Source of the DNA: a virus
Length of the DNA stretch: 64,000 nt
Virus record (IMG/VR): IMGVR_UViG_3300032893_000002
Coordinates: 46,668-110,667 of that record
Strand: one strand, 5' to 3'
Shown: piece by piece, positions 1 through 64,000 of the stretch
How the letters are laid out: every line of letters begins with the position of its first letter
Numbering within the stretch: the stretch's first letter is position 1
Notes under the pieces: model-generated
What the model was told of the DNA's origin: nothing
Database searches by the model: none
What the model saw: the letters and a program-made list of their open reading frames with translations, nothing else
Made by a program: the position numbers and the translations under genes

Positions 1-212
1 CAAAGCAAATAGCTGCAGCCAGATTTTTGTTATTGGGTTATGATAATAAAAGTATTGCACTGGAATTGGGCATTGCGGTGCGAACTGTGAAAGCATATAT
101 GGCTGCTTTAATGCGCATATTCCATGTTAAAAATCGTATTGCATTAGCTATAGCATTAATGCGAAATCAAGAGTGGAGTGAATTACTTGTCGACTCATCT
201 TCCAGTATATAA
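1..212 (+). CDS. LuxR/GerE-type HTH transcription regulator, 5'-truncated by window edge
   Basis: Reading frame is open from nt 3 with no upstream stop inside the window. C-terminal LuxR-type HTH signature: SIALELGIAVRTVKAYMAALMRIFHVKNRIALA. Confidence 0.55.
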   Translation, partial: KQIAAARFLLLGYDNKSIALELGIAVRTVKAYMAALMRIFHVKNRIALAIALMRNQEWSELLVDSSSSI

Positions 213-498
213 ATTTAAATATGAAGACGCAAGAAGTTTAACGAAGACTGAGCATAACATACTTGCCTTACTTTGTGAAGGAAAGGTTAATCGCGAAATC
301 GCATGCGAACTAAAATGCACTATAGACGCTATTAAGTGTCGCTTACACAAGATATACGATAAAATAGGAATGTCTTCGAGGCTAGAAGCTGCGATATGGT
401 ATGAAACAAATCGCAACAACTTTCGCCCATTTGAAGAGGAAAATAATACAGATGATATCAATTCTTCTGCCGACGAGAAAGCGGCCTGCAAATCTTAG
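178..498 (+). CDS. LuxR-type HTH domain protein
   Basis: HTH block LTKTEHNILALLCEGKVNREIACELKCTIDAIKCRLHKIYDKIGMSSRLEAAIW is typical of the GerE/LuxR family. Start would be GTG; overlaps the preceding gene end. Confidence 0.5.
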   Translation: MNYLSTHLPVYKFKYEDARSLTKTEHNILALLCEGKVNREIACELKCTIDAIKCRLHKIYDKIGMSSRLEAAIWYETNRNNFRPFEEENNTDDINSSADEKAACKS

Positions 499-1165
499 AC
501 GATTAGTTACTTCTATCCGGGAAACATCCGTAACTAATCCCGAGATCGTTGTTTACATCGACGACGATGATAAAGAGTCAATTCCAACAGCTGAAGAACT
601 TAAACTAGTAATTCTCGTTGGCCCAAGAATTATCATGACCGACTATTGGAATAAATGTTATGATGTTTGTTCGGGCGATATTGTCATGCAAATGGGCGAC
701 GATGTGGTATTTAGAACTCCCGGTTGGGATAAAATGGTCGAAGAAGAGTTTGAAAAATGGCCAGATAAACTTATTGTAGTTCATGGTGATGATCTTGATC
801 CAAATTTTAGAAGTAGATTTGGAACACATTCCTGTGTGCATCGAAAATGGGTGGAGACTTTAGGTTATTTTATTCCTCCATTCTTTTCTTCTGATAATGG
901 AGATAGATGGCTGATGGCTGTTGCGGATTTTCTTGATCGTAGAATATTTTTGCCGTTTGTTACTGAGCATATGCATTTTAGGACACAGAAAGCAAAAATG
1001 GATTCTACATATATAGAAAGATTAGAAAGGCACGAAAAAGATAATCCAAATCAGCTCTATATTGATCTGATTGATCGCAGACTTGAAGATGCTGCAAAAA
1101 TTCAGCAAGCAATAGACGAATATGAATCCTGTCAAAAACAAGAAGAAAGTAATATACACGCTTAA
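452..1165 (+). CDS. GT-A fold glycosyltransferase-like protein (paralog 1 of 3)
   Basis: Start at MISILLPTRKRPANLRRL with GAGGAAAA RBS. Motifs LPTRKRP...VVYIDDDD...MGDDVVF (DxD). Paralogous to 17636..18487 and 19309..19977. Confidence 0.5.
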   Translation: MISILLPTRKRPANLRRLVTSIRETSVTNPEIVVYIDDDDKESIPTAEELKLVILVGPRIIMTDYWNKCYDVCSGDIVMQMGDDVVFRTPGWDKMVEEEFEKWPDKLIVVHGDDLDPNFRSRFGTHSCVHRKWVETLGYFIPPFFSSDNGDRWLMAVADFLDRRIFLPFVTEHMHFRTQKAKMDSTYIERLERHEKDNPNQLYIDLIDRRLEDAAKIQQAIDEYESCQKQEESNIHA

Positions 1166-1814
1166 TATCAACTATTCAAAAGATGTCACGAATCTAACTT
1201 ATCCCCTTCTGAGACGATATGCCAAGAAGATAGATGCTGATTTTGAAGTTATTACTTCAAGAAAATTTCCCGATTGGCCTATCGTATACGAAAAACTTCA
1301 AATCTATAACTTAGCCAGAGAACAGAATAGAGAATGGATCTACTATATCGATTCTGATGCTCTAATACATCCTGATTTTTTTGATCTAACAGATCTTGTC
1401 CAAAAAGATACAGTTATTCATACAGGAGCAGATTTTGCTCCTATTCGCTGGAAAATGGACGATTATTTCCGTCGCAACAGACGATATATTGGATCATGCA
1501 ATTGGTTTACAGTTGCTAGTAATTGGTGTTTAGATTTATGGCGTCCTCTAGACGATTTAACCCCAGAGCAAGCACTGGCTAATATTTTTCCAACAATACA
1601 AGAGGCCAAGACAATAATTACTAAAGAACATCTGATAGATGATTATACTCTAAGTAGAAATATTGCTAAGTATGGTCTCTACTTCACATCTGTTGCAGAA
1701 ATCTTAAAGAGAACAGATCCGGGAGGTAATTATTTCTGGCATCAGTATACAATTCCTATAGCTGAGAAAGTTAAAGAGTTAAAACAAATGCTCCAAATAT
1801 GGAATTTGATTTAG
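1122..1814 (+). CDS. Nucleotide-sugar transferase, GMA12/MNN10-like (GT34-like)
   Basis: REWIYYIDSDALIHPDFFDL resembles the EWIWWLDxDALI motif of galactosyl/mannosyl transferases. Confidence 0.4.
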   Translation: MNPVKNKKKVIYTLNINYSKDVTNLTYPLLRRYAKKIDADFEVITSRKFPDWPIVYEKLQIYNLAREQNREWIYYIDSDALIHPDFFDLTDLVQKDTVIHTGADFAPIRWKMDDYFRRNRRYIGSCNWFTVASNWCLDLWRPLDDLTPEQALANIFPTIQEAKTIITKEHLIDDYTLSRNIAKYGLYFTSVAEILKRTDPGGNYFWHQYTIPIAEKVKELKQMLQIWNLI

Positions 1815-2600
1815 ATGGCGAATAATAATAAATTTAATAACTCGACAGGAAATCCTCAGACCTGGACCTGCCCGGATGGTGTTGTTACTGTTATAGTTGA
1901 AGCCTGGGGGGCAGGAGGCGGAGGAGGAGGATCCAATAACAACGCAACTACTGGGTCAGCTAGCGGAGGAGGCGGAGGAAGTTATTCGAGATCTGTTTTA
2001 AATGTAGTTCCAGGAACGAGTTATACGTTTAATATCGGTGCGGGAGGTAACGGAGGTACAGGAGGAAATACTAACGGGAGTAACGGAGGAACAACAGATT
2101 TTAACAATAGTCAGATCACGTGTAATGGAGGTGTAGGGGGACGAAATGGAGCAGTTACAACAGCTGGAAATGCTTTAGGAGGCGCTGTAGGAACAGGAAC
2201 ATTTACATTTAAAGGCGGAAATAGTGGTAACGGTCATACTACGACAGGTAGCGGAGGCGGAGGGGCAGGAGGAGGAAATGCTAACGGAAGCTCAGGCACA
2301 AATCCCGGTGCAGGAGCAGGAGGAACAGCTAATGCTAGTTTTACTCCTGGAGGAAATGGCGGAGGTGGCCGACCTGTAAATAATAACGCCGCTAACGCTG
2401 CTGCAAACGGAGTAATTCCAGGAGGAGGAGGCGGAGGAGCCGGAAGAACAAATAACTCTAACACAAATGCTCCCGGCGGCAATGGCGCAAATGGACAGAT
2501 TATTCTTTGGTGGGTTCAACCTGAATTTTTAGGTACTACATCTAATCCTAAGAATCAAAATGAAATGGGTTACTTACCGATTTCGATAATCGGATATTAA
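1815..2600 (+). CDS. Glycine-rich repeat protein (structural or fiber-like)
   Basis: About 45% Gly with GGxGG, GNGGTGG and PGG repeats. Tight coupling to the next gene (TAAtATG). Confidence 0.45.
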   Translation: MANNNKFNNSTGNPQTWTCPDGVVTVIVEAWGAGGGGGGSNNNATTGSASGGGGGSYSRSVLNVVPGTSYTFNIGAGGNGGTGGNTNGSNGGTTDFNNSQITCNGGVGGRNGAVTTAGNALGGAVGTGTFTFKGGNSGNGHTTTGSGGGGAGGGNANGSSGTNPGAGAGGTANASFTPGGNGGGGRPVNNNAANAAANGVIPGGGGGGAGRTNNSNTNAPGGNGANGQIILWWVQPEFLGTTSNPKNQNEMGYLPISIIGY

Positions 2601-2601
2601 T

Positions 2602-3942
2602 ATGGCAATTGCTCAAGACCATACTACACCTGTTCAGAATATTGTATCAGGAACACCTTTTTCGGTTCCATCAAGTACTGGTAATCTTAGTGTAGTTGCC
2701 TTTATCGGAGGAGCAACTGCCACTATAACTAGTGTTACAGATAACCAGTCTAATGCTTATTATCCAGCTATCACGTTTAATGAAAGCGCTGGAGCGTTCA
2801 TTAACATGGCAATCTGGTATGCTCCCGGAGCAGCGACAGGAATAACGTCAATTACAATTAATTATATAAATGGCGGAGGAGGCAATTACGAAGATGCTGT
2901 TATTTATGATTTTTCTGGAGCGCATCCAACAAACCCTCTTGTAAATGGAGATTATACTGACGATATAGGAACAGGCTCGACTGCTACAACAAATCCTGTT
3001 GGTCCGGCTCTTAGTTATCCTTATGGCGGAGGAGCAGCGCTTTCAATTCTCCACGGCGGAAATGTAAGCTCAGTTGCTTCACCTTATACATTAGATTTTA
3101 AAGGTTCATCAGGATCTGAGGCAGAAGTTGGATTTGCTAGTATGGTATTTGGATCTCCGGGAACATTTGCTCCAAGTTGGACTACAACATCAGGTGCATG
3201 GTTTAGTGTTGTAGTTTTATTTGCTTCTAATACAGGTCCAAATAATCTTAGATTCGCTAAAGGGAAAACAGCTATATTTGGTAATTCGGTTACAACTGCC
3301 AATTCTCTTACTGTTACTAACGGAGATCTTGTAGTAATAGTAGCATCAGCTGATCCAGGTAAATCTTCAATTCCGCCCGCTTTTACAGATAATGTTTCAA
3401 ATTCATATACAACGATTTCTGCTATTAATCCGTATGTGGGAGAAACAAATGATGGAATACTTTTTGCGGGATATGGAATAATTGGTAGTTCAGCAGGAGC
3501 ATGTTTTTGGAATTTTAATCACGATGCAAATGAGGGAAATGTAATATACGTAATAGTAATAACGCCATCAGTAACACCAACGTTTAATGCTATAGGAACA
3601 GGATTTGAAGCCAGTTCTGTAACACACTTTACTGCTGCTTCTTGTTCTCCTACAGCAGGCGATTATCTGTTTGCGGCACTAGCTTCTTATGGAGCAGTTG
3701 CGCCACAAAGTTTTTCTGCAAATGGCAGTTGGATTTTAGGTCCAAATGAAGGCGATGGAACTTACTATATCGACGTAGCAGTTGAATTCCAGCTTAGTGC
3801 TGTAGGCGGTTCTACAACTGATGATTTTACAGCATTATCAGGAACAGGAAATGAAGTAATTTTTTCGTTTAGTTTACCGGCAGGAAGTATTTCGCTTTAT
3901 CCAAATGATATGACACCAGGAACTCTAGTAACTTGGCGATAA
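2602..3942 (+). CDS. Member 1 (two-domain) of tandem paralog family with conserved C-terminal YPNDMTPGTLVTW motif
   Basis: S/T/N/G-rich. Contains the GNLxVV...ITSVxDxxxN core twice. C-terminus LYPNDMTPGTLVTWR is shared with the next four genes. Confidence 0.6.
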   Translation: MAIAQDHTTPVQNIVSGTPFSVPSSTGNLSVVAFIGGATATITSVTDNQSNAYYPAITFNESAGAFINMAIWYAPGAATGITSITINYINGGGGNYEDAVIYDFSGAHPTNPLVNGDYTDDIGTGSTATTNPVGPALSYPYGGGAALSILHGGNVSSVASPYTLDFKGSSGSEAEVGFASMVFGSPGTFAPSWTTTSGAWFSVVVLFASNTGPNNLRFAKGKTAIFGNSVTTANSLTVTNGDLVVIVASADPGKSSIPPAFTDNVSNSYTTISAINPYVGETNDGILFAGYGIIGSSAGACFWNFNHDANEGNVIYVIVITPSVTPTFNAIGTGFEASSVTHFTAASCSPTAGDYLFAALASYGAVAPQSFSANGSWILGPNEGDGTYYIDVAVEFQLSAVGGSTTDDFTALSGTGNEVIFSFSLPAGSISLYPNDMTPGTLVTWR

Positions 3943-3967
3943 AATAATATGGAAAGAGTGTAAGTAG

Positions 3968-4726
3968 ATGGCTTTTATTCATATTCAAGGCGGCACAGCA
4001 AATACAGGAGGAGTTGTTGGAACATCATTCACAATAGTACTATCGAACACTCCGATTGTCGGAAATTTAGTATGCGTAGGGATAGTGTTCATCAATGCAA
4101 CTAATACAAGTCCTGCATCTATATCTATATTAGACGGCAATAATAACAGATATGTTATTACGCCAAATTCACCAGCAGCAGGAACATTTCCAAATGCGGG
4201 TTCAGGCGGCACATCACCTGAGTATGGATGGTTATATCTATGCTATTTCCTCGTAACTGATTTACCTTCTTCGCAAATTATTGTTACATGGGCAAATAGC
4301 ATGTATGCTCAGGGTTGGGCAGAAGAATTTTCTGTTAGTGCAGGCGTTATTAGCTTCGATAAAGATGTTGCTGGAACAGTACAAACTGCATCGGGAACTG
4401 TAGCAAATATTCCTTCAATAACGCCTCTTGCAGCCAATTCACTATTGTACAGTGTTGGATGCGATGATTATAATGGTTTCGTTGCTCCGACAGCAGGAGG
4501 AACACTAGGTGCTTGGATAGGCGGCGCTGGCGGACCCGACTTAGCTATAACGGGAGGCAATACAGAATACGATTTAGCTGCAACAGGATCGACTAGTGTT
4601 AATTACACTTGTGGAGTAAGTGGAGATATTTACATTGCATCTGCAATGTCTTTCTACACTATGCCTACAGAGATTTTTCCTCCAGATATGACACCCGGAA
4701 CTTCCGTAGCTTGGAGGTTCAAATAA
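3968..4726 (+). CDS. Member 2 of tandem paralog family (MAFIHIQGG N-terminus, PPDMTPGTSVAWRFK C-terminus)
   Basis: N-terminus matches member 4. Conserved C-terminal motif. Confidence 0.6.
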   Translation: MAFIHIQGGTANTGGVVGTSFTIVLSNTPIVGNLVCVGIVFINATNTSPASISILDGNNNRYVITPNSPAAGTFPNAGSGGTSPEYGWLYLCYFLVTDLPSSQIIVTWANSMYAQGWAEEFSVSAGVISFDKDVAGTVQTASGTVANIPSITPLAANSLLYSVGCDDYNGFVAPTAGGTLGAWIGGAGGPDLAITGGNTEYDLAATGSTSVNYTCGVSGDIYIASAMSFYTMPTEIFPPDMTPGTSVAWRFK

Positions 4727-4728
4727 AG

Positions 4729-5436
4729 ATGATTACAATAGATGCGATTTCTATTCCGGCTCAATTTGATGCTATCAACCCATCTTTTAATATCACTCCG
4801 ACGAAGGCAAACTGTTTTCTTGTTGTTACATTCGGAATGGCGGGGCCAAACGTAAACATAACTATTTCCTCAGTTATTGATAATGCTTCAGGCGGAACAA
4901 ATTTATATCAACAAGTTCCGGGAGCTTACTCATTTGTTAACGGCGGCGACGGTGAAATTTTCAGTTTTGATATATGGTACTGTTCTAATTCTAAAGCAAA
5001 TGCAAATCAGCTTTCGGCAAATCTTTCTGCAGAAGCTAATACGCAGATTGTTGTGTATCAACTGTATGGTCTGAATTTAGGCGAATCTCCTGAAGCAGCA
5101 GTTGGAATATCTAATGGATCATTTACAGGTTTATCGTCATTTTCAACTCCGCCAATTACGACATCAGCTTTCTCTTCTTTTATTGTTGTAGTAGGCGATG
5201 CTACATGGGGTTTTGCTAAAGTAGCATTACCTTGGTCAGGATTACCTGATGCAAATGGAAACTACCTCGCAACTACTACAGCATACTTAATTACAGATGG
5301 TCCAGGAACTTATATCCCAACTTGGCAAACACAAAATACAAATAACTATGCGATGAGTGGCGCATCGTTTCAAGGTGATCAGATTCTAGCTTTCGATACA
5401 ACACCTGGAACAAATATTGGATGGAGTGTTGAGTAA
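4729..5436 (+). CDS. Member 3 of tandem paralog family (C-terminus DTTPGTNIGWSVE)
   Basis: ATG at 4729 preceded by GGAGG. Core FLVVTFG...ITISSVIDNASGG. Degenerate C-terminal motif. Confidence 0.55.
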   Translation: MITIDAISIPAQFDAINPSFNITPTKANCFLVVTFGMAGPNVNITISSVIDNASGGTNLYQQVPGAYSFVNGGDGEIFSFDIWYCSNSKANANQLSANLSAEANTQIVVYQLYGLNLGESPEAAVGISNGSFTGLSSFSTPPITTSAFSSFIVVVGDATWGFAKVALPWSGLPDANGNYLATTTAYLITDGPGTYIPTWQTQNTNNYAMSGASFQGDQILAFDTTPGTNIGWSVE

Positions 5437-6107
5437 TGGCTTTCGTTCATATACAAGGTGGAATAAGTGGAACAGGATCAGCTATATTGACATTAACAAA
5501 CAATCCCGGACAAGGGAATCTTGTTTGTTTTGGCTATTTGTTTGATACTACTGCTGGTGTCATTACATCAATTGTAGATAGTAATGGGAATCCCTATTCT
5601 ATTGTCACTACGACAGATAGTGAAGTAGTAGGACTTGCATTCTTGCTTAATGCTCCTGCTAATGCCAGCAAAACAATTTTTCTTAACTTTACTGGCAGTC
5701 CTAGTTTTTATGAGGTGTGGGGCGATGAATTTTCGTGCGGAACATCAACAGTATTCGATAATGTTGTGGCTGCTTCAGGAAACGCAGTAGCTGGTATTAT
5801 TAATACACCAGTAATTACTCCAAAACTTTCCGGCGGTGAGTTATTATATAGTTTATGCTCGCCCAATGTTGTTTTAACGGCTCCAGGATTAGGTGTTGTA
5901 TATAACGGATGGACGGGAACTGCGATTGATGCAATATACGGAACAGGAGGAGAATACATACTTAGTGCAAATTCGCCTCAAGCTGTGGCTTATGTTAATA
6001 ACGATCCTACAGGAGCTTATACTGCAATTGCAATGGCTTTTTCAGAAGGACAGATTGCTCCTTCTGATATGACGCCTGGATGTAACTTAGTAATGGAGAT
6101 TGGATAA
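5436..6107 (+). CDS. Member 4 of tandem paralog family (MAFVHIQGG N-terminus, PSDMTPGCNLVMEIG C-terminus)
   Basis: TAATG overlap with upstream gene. Motifs GNLVCFG...ITSIVDSNGN. Confidence 0.6.
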   Translation: MAFVHIQGGISGTGSAILTLTNNPGQGNLVCFGYLFDTTAGVITSIVDSNGNPYSIVTTTDSEVVGLAFLLNAPANASKTIFLNFTGSPSFYEVWGDEFSCGTSTVFDNVVAASGNAVAGIINTPVITPKLSGGELLYSLCSPNVVLTAPGLGVVYNGWTGTAIDAIYGTGGEYILSANSPQAVAYVNNDPTGAYTAIAMAFSEGQIAPSDMTPGCNLVMEIG

Positions 6108-6832
6108 TGGCTGTCGAATTTGACGCAGTTGGACCTAATTCGTCAGGTACAGGCGGAACAGGAGTAAATATAGCTGCAACTCCTATTAATTGGAATCATA
6201 CTTGTTCCGGAACAAATGGATTATTAGTTGTATGTGTTACATATGGAGGAGGAGATAATCCAACATTCTCAGACTTTAGTGTAACATACAATAGTATTCC
6301 TATGCTTCAAGGAGCATTTCAATACAACGCAAATGATGGTACAGATTGTGCGATGCTGTTCTATCTTATTGCGCCCGCATCAGGAACGAATCAAGTTTCT
6401 CTATTTTCTAATTCGGGCTTCCTTTATGGGGATTTTCAGTGTGGATCTGTGAGTTACACAGGTGTAGATCAAATTACAGGGATAAGAAATGCTGTTAGTA
6501 ATGCAAGTTCAGGCGCATCTTCTCCAGCAACATTAACAGTATCAAGTGCTGTAGGGAACATGGTAGCATTTGGTTTAGGGTCAGGTGCATATAGCGGAAC
6601 TTCAAACCAAACGGACAGATGGCAGTTTAATCAAAATGGTGATACGGGCGGAAGCAATGGACTTCAATCTGATGCTCCAGGCGCGGCTTCTGTTTCGTTT
6701 AGCGATTCAATTAATGGCGGTGCAGGTGATTATTGGGGTATTGTAGGATTTGATATAATTGCAGCATCATCGTTATCAATTTATCCTGAAGATATGACGC
6801 CCGGATCAGAAGTAACGTTTAGAATTATTTAA
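6107..6832 (+). CDS. Member 5 of tandem paralog family (C-terminus YPEDMTPGSEVTFRII)
   Basis: TAATG overlap with upstream gene. Same core pattern and C-terminal motif. Confidence 0.6.
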   Translation: MAVEFDAVGPNSSGTGGTGVNIAATPINWNHTCSGTNGLLVVCVTYGGGDNPTFSDFSVTYNSIPMLQGAFQYNANDGTDCAMLFYLIAPASGTNQVSLFSNSGFLYGDFQCGSVSYTGVDQITGIRNAVSNASSGASSPATLTVSSAVGNMVAFGLGSGAYSGTSNQTDRWQFNQNGDTGGSNGLQSDAPGAASVSFSDSINGGAGDYWGIVGFDIIAASSLSIYPEDMTPGSEVTFRII

Positions 6833-9800
6833 TGTACCGTCAATATCAATACGACGTATTTACTGAAGGACTGCCTCCAGCCCCTGAAGTTGTAGAAGCT
6901 AGTAGCTGGGTGCAACCTCAAAGCCAGCCTATCCCGAATAACTTTGTATCGAAGTTGAAGGCTGGTGTAGTAGCTGCTCTCGTCGCTTCAGGAATATTCT
7001 ACACTGCTCTTGCTCCGCAAGTAGTAACAGCTAGCGGAATATCAGCAGACTGTAGCTTCTTTGTAATTAATAGAAGCTATGCTGCGCAAATAGCTTCAGG
7101 TGTATATTCAGTTCCATTCGTTCCGGCGGCAGCGGCAGCAGCAGGCGGATCAGGCGCATCTCAACAACTTCTAAGCTTAAAAGCTAGAGGTACGCAAGCT
7201 CATCTTCAGACAAGTACGTTTTGGAGTGCCTTCACTCCATCTGCACCTTCACAAGGCGGCGGCTTTTCTGCAGAAACAATAAGATTGCGATTCCAGCGAC
7301 GCTTCGCTTCGCAATCTCCAAGCGTTTTCTGGAATACCTTTACTCCAGCAACTGCAATTACTCCTGTAATTGCTCCATGCGCAGAATATCCAGATTCATT
7401 CTATAAGAAACGCTATTTAACAGAAGCACTAGATTCTTCTGATGGACAAGCTGTAATTGGTACTCTTCCTCCTTCGATTCAAACAGCAGTAGGAGGAGCG
7501 CAAGGAAAATCTACAGTAATCCGTATTAATCGCAGTTATGCAGCTCAAATAGCCTCAGGCGAAGTATTTGTTCCTGTTGTTGCAGCTCCGACACCAACTG
7601 GATGGTTAGGAGATCAGAATCAGCTTCCGCGAGGTAAACAATCTCTTGCTGTAGCTGAGCAGCAAGCTGTATTCTTCACTGCTCTTGCTCCGCAAGTAGT
7701 AACAGCTAGCGGAATATCAGCAGACTGTAGCTTCTTTGTAATTAATAGAAGCTATGCGTATACATCACCGTCTGTATTTTGGAATCCTAATACTCCTGTT
7801 TTACCTCCAACTGGATGGTTAGGAGATCAGAATCAGCCTCTTCCAATTAGAAAAGGATTAGCTGCAGGAGCGCAGCAGTATTCTCCTGGTGTTGTTCAAG
7901 CAGGTTCTACTCCAAGTACATTTGGATTAGTATGCGCTGAGAAGCAGCAGGTATCTCAACGATATCTAGCCGCTAATCAACAGGCTGTATTTTATACTTC
8001 TTTTGTTCAAGTATCTGTACTTAACTGGCTGCCTTCATATCCGGATTTCTTTAAACCGAAATTTTCAGCTGGCTTATATATTTATTCAACTCAAGCTAAT
8101 GTTCCGGTAGAACAATTAGCGTCTGCTGATTATCCGGATTGGATTGCTGGGAAGAAGTATTTAACAAGTAATCAACAAGCAGCATTTGGTCCGCTATCTA
8201 CATCTCCTGAAACTGTATTTGTATCAAGTTGGGCGCAACCACAATCCCAACCATATCCATATAGAAGAAGTCTACAAACAGCTCAGCAGATAGCTGTATT
8301 TTGGAATACTTCTACTCAACCTGAAGTCGTAGAAAGTGCTAGCTGGTATCCAACTTATCCGCAGCCTTTCCCGACAAAACCTTATCTCAGTACCGCTTCA
8401 CAGCAATATTATTTCTTCGGTAAACAGGTTGCGCAGGAATATCTTGTAGGAAATACTCCTGTATCGCAGCCAAGCTTTAAGCAAAGAGCAGTTGCTGTTT
8501 ACGAACCAGCTTCTAACTTCATATTTACTCCTGCTCAGACGTTTAATGCATGGCTGCCTGCTTATCCTGATAAAGTTTATAGTAGACCTTATCTCCTTGC
8601 TGCACAACAGCAAGCTGTATTTGGACCTTTATCTACAGATCAAGAAACTGTATTTGTAAGTAGTTACGTACAACCCCAATCACAGCCTTATCCATATAAG
8701 CGCAGTCTACTGACAGCGCAGCAGCAAGCAACATTCTGGAATACAAGTACTGCGACTGAAACAGTATTAGTCAGTTCTTGGGTACAGCCACAATCTCAAC
8801 CATATCCGTATAGAAAAGCTCAACTAACTGCTAATCAGCAGGCTTTGTTCTGGAATACAAGTACTCAGCCTGAAACAGTATTTGAGAGTAGTTGGCAGGG
8901 TGTTCAAAGTCCAGCTCTTCTCAATAGAAAAGTACAGCAGCCCGATTCACTGAGTTTTGTTTCAGATATCAATCTGGCTACAGTAGTTCTTCCAGATAGA
9001 AGAGTTACTGTTCCTGCAATAGCAGTCTATCTACCTTGCTCTACTTGGTTAGCTCAGCCAACAACGCAAGTATTCCTTGATTGGCAACAGCCGCAATCGC
9101 AACCGTTATCTACACGGCGTATACAGCCAGTTGATGTAGTAACAGTCGTTCCTCAGCATATCGGACTAGATTGGCAACCTGTATATCCAGATGCTGTAAT
9201 AGGAAGACGATTCCTTACAGCAGATCAGCAATGGTTGGCCTGGAATACTTCTACTCAGTCCGAAACTGTATTTGAAAGCAGTTGGCAAGGTATCACGTGG
9301 CAACCGTGGCCAGCTAAATGCTATTTATCCGCTGCTCAGCAACAGGCATTCTTCTGGCAACCTAATACTCCAGGCGACTTTACTTTCCTGTTGCATTGGG
9401 AACCGATTTATCCGCAACCTTTCCCAAAGAAACTGTATCCAGCTGCAGCGCAACAACAAGCGGTCTTCTGGAATACATCAACACAGCCTGAAACTGTATT
9501 AGTAAGTTCATGGGTACAGCCTCAAAGTCAGCCTTACCCATATAAACCCTATCGCCCTGCAGCCTTGTATCCATCTGTATTCTGGAATACAAGTACAGCA
9601 CCTGAAACTGTTTTTGTTAGCAGTTACGTACAGCCGCAGACGCAGCCTTATCCTTATAAAAAAGCTATTCAACCCTGCGAACAACTTACATTCGTTTGGG
9701 AAGAAGCAACTGCTGACGAAGTTTCAATAGATTGGGTCCAGCCTCAATCTCAGCCTTATTCTTACAGAAAAGTACTTACTACTGCAGAGCAGCAAGCAAC

Positions 9801-11484
9801 ATTCTGGAATACATCAACAAGTCCAGAAACTGTACTTGTTAGTAGTTGGGTACAACCTATCAGTCAGCCTTATCCGTATACAAAGGCTTTACAGACTGCA
9901 AACCAACAAGCGGCGATTTGGAATATATCGACGCAACCTGAAACAGTATTAGTTTCTAGTTGGGTACAACCTCAAAGTCAACCGTATCCATATAAACGAG
10001 CAGAGTTAACAGCTAATCAACCAGCCGCTTTCTGGAATACATCAACAAGTCCAGAAACGATTACTGTAGATAAATGGCTGCCTGTTTATCCGCAACCATT
10101 TCCTGTTAAACAGTACATATTAACTGCCAATCAACAAGCATTCTTCTGGCAACCAAATACGCCAGGAGATTTTAGCTATTTATACCATTGGGAGCCTGTA
10201 TACCCACAACCGTTCCCGGTAAAGAGATACTTACAGACAGCTAATGTACCAGCATTCTTCTGGAACACATCGACGCAACCGGAAAGTGTACTCGTTTCAA
10301 GTTGGGTACAATCGCAGAGTCAACCATATTCTTACAAGCCGTATCGTCCGGCTTCGTTATACCAGAGCACGTTCTATGCTCCATTCGTATCAGAAAATGT
10401 TCAAGTAAGTAGTTGGGTTCAAGCACAATCACAACCAAGAATTCAACAAACTACTATTGCTTCTCAGACAAGTTTCTTCTGGGGAGAAACAACTTCTGAT
10501 GCGGGAACATGGTATCCTGTCGTTTCACAGCAGCAAGTTAAGATATTTGCGCGTGCTGTATATGAACCTGCTGTTAGCTGGAATCCAAATACTCCAGTTC
10601 AAGTTACCCTTGACTGGCTGGCGGTTTCGGAACAACAGCTAACGAAACGCAACATACAGCAATATGCTTCTGTATTCTGGAATGCATCTACCGCTCCAGA
10701 AACTGTATTTATTTCTAGCTGGGAACCTGTTATTGCGCAACCAGTATTTACAAAACCTGCGCAATATCAAGCATTATTCTGGAGTGGATTTACACCTTCG
10801 CAACAAGTTGTTATACTAGATTGGGATACTGTATATCCGCAACCTGCTAAGCAGAGATTTGCAGCGAGCGTATATTCATATTCGATTCAAATCCATACTC
10901 CAGTTATTCAAATTGCTACGGCTGATTATCCAGACCAAATTCCTGGAAGACAGTATCTTACAGCAAATCAGCAAGCAACGTTCTGGGATCCGAATACAAC
11001 ATTCGGAGAAACTGTACTTGTTAGTAGTTGGGTGCAGCCTCAATCTCAACCGTATCCTTATACGCCATACAGTCCGGCGAGCGTGTATCCTGTTGTCTTC
11101 TGGAATACATCAATTAATCCAGAGACTGTATTTGTATCTAGTTGGATACAGCCAATTGAGCAGCCTTATCCGTTCGTTAAGGCTTTGCAACCAACAGAAC
11201 AATTAACGGCAGTATGGAGTACATTTACTCCGCCGCCACCAGTTGCTCCTGATTTTGGATGGTATCAGCAAGTTGTTCAGCCTTATCCACATTCGCGCTT
11301 CCTAGAAGCCTTACAGCAAAGCGTTACGGGCAGTAACTTCCCATTGCCTAATGCCGTAACGCAATTTGTTCAAGGAACTGGATTCGTAACGCAAGTTGTA
11401 AATGTACAAGGTTCGATAGAAAATACTGCTGCCGCTACTGGATCAATAACGACTATTAGCGGCACGGGGTCAGTAGACCAATAA
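6832..11484 (+). CDS. Giant 1550-aa P/Q/W-rich tandem-repeat protein
   Basis: More than 25 copies of a ~37-aa unit ETVxVSSWVQPQSQPYPYK...LTANQQAxFWNTSTxP. Coupled to the upstream gene by TAATG. Confidence 0.7.
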   Translation: MYRQYQYDVFTEGLPPAPEVVEASSWVQPQSQPIPNNFVSKLKAGVVAALVASGIFYTALAPQVVTASGISADCSFFVINRSYAAQIASGVYSVPFVPAAAAAAGGSGASQQLLSLKARGTQAHLQTSTFWSAFTPSAPSQGGGFSAETIRLRFQRRFASQSPSVFWNTFTPATAITPVIAPCAEYPDSFYKKRYLTEALDSSDGQAVIGTLPPSIQTAVGGAQGKSTVIRINRSYAAQIASGEVFVPVVAAPTPTGWLGDQNQLPRGKQSLAVAEQQAVFFTALAPQVVTASGISADCSFFVINRSYAYTSPSVFWNPNTPVLPPTGWLGDQNQPLPIRKGLAAGAQQYSPGVVQAGSTPSTFGLVCAEKQQVSQRYLAANQQAVFYTSFVQVSVLNWLPSYPDFFKPKFSAGLYIYSTQANVPVEQLASADYPDWIAGKKYLTSNQQAAFGPLSTSPETVFVSSWAQPQSQPYPYRRSLQTAQQIAVFWNTSTQPEVVESASWYPTYPQPFPTKPYLSTASQQYYFFGKQVAQEYLVGNTPVSQPSFKQRAVAVYEPASNFIFTPAQTFNAWLPAYPDKVYSRPYLLAAQQQAVFGPLSTDQETVFVSSYVQPQSQPYPYKRSLLTAQQQATFWNTSTATETVLVSSWVQPQSQPYPYRKAQLTANQQALFWNTSTQPETVFESSWQGVQSPALLNRKVQQPDSLSFVSDINLATVVLPDRRVTVPAIAVYLPCSTWLAQPTTQVFLDWQQPQSQPLSTRRIQPVDVVTVVPQHIGLDWQPVYPDAVIGRRFLTADQQWLAWNTSTQSETVFESSWQGITWQPWPAKCYLSAAQQQAFFWQPNTPGDFTFLLHWEPIYPQPFPKKLYPAAAQQQAVFWNTSTQPETVLVSSWVQPQSQPYPYKPYRPAALYPSVFWNTSTAPETVFVSSYVQPQTQPYPYKKAIQPCEQLTFVWEEATADEVSIDWVQPQSQPYSYRKVLTTAEQQATFWNTSTSPETVLVSSWVQPISQPYPYTKALQTANQQAAIWNISTQPETVLVSSWVQPQSQPYPYKRAELTANQPAAFWNTSTSPETITVDKWLPVYPQPFPVKQYILTANQQAFFWQPNTPGDFSYLYHWEPVYPQPFPVKRYLQTANVPAFFWNTSTQPESVLVSSWVQSQSQPYSYKPYRPASLYQSTFYAPFVSENVQVSSWVQAQSQPRIQQTTIASQTSFFWGETTSDAGTWYPVVSQQQVKIFARAVYEPAVSWNPNTPVQVTLDWLAVSEQQLTKRNIQQYASVFWNASTAPETVFISSWEPVIAQPVFTKPAQYQALFWSGFTPSQQVVILDWDTVYPQPAKQRFAASVYSYSIQIHTPVIQIATADYPDQIPGRQYLTANQQATFWDPNTTFGETVLVSSWVQPQSQPYPYTPYSPASVYPVVFWNTSINPETVFVSSWIQPIEQPYPFVKALQPTEQLTAVWSTFTPPPPVAPDFGWYQQVVQPYPHSRFLEALQQSVTGSNFPLPNAVTQFVQGTGFVTQVVNVQGSIENTAAATGSITTISGTGSVDQ
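7002..7082 (+). repeat. 81-bp direct repeat, copy 1 (identical copy at 7677..7757)
   Basis: Identical nucleotide strings encoding TALAPQVVTASGISADCSFFVINRSYA, 675 bp apart and in frame within the giant repeat gene. Confidence 0.75.
7677..7757 (+). repeat. 81-bp direct repeat, copy 2
   Basis: Same sequence as 7002..7082. Confidence 0.75.
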
Positions 11485-11485
11485 G

Positions 11486-11680
11486 ATGCCAACCTTCGCC
11501 GCTATTTTAGCTGTTCTGGATGCAATGGCTAGAGGAAAACTTACGCTACATCCTTCATTAGAGGGAGCCGTAAGTTTTGTTTATGCTCCGCCATCGCAAA
11601 TCTATGTTCAACAAAGTTATCCGACACAGCAGATTGTTATAGAAGCATCCAGTACGTGCTGTGTGTCGTTTGGAGGGTAG
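11486..11680 (+). CDS. Small hypothetical protein (64 aa)
   Basis: ORF ends with TAG and is followed, in the same frame, by the next gene. No motif recognised. Confidence 0.3.
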   Translation: MPTFAAILAVLDAMARGKLTLHPSLEGAVSFVYAPPSQIYVQQSYPTQQIVIEASSTCCVSFGG

Positions 11681-12097
11681 ATGAAAAGATTTATCATGTT
11701 TGTAGTAATCGTATTCGCAATTTTTTCGTTAGGGGCAGTTCAGCCTAGCATTCTAGGATTACCAAATTCTGTAACAACGTTACCGATAAACGTAAATACT
11801 AGCGGCGATGTACAGCTTATTGCTGCTGTAGCAAACCAAGCGATTTATGTTACGCATTATCATATTGTTTCCAGCGGGACGACTACATTTCAATTTGATT
11901 ATGGTACTGGATCAAATTGTGGCACTGGAACGACTCCAATTGATGGACCAATGTCTTTCATTGCTACAACAGGAATTTCTGCTGGAATAGGTTTCGGTGC
12001 TGTTATTGTTGTACCTCCAGGTAATGCGTTATGTATAAATCTAGGTACTAGTAGCGTACAAGTTGGCGGATCAATTTCGTATCAGCAAGGAAATTAG
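11681..12097 (+). CDS. Secreted or membrane-anchored beta-rich protein
   Basis: N-terminal hydrophobic signal/anchor MKRFIMFVVIVFAIFSLGAV. GGAGGG just upstream. G/S/T-rich body. Confidence 0.4.
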   Translation: MKRFIMFVVIVFAIFSLGAVQPSILGLPNSVTTLPINVNTSGDVQLIAAVANQAIYVTHYHIVSSGTTTFQFDYGTGSNCGTGTTPIDGPMSFIATTGISAGIGFGAVIVVPPGNALCINLGTSSVQVGGSISYQQGN

Positions 12098-12098
12098 T

Positions 12099-12410
12099 AT
12101 GAAATTTCGATATCTACTATTATTTCTATTGCTTAATCAATATTCATTTGCGAGCCGTCAAATAGTTTTAACTTGGAATACCTCCGATGGTGCTATAACA
12201 TATAATATTTATCGAGGAACAGATTGTTCTTCGCTTTCATTAGTATCGACAGGCGTTGCAATTACAACATGGACAGATACAGATGTATTAAGAGGGCAAC
12301 AGTATTGCTATGCTGTTACAGCAGTCAATTCTAATGGAGAAAGCGCATACAGTAATACGTATTTAATTCGTATCCCAATGTCAAATTTAACGATGATGGG
12401 GAGTGGCTAG
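12099..12410 (+). CDS. Secreted fibronectin type III (FN3) domain protein
   Basis: Signal peptide MKFRYLLLFLLL. FN3 signature LTWNTSDGAITYNIYRG...YCYAVTAVNSNGES. AAGGAAA RBS. Confidence 0.55.
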   Translation: MKFRYLLLFLLLNQYSFASRQIVLTWNTSDGAITYNIYRGTDCSSLSLVSTGVAITTWTDTDVLRGQQYCYAVTAVNSNGESAYSNTYLIRIPMSNLTMMGSG

Positions 12411-13392
12411 AATGTCAGCTATAGTTTCACCACCTGTATCATTTACATTTAGAGCTTTACAGCAAGCCCTTCTTAGCTGGACACTTACTGACCAAAATGG
12501 TAATCCCATCTCCGGAGCTACTGTAAATGCAACACTATATGAAAATTTAAATCTTCAAAATCCTACTGACTATCCAGGTACGCCTGTTGCAGGATTTACA
12601 AATGTTAACTTAGTTGAGACTCCAGCAGCTTCCGGAATTTATGTAGCAACTCTTCCTGCTACGATTAATCCAGATCCGGCAACGATGGGATTTATAACTG
12701 TTATTGTTGCGACTTCGGGCAGTACACCTCTTGGTACATGGAATATTCCGACAGTTATAGTCCCAGCTTCAAATACAATCGACTTAACAACTTTAAGCGA
12801 TGTTAAAGCTTGGCTCGGAATTCCCACTGTTAATACAGATAATGACGAAGTAATTCAAGCGTTGATTACAGGATTTAGTCAATACGTTATCAACCGCACT
12901 GGTGTTGCATCATTTAATTCCATCAATCAATATATAGAGATTTACGATGGTAACGGTTCCCAAAGATTATTCTTAAGGAATTATCCAATTACAGCAATTA
13001 TATCTGTGTTGATAGGTTCTTACTCAGTTCCGCTTTCCTCTGCGGTGAATGCGCCAGGAATATTTATAGAGCAACTGAAACGTTCTATTGCATTTAGAGC
13101 CGGCAGCGTAGGTTGGTTTCCATCAGCAGGGTTATTTCCTTATACTTTTGCTCCTGGTATCGGCAATATTCAAGTTACGTATACAGCGGGATTTGCGCAA
13201 GTTCCCTACGATCTACAAGAAGCTTGTTTCAAGGCTGTTGCTATAAATTATACACGAAAGAGTACAATTGATCAAGGCAGTAAAACATTAAGTGCGTCAG
13301 GTGGAGGGACAGGAACCGTTGCATTTAGAGCATGGGCATTGCCCCCAGAAATTGAGCGCGTCATAATGTATTACTCGCGATACGGTAAGTAA
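12403..13392 (+). CDS. Head-tail connector (gp6/HK97-like) domain protein with N-terminal extension
   Basis: LSDVKAWLGIPTVNTDNDEVIQALITGFSQYVINRTG matches the head-tail connector signature (VK..LRID..D..I..LI.AA..Y.E..TGR). Confidence 0.5.
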   Translation: MARMSAIVSPPVSFTFRALQQALLSWTLTDQNGNPISGATVNATLYENLNLQNPTDYPGTPVAGFTNVNLVETPAASGIYVATLPATINPDPATMGFITVIVATSGSTPLGTWNIPTVIVPASNTIDLTTLSDVKAWLGIPTVNTDNDEVIQALITGFSQYVINRTGVASFNSINQYIEIYDGNGSQRLFLRNYPITAIISVLIGSYSVPLSSAVNAPGIFIEQLKRSIAFRAGSVGWFPSAGLFPYTFAPGIGNIQVTYTAGFAQVPYDLQEACFKAVAINYTRKSTIDQGSKTLSASGGGTGTVAFRAWALPPEIERVIMYYSRYGK

Positions 13393-13493
13393 TGATTTTT
13401 AATAAATCCAAATCCAATGATACTCAGACATTCCCGTCGGCCCAGCAACGCGCAATTGGGTAGGTAAACCGGGCTTACTTAAGGTATAAAACA

Positions 13494-13988
13494 ATGTCCT
13501 TTAGACTTGATTTTAATGGATCAGACGTGAAGTTCCTTAACTTCCTAGCAGGATATTCTTCACGTTTGTCAGCTTCATTAGAAGATCGTATGTCGCAGCT
13601 TATGGATAAGCTAAGACAAAAGATTGTAGGCGAAAAGTTAGCCGGAGAATACTTAAATAGAAGAACAGGCAGATTAGCAGATAGCTTTGGAACGCCAGTT
13701 ATTGATCGTAGTAGCGATTCTGTTATTACAGGAGACATTCAAGGTGCGGGCGGAGATGCCTCTTATGGACAGATATATGAAAGAGGCGGAACGTCTGCTT
13801 ATCTTATTCGTCCTGTAAATAAGAAAGCGTTGCTGTTTATGATCGCAGGGAAAGAGCAGTTTGCTCATTTAATACTTCACCCTCCGGCCAAACAACGAGC
13901 TTTTTTAACATCTGCTATTGATGATATGGAAGAAGAATTTCGAGAAGGAATTCGAGAATGTGTAATGGGAGATTTTACAAATGGGTAG
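13494..13988 (+). CDS. Hypothetical, positionally head-tail joining protein
   Basis: Lies between the connector-like gene and the major tail protein. No motif recognised. Confidence 0.3.
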   Translation: MSFRLDFNGSDVKFLNFLAGYSSRLSASLEDRMSQLMDKLRQKIVGEKLAGEYLNRRTGRLADSFGTPVIDRSSDSVITGDIQGAGGDASYGQIYERGGTSAYLIRPVNKKALLFMIAGKEQFAHLILHPPAKQRAFLTSAIDDMEEEFREGIRECVMGDFTNG

Positions 13989-14478
13989 TGCAGCAAGTTT
14001 AATTGCGCCCGGATTAAGACCTCTACCGCATGCAACGCGGCAGCAAGTTTTTACAGCTCTTTTCAACTTTTTAACAAACCTTCCAGCACCTACGGGAACG
14101 CGCTGGAATACGCAGTCTCAATACTTGACTTTATGGGATGATGTTCCACAAGCAAATCAGCCAGCTTGGTTTTTGTATCGCGGTCCGCAGAACTTTACGC
14201 AGAAGCATGTCTTTGGAGTACAAAAACTACTTTGGCGTGTTTCTATATTTATCTATTTTCGAACAGACGGATATAAATCACAGAATTTTTATCCAGATCA
14301 AATAACAGATCAAATTCTAGATAATCTAGAACAGCTATTTCAGACCGAAGCTCGTGACGGAAGACAAACTCTGGGCGGCACAGTTTGGCATTGCTGGATC
14401 GAAGGGAATATTGTTACAGATCCGGGACTTGTTGATGGGCAAGCCGTAATCGTATGCCCGATAAACATCCTTTTATAA
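13981..14478 (+). CDS. Hypothetical, positionally tail completion/terminator protein
   Basis: Position only; overlaps the upstream gene. Confidence 0.3.
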   Translation: MGSAASLIAPGLRPLPHATRQQVFTALFNFLTNLPAPTGTRWNTQSQYLTLWDDVPQANQPAWFLYRGPQNFTQKHVFGVQKLLWRVSIFIYFRTDGYKSQNFYPDQITDQILDNLEQLFQTEARDGRQTLGGTVWHCWIEGNIVTDPGLVDGQAVIVCPINILL

Positions 14479-14482
14479 GATT

Positions 14483-14511
14483 TTGCTTTGATTCTAGTAG
14501 TAAGTTATTAT
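14483..14511 (+). promoter_or_regulatory. Sigma70-like promoter candidate upstream of major tail gene
   Basis: TTGCTT-N17-TATTAT in an AT-rich 185-bp intergenic region. Strong AAGGAG RBS at ~14651. Confidence 0.35.
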
Positions 14512-14664
14512 AAAATTACTTTGCTACACATGTGAAAAACTAGTTACGGAGTAGCAAAAAGATTAAAAGTTTCTACAGCCTGTCAGTAGATTATTTAACA
14601 AACCATGGTTAGTTTTACAAATCTACAAAGAAATTAGTATAATTTCTAAAGGAGTTACAAGAAA

Positions 14665-15414
14665 ATGGCTGTAATTGAGTTCGGTACAGGTCTCTTGTAC
14701 GGCGTCCCGACATCAGGCAATCTGCCTACCAATCCTACTCCCATAAGACTGCTCTTACAGGAAGTATCGGTTGATTTCAAAGGCGATTTGAAGAAACTTT
14801 ATACTTTATACCAGTTGCCGATCGCAACTGCTAGAGGTAAAATCGACGTAGCTGGAAAGGCGAAGATCGTTAACTATGATCCAGATCCTATCAACCAGCT
14901 CTTTTGGGCACAGTCAATTTCACCAGGTATTGAAGTTCCTGTAGACCAAGAATTATCAACAGCGAATACGACATATACAGTTGTTAATGGTGCGACCTTT
15001 GCGCAAGATCGCGGCGTAACATATGCAACTGGAACAAAAGCAGGGCAAGTATTGCTTGCAAATACAACTGCTGCTGCTGTAGGTTACTACGCAGTTAACA
15101 CAACATCTGGTCAGTATACTTTTAACGCTGCAGATAGCACTACTGCAATGTATATCAGTTATACATATACCAATTCGACACGCGGTAAGACAATTTCTCT
15201 TTCTTCACAGGTTATGGGCTATGCTCCAGTTTGTACAATGGACGTTTGGGGTACGTTCCGTAACAAAGTGCTTGGAATTCGCCTTAACGCTTGCACACTT
15301 GGTCAATGGACCTATCCGACGAAGCTGGAAGACTTCTGGATGTCAGATATTACATTTGACGCTAATTTAGATGCCAGCAACAATTTGGGAAAAATTTTTG
15401 CTGACACCTTTTAA
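14665..15414 (+). CDS. Putative major tail (tube) protein
   Basis: 249 aa, own promoter and strong RBS, upstream of chaperone and tape measure genes. S/T-rich Ig-like C-terminal part. Confidence 0.45.
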   Translation: MAVIEFGTGLLYGVPTSGNLPTNPTPIRLLLQEVSVDFKGDLKKLYTLYQLPIATARGKIDVAGKAKIVNYDPDPINQLFWAQSISPGIEVPVDQELSTANTTYTVVNGATFAQDRGVTYATGTKAGQVLLANTTAAAVGYYAVNTTSGQYTFNAADSTTAMYISYTYTNSTRGKTISLSSQVMGYAPVCTMDVWGTFRNKVLGIRLNACTLGQWTYPTKLEDFWMSDITFDANLDASNNLGKIFADTF

Positions 15415-15498
15415 ATCAATAAGTTACGCCTTCTACTTAAAGTTACTTTTTTTGTAGATATTTGCTGACACTTATTAGAAGATATAATAATTTAGCAC

Positions 15499-15528
15499 TT
15501 GACTTCCAAGGATTGGTTTTAATATAAT
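15499..15528 (+). promoter_or_regulatory. Near-consensus sigma70-like promoter
   Basis: TTGACT-N18-TATAAT followed immediately by GGAGG. Confidence 0.45.
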
Positions 15529-15536
15529 GCCAATTC

Positions 15537-16451
15537 TTGGAGGTCATTTTATTGACTACAACACGACTTTCACATAAACAGCTAATCGAAAAAATTCGTA
15601 AAAACTTAACAAATTTCAATCCTGTACAAAAATGCGATCCCAAAAAAGGTAAAACATATGAGGAGTATTATGGACAGGAAGATGCAAAACTTATACGAGA
15701 GAAGATGCGTGATTCGCATCTTGGGCAAGAGCCAGGTAACAAAGGCAAACCTTCTCCATTTAAAAACAAAACTTATGAAGAAATAGGCAGAGGTCCAAGT
15801 CCGTTACTAGGACGCGAGCGACCACAAGAAGATCGAGATAAAATTAGTAAAGGTCATTTACTAAGATTAGGTAAAGATAAACCTTCGGAAGAGCGTGATG
15901 GACCACTCACCAGCAGATGGCGCGAGCAGGTTAAGAAACGAGATAACTATACATGTCAATGCTGTGGAGTTAAGCAAGAAGAATTGCTAAGAATAGTTGG
16001 AGATATTACATCGTGGCTTCATGCGCATCATATAAAATCTTGGGCAGAATTTCCAGAGCTTAGGTTTGAAGTATCAAATGGAATTACGCTTTGTTGGCCT
16101 TGCCACTTAAACGTCGAAGGCAAACAGATTAGCTGTCCAGAGCCGCCTCTGCAACAAGTCAAAGTCAAAAACATCAAGACTAGAGGTAAAACGCTAGAAG
16201 AAGTTTATGGATTAGAACGTGCCGCAGAGATAAAGCAACGGCTAAGGCAAAGTCATTTAGGTAAGCCAACAGGGAGAAAAGGCGTTAAGCGTCCTGGAAT
16301 AGGCGGCCGCAAAAAAGGAAGTATTCCACATAATAAAGGGAAGACGAATATCGAAATTTATGGAGTTGAAAAGGCTAAACAGCTAAGTTTAATTGCTGCA
16401 GAGAATGCGCGAGTAAATAGGAATAGATTAGGTACAGGCATTTTTCAATGA
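15537..16451 (+). CDS. Free-standing HNH homing endonuclease (likely starts at TTG 15552)
   Basis: HNH motif CQCCGVK...HAHHIKSWAEF...NGITLCWPCH. Repeated basic K/R-G modules. Confidence 0.7.
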   Translation: MEVILLTTTRLSHKQLIEKIRKNLTNFNPVQKCDPKKGKTYEEYYGQEDAKLIREKMRDSHLGQEPGNKGKPSPFKNKTYEEIGRGPSPLLGRERPQEDRDKISKGHLLRLGKDKPSEERDGPLTSRWREQVKKRDNYTCQCCGVKQEELLRIVGDITSWLHAHHIKSWAEFPELRFEVSNGITLCWPCHLNVEGKQISCPEPPLQQVKVKNIKTRGKTLEEVYGLERAAEIKQRLRQSHLGKPTGRKGVKRPGIGGRKKGSIPHNKGKTNIEIYGVEKAKQLSLIAAENARVNRNRLGTGIFQ

Positions 16452-17116
16452 ACTGGCAAGATATTCCAATATTCATTAATAATTGTAATCATCTCGATAT
16501 CGGCTTTCGGCATCTCGTCGATTGGTTAGTTAAGTCAGGAAGTAAACGAATAGAGGTGATTGATAATGCATCTACATATCCAGCTCTTTTATATTACTAC
16601 CAGAAAGAATGTCCTGTAAGAGTTACGCGAATGATGCGTAATTTGGGTCCTCAAGCATTTTGGCATGGACATTTTAATTCCGAATTTAAAGATGGCGATT
16701 ATTACGTAGTTACAGATTCAGATGTTGTTCCTGCGCAAGAATGTCCTTTTGATTTAGTTGACAAACTTGTCAATGTATTTGAAAAATACGATATTAAGCA
16801 TTGTACAAAAGTTGGTCCGGGAATTCGAATTGATAATCTGCCTGATCATTATGCTCGCAAAGCTGATGTAATTAGACACGAATCACAATTTTGGAAAACA
16901 CTAGTAGATGAGAATTTATATGACGGAGCTGTAGATACGACATTTGGTTTGTATAGAACAAAAGCATTTGTCGAACCCGGTCCTCCACAATTCCGCTTAG
17001 GTTTTCCATATGTTATTGAGCATAGACCTTGGTATATAGATAGCAACAACAGGCATATAGAAGACGAATACTATGCTGCGCATATTAATCGAAGTTGGAG
17101 TTGTTGGAGTAGATAA
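16448..17116 (+). CDS. Hypothetical, possible DxD glycosyltransferase-like protein
   Basis: YYVVTDSDVVP DxD-like motif. Sits in the glycosyltransferase block. Confidence 0.3.
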   Translation: MNWQDIPIFINNCNHLDIGFRHLVDWLVKSGSKRIEVIDNASTYPALLYYYQKECPVRVTRMMRNLGPQAFWHGHFNSEFKDGDYYVVTDSDVVPAQECPFDLVDKLVNVFEKYDIKHCTKVGPGIRIDNLPDHYARKADVIRHESQFWKTLVDENLYDGAVDTTFGLYRTKAFVEPGPPQFRLGFPYVIEHRPWYIDSNNRHIEDEYYAAHINRSWSCWSR

Positions 17117-17131
17117 ATCTTTATAAAAAAC

Positions 17132-17159
17132 TTGACATTAGCAAGTAAGTCAATATAAA
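17132..17159 (+). promoter_or_regulatory. Sigma70-like promoter candidate
   Basis: TTGACA-N16-TATAAA, ~130 nt upstream of 17292. The leader contains inverted repeats. Confidence 0.35.
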
Positions 17160-17291
17160 ATCAACTCTTAGTCGACTTGCGGCGAGAACACGCTGGCCAG
17201 TAAAAGAGCTCTAAGTCTGGAGCTGAGCTACGCAGGTTGCAAATTTCTGTGGTAAATTCAATTATAAAATTCAAACAGATAGGAGTCGTAT

Positions 17292-17630
17292 ATGGATGCA
17301 TACGAATTTGGTAAAGTTTTAAAAGATAGTAATTTTGTTTTTGGTGCAGGTGCAGCAGAAGCTGCATGCGCGCTGCGTGAACTCGCTGATAAGCTTGAAC
17401 AAGAAACTGTGGTGATTCAAAGTTGTCGTGTTACGTCGGAAGTTAGCGACAACGAATTTGCCACAACCAAACTTGAATTATGTTTGTCAGAAAAACGAAA
17501 AAGACAAGTTGCTATTACGCCAGATAAATTGCATGAAATACAAACAATTACGAGTATGCCAATAGAACCGCCTTCGCAAGACTTTTTACAAAGTATCGAA
17601 ATTGCAGAGTCGTTAAAGTATAATCACTAA
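17292..17630 (+). CDS. Hypothetical acidic protein
   Basis: ORF with AGGAG RBS. No motif recognised. Confidence 0.35.
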   Translation: MDAYEFGKVLKDSNFVFGAGAAEAACALRELADKLEQETVVIQSCRVTSEVSDNEFATTKLELCLSEKRKRQVAITPDKLHEIQTITSMPIEPPSQDFLQSIEIAESLKYNH

Positions 17631-17635
17631 TTACA

Positions 17636-18487
17636 ATGTCGAAACTATTTCATAAAGAAGTAGCTTTTACAGATCGGCTGTCTATAGTATTTCCAACAAG
17701 GAATAGACCGAATAATATTCGGAGACTTTATCAATCCCTAGTAGATACTTGTACAGTGTTGCCTGAAGTAGTACTTTACATCGATGACGATGATAAAGTC
17801 AGTATGCCGGTAGCTAAGGAGTTAGGCATTGCTGCTATTCAGGGACCGCGACGAATGCTTGCCGAATGTTACAATGAAATAGCTTATACTACATCATCAG
17901 ATTTAATTATGTATGCAGCAGATGATTTAGTATTTAGAACCAAAGATTGGGATTCAGCAGTACGACAGGTATTTAATAGGCAAGAAGATAAAATTCTTGT
18001 TGTACATGGAGACGATAAAAGTCATGGCCATACAGAACATGCTACTCACGGAATTTTACATAGAAGATGGGCAGAAACAGTTGGTTACTTTCTGCCGCCC
18101 TACTTCGGTGCTTGGGTAGACAACTGGATTACTGCTGTAGCAAATGCGCTTGGTCGTCGAGTATATGTTCCGTTTGTTAACGAGCATATGCACTATACCG
18201 TACAGAAAGCGCCGTTAGATGCTACATACGAAGAATCGCGGCCAAGACAGAACGCGGATATAGAAAAGTATAAGAATTTGAAAAATAAACGTCTTGAAGA
18301 TATTCAAAAGCTTTGGGATGTGATGTCTGATAAAACAACATTAACTCCGGTACAGGATATAGTTCATGTTGTTCAAGAACGTAAATCTACAGCGTTAGCT
18401 TGTTGCCCTTCCTGTCAGGCTGTGTGCGTTGTAGTAACAAATGGCAGGAATCAATGTAATCAGTGTGGTAGACAATTTAATCCATAG
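17636..18487 (+). CDS. GT-A fold glycosyltransferase-like protein (paralog 2) with C-terminal zinc ribbon
   Basis: Motifs FPTRNRPNNIRRL...VVLYIDDDD...AADDLVF. C-terminal CCPSC...CNQCG. Confidence 0.5.
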   Translation: MSKLFHKEVAFTDRLSIVFPTRNRPNNIRRLYQSLVDTCTVLPEVVLYIDDDDKVSMPVAKELGIAAIQGPRRMLAECYNEIAYTTSSDLIMYAADDLVFRTKDWDSAVRQVFNRQEDKILVVHGDDKSHGHTEHATHGILHRRWAETVGYFLPPYFGAWVDNWITAVANALGRRVYVPFVNEHMHYTVQKAPLDATYEESRPRQNADIEKYKNLKNKRLEDIQKLWDVMSDKTTLTPVQDIVHVVQERKSTALACCPSCQAVCVVVTNGRNQCNQCGRQFNP

Positions 18488-18490
18488 AAA

Positions 18491-19312
18491 ATGTTTCAGC
18501 ACAAACTTACCTGTCAAAAGTGCGGCTCTACATGCATCGCTCCGCATAGTAATGGAACTAGATGCAATCAATGTGGTTTTCAGATGAAGGGCATTGTTCC
18601 CGGATTTGAACCCCCTAAATACCTGCCCCGAGAACTTCCCAGAAAACAGAACATTCGCAGAAGTTTATCAGATCAAGATAAAGCTGCTTACAAGCAAACA
18701 TGGGAAACACTTAAACACAGTCGAGTAACGATTCGCGAAGATACTTTAAAGGCAAGCATCGTAATTCCGACATATAAACGGCAGCATTCATTATTTTATA
18801 CGTTGGCCTCGATATTAAGTCAAACATATACGAATTTAGAAATTGTAATTATTGATAACGAAAAGAACAGCAATTACAAATTCAGTAATAAAAGAATCAA
18901 GTATTTTCAACATACTGAAGAGCAAGGCGCTTCATATGCCAGGAATAAAGGATTAGAATATGCAACGGGCGATCTAGTCTGTTTTATGGATGACGATGAT
19001 ATAATGTTGCCAGAATATTTAGAAAAGATGGTTGTTCCATTTAGAAATGTAGAAGTTAAATGTGTAAGCTGTAATATTTTATTGGTAGAAAACGAAATTC
19101 CGCCGCATAAGCACTTCTGCACGCCAACGATTCTCATGCGGCGCGAATATGCTACGCCTACATGGGGAAAAGATGGAGCACATGATAGACATTATTTTAA
19201 TTCAATAATCGAGAAGCTGCCGAAAGAATATTACGTAGAAATTGACGATGTACTTGTTCATGCCTACACAGAGAGTGTTGGAGGATTAAGAGGCGCAGGA
19301 GCGGATTTATGA
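18491..19312 (+). CDS. Family 2 glycosyltransferase with N-terminal zinc ribbon
   Basis: GT2 signature ASIVIPTYKR...EIVIIDNE...CFMDDDD. N-terminal CQKCG...CNQCG. Confidence 0.65.
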   Translation: MFQHKLTCQKCGSTCIAPHSNGTRCNQCGFQMKGIVPGFEPPKYLPRELPRKQNIRRSLSDQDKAAYKQTWETLKHSRVTIREDTLKASIVIPTYKRQHSLFYTLASILSQTYTNLEIVIIDNEKNSNYKFSNKRIKYFQHTEEQGASYARNKGLEYATGDLVCFMDDDDIMLPEYLEKMVVPFRNVEVKCVSCNILLVENEIPPHKHFCTPTILMRREYATPTWGKDGAHDRHYFNSIIEKLPKEYYVEIDDVLVHAYTESVGGLRGAGADL

Positions 19313-19977
19313 TTTCAATAGTTTTCCCAACTAGAAAACGTCCAGATAATTTACGCCGCCTGTACGCTTCGCTACTTGAAACTTCTGTTACTATGCCAGA
19401 ATTAGTTTTATATATCGATTCTGATGACGAAGAAAGCGTTTATGTCGCAAGGGAGTTAGGACTTAATTATGCGCAAGGACCTAGACAAATCCTAGCAAAA
19501 AGTTATAATGATGCAGCTCTTCTTGCCCAAGGTGAAGTTTTGATGTTTGGCGCAGATGATATTGTATTTAGAGAGAAGCAATGGGATGTAAAAGTTTTAG
19601 CAGAATTTGCTAAATTCAAAGATCGAATTGCATTTGTATATAGTAATGATGGCGGGCGAACAGATGAACTTGGAACTCATGGATTTGTGCATAGAAATTG
19701 GGTGAGCACGGTTGGTTATTTACTTCCGCCATATTTTGAAACATGGTATGTAGATAATTGGATAACTGATGTTGCGACTGCTCTTGGAAGACGAATATAT
19801 CTTCCATATATTATTGCCGAGCATATGCACTGGGGATTCGGTAAAGCGCAGAAAGATGAAACATATAATACAGCAGAAGCAAAGCAAGCAGCTGATACGT
19901 CAAGATGGAATGCATTAAAACATAAGAAGTTAGAAGATGTAGAAAAACTTAAAGCTTTTATCGAGGCATATAGATGA
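19309..19977 (+). CDS. GT-A fold glycosyltransferase-like protein (paralog 3)
   Basis: Motifs MISIVFPTRKRPDNLRRL...LVLYIDSDD...GADDIVF...HMH, shared with 452..1165 and 17636..18487. Confidence 0.5.
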   Translation: MISIVFPTRKRPDNLRRLYASLLETSVTMPELVLYIDSDDEESVYVARELGLNYAQGPRQILAKSYNDAALLAQGEVLMFGADDIVFREKQWDVKVLAEFAKFKDRIAFVYSNDGGRTDELGTHGFVHRNWVSTVGYLLPPYFETWYVDNWITDVATALGRRIYLPYIIAEHMHWGFGKAQKDETYNTAEAKQAADTSRWNALKHKKLEDVEKLKAFIEAYR

Positions 19978-20116
19978 ATAAGGAACAAAGAATAGGTCCC
20001 CCAAAGCTTACAGGAAAACGTTTAGAGAGAAATGTTGAACAGTGCTCTCAAAAGCATTTAACTGCACTACCTAAGTACATGAATAAGGAATTTAAAATTA
20101 CATTCGGAGTACCACA

Positions 20117-20455
20117 ATGACTATAGATGTTATTATTGGCGGAGTTCAATACAAAGCCTCGCCGCTCAAACTGAAACATTTAAGACAAATTAGCGAAATG
20201 TTAACTAAAGGCATCACGCCTCCAAAGACTGTATTTGAAGATATTAGTCCTTGGATGCCTTATGTCTTTGAATGTATTCAAGCTAATCATCCTGAATTTG
20301 ATATTAAACTGTTAGAAGAATTAACCGCACAAGATTTTTTCGATATGTGGATAGCAATTGCAAATAATTCGGGTGTAAAACTATCGGGGGAACAGATGCC
20401 GATCCAACAGACTGGGCAGCAATCTACAGTCACCTCTGCTGTTGCGTCGGCTTAA
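20117..20455 (+). CDS. Tail assembly chaperone (lambda G-like), by position
   Basis: 112 aa immediately upstream of the tape measure gene. A -1 frame ORF is open from 20308 through 20748. Confidence 0.45.
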   Translation: MTIDVIIGGVQYKASPLKLKHLRQISEMLTKGITPPKTVFEDISPWMPYVFECIQANHPEFDIKLLEELTAQDFFDMWIAIANNSGVKLSGEQMPIQQTGQQSTVTSAVASA

Positions 20456-20541
20456 GCTATAGAGAGATTGACGAGCATACATTATTTGAAGCTGAAGAAA
20501 TTTGTGAATATTTAGCACAGAATCCCACGCCCGCTCAAATC

Positions 20542-20748
20542 TTGAAAACAGTTCACGGTATTACAACATCGTATACGTCGAAGCGTAAGAGACAGAAAAT
20601 GTCTGAAGAGTTAATGGAGCAAAGACTAAGTGAAGTATCCGGCTCACAAATGGGCGAAGGAGCTTCACCGCTGGATTCGCAGTTTAAAGATAGTATAGCA
20701 TTAGCAGAAGAATTAATGAAGAAAATGAAGATGCAAATCGAGAACTAA
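20542..20748 (+). CDS. Candidate -1 frameshift extension of tail chaperone (GT-like)
   Basis: The frame is -1 relative to 20117..20455 and is open back to 20308, overlapping the G-like ORF by 148 nt. A GGGGGAA run at 20386-20392 lies in the overlap. Confidence 0.35.
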   Translation: MKTVHGITTSYTSKRKRQKMSEELMEQRLSEVSGSQMGEGASPLDSQFKDSIALAEELMKKMKMQIEN

Positions 20749-20752
20749 CGTT

Positions 20753-23700
20753 ATGGAAAATTTAGAGTTCCGAGCTATATTCGATGGATCACAGCCAGTT
20801 GAGGAGATGTCTAAACTTCAGCAGGCATTCAAGGATATGGTGTCTAGCTGGATTGCGGATACAGCGAAAGCTAAAGAAGGCGTAGATTCTCTTAGTACTG
20901 TAGAAGACGGACTGATTCAAGCAATTCGTTCTGCATCTGGATCAGAAGCTGAATTCAAAGAGAACATCGTTGCTGTATTTAATTCGCTCGGCGAGGGCAC
21001 TGCAAAAGTAGCAAGCCTTGGCGCTAACTTTGAAAATCTTGGAACGTATCTAACTTCCGCAGCAAGTTCTGTTGTAGATATAGGCGCTACTCTCTCCGCA
21101 ACAAATGCGAAATTTGGCCAAGGCGCTTTATCAGCAAGCGAGATGGCACTTGCTGTAGGACGATTAAAAGGAGCTGGCGCTGAGTTAGCCGGAGTTCTAA
21201 ATGCAACTAAAGGTGTTACAGCGGAGCAATCTGCCACATTTGATAGAGAAGCGCAATTAGCAAATATTAGTAGTGAAGCACTTGCCAGATTAGCGACTGC
21301 AAATAAAGAAGTAGCTTCAGCCCAAGCAAATAGAAAAGCTAGACAGACAGTTGCTGATGCTGCTGAAAAAACACCGCCAGAAAATCAAATTGTTGCCCAT
21401 CGTGCACTTGCTGCTGCATACAAACAAGAAGAAGAAGCAATACGAGAACGTAATAAGGCAAAAGCAGTAATTAGTCAGCAAGCAGGAACACAAGATAATG
21501 AACTAATCGTTGCGCAAGCCAAAGCAGATGCCTTAGAAGCGACATATGCGAATAAATCTGCTGCATTAGAGAGTGCTAAAGTAACGCAATTAAAGGCGAA
21601 TCAAGCTCTAGCTGAAGGTACAATTTCAGAACAGTATTATGCAGATAAAGTATTGGCTGTTAATAATGCTGTTGAGAGTCGAACTAAAACTCTTAATAAA
21701 TTAATCGAGGCGCAGAGTAGACTTAAAGAGGTAGCTAAAACTACAGCTGCTCCTGCATCATTACCTGTTGTAGAAAATCTTACGGCTCCTACTGTTGCAT
21801 CAGGACTTGGAGCAAAGATTGCAGAAGCAATCCCTCCAGCGCAAACACTAGATCAGTATTTAAATAAAGTCAAAAGAACATTATTCGAGTTACAAACCCA
21901 AGCAAAGCCGATTAATGTAGACGAATATTTCAGTGCGCTACAAAAGCCTGGAGCTTCTGAATTTAAACTTGCAGAAATGTTGCAAGTTCCACGAGAGCAA
22001 CTTGTATCCCAAGTCTCTGCGCTCGGCCGGGAAGCAGGAACTTTCGGCGACGAAAATAAAGCTGTAATTCTTAGCCAAATCAATCAAGCCATTAAAAGCG
22101 TTGGCCTATCTGCAGAAGATACGCAAGTAACGCTGAAAACATTTTTTCAGGGAGTGCGCGAAGGAGCAGCAGATGCTGCATCAGCTGTCAAAACTTTAAA
22201 ACAGACAGTTGAACAGTTTAAAGAAGTTCCGCCGCCAAGCGCAGTCCTACCGCCTCCTCCGAGACCTCCTGCTCCGCCTGCTCCCCCAGCAGGAGGAGGC
22301 GGCGGCGGTGACGATGACGAAGCTAAAAAAGCTGCTGCACTGAAGAAATTAGAGCAGGCGCAGATCGCAGTAGCAGAAGCGACTGCACGTAGACAACAAG
22401 CAGAAAAAGAATGGCAGGGAGTTCCTGAAAATCAACTCGACAAACAAGTAGAGAAAGTTTCAGAATTACAATCTTCTTACCAACAAGAAATTACCGCTCT
22501 GCGTCGTTTGCAAGTTGCGCAATCTGAAGTTCGCGTAACTGAAGCACAACAAGTAACTGCGCTTACAAATGAAGAAGAAGCCCTCGCTAGATTAGAAGGT
22601 ATGTATGCAGCTTTTGGCGAAAAACGCATGGCTGCAGAAAAGAAATATTTACAAGCAAAGATTGACGATGCGCCCAGAACTGAGATTAATCGGGCTGATG
22701 AAGCTGCAACTGCTGCAATCGAACGGCAAGAAGAAGTTCTTGAGCGGATTAAAGCGACTCGCGAAAATATTGCATCACTTAAGACGACTGGAGAATATCC
22801 GCAACGAACTATTACTGCGGAAGATGTTCCTACACCACAAGGAGTATCTAGACCTGAAGGATTTGCACAACAAATTAGAAGTGCCGCTGCTGCCGTAGAA
22901 GAAGCACGTTTGGTTGTAGAACGAGCTCAGCAGCAACAGATAGAATTAGAGAAGAAACTTTCCGCGGCTATTCAGGAACGTATAGAACTTGTTCGTTCTG
23001 CAAATGAAAGATATGGAGATGTAACAGCTGCCAGTTTAACAACGCAGAGTAAAATCTTAGCTGCAACTGATGCGCAGACGAATGCAGAAAAAGCACTTAC
23101 AAATCAAAAGGCAGAAGTTGCTCTAGCACAGAAAAGATTAAATGATCTTGTTATTGGGCAGCGTAATCTTGCAGGTACAACTTTAGGTGAAACAGCTCAA
23201 GTAAAAACAGAACCTACACAAGAAGATGTAGCTGCAAAAGAGCAAAAAGTTTTACAACTTAAGCAGCAGCAGGATATTGCAAGTAGAGCCTCAAAAGCCG
23301 CACTGGAAGAAGCCTCGTTTTTTAAAGGCGGACCAGTAAATTGGACATCAGTTGAATCATACTTAAAATTAGGCGAGGCAAGGGAGCAGCTTGCAGAAAT
23401 CTCAGGTAAGCTTGCTACTGCAGAAACAGAATTAGCTAATGTTCAACAAGCTGTAACAGCTTCCCAGCAGCGACAGGCACAAGTTTCAGATGAAGCTCGC
23501 GCAACAGCAACTCAAGAAGTAACAGCGCTACGAAATAAGATTGCAGCATATACTGATTTAGATAAAGCACAACTAAAAGTATTAGAATCGGCGCGCGAAG
23601 CTGAGCAAGCAAATACAGCTATGCTTCGCTCAGCACAAGGCGCTAGAATTCCCTCAACGAAGGGCGGTGAAATTAGTCCTCGAGTTAGTGGCAGAGAAGG

Positions 23701-26700
23701 ACCTGATTTTAGCAAGCAAGAAGACGTTATAGATGCGTATACAAAACAGAAAGCTGCTTTACAAGAATTAATTGCTGTTAAGGAAAAAGACGGTAATCAA
23801 TACAAAATAACGGCGGAGCAGGTAGAAGCATTAAAGGCAACAGTCACTGATTTGGATGCTGCCTTTGCTAAATCCGCTGCAAATACTGCTAAAGCTGCTT
23901 CAAATGTAGCATACCTAGAACGCGCATATAAAGACGGCGCAATTGGTGTAGAACAATTAGCAAAAGTTGAGAATGCTCAACAATCTGCTGCAGAAAATAC
24001 AATAGCTGTAGTTAAAAGACAGATCAAAATTTTAGAGCAATTGCGAACAGCAATGGCTCAAGAACTAGCGCCAAAAGATGTTACTTCTACGCTTGAAGGA
24101 ACAGATGCCGCAATTGAAAAGATTGTTGCAGATACACAACGAGCTGTTGACGTTACAGAATCATTAAGATCAAAGATTACAGAAGTTCAAGGTAAGTTTG
24201 TAAACGTAGCTCAAGCTGCACAAGTATTTAAAGTTACTTTAGGTGAAGGAACTGGCGAAGTTATTAGCTCAAAATTAACTTCGCAAATTAACGATCTAAA
24301 CAATGCTACGTTAACAACAAAACTGCGTCAAGATGAGCTTAATGATAGATTTAGAGCGTTAGAAAAAGAGGCAGAAAAACTTGGCTTAACAGTTAAACGT
24401 ACAGGACAAGTTTTTGAAATTTTAAAGCAAGCCGAAAAAGACGAAGAACAAGAAGTAGAAAGACAAGCGCAGCAATACGGCTATCTTGGCGGCAGAATGG
24501 GCGCCATGATTGTCGGCATGAACAATTTAGGTTTTGTGTTTGGTATTTTGGGAAGACAGGTTCAGTGGTTAAATAATTTACTTTCCGAACTTTTTCCTCT
24601 TTTATCTATCGGTTTTGCAGTTGATATTATTCAAAATTTAGTTGATAAGTTTACTAAAGCACAAGACGAAATTAGAAAAGTTCAGATCGAGCTTACAGAT
24701 CTTGCAGCTGCGGCTGTTGAATCTGCCCAAGCAATCGAAATTCATAACTTAAAGCTCGAAGATCAACTTCTAAAACTTAGCGGAGGACTTCCTAAAAATC
24801 AGCTTGCAGAAGATCTTTTAGCAGCTAGAAAGGAAGCTGAGCAGTTAACAAAAGCATTAGGTGATAGTTTAGAAAAGTCACTAGAACTCATAGAAAAACA
24901 AGATATTAGCGTTTTTGGATCTGCTCTAAAGGGCGCGCTCTCTTCTATTGGTTTAGGACAAGATCAAGCTCCAACAAGCATTGCTTTTGGGCTTGGTAGT
25001 AAATTTGAAGATGTACAGAATAAAGTTAGATTGGCTTCTAGTGCTGTGAATGAATGGCGAGCAGCAGAGGCACAATTAGATTTAGCTATTGTACAAAAGA
25101 ATGAATCAGCAATAGCTTCTGCCCAGAGTGCTGTAAATGCTTCAAAGGCAGCAATGGAAGAGGCTGTAATTGCAGCAAGAGATGTAGCGGCTAAGGCAAC
25201 AGCAACTGTTGAAGGACAAGTTAGAACTAAGGCTCATGAATTAATGCAGCCGCAAGCAGTTCAGACAGGTGCAGGCCAAGTTACTGTTATGCCGGGGCTG
25301 GCCGAAAAAGAAGCGATGGCGCAAGCTAAAGAATATTATGCCTCACAGCTTGCAGGAGTTCATGCATTAAATGCAGCAGCACAAGGTTATGTTGTAACGC
25401 TTGGCAAAATTCCGGAAGAATTAAAAAGACAAACTCTTGTAGATCAGCAAACATATCGAGTACAGCAATTTAAAGAAGAAGAAAAAGATATTGAACCGCA
25501 GGTAAAAAGCGATGAAAAAGCTGCTGCAGCGCGGCAAGCTGCACAGAAAGAATTCGCTAACTTAGATAAGCAAACGAATGAAGATTTAATTAAACAAAGA
25601 GTTCAAGCTGCAACTGAAGGAGGAGTTCAAGCAGCTAAAGCCGAAGAAGCAGGTGATCGTGCTCGCATTGCAGTTGAAGAAGAATTCTTTCGGCAGATCT
25701 ATGCTATTGAAGATGAAGCTTATACAAGACAGCGTTCTATTCTTGAGTTTAAGAAGGCGCAAGCCGGCAAAAATCCAGATGCAGCAGAGGCTATAAGACA
25801 ACAGAAAGCTATTCAAGATGAAATAAATGCGCTTGATATAAAGCATAATAACGATGTAATTAATCTAGCACAAACTTCCGGTAATCGTGTCATAACACTT
25901 GAATCAGATATTAACAAGCGAATAGCTGAAGAGAAGAAGAAAGCATTAGATAAACAACTAGAGAGTTTTCGTGAATATGTTAAGCGCGAAGAAGAACTAC
26001 TAAAGATTACACAAGATGAAGAAATTCAGGCAGCTACAGCATATGCAGATGATAAGAAACGCGCAGTAGACGATGAAGAACGATTTAATATTGTAACACA
26101 TAAGCAAGCATTAGCAGCACGTTTAGCAATTCTAAACGAAGAACAAAGTGCAATTGCTTCAGCTCTGTCTGCAAGAAAAGCAGGATTGGAATCTCTTGCG
26201 GCAGAAATGCAAAAACGCATTGCGTTAACAAAAGAACAACAAGGTGCAGATGCAGCCGAATTAAAACAGCTTCAAATACAATTGGAAGGAGTATATAGAC
26301 AATATCAAGAAGTAAATAAGCAGTTAGATGAAACTGCCGTTAAGTTCAATAAGTTGAAGTTTGATGAACAGTTAAAAGAATGGCAGAGAATGGAAACTAT
26401 CACATCCGGATTTACGAATTCAACAACGGCCGGATTTGAACAGATGGCTGAGAGTATTTTCTCAGCAAATAAAAGTATTGGCCAAGATTTTGCACAGATG
26501 ATTCATGGCGTAGAACGTAACTTCATTCGCATGGTATTCTCTGTGCTGGAGCAAACGAAACTATTTAGAGGCATCTCTGGATTTTTAACGCATGAATTAG
26601 ATAAGGTATTTCATGTTAAGCAGCCAACACCGCCTGCTCCTGAATTACCTCATGAGACGCCGCGACAAGCAGCAGAGCGCGTTCCTCAATTGCCTCAGCC

Positions 26701-29056
26701 TACTATTGAGAAGCCAGCGGGATATGTAGAACAAGTAGATTTAACAGCAGCAACTAAAGATGCGACTACGGCAGTTAAAGAATTAACAGATGCAATAAAG
26801 AATTTTAAACCTTCGTTTGGGCCTACGCCAACCGGATCTGCATTTAATGCTCCAACTAGTGGAGCTGGCGCAGCGACTTTAGGAGCTTACTCTCCTGCTT
26901 TTCCTGCTCCGCAACTGCCAGGTTCAGTTTGGGAGCTGTTTGGTTCAAATGATAAGCTAGCAGATGCGATTTCTCAGTTTGAAGCTGGTAAAAATCCTAC
27001 CGCAGCTACACGAGCTATTAGAAATAACAATCCTGGCAATCTTAAATATGCGGGCCAGCCTGGTGCTGTACCTGAAACAGAAGAACCAGATGCTTTTGCA
27101 AAATTCCCGACTCCAGAAGCCGGACGAGAAGCATTACTCAGACAACTTAATTCTTTACAAAGACGTTTCCCAGATATTACTCCTGAAGAATTAATTGGAG
27201 GCAATGCTTCGTATTCGGGATATTCGCCAGATAAAGCTAAAGGAAATGCTTCAGGACAAGCCGAAAGTTATGCTGCGTTTTTACGGCGTGAAGCAGGCGG
27301 AGGAGCGGTATCGCCTGTCGCATCGCCTTTAGTTCTTCCGGCTGGTCCATCGTTGCCGATTCCAGGAGAGTTACAATCGCAACCTGCCGTTACACAAGAA
27401 TTACAAAAGTATCTAGATATACTGAGACAAGGTGCTCAAGCTAGACAGCCGCAACAAGGTACTACAGTAACAACAACTACAACAATTTCAGCAAGTCCTA
27501 CTGCGGCTACGACTGGAGCAGCTCCTGCAGGACCAGCGCAAGGCGAAAACTTACCTGTATATGATGAAGGCGGCTATGTTCCCGCTACAGGCGAAGCTAT
27601 TGTTCATGCAGGAGAATGGGTATTAACAGCAGATCAAACAAAGCAAGCATTATCAGGAACTGGCGCAGCGGCACAGCAAACACTTGTTAATGTTCGAATG
27701 GAGTATCAACCTGAAGGATCTCGCGGAGGCGGCGGCGAACCCTCGGCTCCGTCATCCGTAATTATTCAAAATGGATCTGTTCCTGTAACTGTGCAAACAG
27801 TATCACCATTGCAAGTTGCGCTTGCGCCTTCTACTCCAATTCCTGTTTCTGTAGCAGGCGGACAACAGATTCCATTAACTGTATCAGGTGGAACGCCCCC
27901 ATTTGTTGAGGGTCCTGCAACTTCTGTTCCAGCAGGAGCTGCACCAGCAGCTCAGGGACCTTCGGTATTAGGAGCGTATGGCGCGGCAGCTCCTATTGGC
28001 GCTGATTTTGATCCTAAGTTACGGCCTTTGTTTGGCTTTATCGGCCAGCTAGCTAACTTAGGTAATGTATTAGATAAGAATTTACTTAAGCCGCTAACAA
28101 CACCTATTACAGGTGTTGCAACTAGAGCTGCTACATCCACTGTAACGCAAGCCGCTACAGGAGCAGCAACACCAGCAACTTCTGCTGCACAACAAGCAGC
28201 TGAAGTATCGAAGCTGCAATCTATGCAGGCAACAAAGCTTGCATTATATCAGAAAGATGCAGCAGCACATGGTTTAGCTGAGACCCAGAAAACTCTGCAA
28301 ACAACTGCTGGACAGACACAGCAGACTACTGCTACGACTATTGGTTCAACGCAACGAGTAGTAAAGGGGCAAGTAGAAACAACTGCGCATGCAGGACAAC
28401 AAGTACAGCAGACGGCAGCAACAGCCACATCACAAGCAACACAAACTGCTGTAACAAGTCAGAACATTTTTGTACGAATTGCGCGAGGATTGATGGAATT
28501 AATTGCTCATATCTTCCATCAACATGGAAAAGCTGCGGCAACAGTTTCATCACAAACAGAACAGACAGCCGCTACAGCAGGAGGCGAAGCTTCAAGAAAA
28601 GCAACGGAAAGTATCGCAGATATTAGTACGATTGCTGGCGAAGCTGGTGTAGCTGGCGCGGCTGGATTTGCTAGCGTAATGGCTGCATTACCGTTCCCTG
28701 AAAATATTGCAGTTGCTCCTGGTGTTGCTGCAGGAGCATCAGCAGCTACAATGGGATATGCTGGATTAGTTGCCGCTAAGGGCGGATGGGACGTTCCCGG
28801 AGGCCAAGCTGAATATCCGGCTGTTCTGCACGCTCGCGAAATGGTATTGCCTGCGCATATTGCTAACAATATTCGTTCGATGACGAATATTTCATCCGCT
28901 GCTGCAGCAGGTACAGGAAAACCATCAACTGTATTTGGAGGAAATGTGCATTTCAATTTCAATCCGCATATATCATCAAATATGGATCCAGCAAAGATGA
29001 GCGATATGATGTTTAAACAGTTTAAGAGCAGATTGAAGAGTATGGGAGCCTTATAA
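20753..29056 (+). CDS. Tape measure protein (2767 aa)
   Basis: Very large A/E/K/Q-rich coiled-coil protein. Hydrophobic segment GGRMGAMIVGMNNLGFVFGIL. Pro-rich linker. C-terminal NNPGNLKY region. Lies between the chaperones and the tail-tip genes. Confidence 0.85.
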   Translation: MENLEFRAIFDGSQPVEEMSKLQQAFKDMVSSWIADTAKAKEGVDSLSTVEDGLIQAIRSASGSEAEFKENIVAVFNSLGEGTAKVASLGANFENLGTYLTSAASSVVDIGATLSATNAKFGQGALSASEMALAVGRLKGAGAELAGVLNATKGVTAEQSATFDREAQLANISSEALARLATANKEVASAQANRKARQTVADAAEKTPPENQIVAHRALAAAYKQEEEAIRERNKAKAVISQQAGTQDNELIVAQAKADALEATYANKSAALESAKVTQLKANQALAEGTISEQYYADKVLAVNNAVESRTKTLNKLIEAQSRLKEVAKTTAAPASLPVVENLTAPTVASGLGAKIAEAIPPAQTLDQYLNKVKRTLFELQTQAKPINVDEYFSALQKPGASEFKLAEMLQVPREQLVSQVSALGREAGTFGDENKAVILSQINQAIKSVGLSAEDTQVTLKTFFQGVREGAADAASAVKTLKQTVEQFKEVPPPSAVLPPPPRPPAPPAPPAGGGGGGDDDEAKKAAALKKLEQAQIAVAEATARRQQAEKEWQGVPENQLDKQVEKVSELQSSYQQEITALRRLQVAQSEVRVTEAQQVTALTNEEEALARLEGMYAAFGEKRMAAEKKYLQAKIDDAPRTEINRADEAATAAIERQEEVLERIKATRENIASLKTTGEYPQRTITAEDVPTPQGVSRPEGFAQQIRSAAAAVEEARLVVERAQQQQIELEKKLSAAIQERIELVRSANERYGDVTAASLTTQSKILAATDAQTNAEKALTNQKAEVALAQKRLNDLVIGQRNLAGTTLGETAQVKTEPTQEDVAAKEQKVLQLKQQQDIASRASKAALEEASFFKGGPVNWTSVESYLKLGEAREQLAEISGKLATAETELANVQQAVTASQQRQAQVSDEARATATQEVTALRNKIAAYTDLDKAQLKVLESAREAEQANTAMLRSAQGARIPSTKGGEISPRVSGREGPDFSKQEDVIDAYTKQKAALQELIAVKEKDGNQYKITAEQVEALKATVTDLDAAFAKSAANTAKAASNVAYLERAYKDGAIGVEQLAKVENAQQSAAENTIAVVKRQIKILEQLRTAMAQELAPKDVTSTLEGTDAAIEKIVADTQRAVDVTESLRSKITEVQGKFVNVAQAAQVFKVTLGEGTGEVISSKLTSQINDLNNATLTTKLRQDELNDRFRALEKEAEKLGLTVKRTGQVFEILKQAEKDEEQEVERQAQQYGYLGGRMGAMIVGMNNLGFVFGILGRQVQWLNNLLSELFPLLSIGFAVDIIQNLVDKFTKAQDEIRKVQIELTDLAAAAVESAQAIEIHNLKLEDQLLKLSGGLPKNQLAEDLLAARKEAEQLTKALGDSLEKSLELIEKQDISVFGSALKGALSSIGLGQDQAPTSIAFGLGSKFEDVQNKVRLASSAVNEWRAAEAQLDLAIVQKNESAIASAQSAVNASKAAMEEAVIAARDVAAKATATVEGQVRTKAHELMQPQAVQTGAGQVTVMPGLAEKEAMAQAKEYYASQLAGVHALNAAAQGYVVTLGKIPEELKRQTLVDQQTYRVQQFKEEEKDIEPQVKSDEKAAAARQAAQKEFANLDKQTNEDLIKQRVQAATEGGVQAAKAEEAGDRARIAVEEEFFRQIYAIEDEAYTRQRSILEFKKAQAGKNPDAAEAIRQQKAIQDEINALDIKHNNDVINLAQTSGNRVITLESDINKRIAEEKKKALDKQLESFREYVKREEELLKITQDEEIQAATAYADDKKRAVDDEERFNIVTHKQALAARLAILNEEQSAIASALSARKAGLESLAAEMQKRIALTKEQQGADAAELKQLQIQLEGVYRQYQEVNKQLDETAVKFNKLKFDEQLKEWQRMETITSGFTNSTTAGFEQMAESIFSANKSIGQDFAQMIHGVERNFIRMVFSVLEQTKLFRGISGFLTHELDKVFHVKQPTPPAPELPHETPRQAAERVPQLPQPTIEKPAGYVEQVDLTAATKDATTAVKELTDAIKNFKPSFGPTPTGSAFNAPTSGAGAATLGAYSPAFPAPQLPGSVWELFGSNDKLADAISQFEAGKNPTAATRAIRNNNPGNLKYAGQPGAVPETEEPDAFAKFPTPEAGREALLRQLNSLQRRFPDITPEELIGGNASYSGYSPDKAKGNASGQAESYAAFLRREAGGGAVSPVASPLVLPAGPSLPIPGELQSQPAVTQELQKYLDILRQGAQARQPQQGTTVTTTTTISASPTAATTGAAPAGPAQGENLPVYDEGGYVPATGEAIVHAGEWVLTADQTKQALSGTGAAAQQTLVNVRMEYQPEGSRGGGGEPSAPSSVIIQNGSVPVTVQTVSPLQVALAPSTPIPVSVAGGQQIPLTVSGGTPPFVEGPATSVPAGAAPAAQGPSVLGAYGAAAPIGADFDPKLRPLFGFIGQLANLGNVLDKNLLKPLTTPITGVATRAATSTVTQAATGAATPATSAAQQAAEVSKLQSMQATKLALYQKDAAAHGLAETQKTLQTTAGQTQQTTATTIGSTQRVVKGQVETTAHAGQQVQQTAATATSQATQTAVTSQNIFVRIARGLMELIAHIFHQHGKAAATVSSQTEQTAATAGGEASRKATESIADISTIAGEAGVAGAAGFASVMAALPFPENIAVAPGVAAGASAATMGYAGLVAAKGGWDVPGGQAEYPAVLHAREMVLPAHIANNIRSMTNISSAAAAGTGKPSTVFGGNVHFNFNPHISSNMDPAKMSDMMFKQFKSRLKSMGAL

Positions 29057-29628
29057 TGTTCGCATTCTATACTTATATGTGGTTGCGTGAGAATGGCATA
29101 CCATATTATGTTGGCAAAGGAAAAAGTAATCGCGCATTTGAAGGGCATATCGTAGGTAACCATATTCTTCAAGCTCCCCCAAAAGAGCAAATTATTATAC
29201 AAGAATTTGATTCAGAATATGATGCATTCGTAGCTGAGAAATTTCTTATTCAATATTTTGGACGTAAAGATAAAAAGACTGGATGCTTAAGAAATTTAAC
29301 TGACGGCGGGCAAGGTCAGAGTAATCCATCAGATGAAGTACGTTATAAAATAGGATGTGGAAATAGAGGAAAAAGTTTAACACAAGACAGAATAGCCAAA
29401 CTTATAGCGCCCAGAATAGGGAAAACATTATCCATCGAACATCGCGCACTTCTAAAGCTAAGATGGGCGCAAAGAAAAGCGTGCGCAAGTTATATTCCAA
29501 ATCGTTTAGGGAAAACAATTTCTGCCGAGAGTAAAAGAAAAATCGGAGATGGGCAAAGAAAAGTTGAAAACAAAGGTAGATTTAAGAAAGGTCATATTCC
29601 GCACAATAAAAGAAGGAGTGTTTCGTAA
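29056..29628 (+). CDS. GIY-YIG homing endonuclease
   Basis: YTYMWLRENGIPYYVGKGKSNRAFEGH matches the GIY-YIG motif. C-terminal basic repeats (NUMOD-like). Confidence 0.7.
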   Translation: MFAFYTYMWLRENGIPYYVGKGKSNRAFEGHIVGNHILQAPPKEQIIIQEFDSEYDAFVAEKFLIQYFGRKDKKTGCLRNLTDGGQGQSNPSDEVRYKIGCGNRGKSLTQDRIAKLIAPRIGKTLSIEHRALLKLRWAQRKACASYIPNRLGKTISAESKRKIGDGQRKVENKGRFKKGHIPHNKRRSVS

Positions 29629-30266
29629 TGTCACTATTAGTAATGCCGACATTTGCTCAAATTGGAGTAACATGGCCCATCAAAAAAACGCCCATATTCT
29701 CGACTGTTGTGCAAACGCCCGCAAGCGGTAGAGGCGAATTGCGTATTCCATTAATGTTATTTCCAAGATGGGATTTTGTTTTAAAAACAGAATATATCAA
29801 AGGAGATGCTCAAAGTCCAATCGCTTCTCCCAGCAATTGGCAAATACTTGTAAATTTCTATATGCAGCAACAGGGAGCTGCTTCAGACTGGTTGTTCTTG
29901 GATCCATATGATAATACTGTTTCGAATACTACTCCACAAGTAATTGGAACAGGTGATGGAACTACAACACAGTTTGCGATTTACAGACAGTTGGCCACAG
30001 GGGGAGCATTGGATCTAATTCAGAACTATGTGTCAGCTCCTACGATCTATGTAAATGGCAGCGCAGTTTCTTCTTCTACTTACACGATCAATCAGTTTGG
30101 AGTTATTACGTTCAATTCTGCTCCACCAAATACGCAACCTGTTGCATGGAGCGGACAGTTTTATTATAGATGTAGATTTTTAGAAGATTCTTGGTCGGAT
30201 CTGCAAGAAGATTTTTATCAAATCTGGAGTTTGGACGGCTTGAAATTTAGAAGCGTTTTGTTATAA
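29628..30266 (+). CDS. Minor tail protein (lambda gpM-like)
   Basis: Position after the tape measure protein. Pattern LFPRWDF...WLFLDPYD resembles gpM. Confidence 0.45.
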   Translation: MSLLVMPTFAQIGVTWPIKKTPIFSTVVQTPASGRGELRIPLMLFPRWDFVLKTEYIKGDAQSPIASPSNWQILVNFYMQQQGAASDWLFLDPYDNTVSNTTPQVIGTGDGTTTQFAIYRQLATGGALDLIQNYVSAPTIYVNGSAVSSSTYTINQFGVITFNSAPPNTQPVAWSGQFYYRCRFLEDSWSDLQEDFYQIWSLDGLKFRSVLL

Positions 30267-30275
30267 GGATTACGC

Positions 30276-31349
30276 GTGAAAAATATTTCTTCACAATTAA
30301 TAGATTTTTTCCTGTCTACGGCCTCTTTTCAGATGGCAGATTTAATTACGATCACTTTGATTAATGGCCAAAGTATTTATGCTGTTTACGGCACAAATAT
30401 AGACATTACATACAATAGTACAACGTACTATTCTTCGCAATACGGTGCTTGGGAGCGCGGGGAAATAACAAGTGAATCATCATTTAGACCCGATTCACAG
30501 AAGATGAAGTTAACTGTGCTTGCCGATGGAACCGTATTATATCCCGGGACCAGCACGCCTTTAATGGCTACACTTAATGCCGGACTATTTGATGGCGCAA
30601 CGGTTAGTATTACAACTGTTTACTGGCCGATGCAGACTCTGCCTACTGCTGCAAATATAGTAGGTTCGTTAGTGAATTGGGCAGGACAGATTGGGAATAT
30701 GACACAGACAGGCGGATCAAAAGTTGAGTTTGAATGCTATGATATGCTATTCTTACTAAATCGTACAACGCCTCCAAACTTAATTCAAACTCAATGCCGG
30801 CATACATTATTTAATCCTAACTGCACATTAAACCAGAATAACTTTAAAGCAAATACGACATTGAAAAATACGAGCACAACATTAGAATTTGATTTAAACA
30901 TTTCAAACTGGATTGCTAATCATACATATGGTGCAAACAGTATGGTTATTGATTCGAATGGTAATATTCAGTGGACATTAGCTGGAGGAACTTCTGCTTC
31001 ATCTCATCCAACATGGGCTACAACTCCGCCTGGAGCAACTACAGTAGATAATAGTTCAATTCTATGGGTTTTAGGAGAACCAGATTATTTTACGTTAGGT
31101 AAAGTTCTTGTTACGTCTGGACAAAATACAGGGCTGGAATTTACAATCAAAAACCAGTTTGTATCTGGCGGGACACAAGCACTGACTTTAATGACTCCTG
31201 CGCCGTTTCCTATTGTAGGCGGCGAATCTGTATCAATTTTTGCAGGCTGTAATAAAACAATTGCGCAATGCGGAAGTGTGAAGTTTAACAATTTAATCCA
31301 TTTCGGTGGCATGCCTTTCGTCCCAGATCCCGGAGTTGCGGCTGGATAA
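30276..31349 (+). CDS. Minor tail protein (lambda gpL-like)
   Basis: C-terminal Cys cluster CNKTIAQCGSVKFNNLIHFGG resembles the gpL Fe-S motif CSKCLSGCKFRNNVGNFGG. Confidence 0.55.
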   Translation: MKNISSQLIDFFLSTASFQMADLITITLINGQSIYAVYGTNIDITYNSTTYYSSQYGAWERGEITSESSFRPDSQKMKLTVLADGTVLYPGTSTPLMATLNAGLFDGATVSITTVYWPMQTLPTAANIVGSLVNWAGQIGNMTQTGGSKVEFECYDMLFLLNRTTPPNLIQTQCRHTLFNPNCTLNQNNFKANTTLKNTSTTLEFDLNISNWIANHTYGANSMVIDSNGNIQWTLAGGTSASSHPTWATTPPGATTVDNSSILWVLGEPDYFTLGKVLVTSGQNTGLEFTIKNQFVSGGTQALTLMTPAPFPIVGGESVSIFAGCNKTIAQCGSVKFNNLIHFGGMPFVPDPGVAAG

Positions 31350-31827
31350 AAATATGACTGAAGAAGAGTATCGCAAAGCATTAGTTGAAGAAGCTCTTTC
31401 GTGGGCGAAAACTCCATATCATGATCATTCTGGTATTAAGGGGGTTGGTGTGGATTGTGCTTATATACTCCTACGAATTTTCCAGAATGTAGGACTAGCC
31501 CCAAAGGATTTCAAAGTTCCTCATTACTCGCCACAACAATGGCTTAACTCTCCATGTCAAACAGATAGAAAGAAGTTGAAATTTGAAGATACAACTTTTA
31601 TTGACATTGTGATTGAACTTACAAAGCGTGAGATTCAAGAACCTGAAGTTAAGCCAGGCGATATAGTTATTTATAAAGTTGCAGCATCTTGGACTCACGG
31701 TGGTTTTATTGTTGAATGGCCAAGATATGTGATTCATCCATTAAAGGGGTTAGGCGTAATAGGTTCACACGGAACAAATGAAGGATTTTTAGTAAATCGA
31801 CCACACAGGTTTTTTACTGTCTTTTAA
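31306..31827 (+). CDS. NlpC/P60 (C40) peptidase-domain tail tip protein (lambda gpK-like)
   Basis: Cys and His motifs VGVDCAYIL and ASWTHGGFIV. Position matches gpK. Confidence 0.55.
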   Translation: MACLSSQIPELRLDKNMTEEEYRKALVEEALSWAKTPYHDHSGIKGVGVDCAYILLRIFQNVGLAPKDFKVPHYSPQQWLNSPCQTDRKKLKFEDTTFIDIVIELTKREIQEPEVKPGDIVIYKVAASWTHGGFIVEWPRYVIHPLKGLGVIGSHGTNEGFLVNRPHRFFTVF

Positions 31828-31830
31828 TAT

Positions 31831-34800
31831 ATGTCTTTCGGCGACGGCAATCAATATCCTCCAACTAGGTATAACGGGATTCGTACCAACGAATCTGTCC
31901 GCAACACACCTATTACAATCATGTTTGGCCAGAATCGCCTTTCGTGGAAGATGGTATGGTGCGGTAAAGTAGTAAGCAAACAAGCACAATCCCCCGGCGG
32001 CTCTGGTTTAGGGAAAGGAGGAACTCAGTGGGTATATACAACATCTATCATTGGTGTTGTATGTATGGGCGCAGCAAACGGATTGCTATCTGTTTGGGAT
32101 ACAATTGGCAGATTTGCTACGACATCACAAACGGAGCAATATGTCGTACCTACAGGCGGAGGAACATACTATACCCAAAATAGTGAAACATTCATTTTAG
32201 ATTCGGGCGTTTCATACGCCTCTCCTTATTCCATAACAGTAGATGATTACGGATCTCCAGGCAGTACAACAATTACAGGCGTTGCGCAAGTACCGATGCA
32301 AGCTGTTAATGCTTCTCCAGGTGCAGGACAGTATATTGCTAATGCTGCAGCAGGCTCGTATTTCTTTAGCAGTGACATGGCAGGATCAGCTATTGAGATC
32401 ACATATTATTACTGGCGCTATACGATCATTACTAATGAGCTTGATGTGATTCCGTTAATTAATCCATACCAAATTACAGTTAATAATCAGCCTGAATTTA
32501 TATCGGATGAAGGAGTAACTTATTATCCTTCCGGTGTTGCGCTGTCTCCCGTAAGTGGAACTCCAATCGTAACGGGAACTTATAATCCAAATGGTGGTAA
32601 TTATTTGTTTGCTGCTGCCGATGCAGGACAGGGCGTAAATATTTCCTATACGTTTAAAGATCCGAATTCAGATAATAATGCTCCTTCGCAATTAAATTTG
32701 ACATTCTTTAATGGAGCATTGGGCCAACCTGTTTGGAGTTTTTTACAGAGTGATTATCCAGGAGATGCAATTGGATATAGCCAAGTGTGCTATATCGGAT
32801 CTTCGGCGTTATACTTAGGCTTTACTCCAGCTATTCCACAATATAGCTTTGAAATTGCAGGTCCATACCAATTTGGGGGCGGTATTGTAGATGCTTCTCC
32901 TTCCGATTGCATAGAAGCAATTCTTACAGATCCAGGATATGGGATTGGTTTTCCATCGTCTTATCTACAAGTTGGTTCATACTCAAATGTCTCCCTGCCC
33001 GTAACAAATGGCGATTTTGAATCCGGTAGTGGAAGTTCTACTCCTCCAGGATGGATAAACCAAGGAAGTCCAACAATTGCATATGATACTACTACACAGT
33101 TTGCAGGAACACAATCTGTAGTATTAACGGCGACAAATCATAATATAGGTATTATTGATAACACGACCAGTGGAGCTATTGTTAATGGAGTCTATCCATG
33201 TCAGCCATTAGATCAATTCATTCTAACAGGTGCGCTCAAGCAGAACAGTGGTGGAATGACTCCGATCGTATATGTACAATTTTATGATACTGGAAATTCG
33301 CCATTAGCGCTAACAAATTATATTACGCCGCCAGACTCAGTTGTTTGGACTTTTACTGAAGCATTTTCGTCGCCTTCTGTAATGGCTTACTCAAATGCTG
33401 CAGCGCAAGCAGCAAGCTTTCAAGTATTTACATATTCCGCGACTCAATCAACTAGTGCTAATAATGCGTTCGCAGGTCAGGTATTCTCCTTTACGGGAGG
33501 AGCAGTTCAGAATCAAGGCTCTTTCCTTTGTGCAGCTAGTAATACAACAACAATGACTGTAGTTAACTCTTCGGGTGTAGCATCCGGGCTAGCAGGTAAT
33601 GTTTCACCCTTAACAACAGTTTATACAGGAGCTGTAACTACAGGAGCATATTCAAACTTTTCCAATGTCAAGTTTATTGTTACAGGATTTTCCAATTCAG
33701 GGAATGATGGAACTTTTACATGTTACACATCAAATACTTCCGCATTAACTCTCTATAATGGCAACGGAGTAACAGAAACGCATGCAGGAACTGGAACTGC
33801 TACACAATGGTGGAAAAATTATCCAGGCTATAAATTCCAAGCTCCTCTTGATGCTACAACGTTCAAAATTGGAACGAATTGTATGTATACAAATGGAGGA
33901 GGCGCGTCTACAACGCAGTGGGAAGTAGATAATATCACCTTAACACAGATTGTAACAGTGGATGGTTTACAATCTACAATTAGAGCATACTGGGCGGCAA
34001 ATAATTTCTTTATCAGTCCTATAATCGATAATTCTGTTGCTGTTGGTTCAGTTTTAAATGATTGGCTTGAAGCAGGACAGGTAATGGCGTTTTGGAGTGA
34101 AGCTCAGTTAAAATTTGTTCCGTTGGGGGATACGACTTCTATTGCAAATGGCTACACATTCCAACCGCCAACAAATCCAATCGTATCACTTGACTTCGAT
34201 TGCTTTGTTGTTGATATTGGTTCTCCGGAAGATCCGATTAAAATTACTAGAACTCCTTGGCAGAATAGATATAATCGTACACAATTAGGATGGACTGTTA
34301 GAAGTGATAATTATAATTCTGATGTAATGATAGCGCAAGATGAAGCATCGATTGATAGATATGGATTGACCATTGAGCCATCTCGAACCTGCGCTTTTAT
34401 TACAACAGAAGAAGCCGCGCAGTGGGCAGCGAATCTTCGTGTGCAGCGGAGCGTAGCTGTTGTAAATACTTATACATTTCGACTGCAACACAACTATGAC
34501 TTCCTAGAACCAGGCGATATTGTAGAAGTTACTGATGGTTATGCTTCAGACGGAGAGGGAGGTCCATTAGGTTTATATCTTACACCTGTTAGAATTACGA
34601 AGATTGTTAATGACTTTGAGAAAGGGCTATCAATTGAAGCAGAGAACTTTCCGTGGTCAATTGGAACAGCAGTATTATATGATAAGCAAGGGCAATTACC
34701 GCCAAATACACAAGATGCCTATCATGCTGATCCAGGAAATACTGTACCTGTAATTTTTGAAGCTCCAGGAAGATTAGGATTGTATAATGGCAACAACTTA

Positions 34801-37290
34801 TACATGTTCTGCAATGGGACAAACTCTAACTGGGGTGGCTGTCAGGTTTGGGTATCTTACGACGGTATTAATTACAATCAATTTGGAACAGTTCAAACTC
34901 CTGGAAGACTTGGAGTAACAACTGTAGATTTCCCAGCTCCAAATCCGCCAATTCCGCCGGATGAATTACCGTATTATGATAATACAGATACACTTATTGT
35001 TAACATGCAGCAAAGTGGTGCTATCCTACAACCTGTTTCTAACGTGCAGCAGGCTGCATACATCTCGCTCAGCGGGTTAGTTAGTCCAGGTCAAGAATAT
35101 GCAACTCAAAATGTAGCCGGAGTAGGAATTAATATTGGTTCTGGATACGGAGGAGGTCCCGGGCAAACAGGATTAGTTCAGGTGACTAGTGGTACAAATG
35201 GATCGCCATTTCCAGGCCGACCTTCTGTTCAATGGACCAGCCCAGGCGATGTAACTGGTACTGCAGGATATGCAACTGCAACAGTTAATGTGCCTACTAC
35301 GTCTGGAACCTACTCCTTACTCGCAACATTTGCAGGTAGTTCTTTAAATGTGCCTACGTCTGGAATTCCTGCTATCACAGGTGTTCAGGTACAGCTAACA
35401 TTATATTTGTCGTCAACTAACCCTCCCAATACAGAATTTAGTTTTTATATAACAAGAGGCGGGCAGTTATACGGCATAGCAAAAACATATACTGCCGGGT
35501 TGCCTACCTCACCCACAACAATTTCGTTGGGAGGTCCGAATGATTTATGGGGATTTAGTTCTTTGTCGGCTGACCAAGTAAATGATCCGACATTTGGTAT
35601 AGCGATTTTTGGATTTGATGGTTCGGGACCTTCTACAGCAACGTTTAACGTCCAAAATGTTCAAATAGAAGTAATTTGGGGAGGCGGGGGATCAACAAAT
35701 TCTGCTCCTCAAGCAATTTCATGGAGTAATGCAACAGCAATTACTTCAAACGCCACATTTGCTACGGCAACCCTTACTTCGAGTATCAATACTACAACGT
35801 GGCTTTTAGCATCCGACTTTAATTTCAATTTTCCATTTGGATTTGTTCCATCAGGTATTCAAGTTGATGTATGGGCAAATACAACAGATTCCAGCGGAAC
35901 ACAACAATTAACAGCGCAACTCTGGTTGGAGAATTCCCCAATTGGAGGATTAAAAGCAGTAGCTCCAGTTACTAATTCGGCTGCTGATTATACGTTTGGA
36001 TCTGATGGTGATGTATGGGGAACAGCATTAGATATGCAAAACTTGAATGATCCGTCTTTCGGCGTTGCTTTTCAAATGAACACATCTTTAGGCGGCGCTG
36101 TAACAGAATCAATTAAAGACGCGCAGATAACGATCTACGGCGAATCTGCTGCAAACTTAGAATTAATTGCTTATCAGGATGCTGAATTAACAGGTAATGA
36201 TACGTATACATTACCGCCGCCAATCTTACGGGGGATTTATGGAACCACGCCAATCGATAGTCCAGCAGGAACAACGTTTGCAAGATTAGATCAAGCTTCT
36301 GTAATATACACATATGATCCAACATATAGCGGATCGATTATCTTTGTAAAATTCCTTAGTTTTAATTTATATGGTAATAACTTACAGTCGCTTGCAAGCG
36401 TTTCAGCATATGAAATTGAGTTAACTGGAGTTGGAGCTGGAGCTATTGATACAGAAACAGGTGCCTTACAGACAGGAACAGTACAAAATACAGTTGCAAG
36501 AATGGATGATGCTGTTAATGCGGTACATGGAAGTTACGGCATCACAAATATTCCAGCCGGATACGGTTTAATTGGCCAACTTAATGTTCCGTCAGGTCTG
36601 CCACAGTGGCAACCAGTCTTAACAGGCAGCGTAGGAGCTTCTGTTTGTAATCTTTATGTAATTCCCATTAGCGGTCCTGCAACTGCAAACGTTAATGCAT
36701 GGGATTTATTAGAGTGTACTACAACTAGCGGCGCAATAACAGTTAACTTCCCTTCAGCTTCTGGGAATAAAAGTACTGTTATCGGGATTAAAAAGGCTTC
36801 GTCAGATACAAATACAATCACACTTGTAGGCAATGGTGCTGATACTATTGAAACAACATCTATATCACGTTACCTAGATTGCTTATACTTTGCGTCGGAT
36901 GGAGTTTCGAATTGGTTTATCTTTGGTGGTTATACAGGCGCGCCGAATGATATGTATATTTATATTCCGCCTGCTGCAGGAACGTATTCAGCAAACCAGG
37001 AGTTATATTATTCACAACCCGTTCGAAATATCACATTGCCCCAAAATCTAACTGGGTCGAATACAGGATGCAGAAGTAATCCAACAAGTACAGCTGTTAT
37101 TACGCTAAATAAAAATGGGGCTTCAATTGGGACGATTAGCTTTAATACTTCGGGCGTTCCGACAATTACATTCTCTTCCGCAGTAACATTTAATGGAACA
37201 TCTGATACATTTAGTATCACTGCTCCATCAAGTCCTGATCTGACATTTAAAGGGTTCTGGGTGAATATTTTAGTGGGCCGCGTGATTTAA
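31831..37290 (+). CDS. Central tail fiber / host specificity protein (lambda gpJ-like), 1819 aa
   Basis: Central block KITRTPWQNRYNRTQLGWTV...DEASIDRYGL...FLEPGDIVEVTDGYASDG parallels the gpJ conserved core. S/T/G-rich C-terminal half. Confidence 0.75.
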   Translation: MSFGDGNQYPPTRYNGIRTNESVRNTPITIMFGQNRLSWKMVWCGKVVSKQAQSPGGSGLGKGGTQWVYTTSIIGVVCMGAANGLLSVWDTIGRFATTSQTEQYVVPTGGGTYYTQNSETFILDSGVSYASPYSITVDDYGSPGSTTITGVAQVPMQAVNASPGAGQYIANAAAGSYFFSSDMAGSAIEITYYYWRYTIITNELDVIPLINPYQITVNNQPEFISDEGVTYYPSGVALSPVSGTPIVTGTYNPNGGNYLFAAADAGQGVNISYTFKDPNSDNNAPSQLNLTFFNGALGQPVWSFLQSDYPGDAIGYSQVCYIGSSALYLGFTPAIPQYSFEIAGPYQFGGGIVDASPSDCIEAILTDPGYGIGFPSSYLQVGSYSNVSLPVTNGDFESGSGSSTPPGWINQGSPTIAYDTTTQFAGTQSVVLTATNHNIGIIDNTTSGAIVNGVYPCQPLDQFILTGALKQNSGGMTPIVYVQFYDTGNSPLALTNYITPPDSVVWTFTEAFSSPSVMAYSNAAAQAASFQVFTYSATQSTSANNAFAGQVFSFTGGAVQNQGSFLCAASNTTTMTVVNSSGVASGLAGNVSPLTTVYTGAVTTGAYSNFSNVKFIVTGFSNSGNDGTFTCYTSNTSALTLYNGNGVTETHAGTGTATQWWKNYPGYKFQAPLDATTFKIGTNCMYTNGGGASTTQWEVDNITLTQIVTVDGLQSTIRAYWAANNFFISPIIDNSVAVGSVLNDWLEAGQVMAFWSEAQLKFVPLGDTTSIANGYTFQPPTNPIVSLDFDCFVVDIGSPEDPIKITRTPWQNRYNRTQLGWTVRSDNYNSDVMIAQDEASIDRYGLTIEPSRTCAFITTEEAAQWAANLRVQRSVAVVNTYTFRLQHNYDFLEPGDIVEVTDGYASDGEGGPLGLYLTPVRITKIVNDFEKGLSIEAENFPWSIGTAVLYDKQGQLPPNTQDAYHADPGNTVPVIFEAPGRLGLYNGNNLYMFCNGTNSNWGGCQVWVSYDGINYNQFGTVQTPGRLGVTTVDFPAPNPPIPPDELPYYDNTDTLIVNMQQSGAILQPVSNVQQAAYISLSGLVSPGQEYATQNVAGVGINIGSGYGGGPGQTGLVQVTSGTNGSPFPGRPSVQWTSPGDVTGTAGYATATVNVPTTSGTYSLLATFAGSSLNVPTSGIPAITGVQVQLTLYLSSTNPPNTEFSFYITRGGQLYGIAKTYTAGLPTSPTTISLGGPNDLWGFSSLSADQVNDPTFGIAIFGFDGSGPSTATFNVQNVQIEVIWGGGGSTNSAPQAISWSNATAITSNATFATATLTSSINTTTWLLASDFNFNFPFGFVPSGIQVDVWANTTDSSGTQQLTAQLWLENSPIGGLKAVAPVTNSAADYTFGSDGDVWGTALDMQNLNDPSFGVAFQMNTSLGGAVTESIKDAQITIYGESAANLELIAYQDAELTGNDTYTLPPPILRGIYGTTPIDSPAGTTFARLDQASVIYTYDPTYSGSIIFVKFLSFNLYGNNLQSLASVSAYEIELTGVGAGAIDTETGALQTGTVQNTVARMDDAVNAVHGSYGITNIPAGYGLIGQLNVPSGLPQWQPVLTGSVGASVCNLYVIPISGPATANVNAWDLLECTTTSGAITVNFPSASGNKSTVIGIKKASSDTNTITLVGNGADTIETTSISRYLDCLYFASDGVSNWFIFGGYTGAPNDMYIYIPPAAGTYSANQELYYSQPVRNITLPQNLTGSNTGCRSNPTSTAVITLNKNGASIGTISFNTSGVPTITFSSAVTFNGTSDTFSITAPSSPDLTFKGFWVNILVGRVI

Positions 37291-37291
37291 T

Positions 37292-37648
37292 ATGCGTTTT
37301 CAAGATGAACAATTCTATCCGTCTGCCCTGAAGAAACTGCAATTGCAGATTGCTCGAGATGACCAAGAAGTCATCTTATCGATTAATTCTCCTACATCAA
37401 CCAAAGCTAGAGTTGATCAGGACGTTATTTTAACAATTACTGGCCCGACAACTTCTACAAGCAGAGTTGATCAGGACGTTATTTTAACAATTACTGGCCC
37501 GACAACTTCTACAAGCAGAGTTGATCAGGAAGTTATTCTTTTTATAATGGGCAATACGCCAAAAGTACAAGTTACGCAATCAGCGTATTTAGGCTATAGA
37601 ACAAAGTGGCGAAGTACAATATCAACAGGATGGAGGAAGACATTCTAA
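37292..37648 (+). CDS. Small repeat protein A (KKLQLQ...VDQDVIL repeats)
   Basis: Coupled between the J-like gene and fiber 1. Paralog of 40266..40631. Confidence 0.45.
   Translation: MRFQDEQFYPSALKKLQLQIARDDQEVILSINSPTSTKARVDQDVILTITGPTTSTSRVDQDVILTITGPTTSTSRVDQEVILFIMGNTPKVQVTQSAYLGYRTKWRSTISTGWRKTF
37408..37520 (+). repeat. 54-bp in-frame tandem repeat (~2.6 copies)
   Basis: agagttgatcaggacgttattttaacaattactggcccgacaacttctacaagc repeated, encoding RVDQDVILTITGPTTSTS. Confidence 0.7.
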
Positions 37649-38949
37649 TGGCTGTAAGATTTGCAATGTCTGGCGGGAACTTTATTATAAGTCAGGGAGC
37701 AAGTGTAGCCGGTATATGGGGAACAGTTGGAAGCGGGAATGCTATCAATTCTGCAGCGCCTACAGGCAGAGCTACATCGTATGCTTTCTATAATACAAAT
37801 CCTGGAGCTTTTTCAATTTCTTTACAAACTCCAGTCCTTGGTTCCGGGTACACTACTTTAATTGCAGGCGTTGCATTTTATACAACATCTTTTAGTTCTA
37901 ACACAGCACTTATCCAATTTAAAGATAGCAGTGGTAATATTCAATGCCAACTCCGCATGAATATAACTGGAACGCTATATTTTGCCGATAAAAATGGAAC
38001 ACAGATCGGATCGGGAAGTACTCAAGCTATATTGCTGAATGCTTGGCAATATATCGAGTTTAAAGCGACGTTTAGTAATTCGGGTAGCGGAACATGCGAA
38101 GTTCGTGTTAATGCTGTTACTTGGGTGACGAGTACTGGATTAACGAATGCGCAAAATACAAATGGCGGCGCGATTGTATTATACACATCAGATTTTCATA
38201 CACAATCGTATATGTGTGATTTTTATGCTCTGGATACAGCATCAGGTAGAAACACAAATTATTTAGGTGATGTTACTGTAGGCGAACTTTTTCCAAACGG
38301 AGCAGGCGTTAATTCTCAATGGACTGCAAATGTTGGACCATTCTCATTAACATCTGTTAATAATGCTTCGGGTAGTACTACAGTATATAACGGAACTATT
38401 ACTGGGGGAACATCAAATGCTTATCAGGGATACTACATAGTTATAACAGGTTTCGGGCATAGTGCAGATAATGGAACATTCCTCTGTACAGCATCAAATA
38501 CGACGGCATTAACATTAGCCAATGGTTCTGGTGTATCAGAAACAAATACGGCATCTGCAGCATTCCAAGCAATTGTTCAGCCCGGTATTCATGGCGGCTT
38601 GATAGATAATTCAACAACAAATGTTGGCACGCGACCGAACCAAGATGTAACATATATTTCAGATTCTACATCAGGCGATATATCTGATTATGCGCATCAG
38701 TCACTTTCATTAACAGGAACATTATATGGTATTGTTCATCAAACGTATGCACGTAAAGATGATGCAGGTACGAGGATGATTGCGCAGGTTTGTATTTCCA
38801 CAGGTACGACGGAAGTAAGTTCTAATATATCGCTGAATAACACATATACATATTACCAAGATATATTAGAAAATGATCCTCATACTGGATCAGCATGGAC
38901 TGTTTCAAATTTCAATTCAGCAACGTTTGGCGTTAAGGAGTTGACATAA
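37648..38949 (+). CDS. Tail fiber-like protein, paralog 1
   Basis: Start ATG 37648 with GGAGGAAGA RBS; TAATG coupling. Shares a YQGYYIVITGF...GTFLCTASNTTALTL module with the J-like protein and with 38950..40266. Confidence 0.5.
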   Translation: MAVRFAMSGGNFIISQGASVAGIWGTVGSGNAINSAAPTGRATSYAFYNTNPGAFSISLQTPVLGSGYTTLIAGVAFYTTSFSSNTALIQFKDSSGNIQCQLRMNITGTLYFADKNGTQIGSGSTQAILLNAWQYIEFKATFSNSGSGTCEVRVNAVTWVTSTGLTNAQNTNGGAIVLYTSDFHTQSYMCDFYALDTASGRNTNYLGDVTVGELFPNGAGVNSQWTANVGPFSLTSVNNASGSTTVYNGTITGGTSNAYQGYYIVITGFGHSADNGTFLCTASNTTALTLANGSGVSETNTASAAFQAIVQPGIHGGLIDNSTTNVGTRPNQDVTYISDSTSGDISDYAHQSLSLTGTLYGIVHQTYARKDDAGTRMIAQVCISTGTTEVSSNISLNNTYTYYQDILENDPHTGSAWTVSNFNSATFGVKELT

Positions 38950-40266
38950 ATGAGTATACATTTTATTGAATCTGGAGGGCAGTATCAGTTTAACAGAACA
39001 GCGGCACAAGGTCCCGGTATTTGGAATTCTTCCAGCGGCAGTTTAATTTCAAATGCTTCTGCACGGAATGGGAGCACGTATGCTTATGGCCAGAGTATGA
39101 ACGTCGCCACATTTAACTATGGCGGCGGTACTGGGTATAATGGCATGATCGCAGGGCTTGCATACTTTATCAATTCTTATAGCAATAACCAGAAGATTAT
39201 GGCATTTTTGAATAGCTCTGCCGGAGATCAATGCGATTTAAGAATGAATTCTGTTGGGCAACTCTTTTTTACGCAGAACGGCACAAACTTAGGAGCAGGT
39301 AATCCAACTCTAAGTACAAATCAACTAACGATCGGATCATGGCAGTATATTGAATTCAAAGCTGCATTTAGTACGTCTGGGACAGGAACATGCGAAGTTC
39401 GCGTTAATGGAGTTGTATGGCTAACCCTTACTAGCGTGACAAATGCGGCAACAACAGCTAAAGGCTTTGCAGTAAACTATCTTAATGCTAACGTTAGCGG
39501 AAATGCTGCCATGGATTTCTATCTACTAGATACAGATAATTCACCAAACAATACGTATTTAGGAGATATCACAGTAGCAGAGATTTATCCGAATGGAGCG
39601 GGCGTCCATTCACAATGGTCTGAAGGCACGAACAATGGCGGAACTGCTTCGCCTCCTCCATTTGCTATTTCATCAGCAGCAAACGCGTCGGGCGGAACTC
39701 AAGTTTTAACTAGAACCACAACGGCAACAGGTGAATCCGCTAATGCATATCAAGGATACTATCTTACAACAAGTTCTTTCTCACATGGCGTAAACAATGG
39801 AACGTTTTTATGTACAGCATCGTCAACTACTACAATTACAGTTGCTAATGCAGCAGGTATTTCTGATACAACTGGATCAGTAGATTTTCAAGCAATTGTT
39901 CAGCCCGGTATTCATGGAGGCATAGTTGATAGCTACGCTACAACAAACGTTGGCACTCGTCCTAATGGAACTGCCGCATATATAACGGATTCAACATCGG
40001 GGCATCAGCAAGATTATGCCCACCAAACGTTATCCTCTGTTTCACAGATTTTTGCTGTGGTACATCAGACTTATGCGTCTGGAACAGGCGGTGTGCAAAT
40101 TAATCAGCAATGTTTATCTGGCGGAACGACAGAAACCAGTTCTGCTATTTCACCCGGAGCATCGTTTCAGTATTATCAAGATGTATTAGAAACGGATCCA
40201 AATACATCTGCTCAGTGGACTCTGTCTAACTTCAATAATGCAACATTCGGAGTTAAAACAGTTTAA
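38950..40266 (+). CDS. Tail fiber-like protein, paralog 2
   Basis: Collinear similarity to 37648..38949 at both ends, with a divergent centre. Confidence 0.5.
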   Translation: MSIHFIESGGQYQFNRTAAQGPGIWNSSSGSLISNASARNGSTYAYGQSMNVATFNYGGGTGYNGMIAGLAYFINSYSNNQKIMAFLNSSAGDQCDLRMNSVGQLFFTQNGTNLGAGNPTLSTNQLTIGSWQYIEFKAAFSTSGTGTCEVRVNGVVWLTLTSVTNAATTAKGFAVNYLNANVSGNAAMDFYLLDTDNSPNNTYLGDITVAEIYPNGAGVHSQWSEGTNNGGTASPPPFAISSAANASGGTQVLTRTTTATGESANAYQGYYLTTSSFSHGVNNGTFLCTASSTTTITVANAAGISDTTGSVDFQAIVQPGIHGGIVDSYATTNVGTRPNGTAAYITDSTSGHQQDYAHQTLSSVSQIFAVVHQTYASGTGGVQINQQCLSGGTTETSSAISPGASFQYYQDVLETDPNTSAQWTLSNFNNATFGVKTV

Positions 40267-40631
40267 TGAAACTTGATCGTGAGCTGAAGTTTGTTCCTGC
40301 AGTACTGAAGAAATTACAACTTCAAGCTACTGCGCAAGATGACCAAGATTTTGTCTTAGTCATTTTTCAAGCGAATCCTTCAGCAAAAGTAGACCAAGAC
40401 ATAACATTAGTTGCTGCGCAGCGAACTGCAACAGCAAAAGTAGACCAAGATGTCATATTAGTTGCTTACTCGCGTCCTGTCGGTAATGCGACTCAATTAA
40501 TGACTTGGGATGAACCCGATCTTCAATATATTATAAAGAAAAGGAGGAATGAAGGACTTTATATTCAAGCCAGTGTTCCTGTCTTTCAGACAACAACAGC
40601 ATTTTTTCCGGTTGTATTTGTCGTAACTTAA
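40266..40631 (+). CDS. Small repeat protein B (paralog of 37292..37648)
   Basis: LKKLQLQATAQDDQDFVL...VDQDITL...VDQDVIL. TAATG coupling to fiber 2. Confidence 0.45.
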   Translation: MKLDRELKFVPAVLKKLQLQATAQDDQDFVLVIFQANPSAKVDQDITLVAAQRTATAKVDQDVILVAYSRPVGNATQLMTWDEPDLQYIIKKRRNEGLYIQASVPVFQTTTAFFPVVFVVT

Positions 40632-40640
40632 GGAGCGATT

Positions 40641-41042
40641 ATGCCGGCATTACTAGGTTTTGAATCAGTAACAAAGCTTGATGTATATGTATTTCTTATT
40701 ATAAGCTTCTTTGTGTTTGTTACACTGATAGCATTTAAGCGATCAGTTGTACCTTCACTCCAATCTCTTATGTCTTTTATTGCTCTGCTTAATAGTAAAG
40801 GGGGGCTGATCTTTGTTCTATTAATTTTGTGGATTATATCATTTGCTGCAAGCATCACCCTAGGACTTTGGGCATTGATTAAAGGAGTAAGTCCACAAAA
40901 TGCAATATTAATGATGTTGTTATCTTGGGTTACAGGACAGGCATGGGGGAATATTAATGGCGCGTTACTCAAGACGATGACGGGGGAACAGCCGCCGATT
41001 ACAGCACCAGCCTCACCTAAACCCGAAGAGCCCAAAGCGTAG
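40641..41042 (+). CDS. Multi-pass membrane protein (holin-like candidate)
   Basis: Three or four hydrophobic helices. Chosen over the overlapping minus-strand ORF because of operon context. Confidence 0.4.
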   Translation: MPALLGFESVTKLDVYVFLIISFFVFVTLIAFKRSVVPSLQSLMSFIALLNSKGGLIFVLLILWIISFAASITLGLWALIKGVSPQNAILMMLLSWVTGQAWGNINGALLKTMTGEQPPITAPASPKPEEPKA

Positions 41043-41053
41043 GATGGATAACT

Positions 41054-41308
41054 ATGCATATGCGGAGACTATTTCAGTTAATTATTCCAAGAGGTGTAAA
41101 TGCGATCCAAGCTCTGGCATTCGGAGTATTTTTTGGTATATTCATAATATGTGTTGAATACCTGCTTAGATTTTATATCAGATTAGATTTCTTTTACATA
41201 GCTGCTATAATTTCTGTGATTGGAGCTGCTGCATTTACTTTACTTTTTTACTTAATTCTAAATATTCAGGATGAGGTAGATGAAATTCACTCGGATCCAA
41301 AAACTTAA
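41054..41308 (+). CDS. Two-TM small membrane protein (holin-like)
   Basis: 84 aa with two hydrophobic helices and a charged C-terminus. Confidence 0.4.
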   Translation: MHMRRLFQLIIPRGVNAIQALAFGVFFGIFIICVEYLLRFYIRLDFFYIAAIISVIGAAAFTLLFYLILNIQDEVDEIHSDPKT

Positions 41309-41633
41309 ACTCTTTACACGATTAGCCGTAATATGGGGCGGCGTATTTGTGATTGTTTGGACTCCTTTCCTAATTTTTGCTCAAGGAAATTTATCTACCC
41401 TGTCTACACATTCCGCAGTTCAAGATGAACGAATAACAGATATATACAAAAAAGTAGAAGATCAATCTACACAAATAGTTAAAATGCAAGGAGAGTTGAC
41501 AGAACTTCAACGCGATGTTTACATGTGGAAAGGTGCTGTTGTTGGATTTGGAGCATTTGTAAGCTTTTTAGAAGTTCTTCAAGCTCTCGGTGCTCTTGGT
41601 AGAGAAAAGTATAAAAAGCAAAGTTTATCTTGA
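41280..41633 (+). CDS. N-terminal TM plus coiled-coil protein (spanin/antiholin-like)
   Basis: One N-terminal TM segment, then a predicted coiled coil. Confidence 0.3.
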   Translation: MKFTRIQKLKLFTRLAVIWGGVFVIVWTPFLIFAQGNLSTLSTHSAVQDERITDIYKKVEDQSTQIVKMQGELTELQRDVYMWKGAVVGFGAFVSFLEVLQALGALGREKYKKQSLS

Positions 41634-41674
41634 CAGTAGGTTGTTTTTACAATATCATACTATTAATTATTGAT

Positions 41675-42079
41675 ATGTGGACGTTTGAACAGAGTACTGG
41701 CCGATTTAAAAACGACTCTGGTGATATTATAAGTATTGGATATGCAGGCAAAGGAGCTGGAAAAAATAATCCTGCTATGCAATGCGTAAAAGATACAGGG
41801 CCACTTCCAGTAGGTAACTATACAATTTCAGCCCCAACAGATGATAAAGTTGTAGGGCTATTCGCATTAAGACTTATTCCGGATCCGAAAAACGATATGT
41901 GTGGTAGAAGTGATTTTTTTATTCATGGAGAAAATCCAGCACATATCGGGCAGTCGTCAGATGGCTGCATAATTCTGCCAATTTATATTAGAAAGCTAAT
42001 ATGGCGCAGCGGAGACAAGTTGTTAGCAGTTGTAACCGGGCTTTCACCCTTACAGACATATCCAGATACACAAGTTTAA
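41675..42079 (+). CDS. YkuD-like L,D-transpeptidase-fold protein (endolysin candidate)
   Basis: FFIHGENPAHIGQSSDGCIIL matches the LD-transpeptidase catalytic H...S.GC(I/V) motif. Likely start at MWTFEQ. Confidence 0.5.
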   Translation: MWTFEQSTGRFKNDSGDIISIGYAGKGAGKNNPAMQCVKDTGPLPVGNYTISAPTDDKVVGLFALRLIPDPKNDMCGRSDFFIHGENPAHIGQSSDGCIILPIYIRKLIWRSGDKLLAVVTGLSPLQTYPDTQV

Positions 42080-42091
42080 CAAGAGGAGAAT

Positions 42092-42721
42092 ATGAAAAGT
42101 TTTGCCGATAAGTTCTTAGCTTCTATGCTTGCATTAGTTTTCGTGATTTCAACTACTGCATGCAATTCCAATCTCGCATTAACAGAAGTTGAACGCTTTC
42201 AGCCAATCGTAACAAACGTATTAGTGCTTGCATGCACCTTTACAAGTAATCCTCTGTGCCAATCAGCAGGCGCAAAAATTAATCAAGATGTCGCCAGTGT
42301 GATCCAGCTTTGGACTGCATATAATGCAGCTGTGCAGAGTGGAACAGCAACACAAGCAATTTGGAATGATTTAAATGCCGCGTTTACAACATTTGAACAA
42401 GACTCTGCGCAAATCTTCGCACTCGTAAATGTTGTGGACCCTGCACATCAACAGGAAATTGCCGCAATTGTTGCAGCAGCGCAGGTGCTACTTGCTTCTA
42501 TTGAAGTAGCGTTTCCGGCTTCGCCGTCAGCGTCAGCTAAACGTGCAAGTGTATTTAAAACATCTGCGCCATTAAAAGATAAAGCCGCATTCGAAGCTTG
42601 GGAGAAAGATTATAATAACAAAGTTAATATTCTAAAGAAAGCGCATCCTAAAGCCGGCTTAAAGAACGTTCATTTTCACGGTTCGTTTGCTAGAGTAACA
42701 ACGTTTGGAATAGCAAAGTAA
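42092..42721 (+). CDS. Putative lipoprotein
   Basis: Signal peptide with ISTTAC lipobox-like Cys. GGAG RBS. Confidence 0.4.
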   Translation: MKSFADKFLASMLALVFVISTTACNSNLALTEVERFQPIVTNVLVLACTFTSNPLCQSAGAKINQDVASVIQLWTAYNAAVQSGTATQAIWNDLNAAFTTFEQDSAQIFALVNVVDPAHQQEIAAIVAAAQVLLASIEVAFPASPSASAKRASVFKTSAPLKDKAAFEAWEKDYNNKVNILKKAHPKAGLKNVHFHGSFARVTTFGIAK

Positions 42722-42722
42722 T

Positions 42723-42932
42723 ATGAAAAAATACATAGTGTTGCTACTGTTGTGCGGTACAAGTTTTGCTTCAACATTGGATAGCAAATCACTAATGGTT
42801 GGTATCTCAATTGGAGCAGGCAGTTTCGTAACAAGAAATTATGTGGTTTTGCCTGTAGCAAAAACTACAGCTAAAGCTGCAAAGAAAACTGCGCGTGCTA
42901 CAAAACATGTAGCAACACTAGGCAGGAGATAA
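42723..42932 (+). CDS. Small secreted protein
   Basis: Signal peptide MKKYIVLLLLCGTSFAS. Confidence 0.3.
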   Translation: MKKYIVLLLLCGTSFASTLDSKSLMVGISIGAGSFVTRNYVVLPVAKTTAKAAKKTARATKHVATLGRR

Positions 42933-42933
42933 A

Positions 42934-43701
42934 ATGCAGAGAAAATATGGAAGAAAGATTCCTGCTCCTATGCCGGCGCATCGAATGCTTTCACGTTCAG
43001 ATGCAGTAAAAGATGTTGTAGATTTAAGAAGCTGGTGCGGTCCAATTAAAGATCAAGGACAACTTGGATCTTGCACAGGTCATGCATTTTCTTCTGGAAT
43101 GGAATGGATCTGGAGACGATATTATAAGAAAGAGCCAATTTTATCACCACTCTATATCTATTCAAGAGAATTACTGGCAGATGGTAATTTTCCAAATGAT
43201 GACGGATCTACCGGCGAAACAGGTTGCAATGTAGCTATAGTATATGGCTGCTGCGAGGATTCGCTATATCCTGATTCTACGCGTAATATCCAGCAACCTA
43301 CGAGCATAATGGATACAAATGCTCAACAATATAGACTTGGAGCTTATCACGGGTTAAATGGTTCTAGCTCGGCTATATCCGTTATTGCTGACCCAACACC
43401 ATGGCCTGTAGAAATTGGCTTTACTGTTTATGATTCTTTTGAAAGTGAAGAAGTAGCCAAGACAGGAATTTATAATCCAAAATCAGGAGAGACAGTACTA
43501 GGAGGGCACGAAGTATTAATGATAGGAGTAGATACTGGAGTCGCTCCCACACTTCGTCCTGCAAATTGTCCGCCCGCAGCATTAATTCAAAACAGCTGGG
43601 GAACAGATTGGGGAATCGGAGGCTGCTTCTGGATGGCGTTATCTGTTTTGGACGATCCTCAAACAGATCTCAAAATTGCGCACGCCGGGCATCCATGGTA
43701 A
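42934..43701 (+). CDS. Papain-like (C1 family) cysteine peptidase
   Basis: Catalytic triad motifs QGQLGSCTGHAF (Cys), GGHEVLMIGVD (His), NSWGTDWGIGG (Asn). Confidence 0.65.
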   Translation: MQRKYGRKIPAPMPAHRMLSRSDAVKDVVDLRSWCGPIKDQGQLGSCTGHAFSSGMEWIWRRYYKKEPILSPLYIYSRELLADGNFPNDDGSTGETGCNVAIVYGCCEDSLYPDSTRNIQQPTSIMDTNAQQYRLGAYHGLNGSSSAISVIADPTPWPVEIGFTVYDSFESEEVAKTGIYNPKSGETVLGGHEVLMIGVDTGVAPTLRPANCPPAALIQNSWGTDWGIGGCFWMALSVLDDPQTDLKIAHAGHPW

Positions 43702-43728
43702 GATTTTTTAGTAAGGGGTGTAAATAAT

Positions 43729-43929
43729 ATGGGATCTATACTTGGATGGCTTGTGAAGATTTTTAATTTACTTCAACGAATATCTCAACAAACTGAACAG
43801 ATTCTAATTGGTCAGCAACAGTTACAAATTGAAATTGTTGAGATCCAATCCGATCTAGAAATAATTAAAAAAGTAGTCGGAATTGGAGTTCCTGTTTCTG
43901 AAACGATAGAATGGGCTTCACCCAAATAA
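43729..43929 (+). CDS. Small hypothetical protein
   Basis: ORF with GGGG RBS only. Confidence 0.25.
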   Translation: MGSILGWLVKIFNLLQRISQQTEQILIGQQQLQIEIVEIQSDLEIIKKVVGIGVPVSETIEWASPK

Positions 43930-43950
43930 AAATCAAGGAGAAATAAAATA

Positions 43951-44274
43951 ATGCCAGCAACAATCACAGATATTCAAACAGTAGCAGTTTCTGGAATCGC
44001 CGCAGTTGACGCTGCTGGTGAGCCAGTTGCTGTAGATACAACCAAGATCACATGGACCGTAGGCGATCCAACATTACTAACAATTGTGTTAGATCCTACA
44101 TCTGGTCTACCAACATTTGGATTTAACAAAGGTGTATTTACTGGAACTTTACCGGCAACATCACAAGTGTCTGGTTTAGATACAGTTAATAACCTGACCT
44201 CGACCGATAGTATTACTGTTAATACTAGCGCTGCTACAACCGAGACAATTCAGTTTGCTGTGCCAACCCCGTAA
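43951..44274 (+). CDS. Hypothetical protein, possible Ig-like (BIG2-type) domain
   Basis: AAGGAG RBS. T/V-rich beta pattern. Followed by a terminator. Confidence 0.3.
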   Translation: MPATITDIQTVAVSGIAAVDAAGEPVAVDTTKITWTVGDPTLLTIVLDPTSGLPTFGFNKGVFTGTLPATSQVSGLDTVNNLTSTDSITVNTSAATTETIQFAVPTP

Positions 44275-44300
44275 CTAACACTGCTTGAAAAAGCTAATAA

Positions 44301-44335
44301 AGGCCGACTAGTTCAAATCTAGCTCGGCCTTTTTA
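44301..44335 (+). terminator. Rho-independent terminator
   Basis: AGGCCGACTAG...CTAGCTCGGCCT hairpin followed by TTTTT. Confidence 0.6.
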
Positions 44336-44353
44336 CTTAAGTATGGTTAAGTA

Positions 44354-44536
44354 ATGTCGGACTATTCTGGAGTACTTTATCAGTATAGCTGCAATAAATG
44401 CGGCAGTTCGTATCTAATAGAACTGAGAGCAGGCCCGCTCGCCGCGCCTTTTCACTGTCCAACTTGTAGCGCTTCATCCCCAGAATTTCATTGGGATTAC
44501 TTGCGCTTCCAGTATATAAAAGGAAGCACATTTTAG
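44354..44536 (+). CDS. Small zinc-ribbon protein
   Basis: CNKCG...CPTC. Confidence 0.3.
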   Translation: MSDYSGVLYQYSCNKCGSSYLIELRAGPLAAPFHCPTCSASSPEFHWDYLRFQYIKGSTF

Positions 44537-44545
44537 GAGACGTAA

Positions 44546-45436
44546 GTGGCTAATGATACAGCAATGCTGTACCGAGATTTAAATGCTAAGCAAAAAGCAA
44601 CATTTGAGTGGATGGCTAATTTATGGAAAAAGCAGCAGCCACTTGATAAAGGCGTGCGGATGTCCACGCACATGAATTATGCTGAACAAACAAAACACGT
44701 AGTTTGGCACCTACCTGCGACACTTAAACAAATCGAATTAATTCATATTACAGATGTTCAATTTGGACATGTATACTGTAAAGTCGATCGTGTAGTCGAA
44801 TACCGAGATTGGGTATTATCCGAACCTAACAGGTATATGTTATGGGGAGGAGATATGATTGATGCGTATGCGTTAATGAAATCTCCGGGAAGTCCTTGGG
44901 AAGAAGTAGGGGATAGTCAATCACAAGCAAATCTATTTGCAGAGATTTGGGGTCCTGCACGACACAGGATTTTGGGATATGTAGGAGGGAATCACGAACG
45001 TCGTGGCCTTTCCAGTTTCGGAGATTTAGGGGTTTACATAGCCAATATCTTACAAATTCCATATAGTTCAGGACAACAATTTATAGATATTCATTTCGGT
45101 AAGTGGGCACCGTTTAGAGTACATCTTTGGCATGGTCGGGGAGCTGCAAAAACAAAAGGCGCAAAGATAAATCTAATTCACGAAATCATGAAGAAATCAG
45201 ACTGTGACCTAATTCTATTAGGTCATTTACATGATGTCTTGATGACATTCGATTGGAGAGTTGTTCGAGATAACAGTTCTAATATTTGTTTAAAGAAGCA
45301 AGGAGGGGCCATGTCGTCAAGTTTCCTAGAATTCTTCGGAACATATGCAGAAGTAGCTGGATTAAACCCTGCAGACGTTATGATGGCATGTACAACTCTA
45401 TTTCCAAATGGGCATTGGCGGCTTCAGTTCCAATAA
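44546..45436 (+). CDS. Calcineurin-like metallophosphoesterase (possible SbcD/Mre11-like nuclease)
   Basis: Motifs ITDVQFGH, GGDMIDA, GGNHE, GHLHD. Confidence 0.6.
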   Translation: MANDTAMLYRDLNAKQKATFEWMANLWKKQQPLDKGVRMSTHMNYAEQTKHVVWHLPATLKQIELIHITDVQFGHVYCKVDRVVEYRDWVLSEPNRYMLWGGDMIDAYALMKSPGSPWEEVGDSQSQANLFAEIWGPARHRILGYVGGNHERRGLSSFGDLGVYIANILQIPYSSGQQFIDIHFGKWAPFRVHLWHGRGAAKTKGAKINLIHEIMKKSDCDLILLGHLHDVLMTFDWRVVRDNSSNICLKKQGGAMSSSFLEFFGTYAEVAGLNPADVMMACTTLFPNGHWRLQFQ

Positions 45437-45457
45437 TAGTAAGCTGGGAGCTAGGCA

Positions 45458-45835
45458 GTGAGAAGCGATCGTTCACTAAAAATGTGGTATCGCGAAATTA
45501 ATGCGCGGTTCTTTGATAATGAACTGCCCGATAACATTGTTGTGAAGTGGGGAGGACCAGAAGAGGAAGATGATGAGGCTAACTGGGAAGAGAAGTATAA
45601 TGGCTATGCCCAACGTCTAATTGGAGATCCTCTCCACTATGCTGTTATAGTATTAAATAATGATTTAAGACATAATCCAACATTCAAGCTATCGATCCTA
45701 GTTCACGAAATGATTCATGTTGCAACAGATTTTAGAGACAGTCACGGAGATGCCTTTAATAACTGGCTTAAGAAATTGATGGACAAAGGGTTATTTAAGA
45801 AGGGCGCTCTGTTTAGAGGGATAACTTTATTTTGA
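45458..45835 (+). CDS. SprT-like zinc metallopeptidase domain protein
   Basis: EINARFFDNELPD...IVLNNDL...LVHEMIHVATDFRDSHGDAFNNWL (HExxH). Confidence 0.5.
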   Translation: MRSDRSLKMWYREINARFFDNELPDNIVVKWGGPEEEDDEANWEEKYNGYAQRLIGDPLHYAVIVLNNDLRHNPTFKLSILVHEMIHVATDFRDSHGDAFNNWLKKLMDKGLFKKGALFRGITLF

Positions 45836-45839
45836 AATT

Positions 45840-46208
45840 ATGTGTGCTACGGGGTGTCACGTGTGTGGAATAGCTAAATTAACGCCAGAACAGAAAAAGT
45901 ATTATGATGAACGAAAAGCAACACGTCAGCGTTTAGATTTACGTGGGATAGAACTTCATACTATAGAAAAATATCCTGAGCAAATTCAAGAAATTGAAGA
46001 TGGCTTGCGTAAATGGTGGGAAGAGCGGCAAGATCAGCCTGATGAAATTGTAGTAGATAGTGTAGAAGCTCTTATGTGTTTGCTTAAACAGGAACCCAAA
46101 GGATCCTCTTACTACACAAAATGGCACTCATATGTTTACTGGTATAAAACTAAATTTTCAATGAATCCTGAATGCGATTCGAGAATACCCATTTTTGGGA
46201 ATATTTGA
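45840..46208 (+). CDS. Hypothetical protein
   Basis: ORF only. Confidence 0.3.
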   Translation: MCATGCHVCGIAKLTPEQKKYYDERKATRQRLDLRGIELHTIEKYPEQIQEIEDGLRKWWEERQDQPDEIVVDSVEALMCLLKQEPKGSSYYTKWHSYVYWYKTKFSMNPECDSRIPIFGNI

Positions 46209-46218
46209 AGGAGAATTC

Positions 46219-46413
46219 ATGGCGGGAACAAATCAATGGGGTAACTATTACGACAACACAGGAACGGTTCCTATCGAGTATGGTAATCCAGGAGTATCGG
46301 AGAATAATCCTTGGGGATTTCCTGTGCCGGGAGTCGATTCAGAAAGTAATCAAAATGTAAATGAAACGAATCCTAATCCTCCTACAGGAGGGATTAATCC
46401 GTATCCGTTTTAG
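46219..46413 (+). CDS. Small G/N/P-rich hypothetical protein
   Basis: GGAG RBS, start MAGTNQWG. Confidence 0.3.
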   Translation: MAGTNQWGNYYDNTGTVPIEYGNPGVSENNPWGFPVPGVDSESNQNVNETNPNPPTGGINPYPF

Positions 46414-46493
46414 GAGGTACGTGTTTTAAGCTCGCTTGTAACCTGTAAAGTATTTGCGACGAATGCATTTAATTCATGATTGAAGAATTAATT

Positions 46494-46600
46494 TGGCGCC
46501 CCTGGAGGGATTCGAACCCCCGACCAATGAGTTAATACCCACTGCTCTTTTGAGGGCGGATTTAGAGTCCGCAGCTCTGACCAGACTGAGCTACAGGGGC
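46494..46600 (-). tRNA. tRNA gene with anticodon CUA (amber-suppressor-like), class II-like with unusually long variable region, genomically encoded CCA
   Basis: Reverse complement reads GCCCCTG-TA-GCTC-AGTCTGGTCA-GAGC-T-GCGGA-CUCUAAA-TCCGC-(34 nt)-GGGGG-TTCGAAT-CCCTC-CAGGGGC-G-CCA. Acceptor, D, anticodon and T arms are well formed. The variable region holds an 8-bp hairpin. Coordinates +/-1. Confidence 0.6.
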
Positions 46601-46735
46601 GCATTAAAAATTATGTTTACCAATTCTTCTGCTCAATCTATTCTTTATTGTCCAAATTGTGGAAAACAACTTTACGAGCATCGTTGTAAGTTAATCTGCG
46701 AATGTGGTTTCTTTCTAAGCTGCAGCGATTTTTAC

Positions 46736-46764
46736 TAGACATTCATTCCAATGTGCGTTATAAT
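46736..46764 (+). promoter_or_regulatory. Near-consensus sigma70-like promoter
   Basis: TAGACA-N17-TATAAT; GGAGG RBS at ~46785. Confidence 0.45.
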
Positions 46765-46798
46765 ATAAACTACCTGTCACATTAGGAGGTAATTTAGC

Positions 46799-46999
46799 AT
46801 GGCAGTTGGAAATAATGATTTGCAAGGCAACCTAGTTAATCAATATGGACCTTGGCCGACGACAGGCATTGGTACTGGAGGCGCAGTTACAATTTCTTCC
46901 ACTCTACAGTTAACCAATTTTTACGTTCAAGGTAACGGTGGTTCGAAAGCTAATAGCACTACTAACTTCCTCGCACAACTCCTCGCAGATACCCCGTAA
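46799..46999 (+). CDS. Small stand-alone protein (66 aa, G/T/N-rich) with dedicated promoter and terminator
   Basis: MAVGNNDLQGNLVNQYGPWPTTGIGTGGAVTISS... Strong RBS. Terminator 7 nt downstream. Confidence 0.45.
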   Translation: MAVGNNDLQGNLVNQYGPWPTTGIGTGGAVTISSTLQLTNFYVQGNGGSKANSTTNFLAQLLADTP

Positions 47000-47005
47000 G
47001 TTAAA

Positions 47006-47037
47006 AGGGGCAAGTTTAACTAGCTTGCCCCTCTTCT
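47006..47037. terminator. Bidirectional rho-independent terminator between convergent genes
   Basis: GGGGCAAG-tttaacta-CTTGCCCC, with T-runs on both strands (TCTTCTT on plus, TTTTAA on minus). Confidence 0.6.
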
Positions 47038-47045
47038 TAACTCAT

Positions 47046-47462
47046 TCAATGTAAGCTGAAGCTAGAGATTCCCGGAGAAGGATTTGAACCCTCATTGCTC
47101 CGTACTGGAGATCCTCGCATTTGAATGATCCGGGAGTGTTCACAACATTCGTTCGGTTTATAGACACGATATTCTTTTAGTATATCTCTCTGCTGCCCCC
47201 AAATAGGTGCAGTAGCGATTGCTGTTAGCCCATAATTAAAATCTGGTTCAATCCACGCGAAATGCGGAATTTTGTTCTTGCGTAGTTTAAGTTGGACTTT
47301 TTGAAGGGATTTTGTGTGAGGCACACCTATGGCGACGATATTAGGTACGCCTTCTTCACCGCGAAGCGCTGCCATCATCATCGTTGCGTGATTGGATTGG
47401 ACGATTTGCTGAGCTAAGGGAAGATCTGTTCGGAAGAACAGATACACGTAACGTTCGGACAT
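47046..47462 (-). CDS. PTH2-type peptidyl-tRNA hydrolase, divergent copy
   Basis: YVYLFFRTDLPLAQQIVQSNHA and FAWIEPDFNYGLTAIATAPIW match the PTH2 motifs (VRTDL...AAQCSHA; IRDAG.T...TVLAIGP). Confidence 0.55.
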   Translation of the reverse strand: MSERYVYLFFRTDLPLAQQIVQSNHATMMMAALRGEEGVPNIVAIGVPHTKSLQKVQLKLRKNKIPHFAWIEPDFNYGLTAIATAPIWGQQRDILKEYRVYKPNECCEHSRIIQMRGSPVRSNEGSNPSPGISSFSLH

Positions 47463-47508
47463 CTATGTCATATGCTATCTCCTATGTTATATTTGTTTTG
47501 ATTCTTTG

Positions 47509-47706
47509 TCAACCCGCATGGGTCTTCTCTAATTTATTCCAATTCTGATCTCTATTGTGTTTTTCTTTGAGGTGCTTCTCATATAAATCAGATACTTGCT
47601 GCTCTTCATCTGGCGATATTTCTTTATCTGGACTATAATAGCCAAATCTATTTCCACAGAATGGGCAACCAGGAACCAATTCAAAAGTATATCTCTGAGC
47701 ACTCAT
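47509..47706 (-). CDS. Small Cys-pair (zinc-binding-like) protein
   Basis: CPFCGNRF; minus-strand early-gene array. Confidence 0.3.
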   Translation of the reverse strand: MSAQRYTFELVPGCPFCGNRFGYYSPDKEISPDEEQQVSDLYEKHLKEKHNRDQNWNKLEKTHAG

Positions 47707-47708
47707 TT

Positions 47709-47924
47709 TTATTTATTTATTCTAACCTCGATAAGTTTAACTGTACTATAGCATGATTCACTTTCTGTTATACCACCAATTGCCCAGCACTTATGGCAGA
47801 CGCTATCAGCTTCGGTTCCTGTTTCTTCAGACGCTCTAAGTTCATGTCCATTGACGAAGACATGATGAATCTTTGCTCTATCTTCGCTATCTATAATTAG
47901 TTCAAGAGTGATTTTATGCTTCAT
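47709..47924 (-). CDS. Small hypothetical protein
   Basis: ORF packed in the minus-strand array. Confidence 0.3.
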   Translation of the reverse strand: MKHKITLELIIDSEDRAKIHHVFVNGHELRASEETGTEADSVCHKCWAIGGITESESCYSTVKLIEVRINK

Positions 47925-48255
47925 CGCTCTTCCTTTTTAACTTATTTCCTAATTCATATCCCATTCTAAACATATCTTCTGCAGTATATCGTTCTCCGTA
48001 ATCGACGCATCTAAATACAGGATGAACTGCACCAAATAATTCGAATACTTTCTTCGCTACGTCTGGATCATAATACCCAGCCATATATCCAAGATTATCG
48101 CGCAATGTAGAAGAAGCTTCGAAATATGAAAGACTGCACTCCTGTTGCATCTTCGCAACTTCTTTTTCAAACCATATATCTGCTTCTGCTCTTGTTCTAC
48201 AACTTAGAGCTTGTTTAAATTGCTCATCAACACTTCTTACTTCATCCATTTTCAT
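47914..48255 (-). CDS. Hypothetical protein
   Basis: ORF; overlaps the neighbouring gene by a few nucleotides. Confidence 0.3.
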   Translation of the reverse strand: MKMDEVRSVDEQFKQALSCRTRAEADIWFEKEVAKMQQECSLSYFEASSTLRDNLGYMAGYYDPDVAKKVFELFGAVHPVFRCVDYGERYTAEDMFRMGYELGNKLKRKSDEA

Positions 48256-48411
48256 CTTCCTGTTCCCAAAATCTACACCACCTCGCTAGATTAAGTAATT
48301 CTTTTGGATAGCCATCACGGATTAATGTATCATGTAAACTTTCGCCTTCCAAAGGTTTATACTCTTTTGGAAAACCATATTTCCAGCCTTCGGGCGGATC
48401 GTAAATTCTAG

Positions 48412-48615
48412 TCATATTGGTCGTTCATGCAGTACCTTTCCGCATTGATTGCACACGATTTTTATCTTATTGTAAGCGCAGCCCCATCCAGGACTTGATA
48501 TTACTTCGCGAGTCTTTGGGTGATCACACTTTTTCCCTTTAGGCCAATTGCGTCCGAAGTTGGGTTTCAAAAGAAACGTAACAGGAAATGCAGAATCACG
48601 AATTGATATATTCAT
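48412..48615 (-). CDS. Small zinc-ribbon-like protein
   Basis: CDHP...CNQCG. Confidence 0.3.
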   Translation of the reverse strand: MNISIRDSAFPVTFLLKPNFGRNWPKGKKCDHPKTREVISSPGWGCAYNKIKIVCNQCGKVLHERPI

Positions 48616-48998
48616 ATGCTTCCTTTTTCTTTTAGAAAAGCTATCTCTGCAGCAGCTAGTTCATCAATTAAGCGATTTAGCTTTTCGTACTCTTGCCCAG
48701 ACGGAAGAAGTCCGTCGCGCTTAATTTTCATTGCTTCGTAACCTACATCATAAAAGGCTTCATCGAGATTTTTCATAAATATGTCTTTCAAGTCAAGTGC
48801 GTACTGGACGGACTGGCCTTCGCCTGGGCACGCGAACTTCAGGTGTTTATATCCGGATTCGGTCTCTGGCTCTGTTGATCTGCGTGGTTTGCTGACAGAA
48901 CCAGAGAGCGGCGGGAAAGGACGGAACTCTCGCTCATAGCGAGCTATCTCGTCTCGCAAATCAACAAGTTGAAGAGTTAAGCCATTTAGAGATTTCAC
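48612..48998 (-). CDS. Hypothetical protein
   Basis: ORF only. Confidence 0.3.
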   Translation of the reverse strand: MKSLNGLTLQLVDLRDEIARYEREFRPFPPLSGSVSKPRRSTEPETESGYKHLKFACPGEGQSVQYALDLKDIFMKNLDEAFYDVGYEAMKIKRDGLLPSGQEYEKLNRLIDELAAAEIAFLKEKGSI

Positions 48999-49155
48999 AA
49001 ATATACTTTTAGTAAGTTATTTATTTCAGGATTATTAATTCCTTTAAGTAAGCATACTTCGCGAACAAGTTCAGCAATTGTGAAGACGACCCAGAGTTCG
49101 TTTGGTTCCTCTTCGCCAGTTATCACCTCTGCTATTTTGAGTAATTCAGTTTCGG

Positions 49156-51798
49156 TCATGCTTCTTCTTTCAACTCACTTATAGTATTCGATATATTACC
49201 AGACATCATTGTGCTTGAAAGTGCAAACTGTCCAATCGAGTACGCCTGTGCCAATAACACTAAGAATCGATCTCTTGTATTTCTAGATTTTTGAACATAA
49301 AGTCTAGCTAAGCCTAATCGTTGTTCTTCTGGAGTTTGGCTATAAGTTACTACAATATCAGCCGTTCCTATCTTACTCCAATCTTCTGCAACGTTTGTGG
49401 ATGTTACTAACTTGGCAGATTCAGATTCTCTATTACCTTGCGTAGCCGTTACGACTGCCATATTCCGTGCTACAGCTAATCCGCGTAAATCTCTATATAA
49501 TCTTCCAGTATCAATTCTAAGCGAATCAGCATTAAGATACATCAGATCTGCATAATCCAAAACTAAGCAATCAGGAACAAAGTTCTGTTCTTGTTTCAAC
49601 TGTTCTAAATATAAGGTAAGTTGCGGTACGGTAAGAGCTCCAGTAGGGAATTCCTTAATTAATAGCCTTGGATAGCTCTTCATGTCCAGCAATCGTTTAT
49701 GGAGCTCCCTACGCTTAGCAGGGATCGAATTTCGTTGTATATTACGAAACTGGATACTTACTTGTCCATTGACGTCTGTTTCAAAATAGGCTGTATTAAC
49801 TTCTGCTGCTTCGTCTCTTGTTAAACTAAACAAAGATTGAATATATCTCTGTGCAGTCATCTTCTCATCATTCTCAAGCGTGATATGCAGCACGGAATGA
49901 TGATGCATTAGTGAATGCTTACCTACATTTACAAGAAACCAACTATTATGCGTGATGATATTGCCTGCAATAAAGTTGTGATTATCTTTAACTGAGAGAT
50001 CATATGTTTCTATATCTCCGACATACTCGATAGTCTTTACTGAATCAAAAAAGGCATTATCAGATATCTTTATGCAGCCTTTTGGAAACGCAATTTTTGC
50101 AGTATAAGAACATTCGGGCTGACTATATGTTATTAGTTTTTGTTGGGGTTTATATGAAATCAATTTCCCATTTTTATTATAATAGTGTACTTCTGCGTTT
50201 TTTCTAGCGTAACAAACTTTGTCTCTTTTTGGAGATATAACGAGCTTTTGAATTCCGAAACGATCTACAACTATATTAGCTCTTCGAACTTTTTCGGGAA
50301 CAATAAAGCCAATTTTTTTAATGAACTTTAGAACATTTAGTTTGCCCGTAATCACTACATAAGCATATCCTGGAAGTTGTTTTCCTTTCCATTCTGCTGT
50401 AAATGTGTCGAATTTAGCGATAATGCCTAAACGCATAAGAAGATAATTAATATCTTCTACGAGACGTTTACTTGAAAGACTTAATTCTATTACTGGGCAA
50501 TGTGTTTCATGTGCATATATCGACCCATCACAAGAAAAGAATACTTTTAAAAATTCTGCAATCAGTTCATCATTTAGATTGAAAATAAATTCAGGTATGC
50601 ATTTTACATTGGATTTCTTTCCTGCAAGACCTGTTAAGCGAAGCAATTCTTTTACTTTACTATTATGCTTGCCTTTATTTTCCTCATTGCATACAATATA
50701 GCAAAATCCTTCTTCCCAAGATTTATTATCTTTTCCGAAAGAACAACGATCCCCCAGAAATTCCACGCAATGCTGAAAGTCTTTTTGAATTGTTGGATCA
50801 ATATTTGTAAATGTCGGAGTATTTTGTGTTAAGCCTCCCTCGGCAATTAGATACGCAAGTAGACGTACAACTTCTGGTTCTACTTTATTCTTTCCTAAAT
50901 CACTTAATTTAAGTGGAACAGCTATTTTATCTTTTGTAATATCAATATCTTTTATAGCTTTCCATCCAGTTTCAGTTAAAAATGGGTGGTCTTCTGAAAC
51001 CGATATTTCACGCCCTAAGCGTGTAGTAATTTTATAGCATTTCTTTTTACCATTTTTCCACCATCCATTCACATCTGCTACAACGAACTTTTTTTGTTCT
51101 TCCGAGAACGATATAATAGATGTGATCTTTTGTTCTACGGCCTTTTTAATTGTTATCCTTGAACCATCCGGAAGAACTACAAGTTCATTTTCAGCAATGC
51201 ACTTCCCGCGCCCTGCCGCGCCCAAGAAGAGGTACAATGTTTTACGCGATGGACGCACGCCTCTTACGTCTAAAAGATCTACTCCTGATGAAAAGAATTC
51301 TTCCTGTTCTTCCAAATCAAGAAAGCTTAGAGCTTGTTGTGGATCTTTTAGCCATATTCCTGTTGATCCTTCAGGTCCAAGACCTCTATTTTTGAATGCT
51401 GTTTCTTGAGCTTTTTCAAGCTCGCCTTGCCCAAGCAATTCTAAAGCATCTCGTAGTTGCGTCGTCAGTTGTTGAGAAGCTACGAATCGCTCTAACTGTT
51501 CTAAAACGAATGCAGCATCTACTTGTCCTGCCTGTTTCCTGAGAAAATCATATTGCTGCGCTAATAGGGCACCTTGCTGTCCCCGACGCATATCTGCTTC
51601 GAGGAGATATTCAAGTGCTCCCTTTGGTGCATTTCCGAATTTTTTGATGTGGTCTAGAGCTGCTACAGCTATCTGTCTATTTGTAGGATTAGTAAAAATA
51701 TCACTGCTAGGAATTTTAACAGCTAGCGACGCAGCTCTCTCGTCATCCCAACAGAGGAGACTTAGTACTGCCTCCTCTAAGGCTGCTTGCGAGATCAT
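49156..51798 (-). CDS. DnaB-like replicative helicase interrupted by an intein
   Basis: DnaB-like N-terminal domain. Walker A GAAGRGK|S is split by a 419-aa insert that begins with Cys and ends with HN. Walker B LVLDYADLM downstream. Confidence 0.65.
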   Translation of the reverse strand: MISQAALEEAVLSLLCWDDERAASLAVKIPSSDIFTNPTNRQIAVAALDHIKKFGNAPKGALEYLLEADMRRGQQGALLAQQYDFLRKQAGQVDAAFVLEQLERFVASQQLTTQLRDALELLGQGELEKAQETAFKNRGLGPEGSTGIWLKDPQQALSFLDLEEQEEFFSSGVDLLDVRGVRPSRKTLYLFLGAAGRGKCIAENELVVLPDGSRITIKKAVEQKITSIISFSEEQKKFVVADVNGWWKNGKKKCYKITTRLGREISVSEDHPFLTETGWKAIKDIDITKDKIAVPLKLSDLGKNKVEPEVVRLLAYLIAEGGLTQNTPTFTNIDPTIQKDFQHCVEFLGDRCSFGKDNKSWEEGFCYIVCNEENKGKHNSKVKELLRLTGLAGKKSNVKCIPEFIFNLNDELIAEFLKVFFSCDGSIYAHETHCPVIELSLSSKRLVEDINYLLMRLGIIAKFDTFTAEWKGKQLPGYAYVVITGKLNVLKFIKKIGFIVPEKVRRANIVVDRFGIQKLVISPKRDKVCYARKNAEVHYYNKNGKLISYKPQQKLITYSQPECSYTAKIAFPKGCIKISDNAFFDSVKTIEYVGDIETYDLSVKDNHNFIAGNIITHNSWFLVNVGKHSLMHHHSVLHITLENDEKMTAQRYIQSLFSLTRDEAAEVNTAYFETDVNGQVSIQFRNIQRNSIPAKRRELHKRLLDMKSYPRLLIKEFPTGALTVPQLTLYLEQLKQEQNFVPDCLVLDYADLMYLNADSLRIDTGRLYRDLRGLAVARNMAVVTATQGNRESESAKLVTSTNVAEDWSKIGTADIVVTYSQTPEEQRLGLARLYVQKSRNTRDRFLVLLAQAYSIGQFALSSTMMSGNISNTISELKEEA
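49945..51201 (-). mobile_element. Intein with LAGLIDADG homing endonuclease, inserted in helicase P-loop
   Basis: Begins CIAENELVVLPDGS and ends IITHN followed by S. Internal LLAYLIAEGGL (LAGLIDADG motif). Confidence 0.6.
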
Positions 51799-51817
51799 TT
51801 ACTTATAGTATTAGCTC

Positions 51818-52060
51818 CTACTTTTCGTTTGCTTCTTTACATTTCTTAATAATGTCCCTTACTCGTTGATCGTTTGAATCAACGCCGAGAGGAAGTTCTC
51901 CCGTTGCTACGATGCGAGAGAATGCATCTTTATAATTTCCATCGGAATAAGATTCAACAAATTCGTCTGTTATAGATTTCATAGGCATATGAAGCAATCC
52001 TGGTGTAGGTCGTTTTGGTAGGATATTTTGTTTTTGTCTGCCTTTAGGTTTTTTCGTCAT
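51818..52060 (-). CDS. Small basic hypothetical protein
   Basis: ORF only. Confidence 0.3.
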   Translation of the reverse strand: MTKKPKGRQKQNILPKRPTPGLLHMPMKSITDEFVESYSDGNYKDAFSRIVATGELPLGVDSNDQRVRDIIKKCKEANEK

Positions 52061-53668
52061 CTACACAGCTCTCTTATTTCCAAATTCGAGAATATGCAAA
52101 CGTGGACTGAAGTTGTATCCAAATTTTTCAGCTAGTTCTTTAACTTGATTTTGTCTTAGTTCTTGTTCTTCTTTTGTTCGTCCTTCTGGCATCAACCAAA
52201 CTTGCTTTGGAGAAATATTACAAATAAGTATGATAGCTTTCATTTCTTCGATATCAGCTTCTGATTGAATAACGAATTTAAATGTTGCTTTTTCTCCTAA
52301 AGCAGCAATGCCTTCTAGGATATGTGGTTTCAGCCTATCTTTTAGAGGATTGTCAGGACCTGAATTGGAAGTTTTTGGCGAGCAGTTAAATTGATTTACT
52401 GCATCCGAAAATTCTTTAATTGGTAAGACAGTTCCGTTTGTTTCTACTTCAACCCACCAATCCTCTTGAGTTTTTAGTGTTTTAAATAGTTCTAGCAATT
52501 TCACTTGCTGAAGCATTGGTTCGCCACCAGAGACGACTAAACTTCTAACGTCGCCAGCAAGGGCATAAATCGTATCTCGAACCTTCCAAATTTCCATTTT
52601 ATGAACTTCTAATGCAGGGTCATACTTCTCAGGGTGCTTGAAGTTAGTTCCTATCCACGACCATGTAAACGGTGTGTCGCAGTTATGTGCTAGCAGTGTA
52701 TTAGCGAAATAGCTATGGAAGTCTTCTACTTCTAGGTTGTAGACTTTGATTTTTTTACTATCTCCATTAAATCGCGCTGCTTGTCTAACGCTGATTGGAG
52801 TAACTGAAACAACTTTCTTGCCATTATGCAATGCGTATCTTTTTTGTAAAAAGTATTTTTCTATTCTAATAAACCGTTTTTCCTCTTCAAGATGGCAGCG
52901 TTTGCACAACGTAATCAGCAAATGATATTCATGGCTTTGACAAATTCTAAATGGAATTATATGATGCACTTCTAATTTTGAAGTTGCGCCACATTTTTGA
53001 CATGTATGATTATCGCGCTCTAAAATATCTTCTCGTATGCGATCCCAGTTAGTTAAATAAGTCGGATAATACTCCGCGCGGTCTCCAAGGTATCTTGGAT
53101 TTTTAGGCCCAAGCTTTGAGGCACGTAAGCGCACTCTTGTTTCCCACGAAGCTCTTTTCCCTGTAAAAGTTTTCTTTGCTAGTTCAGATAATCGTTGTCT
53201 AGCCGCTGGTCTATAGGAGGGATTAGCATTTTTCATATACCAAGCGATTGTATCAATATAATTAATTTCATCGCCTGCAAGAAGATTTTCCGCGTTTATC
53301 CATCCCCTATTTGTATAAAATTCATGATTTTTTGTAACAAAAACTCTGCTGCTTTCTGTTTCACCTTCAACTTGAACTTTAACAATTTCTTCTCTTGTAA
53401 CTTCCCTTTCAAATACTTTAGTTACTTTCTTTGGAAGGATTTCTTTGCCATCAGAACTTAAAACTAAATCTCCAACTTTGATATCTTTAATCTTCCGATA
53501 TCCTGTAGGCGTATAGATATGAGTATTTCCAACAAAACACCAGATACAGGCAAGATTGCACCCAGATAAGCGAAGAAATACAACCTTTTTTGTTGCTGTT
53601 TTTCCTTCACCTTGATAGGACGAATATATTTCGTTGACTGCAAGAGTTGATAACATATTTAGGCACAT
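52061..53668 (-). CDS. queE: 7-carboxy-7-deazaguanine synthase QueE (radical SAM) interrupted by an intein
   Basis: Exteins give VNEIYSSYQGEG...RLSGCNLACIW|CDTPFTWSW (CxxxCxxC, QueE-like). A 286-aa insert carries an HNH motif. Confidence 0.65.
   Translation of the reverse strand: MCLNMLSTLAVNEIYSSYQGEGKTATKKVVFLRLSGCNLACIWCFVGNTHIYTPTGYRKIKDIKVGDLVLSSDGKEILPKKVTKVFEREVTREEIVKVQVEGETESSRVFVTKNHEFYTNRGWINAENLLAGDEINYIDTIAWYMKNANPSYRPAARQRLSELAKKTFTGKRASWETRVRLRASKLGPKNPRYLGDRAEYYPTYLTNWDRIREDILERDNHTCQKCGATSKLEVHHIIPFRICQSHEYHLLITLCKRCHLEEEKRFIRIEKYFLQKRYALHNGKKVVSVTPISVRQAARFNGDSKKIKVYNLEVEDFHSYFANTLLAHNCDTPFTWSWIGTNFKHPEKYDPALEVHKMEIWKVRDTIYALAGDVRSLVVSGGEPMLQQVKLLELFKTLKTQEDWWVEVETNGTVLPIKEFSDAVNQFNCSPKTSNSGPDNPLKDRLKPHILEGIAALGEKATFKFVIQSEADIEEMKAIILICNISPKQVWLMPEGRTKEEQELRQNQVKELAEKFGYNFSPRLHILEFGNKRAV
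52682..53539 (-). mobile_element. Intein with HNH endonuclease, inserted before the third Cys of the QueE Fe-S motif
   Basis: Begins CFVGNTHIYTP and ends LLAHN followed by C. HNH motif CQKCGATSKLEVHHIIP...CKRCH. Confidence 0.6.
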
Positions 53669-53776
53669 TTCCTTTTAGAATCCATATTACATCATCGTAC
53701 TTGAAACCTTCTGGCATGCGCGCGCCGTCAGGGATTTGTTTGTTAATAGTACCGTTAGTAACCCAATGCCATTCTG

Positions 53777-54265
53777 TCATTTCGAATATGTTGCGCTACA
53801 TTTTGCTGTTTCGTGTACTGTGACGCCTGATAAGACTACGCCACTTCCTTTAAATACTTCTGGGCCAATAGTATCCACTAAGTATTGCGCTATGTTTTCT
53901 GCTGTTGGATTAAAAGGCACTATAACTACCCGCGGATCAATTTGCGTTAGTTGTTTTTGCCACGGATCTTGATCCCAAATTAGCATTCTATGATCCCACT
54001 CAGCGTCGAGCCAGGAACACATTCGACGTTTTATTTCTGAAAAATCAATTATCATTCCAATTTCATCTAATTCATCTGCGTGACAGAATAGTTCAAATTT
54101 ATATTCGTGCCCATGTAACGATTGACATGGCCCGGGCTTGCCCAAATTATCATGCTGGCCTACGACTCTATGTCCAGCACATATTGAATGTTCTCGAGTT
54201 ACTATTCCTGTAAAAGGCATTATAATGAAATATACTATTACTTTATTAATTCGTTGCTGCAACAT
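53777..54265 (-). CDS. queD: 6-carboxy-5,6,7,8-tetrahydropterin synthase QueD
   Basis: C..HGH signature CQSLHGHEYKFEL and ICAGHRVVGQ; size 162 aa. Confidence 0.65.
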   Translation of the reverse strand: MLQQRINKVIVYFIIMPFTGIVTREHSICAGHRVVGQHDNLGKPGPCQSLHGHEYKFELFCHADELDEIGMIIDFSEIKRRMCSWLDAEWDHRMLIWDQDPWQKQLTQIDPRVVIVPFNPTAENIAQYLVDTIGPEVFKGSGVVLSGVTVHETAKCSATYSK

Positions 54266-54533
54266 CTTTAATGAATGATTCGTTTGTTACTTTAAATCCG
54301 AGTTTCTTCGAAACTTCTTCTAATTCCTTTTCTGAAAGACCGAAATCTCCTACTGTACTCTGATCGGAGACGAAGACATTATCTGCCCATTCTTCTGGTG
54401 TTCTTTTCTTTGAAACGTATGGAGCAATAACTATAAGAAATCGTCTTAGTCCGGCTTGATATTTTTCTACCTCAGCATCGTCTGCTGTATAGACATCGTA
54501 ACCGCGCGCTTTTCCTAGATACTGTTTAGTCAT
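54246..54533 (-). CDS. Hypothetical protein
   Basis: ORF only. Confidence 0.3.
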   Translation of the reverse strand: MTKQYLGKARGYDVYTADDAEVEKYQAGLRRFLIVIAPYVSKKRTPEEWADNVFVSDQSTVGDFGLSEKELEEVSKKLGFKVTNESFIKDVAATN

Positions 54534-54756
54534 GTTTCGATCGTCCTTCAGAATCTACCATAGATGCGAAAGATCCTTGCTTACAGACTGCATAGTAATG
54601 ATAATCGCTTCCATCTACAAATCTATAAACACTGCAACCATCATGCGTAAATAACAGATCTACACTTACATCTTTATTGTTTGTTTTTACAGATGAAATA
54701 GGATCTGCTGTGCATCCTATCAAACAAAGTAGCAATAAACCTAAAATGTATTTCAT
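54526..54756 (-). CDS. Small lipoprotein
   Basis: Signal peptide with LIGC lipobox. Confidence 0.35.
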   Translation of the reverse strand: MKYILGLLLLCLIGCTADPISSVKTNNKDVSVDLLFTHDGCSVYRFVDGSDYHYYAVCKQGSFASMVDSEGRSKHD

Positions 54757-54937
54757 TTTTCATCCTGTTCTTCTTTGTTATATAACATACCTGCCTGCAT
54801 GCAGCACTGTTCGGTAAAACAATGAAAGTGGCCTTTGTGAAAGTGACAAATACAATCACATCGTTTTTCTCTAGCAGTTTTAGTTAGCAGTTGTATTACG
54901 TCCGTAATATCTGCTCAGATAAGCATGAGTTCTTGCT

Positions 54938-55330
54938 TCATTTTACACCATACTTCTTTTGTAGTGCAGCCAGTAAAGCTAGCTCTCTATCGACGGCAGT
55001 TTTTGCTGCTTCGGCGCTCCGCTGTGCTTTTTCAAGTTCTTGTTGCTCTATTGCTTTCTTAATATAAGCTTTAACTTCAGTCGGAGACGTAACTGCGAAT
55101 TCTCTACGATTCCAAGGATAATCATTTCTCCATCCTGCTTCTAAGAGAAAAAACCATTCTTCTTCCGTTAGAGAGAATCCTTTGGAATGAACTGCAAGAG
55201 CATAATAATCTTCTGCTTCTATCTGCGTTACTTCTGCAGGACCATTGATTTGTTCTAATGCCTTATTCAGCATATCAACTTCTATGCTTTCGCCCCGGGA
55301 CCACGCTATAATTTGAAATCCTTCAGTCAT
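54938..55330 (-). CDS. Hypothetical protein
   Basis: ORF only. Confidence 0.3.
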   Translation of the reverse strand: MTEGFQIIAWSRGESIEVDMLNKALEQINGPAEVTQIEAEDYYALAVHSKGFSLTEEEWFFLLEAGWRNDYPWNRREFAVTSPTEVKAYIKKAIEQQELEKAQRSAEAAKTAVDRELALLAALQKKYGVK

Positions 55331-55841
55331 TGCTTATCACCCATACATTATCTGGAAGAATTGTTCCTATTACAGCTTTAACTTCTTCCCATTTTAATCC
55401 GCCATTATTACAACCAGGACGCGGAAGAATATAAACCATTCGAGGATTTCTATGCGCTTGAAAAGATAACTGAATCGCAGAATGTTTAATTAATTCGAGA
55501 TCTGATCTGTCCCGCCAATTATGCTTTGTTGGAAAGATAAGTAAGAAATGATATTGCCCATCTTTGCCAACATTTGCATTCCAAACAACATTCCCATGTT
55601 CCTTTGCGCCGAGAAGATGATCTCCAAGTATTTTAGGAAGATGCGGGTATCGTTCTGCAGCCTCTTTTGCGCACCCTCGACCCATTACTGCTAAACCATC
55701 CTTCCTAATTGTTCCATTTGTAGTTATACAGCATGTATATCCAGGCTGTCCATCAAAATCCCAAAGATTACCTGTTATCTCTTTCACAATTACTCCTTTC
55801 CGGAGCTGTAGGCCATGGCCGTGCAGCTGGCAATGCCGCAT
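55323..55841 (-). CDS. Macro domain (ADP-ribose binding/processing) protein
   Basis: ITGNLWDF...CCITTNG...AVMGRGCAKEAAERYP and ...MVYILPRPGCNNGG follow the macro-domain pattern. Confidence 0.45.
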   Translation of the reverse strand: MRHCQLHGHGLQLRKGVIVKEITGNLWDFDGQPGYTCCITTNGTIRKDGLAVMGRGCAKEAAERYPHLPKILGDHLLGAKEHGNVVWNANVGKDGQYHFLLIFPTKHNWRDRSDLELIKHSAIQLSFQAHRNPRMVYILPRPGCNNGGLKWEEVKAVIGTILPDNVWVISND

Positions 55842-56787
55842 GGTCTACTCTATCAGGCTTAGGGTTCCGGTTTTTATTACCGTAGCTAGGTGTATCTTCT
55901 GGCGGGGGATCAGATTGAAAACTATCTTCATGATAACCAACTTTAAAGCCGGCTGTTGCTTTCTTAACTTTAATCTTTACGCTGTAAGATTCTTTTAGTC
56001 TAGCTACCGATTCTTCAACTGGAACGCCCAGACATAGATATGTACTCGCAATTTCTTTTAAATATGCTAAACTTAATCCGTCTGTTTTATCTGTTAAAAA
56101 CTTAATTGCAGGATGGTCTACACCAAGAAGTTTTTGGAAATATGCACAACGTGTCTCTGCTGCAGGCATGCCCATGCCCACTAGAAAATCAAATCTGCCG
56201 GGCCGCTTAATAAACCTATCAGCGAGTAATTCAGGATAATTTGTTGTAGCTATATGTAATATGCTATTTACTTGTGTTTGTCCATCTAACATTGACAGTG
56301 CGTGAGGTTCTTCTTGTTTATAATCGCCACTAAGAAGTGTATCCATATCCTCAATTAATGTCATCAATTTGCGCTGCGGTTCTATTTTGCGCAAACTAAC
56401 CAAGGCGTTTGATGCAATACTAAATCTGCCAATTGCAATGATAACTCCATCCTCTTTAATCATCTCATTGACAAGTTTTGCTACAATCGCACTCTTGCCA
56501 TTTCCGGGAGGTCCATATAATAGAATACCTCTTTTATGAACAAATTTATGCTTTTCGTATAAATCTTTATTAGCCCAAAACTTTGAAACTTGTTCAGATA
56601 TTAGTTCGTTTGGTAATCCGGGTAAATCAAAAATTTCATCCTTGAACTGTTCAACGTTATAAAATTCGTAGCCTTTTTGTGTTTCAAAAACACTATACAG
56701 TCCCGCAGGTAAACGTTTTACGCCAGCTTGTACAGCGTAGTATCCTGATCCGTCATACATCCAGCATGGTTGAAAATTCTGCTTCAT
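55768..56787 (-). CDS. AAA+ ATPase (classic clade)
   Basis: Walker A LLYGPPGNGKS. Walker B LIEDMD. TTNYP...RPGRFD second region of homology. Confidence 0.65.
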   Translation of the reverse strand: MKQNFQPCWMYDGSGYYAVQAGVKRLPAGLYSVFETQKGYEFYNVEQFKDEIFDLPGLPNELISEQVSKFWANKDLYEKHKFVHKRGILLYGPPGNGKSAIVAKLVNEMIKEDGVIIAIGRFSIASNALVSLRKIEPQRKLMTLIEDMDTLLSGDYKQEEPHALSMLDGQTQVNSILHIATTNYPELLADRFIKRPGRFDFLVGMGMPAAETRCAYFQKLLGVDHPAIKFLTDKTDGLSLAYLKEIASTYLCLGVPVEESVARLKESYSVKIKVKKATAGFKVGYHEDSFQSDPPPEDTPSYGNKNRNPKPDRVDHAALPAARPWPTAPERSNCERDNR

Positions 56788-56804
56788 TAAACAGGCTCCC
56801 TTAT

Positions 56805-64000: not shown

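Follow-up and report, generated by a model that had tools for sequence, protein, structure and literature searches.

Peptidase gene and its cassette

The window analyzed here is a 64,000-nucleotide stretch of DNA from a soil phage (IMG/VR record IMGVR_UViG_3300032893_000002, positions 46,668–110,667). An ORF with an ATG start at positions 42934–43701 (+ strand, as all cassette genes and codons below) encodes a 255-aa papain-family cysteine peptidase, further referred to as C1, which belongs to subfamily C1A and, within it, to the short bacterial enzymes represented by xylellain. Its predicted active site, Gln41/Cys47/His192/Asn220, is intact. The ORF begins 1 nt after the preceding one, and an AGGAG-type ribosome-binding site is located 7 nt 5' of it.

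The three motifs of family C1 claimed in the initial annotation were all found: GSCTGHAF (aa 45–52, nt 43066–43089), GGHEV (aa 190–194, nt 43501–43515), and NSWGTDWG (aa 220–227, nt 43591–43614). Assignment to C1A was confirmed by a match to Pfam Peptidase_C1 (PF00112; profile positions 5–203 of 220, E = 2.9e-9, 37.8 bits), above the curated gathering cut-off of 20.7 bits, and by xylellain (3OIS) as the closest solved structure by sequence (E = 3.6e-13). The AlphaFold2 model of the protein (pLDDT 93.5) agreed with this assignment: xylellain was the first Foldseek match in the PDB (E = 4.6e-18, TM 0.77), followed by procathepsins. These leading matches had TM values of 0.72–0.78 and showed the papain fold with its L and R domains. 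The first 30 residues of C1 were ordered in the model.

The catalytic Cys and His aligned with those of known peptidases. Cys47 (codon 43072–43074) fell on papain C25, Asn220 (43591–43593) on N175, Trp222 on W177, and Gln41 of the oxyanion hole (43054–43056), six residues before the Cys, on Q19; GGH192 was in register with GGH of xylellain and cathepsin B, making His192 (43507–43509) the counterpart of papain H159. Among 62 C1 homologues, Gln41, Cys47, Asn220, Ser221, and Trp222 were invariant, and His192 was at least 90% conserved; Cys47 was also invariant in 120 homologues.

Neither a signal peptide nor a hydrophobic segment was found at the N-terminus of C1. An I29 pro-domain was also absent, with only about 22 N-terminal residues extending beyond mature papain. 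The disulfide cysteines of papain were missing: the position of papain C22 was occupied by Leu44, and the only invariant cysteines were Cys47 and Cys107. Thus, C1 belongs to the short bacterial type rather than to secreted papain/cathepsin zymogens, and its N-terminus and cysteine pattern fit folding in the cytoplasm.

C1 is the last gene of a compact cassette, preceded by three small proteins with transmembrane segments, a Tlde1-like enzyme, a lipoprotein, and a 69-aa protein. Intergenic gaps range from -29 to 12 nt, being 1 nt for the last three genes. Tail-fibre-like genes (37606–40266) lie upstream of the cassette, and DNA-related genes (Metallophos/phrog_7339 exonuclease-like, SprT-like) lie downstream of C1. 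Promoter and terminator matches between 37000 and 47500 did not rise above the background expected by chance, no tRNA was found in the window, and a megablast search of the region against deposited phages gave no match.

The first gene (40641–41042) encodes a 133-aa holin candidate, regarded as such from its architecture and position only, with 2–3 predicted transmembrane segments (Kyte–Doolittle, residues 9–38 and 42–83). The second (41054–41308) encodes an 84-aa holin/antiholin candidate with two transmembrane segments (hydrophobic residues 14–44 and 40–73). Neither product matched a Pfam, PHROG, or NCBIfam family. The third gene (41280–41633) encodes a 117-aa holin-like or i-spanin-like protein, in which a coiled-coil-like central part separates a transmembrane segment at the N-terminus from a hydrophobic segment at the C-terminus, and for which all PHROG and NCBIfam matches were below threshold. 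None of the three proteins matched known holin families in Pfam, PHROG, or NCBIfam.

The next ORF (41630–42079) encodes a Tlde1/YkuD-like enzyme without a signal peptide, a candidate endolysin (Tlde1_dom, E = 3.2e-14). Its alignment with phrog_24118 (E = 4.4e-38) begins at residue 16, and the real start of the gene is likely the ATG at 41675, giving a protein of 134 aa. The catalytic His/Cys motif HGENPAHIGQSSDGCI is intact (H...SDGCI). DUF5675 was considered as a relative of Tlde1 and rejected; the alignment is suggestive in that the His and Cys motifs pair up, but the E value was 0.097. The neighbours described in the initial annotation are real, namely three transmembrane-type ORFs, a Tlde1/YkuD-like enzyme with an intact motif, and a lipoprotein with a lipobox Cys, while the holin identity is one that we infer. 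C1 is contiguous with these putative holin-type membrane proteins and a wall enzyme.

The lipoprotein (42092–42721, 209 aa) has a signal sequence and a lipobox Cys24 invariant in its family. Its AlphaFold2 model (pLDDT 84.7) predicts a helical bundle of 4–5 helices followed by a flexible, basic C-terminal tail, with residues 198–209 at pLDDT below 50. No structural relatives were found by Foldseek in the PDB (best E = 0.33), and the protein had no match in Pfam, PHROG, or NCBIfam; PHROGs, NCBIfam, and PADLOC likewise gave no names for the partner proteins of C1. The tail motif K-x-H-x-H-S-K-x-V-R-x-x-T-F-G was considered as a universal docking or cleavage site and rejected, being missing from many C1-adjacent lipoproteins, while the lipoprotein also occurs without a peptidase.

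The 69-aa protein (42723–42932), separated by 1 nt from both adjacent genes, is a possible third component with a signal-like N-terminus, a hydrophobic middle, and a basic tail ending in KHVATLGRR. Small ORFs of similar build, a hydrophobic helix with a His/Lys-rich tail, were found between the lipoprotein and C1 genes at loci L053, L155, L159, L160, L163, and L165. Two small ORFs downstream of C1 (43729–44274, + strand) are possibly associated with the cassette; their products are a coiled-coil protein of 66 aa and a protein of 107 aa with an Ig-like appearance. They resemble in build the coiled-coil/Ig-like "c2" partner encoded immediately before C1 in other phages, but the idea that they are a split version of this partner lacked statistical support, with E values of about 0.1–0.25.

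Distribution and genomic contexts of C1

C1 peptidases had been called unusual in phages. This holds for deposited phage genomes, with C1 relatives in 3 of 50,697 records, but not for metagenomes, which contained 799 homologues and 13,094 representative clusters of the family (E ≤ 1e-3); xylellain-type C1A genes in Caudoviricetes (Myoviridae, Siphoviridae) were also reported in 2023 (PMC10380794). Apparently undescribed so far are the association of C1 with the cassette, its pairing with the lipoprotein, the fixation of a copy in chromosomes, and the presence of inteins within catalytic motifs.

A lipoprotein homologue was encoded on the same strand within 700 nt upstream of C1 in 20 of the 35 non-redundant phage loci (C1 relatives 37–75% identical) and in all 88 chromosomal loci of Acidobacteriaceae/Terriglobales; the two genes often share a 4-nt overlap. 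The pair was located near wall hydrolases of four families: Tlde1 (the window, L001, L007, L009, and L035), SLT (L002), Hydrolase_2 (L003), and Peptidase_M15_3. The latter was found in the chromosomal islands, together with a two-transmembrane protein. Some of these islands also contain a protein of cluster g12, built like the 117-aa protein from a transmembrane segment and a coiled coil, and the chromosomal cassette is preceded by a large secreted protein weakly similar to the tail-fibre-like proteins of the window. Exchange of the endolysin type is typical of mosaic lysis cassettes. Since the lipoprotein–C1 pair recurs beside changing endolysin families, its link to lysis is more than positional.

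The lipoprotein was also found in lysis-type cassettes devoid of any peptidase (L140, L224, L225, and L227); C1 is therefore an add-on and not an obligate partner. At two other loci (L139 and L223), the lipoprotein is followed by phrog_19005, a second, very divergent papain-like family. The lipoprotein was absent from 15 of the 35 phage loci. C1 follows a cytoplasmic coiled-coil/Ig-like (c2) protein in six of these 15, and another context, again at six of the 15, is within head–tail modules, with Phage_Mu_F at a distance of 4 kb or less. Every basal branch of the C1 tree holds lipoprotein-linked loci, while the MuF contexts are nested in the crown and look secondary.

Wall enzymes were not enriched near distant phage homologues of C1 (1 of 87 neighbours). 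The lysin of Alicyclobacillus phage MMB025, a distant relative, combines C1 with a muramidase-like Rv2525c glycoside-hydrolase-like domain and PG_binding_1. One further homologue is a fusion of C1 with SLH. Some viral structure matches to C1 bore the names "Peptidoglycan binding-like" and "N acetylmuramidase", and a distant one was Lysin A of a mycobacteriophage.

Proposed role of C1 and alternative explanations

Judging from the gene neighbourhood, C1 may be an active papain-family endopeptidase serving as a late accessory lysis enzyme, which is released by the holin and acts on the envelope; we give this explanation an even chance. The protein, which like a canonical endolysin has no signal peptide, would be synthesized in the cytoplasm and would enter the periplasm only once the upstream holin-type proteins permeabilize the inner membrane. 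There its partners would be the Tlde1-like enzyme acting on the wall, the outer-membrane lipoprotein translated together with it, and perhaps the 69-aa protein, and it would cut some protein or peptide component of the envelope, thereby removing the last obstacle to phage release. The likeliest targets would be proteins anchoring the outer membrane on the wall, or else the lipoprotein/tail module of the phage itself. C1 probably helps to dismantle the host envelope; holin-dependent release, periplasmic action, and the identity of the substrate are parts of the explanation that we infer. The initial description of the region as lysis-like was strengthened by the occurrence of the pair near four endolysin families, the conserved chromosomal cassette, and the lysin-domain fusion in a distant homologue. 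Of the substrates suggested in that annotation (S-layer, sheath, or Braun-lipoprotein-like tethers), none was favoured over the others by the present results.

An unusual spanin pair could consist of the 117-aa transmembrane/coiled-coil protein and the lipoprotein, in which case C1 would have no defined step. The combination of C1 and the lipoprotein was rejected as a spanin: C1 has no hydrophobic segment, and the C-terminus of the lipoprotein is basic, not hydrophobic.

C1 might instead be a second peptidoglycan-directed endopeptidase, cutting stems or cross-links as part of the endolysin activity. The papain-like fold is widespread among wall peptidases, including CHAP and NlpC/P60 (PMC10318531), and the fusion of C1 to a muramidase-like domain and PG_binding_1 in phage MMB025 points in the same direction, as do the viral structure matches named after peptidoglycan binding and muramidase and the distant one to Lysin A. 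Stem trimming is a possible activity of Tlde1-type enzymes, and the neighbouring enzyme may do no more than that, leaving room for a cross-link cutter. We nevertheless regard this role as unlikely: the characterized members of family C1 proper are known for hydrolyzing standard L-peptide bonds of proteins rather than iso-peptide bonds or those of D-amino acids, and PF00112 was the sole Pfam match of C1, with neither a known wall-hydrolase family nor a wall-binding domain detected. In addition, C1 co-occurs with stand-alone SLT, Hydrolase_2, and M15_3 enzymes, any of which suffices as the endolysin in other phages, and its constant partner is the lipoprotein rather than a wall-binding module. 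Somewhat less likely still is a virion effector, which would be packaged in the head together with, or close to, a MuF-type protein, enter the cell at infection, and cut envelope or defence proteins there in aid of entry or takeover. Toxin domains that are ejected are known to be carried by MuF domains, and E217-like myovirus contigs (L005, L006, L037, L039, L041, and L045) contain a 65–69% identical gene in the head–tail module, adjoining Phage_Mu_F or within 4 kb of it. On the other hand, no MuF was detected in the window with a small local profile, and the window C1 is embedded in a lysis-type cassette. A MuF–C1 fusion was not found among the eight long multi-domain family representatives inspected, which were tandem-C1, zinc-ribbon, or intein-bearing proteins. 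The position of the MuF contexts in the tree also argues against an effector, and the chromosomal copies of C1 have no virion.

A processing protease, which would trim the large tail-fibre-like proteins or be needed for maturation of either the lipoprotein or the small protein with the basic tail, is improbable as a separate function. It would be consistent with the tail-fibre-like genes before the window cassette and the weakly similar secreted protein before the chromosomal one, as well as with the flexible, conserved, and basic tail of the lipoprotein and the separate basic-tailed mini-proteins occurring where this tail is missing. However, the tail motif is missing from many C1-linked lipoproteins, and C1, unlike the lipoprotein and the large secreted proteins, has no signal peptide for export; contact would therefore occur only after permeabilization of the membrane, and processing becomes a special case of the envelope-protease explanation. 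The least probable alternative is a cytoplasmic protease for host takeover or anti-defence, located in a plastic accessory region and having no role in lysis. The absence of an export signal, the mobility of the C1 gene between contexts, and the DNA-related downstream neighbours are in line with it, but it does not account for the almost obligatory association of C1 with a lipoprotein that is exported, for the fixation of the holin/M15 cassette at all 88 chromosomal loci, or for the lysin fusions of distant relatives. Moreover, PADLOC defence models matched neither the window C1, nor the chromosomal C1, nor six neighbouring window proteins. A prohead protease was rejected: the gene follows tail-fibre genes, about 30 kb from the head–tail adaptor, and C1 is not a known prohead family.

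Returning to the envelope protease at lysis, the phage probably infects a member of the Acidobacteriota from the class Terriglobia. Acidobacteriota are among the most abundant soil phyla and have few cultured phages, and the passage of phages through the outer membrane of diderm bacteria outside Proteobacteria is poorly known. A protease travelling with an outer-membrane lipoprotein in lysis cassettes is a concrete candidate for the missing step in this phylum. Tentatively, and with distinctly less confidence than in the lysis role itself, we suggest that the lipoprotein and the C1A protease, with or without a small basic-tailed protein, could constitute an unrecognized enzyme-based module for the last lysis step of Acidobacteriota phages, acting in the role of spanins. 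The same module might have been fixed in the holin/M15 cassette of Acidobacteriaceae/Terriglobales for the programmed release of a large secreted protein in a type-10-secretion-like manner. If true, this would place bacterial C1A peptidases of the xylellain type in a functional context for the first time, and the conserved chromosomal cassette of Acidobacteriaceae offers a genetically tractable system in cultured strains for the lysis idea.

Comparison with known systems

Xylellain of Xylella fastidiosa (3OIS), the substrate and role of which are not known (PMC12090721), is, like the window C1, a single-domain protein with the same catalytic residues and no disulfide at the C22 position. The two proteins are only about 24% identical, and the N-terminal extension is shorter in the window C1 (DQG motif at residue 40 versus about 71 in 3OIS). 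The window C1 further differs from xylellain in its conserved C-terminal tail and in an insertion that separates His192 from Asn220; this insertion is specific to its clade and missing from the chromosomal representative. Unlike the window C1, xylellain has no reported tie to lysis genes. Papain and cathepsins L, K, and B have the fold and the Gln-Cys-His-Asn(-Trp) active site in common with the window C1 at 15–20% identity, but the latter lacks I29, a signal peptide, and the conserved disulfides. CHAP and NlpC/P60 enzymes of phage lysins share with C1 the papain-like fold and a Cys-His active site (PMC10318531), and, as in these enzymes, fusions with lysin domains occur among distant relatives of C1. 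The window C1 belongs to a different family, with no CHAP or NlpC/P60 match, and stands alone without a wall-binding module.

The place of the lipoprotein–C1 pair in the cassette, after holin and endolysin, is that of the lysis proteins known to act last in Gram-negative phages, spanins (lambda Rz/Rz1) and the cationic peptide disruptin (phiKT gp28), and one spanin partner is an outer-membrane lipoprotein, as in the C1 pair. About 15% of phages have no spanins and therefore need another solution (bioRxiv 10.1101/515445). The absence of a transmembrane domain from C1 distinguishes the pair from i-/o-spanin complexes; the window lipoprotein, with about 185 mature residues in a predicted helical bundle, is also unlike small proline-rich o-spanins. 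The proposed action of C1 would be enzymatic, in contrast to membrane fusion by spanins and peptide insertion by disruptin. Mycobacteriophage LysB is a soluble enzyme of the lysis cassette, which, once the endolysin has acted, cuts the outer layer loose from the wall (PMC5707550). As a mycolyl-arabinogalactan esterase acting on a lipid–sugar bond of the mycobacterial envelope, it has another class of substrate and no relation to C1 in sequence or fold, but its role is of the same kind as that proposed for C1.

Type 10 secretion systems (Serratia ChiWXYZ and the exporters of Yersinia and Salmonella derived from lysis cassettes; PMC4259817, PMC10847048) resemble the Acidobacteriaceae island, which is likewise phage-derived-looking, chromosomal, and located beside a large secreted protein. 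The island belongs to a different phylum. It encodes a two-transmembrane protein, an M15-family peptidase, the lipoprotein, and C1, the last two being placed where the ChiY/ChiZ spanins sit, so that a protease is present instead of spanin genes.

A papain-type peptidase of the short bacterial form

The open reading frame assigned to family C1 in the initial annotation was confirmed exactly at 42934..43701 (+), with an ATG start and a product of 255 aa (C1 below). All three motifs on which the assignment rested were found: GSCTGHAF (aa 45–52), GGHEV (aa 190–194), and NSWGTDWG (aa 220–227). The Pfam profile Peptidase_C1 was covered nearly in full (37.8 bits, gathering score 20.7, E = 2.9e-9), and the PHROGs match was phrog_16701, "peptidase". 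Among solved structures, xylellain of Xylella fastidiosa was the closest relative (3OIS, E = 3.6e-13), with cathepsin B and dipeptidyl peptidase I next. The AlphaFold2 model, built with 62 homologues as input, had a pLDDT of 93.5 and a pTM of 0.91; a structure search with it returned xylellain first (E = 4.6e-18, TM 0.77) and then many procathepsins. Residues Q41, C47, N220, and W222 aligned with papain Q19, C25, N175, and W177, respectively, and in the alignments with xylellain and cathepsin B, GGH192 fell on their catalytic His; the catalytic-motif residues were invariant or almost so across the family. Because of these pairings, the structural misalignment of Cys and His that would speak against a C1 peptidase was not observed.

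The N-terminus of C1 is not hydrophobic. It exceeds mature papain at the N-terminus by only ~22 residues, and the I29 pro-domain is therefore absent. The disulfide cysteines of papain were also missing (Leu44 takes the place of papain C22), and the sole cysteines invariant in the family are C47 and C107. The N-terminal 30 residues and the C-terminal tail (D-x-K-I-x-H-x-G-x-P-W) were conserved in the clade and ordered in the model. C1 is a short, intracellular-type bacterial C1A form; as a protein, it adds a member to an already known family. Such peptidases had been called unusual in phages; this agrees with the presence of a relative in only 3 of 50,697 deposited phage genomes, but acquisition of xylellain-type C1A peptidases by Myoviridae, Siphoviridae, and giant viruses was stated in a 2023 survey (PMC10380794), so their phage occurrence in itself is not new. 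No substrate has yet been assigned to xylellain (PMC12090721).

The cassette, its phage, and the probable host

The window originates from an uncultured tailed phage, encoding a head-tail adaptor (12403–13392), tail proteins (30276–37290), two phrog_2448 proteins (37606–40266), and, on the minus strand from ~47 kb, replication proteins. No nucleotide match of the window to deposited phages was found; a protein identical to C1 was present on a 180-kb metagenomic contig. As the initial annotation had described, candidate holins, a YkuD-like enzyme, and a lipoprotein precede C1: a 133-aa protein with 2–3 transmembrane segments (40641–41042), an 84-aa protein with two (41054–41308), a 117-aa protein with a transmembrane segment and a coiled-coil-like region (41280–41633), a Tlde1/YkuD-like protein with an intact H...SDGCI motif and without a signal peptide (41630/41675–42079, +), the lipoprotein (42092–42721), and a 69-aa protein (42723–42932). 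Intergenic gaps ranged from -29 to 12 nt, those among the last three genes being 1 nt each, and promoter and terminator scans of the region gave only background levels. The Tlde1/YkuD-like protein (41630–42079, +; phrog_24118, function unknown) was the sole recognisable wall enzyme of the cassette; a Tlde1-type L,D-peptidase would be unusual as a phage endolysin. Downstream, genes for a calcineurin-like phosphoesterase/DNA-repair-exonuclease-like protein (44546–45436, +) and a SprT-like metalloprotease (45458–45835, +) were found; the same order, together with a trypsin-like peptidase, occurred in a 164-kb relative (L001; L numbers denote retrieved loci with relatives of C1 or the lipoprotein).

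A large protein database contained 799 C1 homologues, more than 120 of them with 60–75% identity, 240–284 aa long and all metagenomic; the full profile search gave 13,094 representative clusters at E ≤ 1e-3, of which 175 reached E ≤ 1e-30. An acidobacterium is the most likely host, because in a search of bacterial and archaeal genomes, one for each species, the close cellular matches (46–64% identity, many on megabase contigs) belonged nearly all to Acidobacteriaceae, Terriglobales, or Terriglobia. This assignment is only moderately secure, since the G+C content of the window (0.40) is well below that of the acidobacterial genomes with the closest cellular homologues (0.54–0.60; L058–L129 compared) and of most related phage contigs (0.49–0.64), the low value being common only to L001, L007, and L050.

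Gene neighbourhoods, partner proteins, and inteins

Open reading frames were called in all retrieved loci, and the neighbours were clustered and searched with local profiles. The lipoprotein family was the sole strongly recurrent neighbour of C1: 20 of 35 phage-type loci (non-redundant, each with ≥1.5 kb of upstream sequence) and 88/88 chromosomal-type loci encoded a member on the C1 strand ≤700 nt upstream, in the latter usually overlapping C1 by 4 nt. The wall enzyme near this pair varied between elements: Tlde1 in the window lineage, L009, and L035, SLT in L002, Hydrolase_2 in L003, in the chromosomal island Peptidase_M15_3 accompanied by a two-transmembrane protein, and, in L139, DUF5675, which aligns weakly to the Tlde1-like protein across the His and Cys motifs. 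Mosaic lysis cassettes are usually recognised by such swapping of endolysin types round an element that stays constant. In a rough neighbour-joining tree of C1, all deep branches were lipoprotein-linked, and other contexts were nested and intermixed in the crown; the tree suggests that the linkage is ancestral and that the C1 gene moved several times.

Fifteen of the 35 phage loci lacked the lipoprotein. Six of these encoded c2, a cytoplasmic coiled-coil plus Ig-like protein, directly before or close beside C1, and six carried Phage_Mu_F ≤4 kb from C1, inside E217-like myovirus head-tail modules. In four loci retrieved by the lipoprotein alone (L140, L224, L225, and L227), it adjoined SLT, Tlde1, or a two-transmembrane protein without a peptidase. 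The lipoprotein therefore belongs to lysis cassettes independently of the peptidase, and C1 in this clade is a frequent but dispensable addition. Distant phage C1 homologues (25–34% identity) had heterogeneous neighbours, with one amidase in 87. Another papain-like family, the very divergent phrog_19005, was encoded directly 3' of the lipoprotein in L139 (6774–7514) and L223 (5627–6370); its proteins had the GDC...GGH motif pair and matched cathepsins weakly, with the positions in agreement.

The lipobox Cys was invariant in the lipoprotein family, the model was a confident 4–5-helix bundle, and no relative was found in Pfam, PHROGs, NCBIfam, or the PDB. One subfamily has a flexible basic tail. 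In several loci with tail-less lipoproteins, a small protein with a hydrophobic helix and a His/Lys-rich basic tail is encoded between lipoprotein and C1; small basic-tailed proteins occupy this position in L155, L159, L160, L165, L053, L163, and the window (42723–42932), which has both a tailed lipoprotein and the separate protein. This hints at fusion and fission of the tail module, with exceptions.

The island was syntenic in Acidobacteriaceae/Terriglobales chromosomes (L061–L129, L178–L220; C1 match at ~8001–8700 in each), between housekeeping-type genes: 2-oxoacid dehydrogenase E2-like on one side, nitroreductase-family and glutaminyl-tRNA-synthetase-like on the other. All 88 non-redundant loci had the order large secreted protein (800–1650 aa, weakly similar to tail-fibre-like proteins of the window), Peptidase_M15_3, ~66-aa two-transmembrane protein, lipoprotein, and C1. 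The island has the look of a lysis cassette that was domesticated, and it may serve for release in the manner of type 10 secretion.

Apparent inteins interrupted close C1 homologues (L042 6825–8639, L165 5780–7660, L166 5651–7528; proteins P0165 and P0167). The four insertion sites were all within catalytic motifs: G45|S46; S46|C47, with the catalytic Cys as residue +1 of splicing; immediately C-terminal to GGHxVL; and NSWG|xDWG. P0165 (947 aa) contained two inteins, and several had LAGLIDADG-like endonuclease motifs. For a small accessory protease, multiple inteins are unusual; they suggest that the gene is widespread and strongly conserved. In the window itself, a DnaB-like helicase gene (49156–51798, -) was split by a LAGLIDADG intein (Intein_splicing E = 9.8e-21, LAGLIDADG_3 E = 4.7e-15), and a QueE-like radical-SAM gene (52061–53668, -) carried an insertion of the Hint/intein type that includes an HNH endonuclease (PT-HINT E = 5.6e-15, HNH; Intein_splicing slightly under its cut-off).

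A possible role in lysis

Domain fusions were found in distant relatives. The annotated endolysin of Alicyclobacillus phage MMB025 (753 aa; L137 4896–7157 = PV686781.1 47982–50243) combines Peptidase_C1 (39–225), an Ig-like region, an Rv2525c-type glycoside-hydrolase-like domain, and PG_binding_1; among its few homologues, P0154 joins C1 to an SLH wall-binding domain. In a viral structure library, the C1 model also matched phage proteins that bear the names "Peptidoglycan binding-like" and "N acetylmuramidase". These fusions are independent support; since their identity to C1 is only ~28%, they illustrate possible roles of phage C1 domains and not the role of the window protein.

About half of our confidence goes to a general reading of C1 as a lysis-accessory enzyme, which accounts for more of the observations than any other. 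It would be produced in the cytoplasm as a soluble enzyme, enter the periplasm solely via the holin lesion, and then act on the envelope, joined by the wall enzyme and by the lipoprotein of the outer membrane; candidate substrates are a tether of the outer membrane, the lipoprotein or tail module of the phage itself, and peptidoglycan peptides. In support of this reading, C1 has no export signal, has lost the disulfide cysteines, is translationally coupled to exported partners, and is placed after the putative holin and endolysin. The other half is shared by four alternatives: C1 may cleave wall peptides as an endopeptidase, be delivered as an effector by the virion, process other proteins, or serve takeover in the cytoplasm.

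Neither papain nor Acidobacteria was mentioned in a 2025 survey of viral lytic proteins, and we found no literature linking Peptidase_C1 to phage lysis. As a system, a C1A peptidase coupled to a dedicated lipoprotein in lysis-type cassettes, a module also fixed in acidobacterial chromosomes, looks like a new phage lysis-cassette variant.

The slot after holin and endolysin is the normal place of spanins; the lipoprotein–C1 pair was ruled out as a spanin, the peptidase being without a membrane anchor. If the lipoprotein positions the protease in the periplasm, the pair would be comparable to NlpI–Prc of E. coli. For a lysis-accessory enzyme, the nearest functional precedents are mycobacteriophage LysB, which cuts the link between outer layer and wall (PMC5707550), and the "disruptin" of phage phiKT, a non-spanin protein (bioRxiv 10.1101/515445).

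Follow-up and report, generated by a model that had tools for sequence, protein, structure and literature searches.

The standard-code phage XacN1 carries CUA suppressor tRNAs with no identified target genes (PMC5852040). Suppressor gain in standard-code relatives has also been described, and non-canonical phage suppressors were predicted to escape detection; among recoded phages, surveys of code change that use tRNA finders recovered suppressors in just 35-40% (bioRxiv 10.1101/2021.08.26.457843). The variable region of a tRNA is expected to have 4-5 nt (class I) or to form a class II arm of at least 10 nt (PMC7609411). Engineered amber suppressors tolerate hairpins in the variable arm and stay active, and proteins can be recruited or repelled by such hairpins (PMC7590224); E. 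coli tRNAs with 'V-Spinach' insertions had only marginal activity (cited in PMC7590224). In cluster C mycobacteriophages PTH2-like genes are found within tRNA arrays, sometimes together with a tmRNA (PMC5966550).

A phage amber suppressor is thus an already known kind of tRNA, but the gene analyzed here adds something new, namely a conserved 34-nt variable region on a class-I body of apparent tRNA-Arg type. It is located in what we call the window, the whole 64,000-nt (64 kb) stretch of viral DNA that was analyzed. We consider it best explained as a functional phage Sup-CUA tRNA with a selected hairpin of ~29 nt and a PTH2-like module partner, a reading to which we give a probability of roughly 0.6.

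The tRNA gene occupies 46494..46600 on the minus strand and is 107 nt long including an encoded CCA. Aligned to Rfam RF00005, positions 46497-46600 scored 59.2 bits (E=3e-10) over the full model (1-71) and cleared the gathering score of 29, and tRNA was the sole Rfam family above threshold across the 64 kb. The minus strand reads GCCCCUG-UA-GCUC-AGUCUGGUCA-GAGC-U-GCGGA-CUCUAAA-UCCGC-(34 nt)-GGGGG-UUCGAAU-CCCUC-CAGGGGC-G-CCA. This corresponds to an acceptor stem (GCCCCUG/CAGGGGC) with 7/7 perfect pairs, a D arm with a 4-bp stem, G18G19 and a 10-nt loop, and a T arm containing one G.U pair, followed by the discriminator G (G73, 46497) and CCA (46496-46494). In the anticodon arm the covariance model pairs GCGGA with UCCGC, which gives the anticodon CUA (46565-46563, minus strand) in a 7-nt loop with U33 and A37. 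The MFE and centroid folds of the 107 nt are the same cloverleaf, at -46.4 kcal/mol (z=-3.5, with 0/200 shuffles equal), and the acceptor/T branch is 7/5 in both the covariance model and the MFE fold. Taken together, these results confirm 46494-46600 as a real tRNA gene, far beyond chance. The original prediction, made by reading the letters alone, had proposed a canonical cloverleaf with a perfect 7-bp acceptor stem, a D arm, a T arm, G73 and CCA, all of which match the strand reading and RF00005, and its choice of CUA as the sole good anticodon arm is borne out by the covariance model and the MFE fold. The worry about +/-1 nt in the acceptor C-run falls away as well, as four Cs face four Gs and leave no ambiguity. 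A search upstream of the tRNA gave no sigma-70-like promoter. In a precursor, G73 and C74 have potential partners in C-1 and G-2.

When the gene is submitted to tRNA predictors the picture is divided: the covariance model finds it strongly and with the CUA arm, whereas ARAGORN gives no call or an implausible arm. In default mode ARAGORN called no tRNA in the window, and relaxed mode did not recover the gene either, a blindness caused by the insertion in the variable loop. The tRNA-Leu(CAA) with a 14-nt 'intron' proposed in intron mode was rejected, since it has two mismatches in the anticodon stem compared with the perfect GCGGA/UCCGC pairing. A Pyl-like fold from other modes (relaxed/intron/mitochondrial), in which the variable hairpin serves as T arm, was likewise rejected because the canonical arms are perfect.

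The variable region (46522..46555, minus strand) is 34 nt long and begins with 8 unpaired nt (CCUCAAAA), after which a hairpin abuts the T stem. The hairpin core, CAGUGGGU-AUUA-ACUCAUUG (46525..46544, minus strand), includes two G.U pairs, and the variable region folded alone formed an 8-bp core with an AUUA loop, extendable to 10 bp across a G.G mismatch. The fold thereby agrees with the proposed 34 nt with an internal 8-bp hairpin, and the claim that the region far exceeds normal class II arms is supported; in terms of length rules it fits neither class I nor class II. The covariance model treats it as a 30-nt insertion, and ~29-30 nt are inserted when compared with relatives whose variable loop is GCGUC (L027) or GAAC (L257). 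As the two G.U pairs of the core would be C.A mismatches on the opposite strand, the helix is expected to matter on the tRNA strand, i.e. in RNA. No second copy of the core was found in the window at up to 3 mismatches, and among viral contigs only a sister contig, described below, carries it, which argues that the insert is not a mobile element. Nor did the insert show any significant similarity to the tRNA's own flanks, so an origin by duplication is not supported. We also looked for a pseudo-anticodon in the variable arm; one is present in two other viral contigs (L111 and L156) and absent here, where the loop has 4 nt. To our knowledge, there is no characterised precedent for a natural class-I body with a 34-nt variable region and 8 unpaired 5' nt.

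In 49 viral contigs we found class-I CUA tRNAs that agree with the window tRNA in D stem and T loop; many of these contigs are from phages >100 kb (100-500 kb). The variable loops in this family are 4-10 nt, and the long form occurs only in the sister contig. The closest relatives of the window tRNA are those of L027, L032 and L257. The tRNA of L027, a 360-kb contig, has the D arm, T arm and 3' acceptor strand in common with it and a 5-nt variable loop, and in this comparison the D arm GCUC/GAGC was also identical to that of class-I phage Pro, Thr and Trp tRNAs. The tRNA of L257 has the D loop, U26, the arm GCGAA-CUCUAAA-UUCGC, G73 and CCA in common, with a 4-nt variable loop. In another viral contig, L001, a CUA tRNA of Ser type has a variable arm of 35 nt. 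No TAG recoding was seen at the loci around the related suppressors. On the sequences compared, the window tRNA appears to be an ordinary phage Sup-CUA tRNA to which an insertion of ~29 nt has been added.

The 25-mer at the 3' end of the tRNA (GGGGGUUCGAAUCCCUCCAGGGGCG) is found in the genomes of 37 bacterial species. ARAGORN calls a tRNA-Arg (UCU, CCU or UCG) in 36/37 of these, nearly always with the 5' strand GCCCCUG; in the 37th (L234) it calls cta, in a loop GUUCUAA that is also present in L206 and L212 and that we read by eye as UCU. As this 25-mer belongs to bacterial tRNA-Arg, the acceptor/T domain is, judged from sequence, of tRNA-Arg type. Together with the class-I D arm this speaks against the suggested origin by one change from Ser-CGA or Gln-CUG. 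The main determinants of ArgRS are A20 and C35. The window tRNA has U20 and U35 in their place, which makes arginine unlikely and means that another synthetase would be needed. One candidate is glutamine: GlnRS, to which CUA suppressors usually fall, is favoured by U35, G73 and G10, and glutamine is the only TAG reassignment seen in phages with a code unlike that of the host (PMC9976931; bioRxiv 10.1101/2021.08.26.457843). Serine is also a candidate, as the extended variable arm, together with G73, favours SerRS and serine identity is independent of the anticodon; the class-I D arm, the 8-nt linker and C2-G71 are points against it. The tRNAs of the module described below have mixed acceptor features (G73, A73 and U73 types) and are uninformative on amino-acid identity.

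Possibly, a class-I suppressor whose first synthetase depended on the anticodon acquired a long variable arm, and the hairpin and G73 switch charging to seryl-tRNA synthetase, so that UAG would be read as serine, which is a narrower version of the best explanation and does not contradict it. The window tRNA has the G73 and a variable stem of 8-10 bp, the ArgRS determinants A20 and C35 are missing although the acceptor/T domain is Arg-type, and L001 provides a CUA tRNA of Ser type with a variable arm of 35 nt. However, its D arm has the 4-bp stem found in phage Pro/Thr/Trp tRNAs, and 8 unpaired nt precede the variable stem, whereas we read one or two in the class II tRNAs that were aligned. Moreover, C2-G71 is an antideterminant for E. 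coli SerRS (PMC9976931), and U35, G73 and G10 equally favour GlnRS (PMC9976931; bioRxiv 10.1101/2021.08.26.457843). G73 is also present in the normal-loop relatives of L032, L044, L061 and L257, and was therefore not acquired together with the arm. We regard a switch to SerRS as unlikely.

The window belongs to a tailed phage, with a tail assembly protein, a head-tail adaptor, a tail-fibre-like protein and HNH nucleases, and it also encodes glycosyltransferases, QueD, GIY-YIG nucleases and a DarG-like macrodomain, as well as two inteins, one in a DnaB-like helicase and one in a radical-SAM enzyme. Genes are on the plus strand up to ~46360 and on the minus strand from 64000 to 47046, with the tRNA at the convergence. 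When translated with the standard code, 91% of the window lies in stop-to-stop ORFs of at least 100 aa, and reading TAG as sense adds no more coverage than reading TGA as sense. The 80 called genes end in TAA (45), TGA (22) or TAG (13), an ordinary share for TAG. Within the 64 kb of genome no in-frame TAG interrupts any gene and no avoidance of TAG was seen, nor are backup stops closer after TAG, as the median next in-frame stop is at 13 codons, about the same as for TAA. Of the 13 genes that end in TAG, five share the frame of the following gene, where about one third is expected by chance. These were considered as read-through fusions and rejected, as the joined translations correspond to separate proteins (new N-termini, a signal-like start, a complete QueE). 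We conclude that the standard code is in use in the window and that nothing there points to an adaptation to amber suppression. This is in line with the original prediction, where global TAG recoding was not evident, and both the ORF coverage and the stop census now bear it out. The same-frame TAG junction at 11678-11680, which had been singled out there, exists together with four others alike, and there is no protein continuity at any of them.

The next gene upstream of the tRNA on the minus strand is a diverged PTH2-like ORF (47046..47462), with a conserved domain at ~47151-47462. It had no match in Pfam (E<=0.01) or NCBIfam (E<=0.1), neither PF01981 nor TIGR00283 being detected at those cut-offs, and no PHROG function, and BLASTP against the window's own PTH2 gave nothing. 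A profile of 27 sequences had its best match, over the whole domain, in the PDB peptidyl-tRNA hydrolase 24bt (E=0.0099). The same N-terminal motif was aligned by hhalign against a PTH2 alignment, without significance (probability 1%). The profile match and the hhalign alignment are weak but concordant lines, and suggest a remote relationship through a diverged PTH2-like fold. On the other side stand the low hhalign probability, a structure model whose mean pLDDT is 59, and an apparent lack of conservation of the lysine in the PTH2 GK motif. The window's bona fide PTH2 domain protein is encoded 15 kb from the tRNA (61783..62274, minus strand; domain residues 6-90); it matches Pfam PF01981 (E=4.7e-13) and, below the curated cut-off, TIGR00283 (E=5.8e-11), and all of its 78 homologues are annotated PF01981. 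A Thg1-like protein of the tRNA-His guanylyltransferase family (62852..63643, minus strand; PF04446, E=1.8e-24) is encoded 16 kb from the tRNA.

The final ~35 codons of the diverged PTH2-like ORF are probably not real protein but read-through of a degenerate tRNA-like element (47069..47135, minus strand), which scores 26.3 bits with RF00005, below the gathering score. The acceptor stem of this element is perfect (7 bp) and its T arm is good, and a 4-bp stem with a 5-nt loop takes the place of the anticodon arm. The element differs from that of L077 by 2 substitutions in 67 nt, was aligned with the first tRNAs of six related loci (L235, L237, L240, L236, L238 and L241), and occupies the site taken in other phages by the first CUA tRNA after the PTH2-like gene. 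By reading the sequence we found a terminator-like hairpin (GGGGCAAG-CUAGUUAAA-CUUGCCCC, then UUUU; 47003..47031, minus strand), missed by the scanning tool because of its 9-nt loop, that divides the PTH2-like/tRNA-like unit from the suppressor tRNA. Between this terminator and the tRNA lies a 66-aa ORF (46799..46999, plus strand) with a GGAGG Shine-Dalgarno, which is kept in L077 and gave no family match; a promoter-like site is found at 46736-46764 on the plus strand.

Nine homologues of the diverged PTH2-like ORF were found in the protein database. Their conserved part stops near residue 100, and the tails show no relationship apart from a GSNP that recurs as the translation of the tRNA T arm GGTTCAAATCC. 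In 8/8 homologue contexts from the protein search a CUA-type tRNA was present at or past the gene end. After the PTH2-like gene there is one CUA tRNA each in L237 and L240 and two in L238; L235 has a 6-nt loop UUCUAA and then UUCUAAA; L236 has CUA, Lys-UUU and CUA, and L241 has the same three followed by a tmRNA-like sequence. A profile-guided scan extended this to 25 viral loci with relatives of the ORF, a few of them near-duplicates, where ARAGORN called 68 tRNAs. CUA tRNAs make up 29 of these, all 29 downstream of or overlapping the PTH2-like gene and on its strand. At least one CUA tRNA is present at 19/25 loci by ARAGORN and at one more by Rfam, i.e. at at least 20/25. Among the other five, L249 has an Arg-UCU-like tRNA at the gene end, L261 and L266 have tmRNAs, L264 has a UCA tRNA and L262 has none of these. 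Sequence context thus indicates a conserved two-part module, in which a diverged PTH2-like gene precedes one or two CUA tRNAs, and we did not find this link described in the literature searched. It is tempting to speculate, although we hold this only tentatively, that the two form a dedicated and widespread UAG-handling module, which went further in this lineage by using the selected hairpin as a private handle, serving synthetase identity, a protein partner or nuclease protection. As part of the same reading, and just as tentatively, the protein might act specifically on the acylated or peptidyl suppressor, in recycling, timing or proofreading.

The surroundings of the tRNA are also relevant for a reading in which it is a tRNA-shaped decoy, sponge or regulator that would, for example, titrate a toxin, a modification enzyme or a tRNA-targeting nuclease of the host, with hairpin and PTH2-like protein belonging to a counter-defence kit. 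The window gives no visible sign that UAG read-through is used, a conserved tRNA-like element without an anticodon loop lies in the same region, and modules elsewhere often hold a tRNA-Lys(UUU) and several of them a tmRNA. The genome further has a Thg1-like tRNA repair enzyme, a second PTH2 and the DarG-like macrodomain, which would suit such a kit. A decoy would however be expected to copy a host anticodon loop, and what we observe is a canonical loop (U33, A37, 7 nt) with CUA kept in dozens of unrelated phage tRNAs, as selection for decoding predicts. The perfect acceptor, the encoded CCA and the standard T loop likewise point to charging, and on balance we find a decoy quite unlikely.

By pattern scans the same tRNA was found in two sister contigs, L002/L078 (IMG/VR 3300032893_001520, also Ga0335069_10006563) and L077 (Ga0335069_10038514). 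Over 11.4 kb aligned to L078 the window differs at 17% of bases, and its divergence from L077 is 9%; in the flanks of the tRNA up to ~11% of bases are different, and indels start shortly past the CCA. Over the 107 nt of the tRNA itself there is 1 substitution against the sisters, which is the 1 found in the 34-nt variable region. This sole change, G to A at 46539, converts a G.U pair of the hairpin to A-U and pairing is kept. Since the sole change preserves pairing, and since the tRNA is nearly identical amid 9-17% divergence, the hairpin is predicted to be under constraint; for the whole tRNA, insert included, the comparison of these three sequences from closely related samples gives good evidence of constraint. 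A single metagenome scan for diverged long-arm copies returned the two sister contigs only, and blastn of 44000-49000 against 50,697 GenBank phage records gave no match.

This conservation bears directly on whether the gene is a pseudogene, i.e. a suppressor that was recently disabled when a 29-nt insertion wrecked its core. Such an origin would fit with the rejection by ARAGORN, with the lack of a similar insert in any other family member, with the clear degeneration of the module's first tRNA in this lineage and with a phage that shows no dependence on UAG decoding. A dead gene would nevertheless drift like its flanks, and would not show a single substitution in 107 nt where the DNA around it has diverged by 9-17%. 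In addition, all stems are intact and the single change is structure-preserving, while indels riddle the DNA past the CCA, which makes a pseudogene very unlikely. That the insert is excised after transcription, as an intron or processed spacer at a non-canonical position, to leave an ordinary 78-nt suppressor is highly improbable. Removal of ~29 nt would restore a normal NGGUC variable loop as in the relatives, and mobile and splicing elements abound in the genome (two inteins, HNH and GIY-YIG nucleases). However, the insert falls well short of the length of a group I/II intron and matches no Rfam intron family, is a simple hairpin with one G.G mismatch and neither 3-nt bulges nor a bulge-helix-bulge in a phage that looks bacterial in type, is not repeated, and is accompanied by no tRNA splicing endonuclease or ligase among the scanned window proteins.

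A functional Sup-CUA tRNA would in our opinion work as follows. The gene would be transcribed from the minus strand and matured by the tRNA-processing enzymes of the host, with no need for CCA addition as the CCA is encoded. Charging would be by a host aminoacyl-tRNA synthetase that tolerates the CUA anticodon, and the charged tRNA would compete with release factor 1 at UAG, so that, going by its anticodon, the window tRNA is predicted to suppress amber codons. Its class-I body would combine an acceptor/T domain of tRNA-Arg type with a D arm common to other phage tRNAs. The hairpin of ~29 nt probably entered the variable loop in this phage lineage alone and would have been kept by selection. 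It would project from the elbow of the L-shape like a class-II variable arm, so that decoding should still be possible, and it is most likely neither junk nor an intron but an added handle through which a synthetase, some other protein or a nuclease would recognise the tRNA or be kept from doing so. The PTH2-like protein would most plausibly recycle or control the acylated or peptidyl form of the CUA tRNAs.

Our results have consequences for how phage suppressors are searched for and understood. That a strong suppressor-type tRNA is hidden from ARAGORN suggests that part of the gap in the surveys of recoded phages may be a detection artefact. A 34-nt variable region maintained by selection on a class-I tRNA would widen the natural architecture of tRNAs, and the window tRNA is a ready test case for the design of orthogonal tRNAs. 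Why standard-code phages carry amber suppressors can be approached concretely through the repeated linkage of diverged PTH2-like genes and CUA tRNAs. If the reading of module and handle is true, this would be a natural counterpart of the engineered aptamer-tagged suppressor tRNAs and a way into the role of suppressor tRNAs in standard-code phages.

When compared with the known systems, the window tRNA resembles other phage Sup-CUA tRNAs (crAss-like, Lak, jumbo XacN1) in that it is phage-borne, has CUA in a 7-nt loop and a class-I body, and as in XacN1 the standard code is used and no targets are evident (PMC5852040). It differs from these in its 34-nt variable region, as compared to 4-10 nt, and in being missed by ARAGORN, and unlike the code-15 phages (bioRxiv 10.1101/2021.08.26.457843) there is no TAG recoding in the 64 kb of the window. 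With class II tRNAs (Ser, Leu, bacterial Tyr, Sec) it shares a helical arm between the anticodon and T arms, and with tRNA-Ser the combination of G73 and a long variable arm. In contrast to class II tRNAs, however, the D arm is class-I and the arm is longer, with 8 unpaired nt before it and none after it. The 7/5 branch also separates it from allo-tRNAs, which have 8/4 or 9/3 (PMC5389517), and it falls outside the branch lengths that define allo-tRNA/tRNA-Sec-like molecules (8/4, 9/3 or 8/5). The tRNA-Arg (UCU/CCU/UCG) of Chloroflexota, CPR, Gammaproteobacteria and Clostridia have an identical acceptor, T arm and discriminator (GCCCCUG ... GGGGGUUCGAAUCCCUCCAGGGGC-G), and differ from it in the anticodon (CUA, with U35 for C35), in position 20 (U20 for A20), in the D loop and in the long variable region.

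A close parallel to the hairpin is offered by engineered tRNAs, i.e. aptamer-tagged allo-tRNAs, V-Spinach and pseudo-anticodon arms, where an extra hairpin is likewise placed at the variable position (PMC7590224). The engineered forms demonstrate that such tRNAs can be accepted by the ribosome, and by analogy these hairpin suppressors make it plausible that the hairpin acts as a handle. Unlike them, the window tRNA is natural, with a 4-nt AUUA loop, no recognisable aptamer or anticodon mimic, and a 7/5 class-I chassis. For the PTH2-like gene the cluster C mycobacteriophages are the best comparison, since there too a small PTH2-like gene is found among phage tRNA genes (PMC5966550); the family in the window differs from theirs in being too diverged for Pfam and in its specific linkage to CUA tRNAs (29/68).

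The two nucleotides directly before the suppressor tRNA on the minus strand, G-2 and C-1 (window 46601-46602), are able to base-pair with C74 and G73; the acceptor helix of the precursor would then reach 9 bp. Both are kept in the two sister contigs, and a helix of this length could influence where RNase P cleaves.

Inside the PTH2-like ORF, at its 3' end, is a tRNA-like element (window 47069-47135, minus strand). Its 7-bp acceptor stem is perfect and its T arm good, but the place of the anticodon arm is taken by a stem of only 4 bp with a loop of 5 nt. L077, the sister contig that differs from the window in 9% of bases, keeps the element with its G-CCA 3' end still present. The element may be a relic of the first CUA tRNA of the module, or it may be a signal for mRNA 3'-end processing. 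Its exact 3' end (window 47069) is also the point at which L077 carries 1221 nt that are absent from the window. Within this segment we found an odd tRNA (L077 3933-4007, plus strand, 58.9 bits) with the loop UAUCUAA and A33, a D loop without GG (AGAGAAA), and G73 followed by CCA; ARAGORN assigned it as Arg-UCU. A similar tRNA with the loop UUUCUAA is situated at the end of the PTH2-like gene of another viral locus, L249. Other RNAs were also observed among the loci encoding PTH2-like proteins, namely tRNAs whose 8-nt loop ARAGORN read as holding a four-base anticodon, CUAG, an ochre (UUA) tRNA, and genes for tmRNA or permuted tmRNA; these genes are located at +1999 relative to the end of the gene in L254/L255, at +723 in L251, and at 1086-1168 in L241, 821-1088 in L261 and 863-1056 in L266.

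Five of the 13 window genes that end in TAG are in frame with the next gene with no stop between (1814, 11680 and 18487 on the plus strand, 52061 and 61783 on the minus strand), and the corresponding counts are 7/45 for TAA and 1/22 for TGA. Protein continuity across the five TAG junctions was sought in the translations and none was seen, and therefore, judged from sequence, the junctions are probably due to chance.

Elsewhere on the minus strand of the window, a DnaB-like helicase (49156-51798), whose intein contains a LAGLIDADG domain, and a QueE-like radical-SAM enzyme (52061-53668) with an intein of the Hint/HNH type adjoin a QueD (PTPS) gene (53777-54265). Taken together, QueD, the QueE-like enzyme and the inteins suggest that this genome is rich in mobile elements and encodes a 7-deazaguanine pathway. 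A 172-aa protein (55323-55841, minus strand) has an NCBIfam match to the macrodomain portion of DarG, an antitoxin (E=3e-13, with a score far below the curated cut-off) and is a possible candidate for counter-defence against DarT-type ADP-ribosylation. The structural block on the plus strand holds very large ORFs of 1550 aa (6832-11484), 2767 aa (20753-29056) and 1819 aa (31831-37290).

Two further viral contigs, L111 (about 8300-8400) and L156 (about 6400-6500), encode on the plus strand CUA tRNAs with a 27-nt variable region. The hairpin in this region has a loop of 7 nt (CUCUGAC or CUCUGAA), which matches a Gln (CUG) anticodon loop perfectly. The hairpin may be a natural 'pseudo-anticodon' arm allowing GlnRS to recognize an amber suppressor; alternatively, these RNAs may be tRNA-Gln bearing an extra CUA arm. 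Extra variable arms were also observed in further class-I-type phage tRNAs, in L013, L015, L026 and L235 (2864-2953, 4917-5007 and 5169-5247), including tRNA-Pro(UGG) with arms of 17 nt, a Tyr-like tRNA whose anticodon is GUU, and an Arg-UCU tRNA in which the variable region measures 19 nt. Expansion of the variable loop looks recurrent among phage tRNAs.

Follow-up and report, generated by a model that had tools for sequence, protein, structure and literature searches.

The 64-kb stretch of viral DNA analysed here (the window) contains an open reading frame whose two ends resemble QueE and whose middle resembles an intein. It raises the question of whether this frame encodes a QueE that is assembled by protein splicing across its own Fe-S cluster motif and, if so, what the 7-deazaguanine pathway to which QueE belongs would serve in the phage. 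The reading frame is intact, the insertion is precise, the splicing residues are all present, the folds are those expected and the gene context fits; the splicing, nuclease activity and QueE catalysis, and the end product and target of the pathway, we infer.

Organisation of the precursor

The queE frame is open across 1605 nt (Table 1), and its candidate true start is Met5, at 53656; homologues begin MLAVNEIY. Pfam recognises Hint/intein families, HNH and Radical_SAM in the precursor, the NCBIfam QueE models match both exteins, and the QueE-like family phrog_2076 matches in two stretches (E 1.8e-48). The junctions read ...GCNLACIW43/C44FVGNT...LLAHN329/C330DTPFTW, where slashes mark the boundaries of the intein, and joining the exteins gives a protein of 249 residues in which GCNLACIW/CDTPFTW is restored. 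Together with the Hint and HNH matches, these junctions confirm the original prediction of an HNH intein inside the CxxxCxxC motif. That the intein starts at the third Fe-S cysteine, as had also been proposed, holds for the precursor only. The intein is placed between Trp43 and the third cysteine, not at the latter; its first residue, Cys44, mimics the third ligand in the precursor alone, and the ligand in the mature protein is Cys330 of the C-extein, which doubles as the +1 nucleophile. The GC content (0.359 in the intein, 0.379 in the exteins) gives no sign of a recent foreign origin of the intein.

Table 1. Features of the queE locus, with positions numbered from the first letter of the window
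Feature	Position	Strand	Description
QueE precursor ORF	52061..53668	(-)	intact; 535 aa and TAG stop
N-extein	53540..53668	(-)	aa 1-43 (43 aa); NEIY..QGEG, and C37 and C41 (GCNLACIW)
Intein	52682..53539	(-)	aa 44-329 (286 aa)
HNH nuclease core in intein	52877..53002	(-)	aa 223-264; Pfam PF01844, 26.7 bits (cutoff 21.4)
C-extein	52064..52681	(-)	aa 330-535 (206 aa); CDTPFTW at start, then SGGEP, ETNGT
57-aa ORF between queD and queE	53607..53780	(-)	without family match; overlaps queE start by about 50-60 nt
QueD (6-carboxytetrahydropterin synthase, PTPS fold)	53777..54265	(-)	immediately upstream of QueE

We consider it highly likely that, taken as a whole, the locus encodes the precursor of a phage QueE, a 7-carboxy-7-deazaguanine synthase of the radical-SAM class with CxxxCxxC as its [4Fe-4S] motif, and that this precursor has a class-1-type intein that splices, carries an HNH homing function and forms part of a 7-deazaguanine pathway. 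In this scheme, Cys44 would attack the carbonyl of Trp43, the chain would move to Cys330, Asn329 would cyclise and an S-to-N shift would join the exteins, yielding the 249-residue QueE with its motif C37-x3-C41-x2-C330 and a free intein of 286 residues. The HNH domain would act as a homing endonuclease, cutting the intein-less queE of co-infecting relatives at the conserved site encoding CNLACIWCDTPYTW, after which repair would copy the intein into that allele. The partners of spliced QueE would be the adjacent QueD and, presumably encoded outside the window, FolE, a DpdA-type transglycosylase and perhaps QueC; the product of the pathway would be a 7-deazaguanine base, its most probable use being modification of the phage's own DNA.

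Neighbouring genes and the probable target of the pathway

The upstream neighbour of queE matches PTPS (E 1e-28), TIGR03367 and phrog_2389 (E 2e-44) and has the CxxxHGH motif in the form CQSLHGH, bearing out the earlier view that queD adjoins queE. The two genes stand in the same order in an intein-free relative, L087. Searches of the 64-kb window with phage queries, by BLAST and by phmmer --max, found no queC, folE, dpdA or queF, and Pfam found no QueC, FolE, DpdA or QueF among ten minus-strand ORFs within 47046-63908, in agreement with the original statement that QueC, FolE and DpdA are missing from the window. These searches took in the 64 kb of the window, some 116 kb short of the full 180-kb source contig. 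The closest large relative contig, L002, whose QueE is 61% identical to this one, encodes QueC, FolE, a DpdA-like protein (phrog_887, E 1e-34) and QueD, together with an intein-bearing QueE and an intein-bearing QueF, the latter interrupted at its catalytic cysteine. In 80 IMG/VR relatives, the stretch within 10 kb of queE holds folE in 57 cases, queC in about 18 and dpdA in 10.

FolE, QueD, QueE and QueC, together with DpdA, reportedly make up the 7-deazaguanine DNA modification systems of phages. The present locus shares QueD and QueE with these systems, and L002 has the full set and QueF besides; the differences are that only two of the genes lie in the window and that inteins, in QueE or in the QueF of L002, are not part of the systems described. 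The DpdA-like transglycosylase in the nearest large relative favours DNA over tRNA as the target, the pathway and its target at this locus being extrapolated from relatives.

It is unlikely that the pathway serves RNA, by way of preQ0 or queuosine for host tRNAs, or yields a free deazapurine metabolite, and is not concerned with genome hypermodification. DpdA is absent from the window, which does encode tRNA-related functions in the form of a Thg1-like protein, PTH2 and a tRNA. However, that tRNA, the only one found, has the anticodon CUA and not a GUN anticodon of the Q family, a DpdA-like gene stands beside queC and folE in the closest large relative, and dpdA accompanies queE in 10 of the 80 viral loci. 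Moreover, the phage queCDE clusters characterised so far are reported to go with DNA modification.

Near queD and queE, no preQ1 riboswitch or other Rfam element was found, and promoter and terminator scans gave results no better than those for shuffled sequence. The small frame between the two genes is called by gene callers in L003 and L004 as well.

Splicing residues, nuclease and known radical-SAM inteins

All four of the splicing blocks A, B, F and G can be located in the intein. Block A is Cys44, block B is T112-K-N-H115, block F is V309-YNLEVEDFH318, and block G is His328-Asn329, followed by Cys330, so the HN ending recognised at the outset is intact. A feature that tells against the reading is Asn311 of block F, at a position where many inteins have Asp; it is kept as Asn across the group. 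The NCBIfam regions intein_Nterm and intein_Cterm fall on residues 44-119 and 308-330, and TIGR01445 and TIGR01443 exceed their cutoffs on the precursor. In 44 intein-bearing homologues, down to about 27% identity, Cys37, Cys41, Thr112 and His115 are invariant, and Cys44, His328, Asn329, Cys330, Asp331 and Thr332 are at least 90% conserved; this conservation of the splicing residues argues for selection on splicing. Sequence matches of the intein in the PDB are 2lwy and gp41-1, and Foldseek, run with an AF2 model (mean pLDDT 75), retrieves four inteins (Ssp DnaB, gp41-1, Mtu RecA and Npu DnaB) at E values down to 4e-8; their TM(target) values span 0.72-0.84, those for mini-inteins being 0.74-0.84. 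The intein is canonical (class-1-type) and, in this predicted model, has a zinc-finger HNH domain inserted into a Hint fold.

Mobile elements of this kind are commonplace, and radical-SAM enzymes with inteins have precedents in Pyrococcus abyssi MoaA and in NF038136; the understanding of inteins and of the pathway is unchanged by the finding. The model NF038136, for intein-containing radical-SAM proteins of the Rv2578c family, matches residues 35-338, that is, the intein and nine residues on either side, a span that hints at another radical-SAM family with an intein in this cluster-binding loop. Scoring 41 bits where the cutoff is 700, the precursor is not a member, and its exteins come from a different radical-SAM family. 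The MoaA intein, which we take to be inserted at the same site as the present one, just before the third cysteine of CxxxCxxC, resides in another host enzyme and in a hyperthermophilic archaeon, whereas the intein described here is in QueE and in a phage. As summarised in two articles (PMC3922620, PMC10663303), P. abyssi MoaA is a radical-SAM enzyme with an intein under redox control, in which Cys-3 and Cys1 form a trap (Callahan et al. 2011); the radical-SAM host, the native cysteine at -3 and the catalytic Cys1 are features that it has in common with the QueE precursor. Redox control is known for MoaA, whereas the QueE intein is known here from its sequence. MoaA, the first such example, is the standard illustration of splicing under redox control, and phage QueE offers a natural second system for testing the generality of that control; it would add, from a phage, a second case of a radical-SAM enzyme whose Fe-S-binding motif harbours an intein.

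The intein might also be a conditional switch and not a pure parasite, with maturation of QueE gated by redox state or by the cluster, although we regard this as unlikely. The motif C37-x3-C41-x2-C44 is still complete in the precursor, its third cysteine being the catalytic Cys1, and a Cys41-Cys44 disulfide, or the binding of metal or Fe-S by this pseudo-motif, could hold Cys1 inactive; QueE would then be spliced, and so become active, only where conditions are reducing or Fe-S is plentiful. Gating would suit the oxygen lability that QueE shares with other radical-SAM enzymes, and the conservation of Cys37, Cys41 and Cys44 noted above is consistent with it. The Cys-3/Cys1 geometry also equals that reported for MoaA, likewise a radical-SAM enzyme (PMC3922620, PMC10663303). 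Against this, the host motif itself dictates cysteines at -3 and -7, and their presence is uninformative on regulation. Moreover, the inteins at a second insertion point, site b (P0009-P0012), interrupt the same loop with Ser1 and Thr+1; since these do without a catalytic cysteine, a trap is unnecessary for insertion here. In an extended form of the proposal, the cluster loop of phage QueE would be an intein hot spot as well as the seat of a switch, and the QueF intein of L002 would extend control to the next step, a combination that we hold to be decidedly unlikely. If it were true, a host cell both reducing and replete in Fe-S would be needed for QueE to mature, and with it for phage DNA to receive its 7-deazaguanine modification.

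As for the nuclease, the residues of the HNH core are C223xxC226, H235-H236 and C255xxC258-H259; a NUMOD-like segment, LGPKNPRYLG, lies ahead of the core, and the NCBIfam IscB HNH region covers residues 190-269. The middle Asn of the H-N-H signature is Leu250 here; two homologues, P0003 and P0004, have Ile at this position and five others have Asn, and because of Leu250 the nuclease may be weakened or decaying. A candidate homing target is the sequence of L087 around TGTATTTGG/TGTGACACT, where the empty site reads ...CTTGCTTGTATTTGG/TGTGACACTCCTTATACTTGG... A similar NUMOD-like and HNH region occurs in free-standing HNH genes beside queE, namely Haloarcula virus HCTV-16 gp72 (38% identity over 87 aa, E 2e-12) and a gene in the IMG/VR locus L016 (29% over 125 aa, E 1e-8); by locus, the similar genes adjoining queE are those of L001 and L016. 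In contrast to the nuclease described here, gp72 and the L016 gene are separate genes with no Hint domain around them, and the neighbouring queE is uninterrupted. L016 had been taken for intein-bearing on account of a 2.1-kb match, and was rejected as such since an intact queE is followed there by the free-standing gene.

The leucine in place of the HNH asparagine, and the absence of the remaining pathway genes from the window, could be read as signs that the insertion has decayed and no longer splices, leaving queE a pseudogene in this phage. This is highly improbable: loss of the nuclease would leave splicing unharmed, the 1605-nt frame is open, and the splicing residues are all intact and are conserved across homologues of 27-70% identity. 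Furthermore, three other assemblies carry the same sequence, one of them with nine nucleotide changes, all of which are neutral to the frame.

The host enzyme and the distribution of its inteins

For the joined exteins, the top five NCBIfam matches are the five QueE models, with TIGR03365 aligned over positions 2-238 of 238. The best score, 84.9 bits, is far under the equivalog cutoff of 260.1, a point against the assignment; such sub-cutoff scores are usual for phage QueE. The only PDB sequence matches are to QueE (5tgs, 6nhl and 4njg), the alignment with 5tgs being continuous through GCxxxCxWCDxxFTW, and the best radical-SAM fold match of the AF2 model is Bacillus subtilis QueE. The original description of the exteins as QueE-like is thus upheld by NCBIfam, PDB, PHROG and fold matches alike. 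Alignment with intein-free homologues (49-76% identity) shows no gap across the junction, and the empty-site allele of L087 has the same flanks at the DNA level as the intein-bearing queE. The loop GCxxxCxWCD(T/S)xxTW, the SGGEP motif and the C-terminal PRLH are shared with B. subtilis QueE (5tgs/5th5), PHROG 2076 and the QueE of mycobacteriophage Rosebush type, which, unlike this gene, are without the insertion. The name QueE rests on best-match ranking, fold and context, and the protein belongs to a divergent phage clade. Identity to the QueE of cultured phages is only about 30%, the closest relatives without an intein (up to 76% identical) come exclusively from metagenomes, and near-identical DNA was not found in cultured phages. 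Another radical-SAM enzyme, such as an activase of NrdG or PflA type, would accord with the scores under the QueE equivalog cutoffs and with weaker activase matches, but is extremely improbable given the QueE-only ranking of the best NCBIfam, PDB sequence and radical-SAM fold matches, the QueE-specific N-terminal xEIF..QGEG motif, the adjoining queD and the match to the PHROG QueE-like family at E 2e-48.

Our literature search found no paper that pairs inteins with QueE or with deazaguanine, and no report of QueF as an intein host, so that QueE, and QueF in the relative, are intein host families for which we have found no report. The original remark that QueE was not a known intein host therefore stands as regards the literature, but not as a sign of rarity: metagenomes contain dozens of unannotated copies, inteins interrupting this motif in at least 40 distinct QueE-like proteins, beside thousands of homologues that have none. 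A tblastn search with the N-extein and the N-terminal half of the intein found no cultured phage with a QueE intein and met only inteins of other hosts (portal, helicase, RNR and terminase); a Ruminococcus phage match that seemed to span the junction proved to be a PT-HINT toxin-like protein and not QueE. Among loci of cellular genomes in GTDB, none of the best 80 has an intein. Between this protein and its five closest homologues, the inteins are 65-70% identical and the exteins 59-62%, too small a gap to indicate recent horizontal homing.

Virome surveys of 7-deazaguanine pathways will miss QueE and QueF when these are split by inteins, because the scores then fall under the family cutoffs. 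The QueE inteins occupy three insertion points and carry HNH, LAGLIDADG or other nucleases, and mini-inteins also occur in the cluster loop; with the free-standing HNH genes, these make up a compact system for the study of intein and homing-endonuclease evolution.

Architecture of the intein-split queE gene

A single ORF of 535 codons, with no interruption before its TAG stop, encodes the queE precursor. Pfam searches revealed Hint/intein families (PT-HINT, E 6e-15; Intein_splicing; Hint_2), an HNH nuclease domain at residues 223–264 that scores above the gathering threshold, and Radical_SAM/Fer4_12 matches in the C-terminal portion. NCBIfam models place the N-terminal and C-terminal splicing regions at residues 44–119 and 308–330, respectively, and its QueE models match residues 10–45 and again residues 330–535. 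The splice junctions (marked here by a solidus) read ...LSGCNLACIW43/C44FVGNTHIY...YFANTLLAHN329/C330DTPFTWSW.... The Hint and HNH matches and the HN329/C330 junction bear out the original prediction of an HNH-bearing intein that interrupts the CxxxCxxC motif and ends in HN. It was also proposed that the first Cys of the intein is the third Fe-S ligand; Cys1 does fill this position in the precursor, but in the mature enzyme the +1 Cys, supplied by the C-extein, serves as the ligand. With this correction, the observation is confirmed and its interpretation supported.

Features of the queE region and other elements discussed in the text
Feature	Residues	Coordinates	Strand	Remarks
queE precursor ORF		52061..53668	-	
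N-extein	1-43	53540..53668	-	
Intein	44-329	52682..53539	-	
C-extein	330-535	52064..52681	-	
QueD		53777..54265	-	PTPS E 1e-28; TIGR03367; phrog_2389 E 2e-44; CxxxHGH motif
80-aa ORF		51818..52063	-	no family match
DnaB-like helicase		49156..51798	-	
Intein of DnaB-like helicase		49945..51201		419 aa; LAGLIDADG type
Amber-suppressor tRNA		46497..46600	-	104 nt; Rfam RF00005, 59 bits
Homing-endonuclease-like		58724..59458	-	phrog_314 'homing endonuclease' E 9e-37; weak GIY-YIG and HNH signals
Homing-endonuclease-like		15537..16451	+	HNH similarity to HCTV-16 gp72
PTH2-type peptidyl-tRNA hydrolase		61783..62274	-	E 5e-13
Thg1-like tRNA-His guanylyltransferase family		62852..63643	-	E 2e-24

The intein has every canonical splicing residue, with C44 as Cys1, T112-K-N-H115 in block B, V309-YNLEVEDFH in block F, H328-N329 in an intact block G, and C330 as the +1 nucleophile. 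In a set of 44 intein-bearing QueE-like proteins, which extends down to about 27% identity, T112 and H115 never vary, and conservation of C44, H328, N329 and C330 is 90% or higher, the pattern that selection for splicing would be predicted to leave. An AlphaFold model computed with ten homologs (mean pLDDT 75) resembles the mini-inteins gp41-1, Ssp DnaB, Npu DnaB and Mtu RecA, with TM scores normalised to the target of 0.72–0.84, and its best radical-SAM match is Bacillus subtilis QueE. The nuclease motif comprises C223xxC226, H235-H236 and C255xxC258-H259. The position of the central HNH Asn is occupied by Leu250 in this copy, by Asn in five homologs and by Ile in two, so that nuclease competence is uncertain.

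Joining the exteins in silico gave a 249-residue query for which the five QueE models rank as the top five in NCBIfam, with TIGR03365 covered at positions 2–238 of 238. Its PDB sequence matches are three solved QueE proteins only, and the alignment with B. subtilis QueE passes unbroken through GC..xC.WCD..FTW. Together with the PHROGs match of the product ('QueE-like radical SAM domain', E 2e-48), these results uphold the assignment of the exteins as QueE-like. The score of 85 bits is far below the NCBI equivalog cutoff of 260, so that the name QueE is based not on formal family membership but on match rank, fold and context. The spliced sequence retrieved 2659 homologs at E below 1e-10; the best 120, up to 76% identical, are 231–267 residues long apart from one fragment and hence, that fragment aside, intein-free. 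An alignment of nine sequences has no gap at the junction, and C37, N38, L39, C41, W43, C44, D45, T46 and P47 (spliced numbering) are invariant. An intein-free allele recovered as DNA (locus L087), also placed after queD, has the empty site ...TGTATTTGG/TGTGACACT....

The 80-aa ORF has its ATG in frame directly after the queE TAG, and the genome encodes a tRNA with a CUA anticodon, so that read-through would fuse the two products; TAG is nevertheless the normal end of QueE, as QueE homologs all terminate ...KRAV. This tRNA, missed by ARAGORN, has an encoded CCA, and its variable arm, unusually long at about 31 nt, folds into a 9-bp hairpin. Despite its presence, 11 of the 62 window ORFs of at least 80 aa, queE included, end in TAG.

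Frequency and variety of QueE inteins

A search with the full-length precursor returned about 20 intein-bearing QueE proteins, and an exhaustive intein-only search many more, in all of which QGEG...CxxxCxx/C precedes the Hint domain; a pattern count gave at least 40 distinct clusters. Three insertion points fall within about 10 residues of one another. The commonest, and that of the window, lies before the third Cys (W/C...HN/CDT); two residues downstream, Ser1/Thr+1 inteins carry LAGLIDADG nucleases (CD/S...HN/TPYTW; proteins P0009–P0012), and in P0214 insertion is before the second Cys (GCNLR/C...HN/CSWCD). Nuclease families among the 44 proteins include PF01844 HNH (11), HNH_3 (4) and LAGLIDADG_3 (6), and other proteins of the set match no nuclease family; mini-sized inteins also occur (P0008, 165 aa). 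The intein-bearing allele is a small minority, found in one of the best 80 IMG/VR queE loci (L030) and in none of the best 80 from GTDB, and no intein-bearing QueE was found in the cultured phages searched.

There is precedent for inteins at catalytic or cofactor-binding residues, for HNH-bearing inteins, for inteins in phages and for radical-SAM hosts, so that the split QueE is a real, tidy and conceptually ordinary case. Examples of radical-SAM hosts are Pab MoaA and the NCBIfam family NF038136, whose model matches residues 35–338 of the precursor with 41 bits, its cutoff being 700. Full-text literature searches found no description of inteins paired with QueE or 7-deazaguanine enzymes; in keeping with the original prediction, QueE is apparently undescribed as an intein host.

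Outside QueE-like proteins, the nearest full-length relatives of the intein include four proteins (P0209, P0210, P0217, P0254) with the insertion context PPLHP(N/R)/C...HN/C(R/V)C. A similar intein-bearing match of the full-length search, P0024, has a Phage_Mu_F domain, and by analogy the four may be phage head-morphogenesis proteins.

The 7-deazaguanine pathway

QueD lies immediately upstream of queE, as predicted, within a minus-strand replication/repair module that also encodes the DnaB-like helicase, an SbcC-like protein, an AAA ATPase and a GIY-YIG/HNH endonuclease. The same module contains the PTH2-type and Thg1-like proteins, tRNA-related functions that are unusual in phages. The reported lack of DpdA, QueC and FolE was reproduced: BLAST and unfiltered phmmer searches of all six frames of the window with phage and halovirus queries found no queC, folE, queF or dpdA, nor did Pfam among ten minus-strand ORFs at 47046–63908.

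The closest large relative, a 125-kb contig (L002) bearing a 61% identical homolog (P0004), shares the order SbcC...QueD...DnaB with the window and encodes QueC, FolE, PolA, RecA, an intein-bearing QueE and a DpdA-like transglycosylase (phrog_887, E 1e-34). Its QueF (11726..13234, plus strand) is interrupted by an HNH intein of its own exactly before the catalytic Cys (EFTSL/CLAGDT...EIVVHN/CPVTGQPD), so that two consecutive 7-deazaguanine enzymes of this phage are intein hosts; to our knowledge, QueF has not been reported as one. The pathway genes absent from the window are probably located on the remaining 116 kb of its source contig. Of 80 viral relatives, 57 have folE within 10 kb of queE, about 18 have queC there and 10 have dpdA. 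From this pathway context as a whole, DNA modification is inferred to be the more likely purpose.

Proposed splicing and homing, and other selfish elements

We consider the identity and architecture of the intein-split QueE very probably correct, the most likely mechanism being as follows. The precursor would fold and the intein excise itself by the standard four-step pathway, restoring C37-x3-C41-x2-C330 in the ligated QueE, which would then bind a [4Fe-4S] cluster; QueD and QueE would convert H2NTP through CPH4 to CDG, and the HNH nuclease of the released intein would home into empty queE alleles during co-infection. Splicing could in addition be under redox control. A redox trap between Cys -3 and Cys1 is described for the Pyrococcus abyssi MoaA intein (PMC3922620, PMC10663303), and C41 (-3) and Cys1 of the precursor could form the same trap; alternatively, the pseudo-motif of the precursor could bind metal and delay maturation of an oxygen-labile enzyme. 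Both ideas are unsupported, and the inteins with Ser1 at the adjacent site show that insertion here has no need of such a trap.

Free-standing HNH genes similar to the nuclease domain in the QueE intein adjoin or lie near intact queE in Haloarcula virus HCTV-16 (gp72, L001 6483..7097) and in locus L016 (11532..12104). Their presence agrees with the usual model of capture of a free-standing homing endonuclease by a mini-intein, and both genes may reflect the state ancestral to the composite element.

Selfish elements are abundant in the phage genome. In the DnaB-like helicase, encoded two genes downstream of queE, the Walker A loop is interrupted by a second intein (GAAGRGK/C...ITHN/SWF), with a GC content of about 0.32–0.33 versus about 0.40–0.43 in the exteins; the L002 homolog is without it. 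Two homing-endonuclease-like genes lie elsewhere in the window. Another assembly of this phage (L003, ENA) shows 9 differences from the window in 2359 nt, all of them in a 52-nt stretch of the C-extein (52376..52427, queE codons 414–431), with the intein and queD identical; this cluster may mark a patch of recombination or co-conversion.
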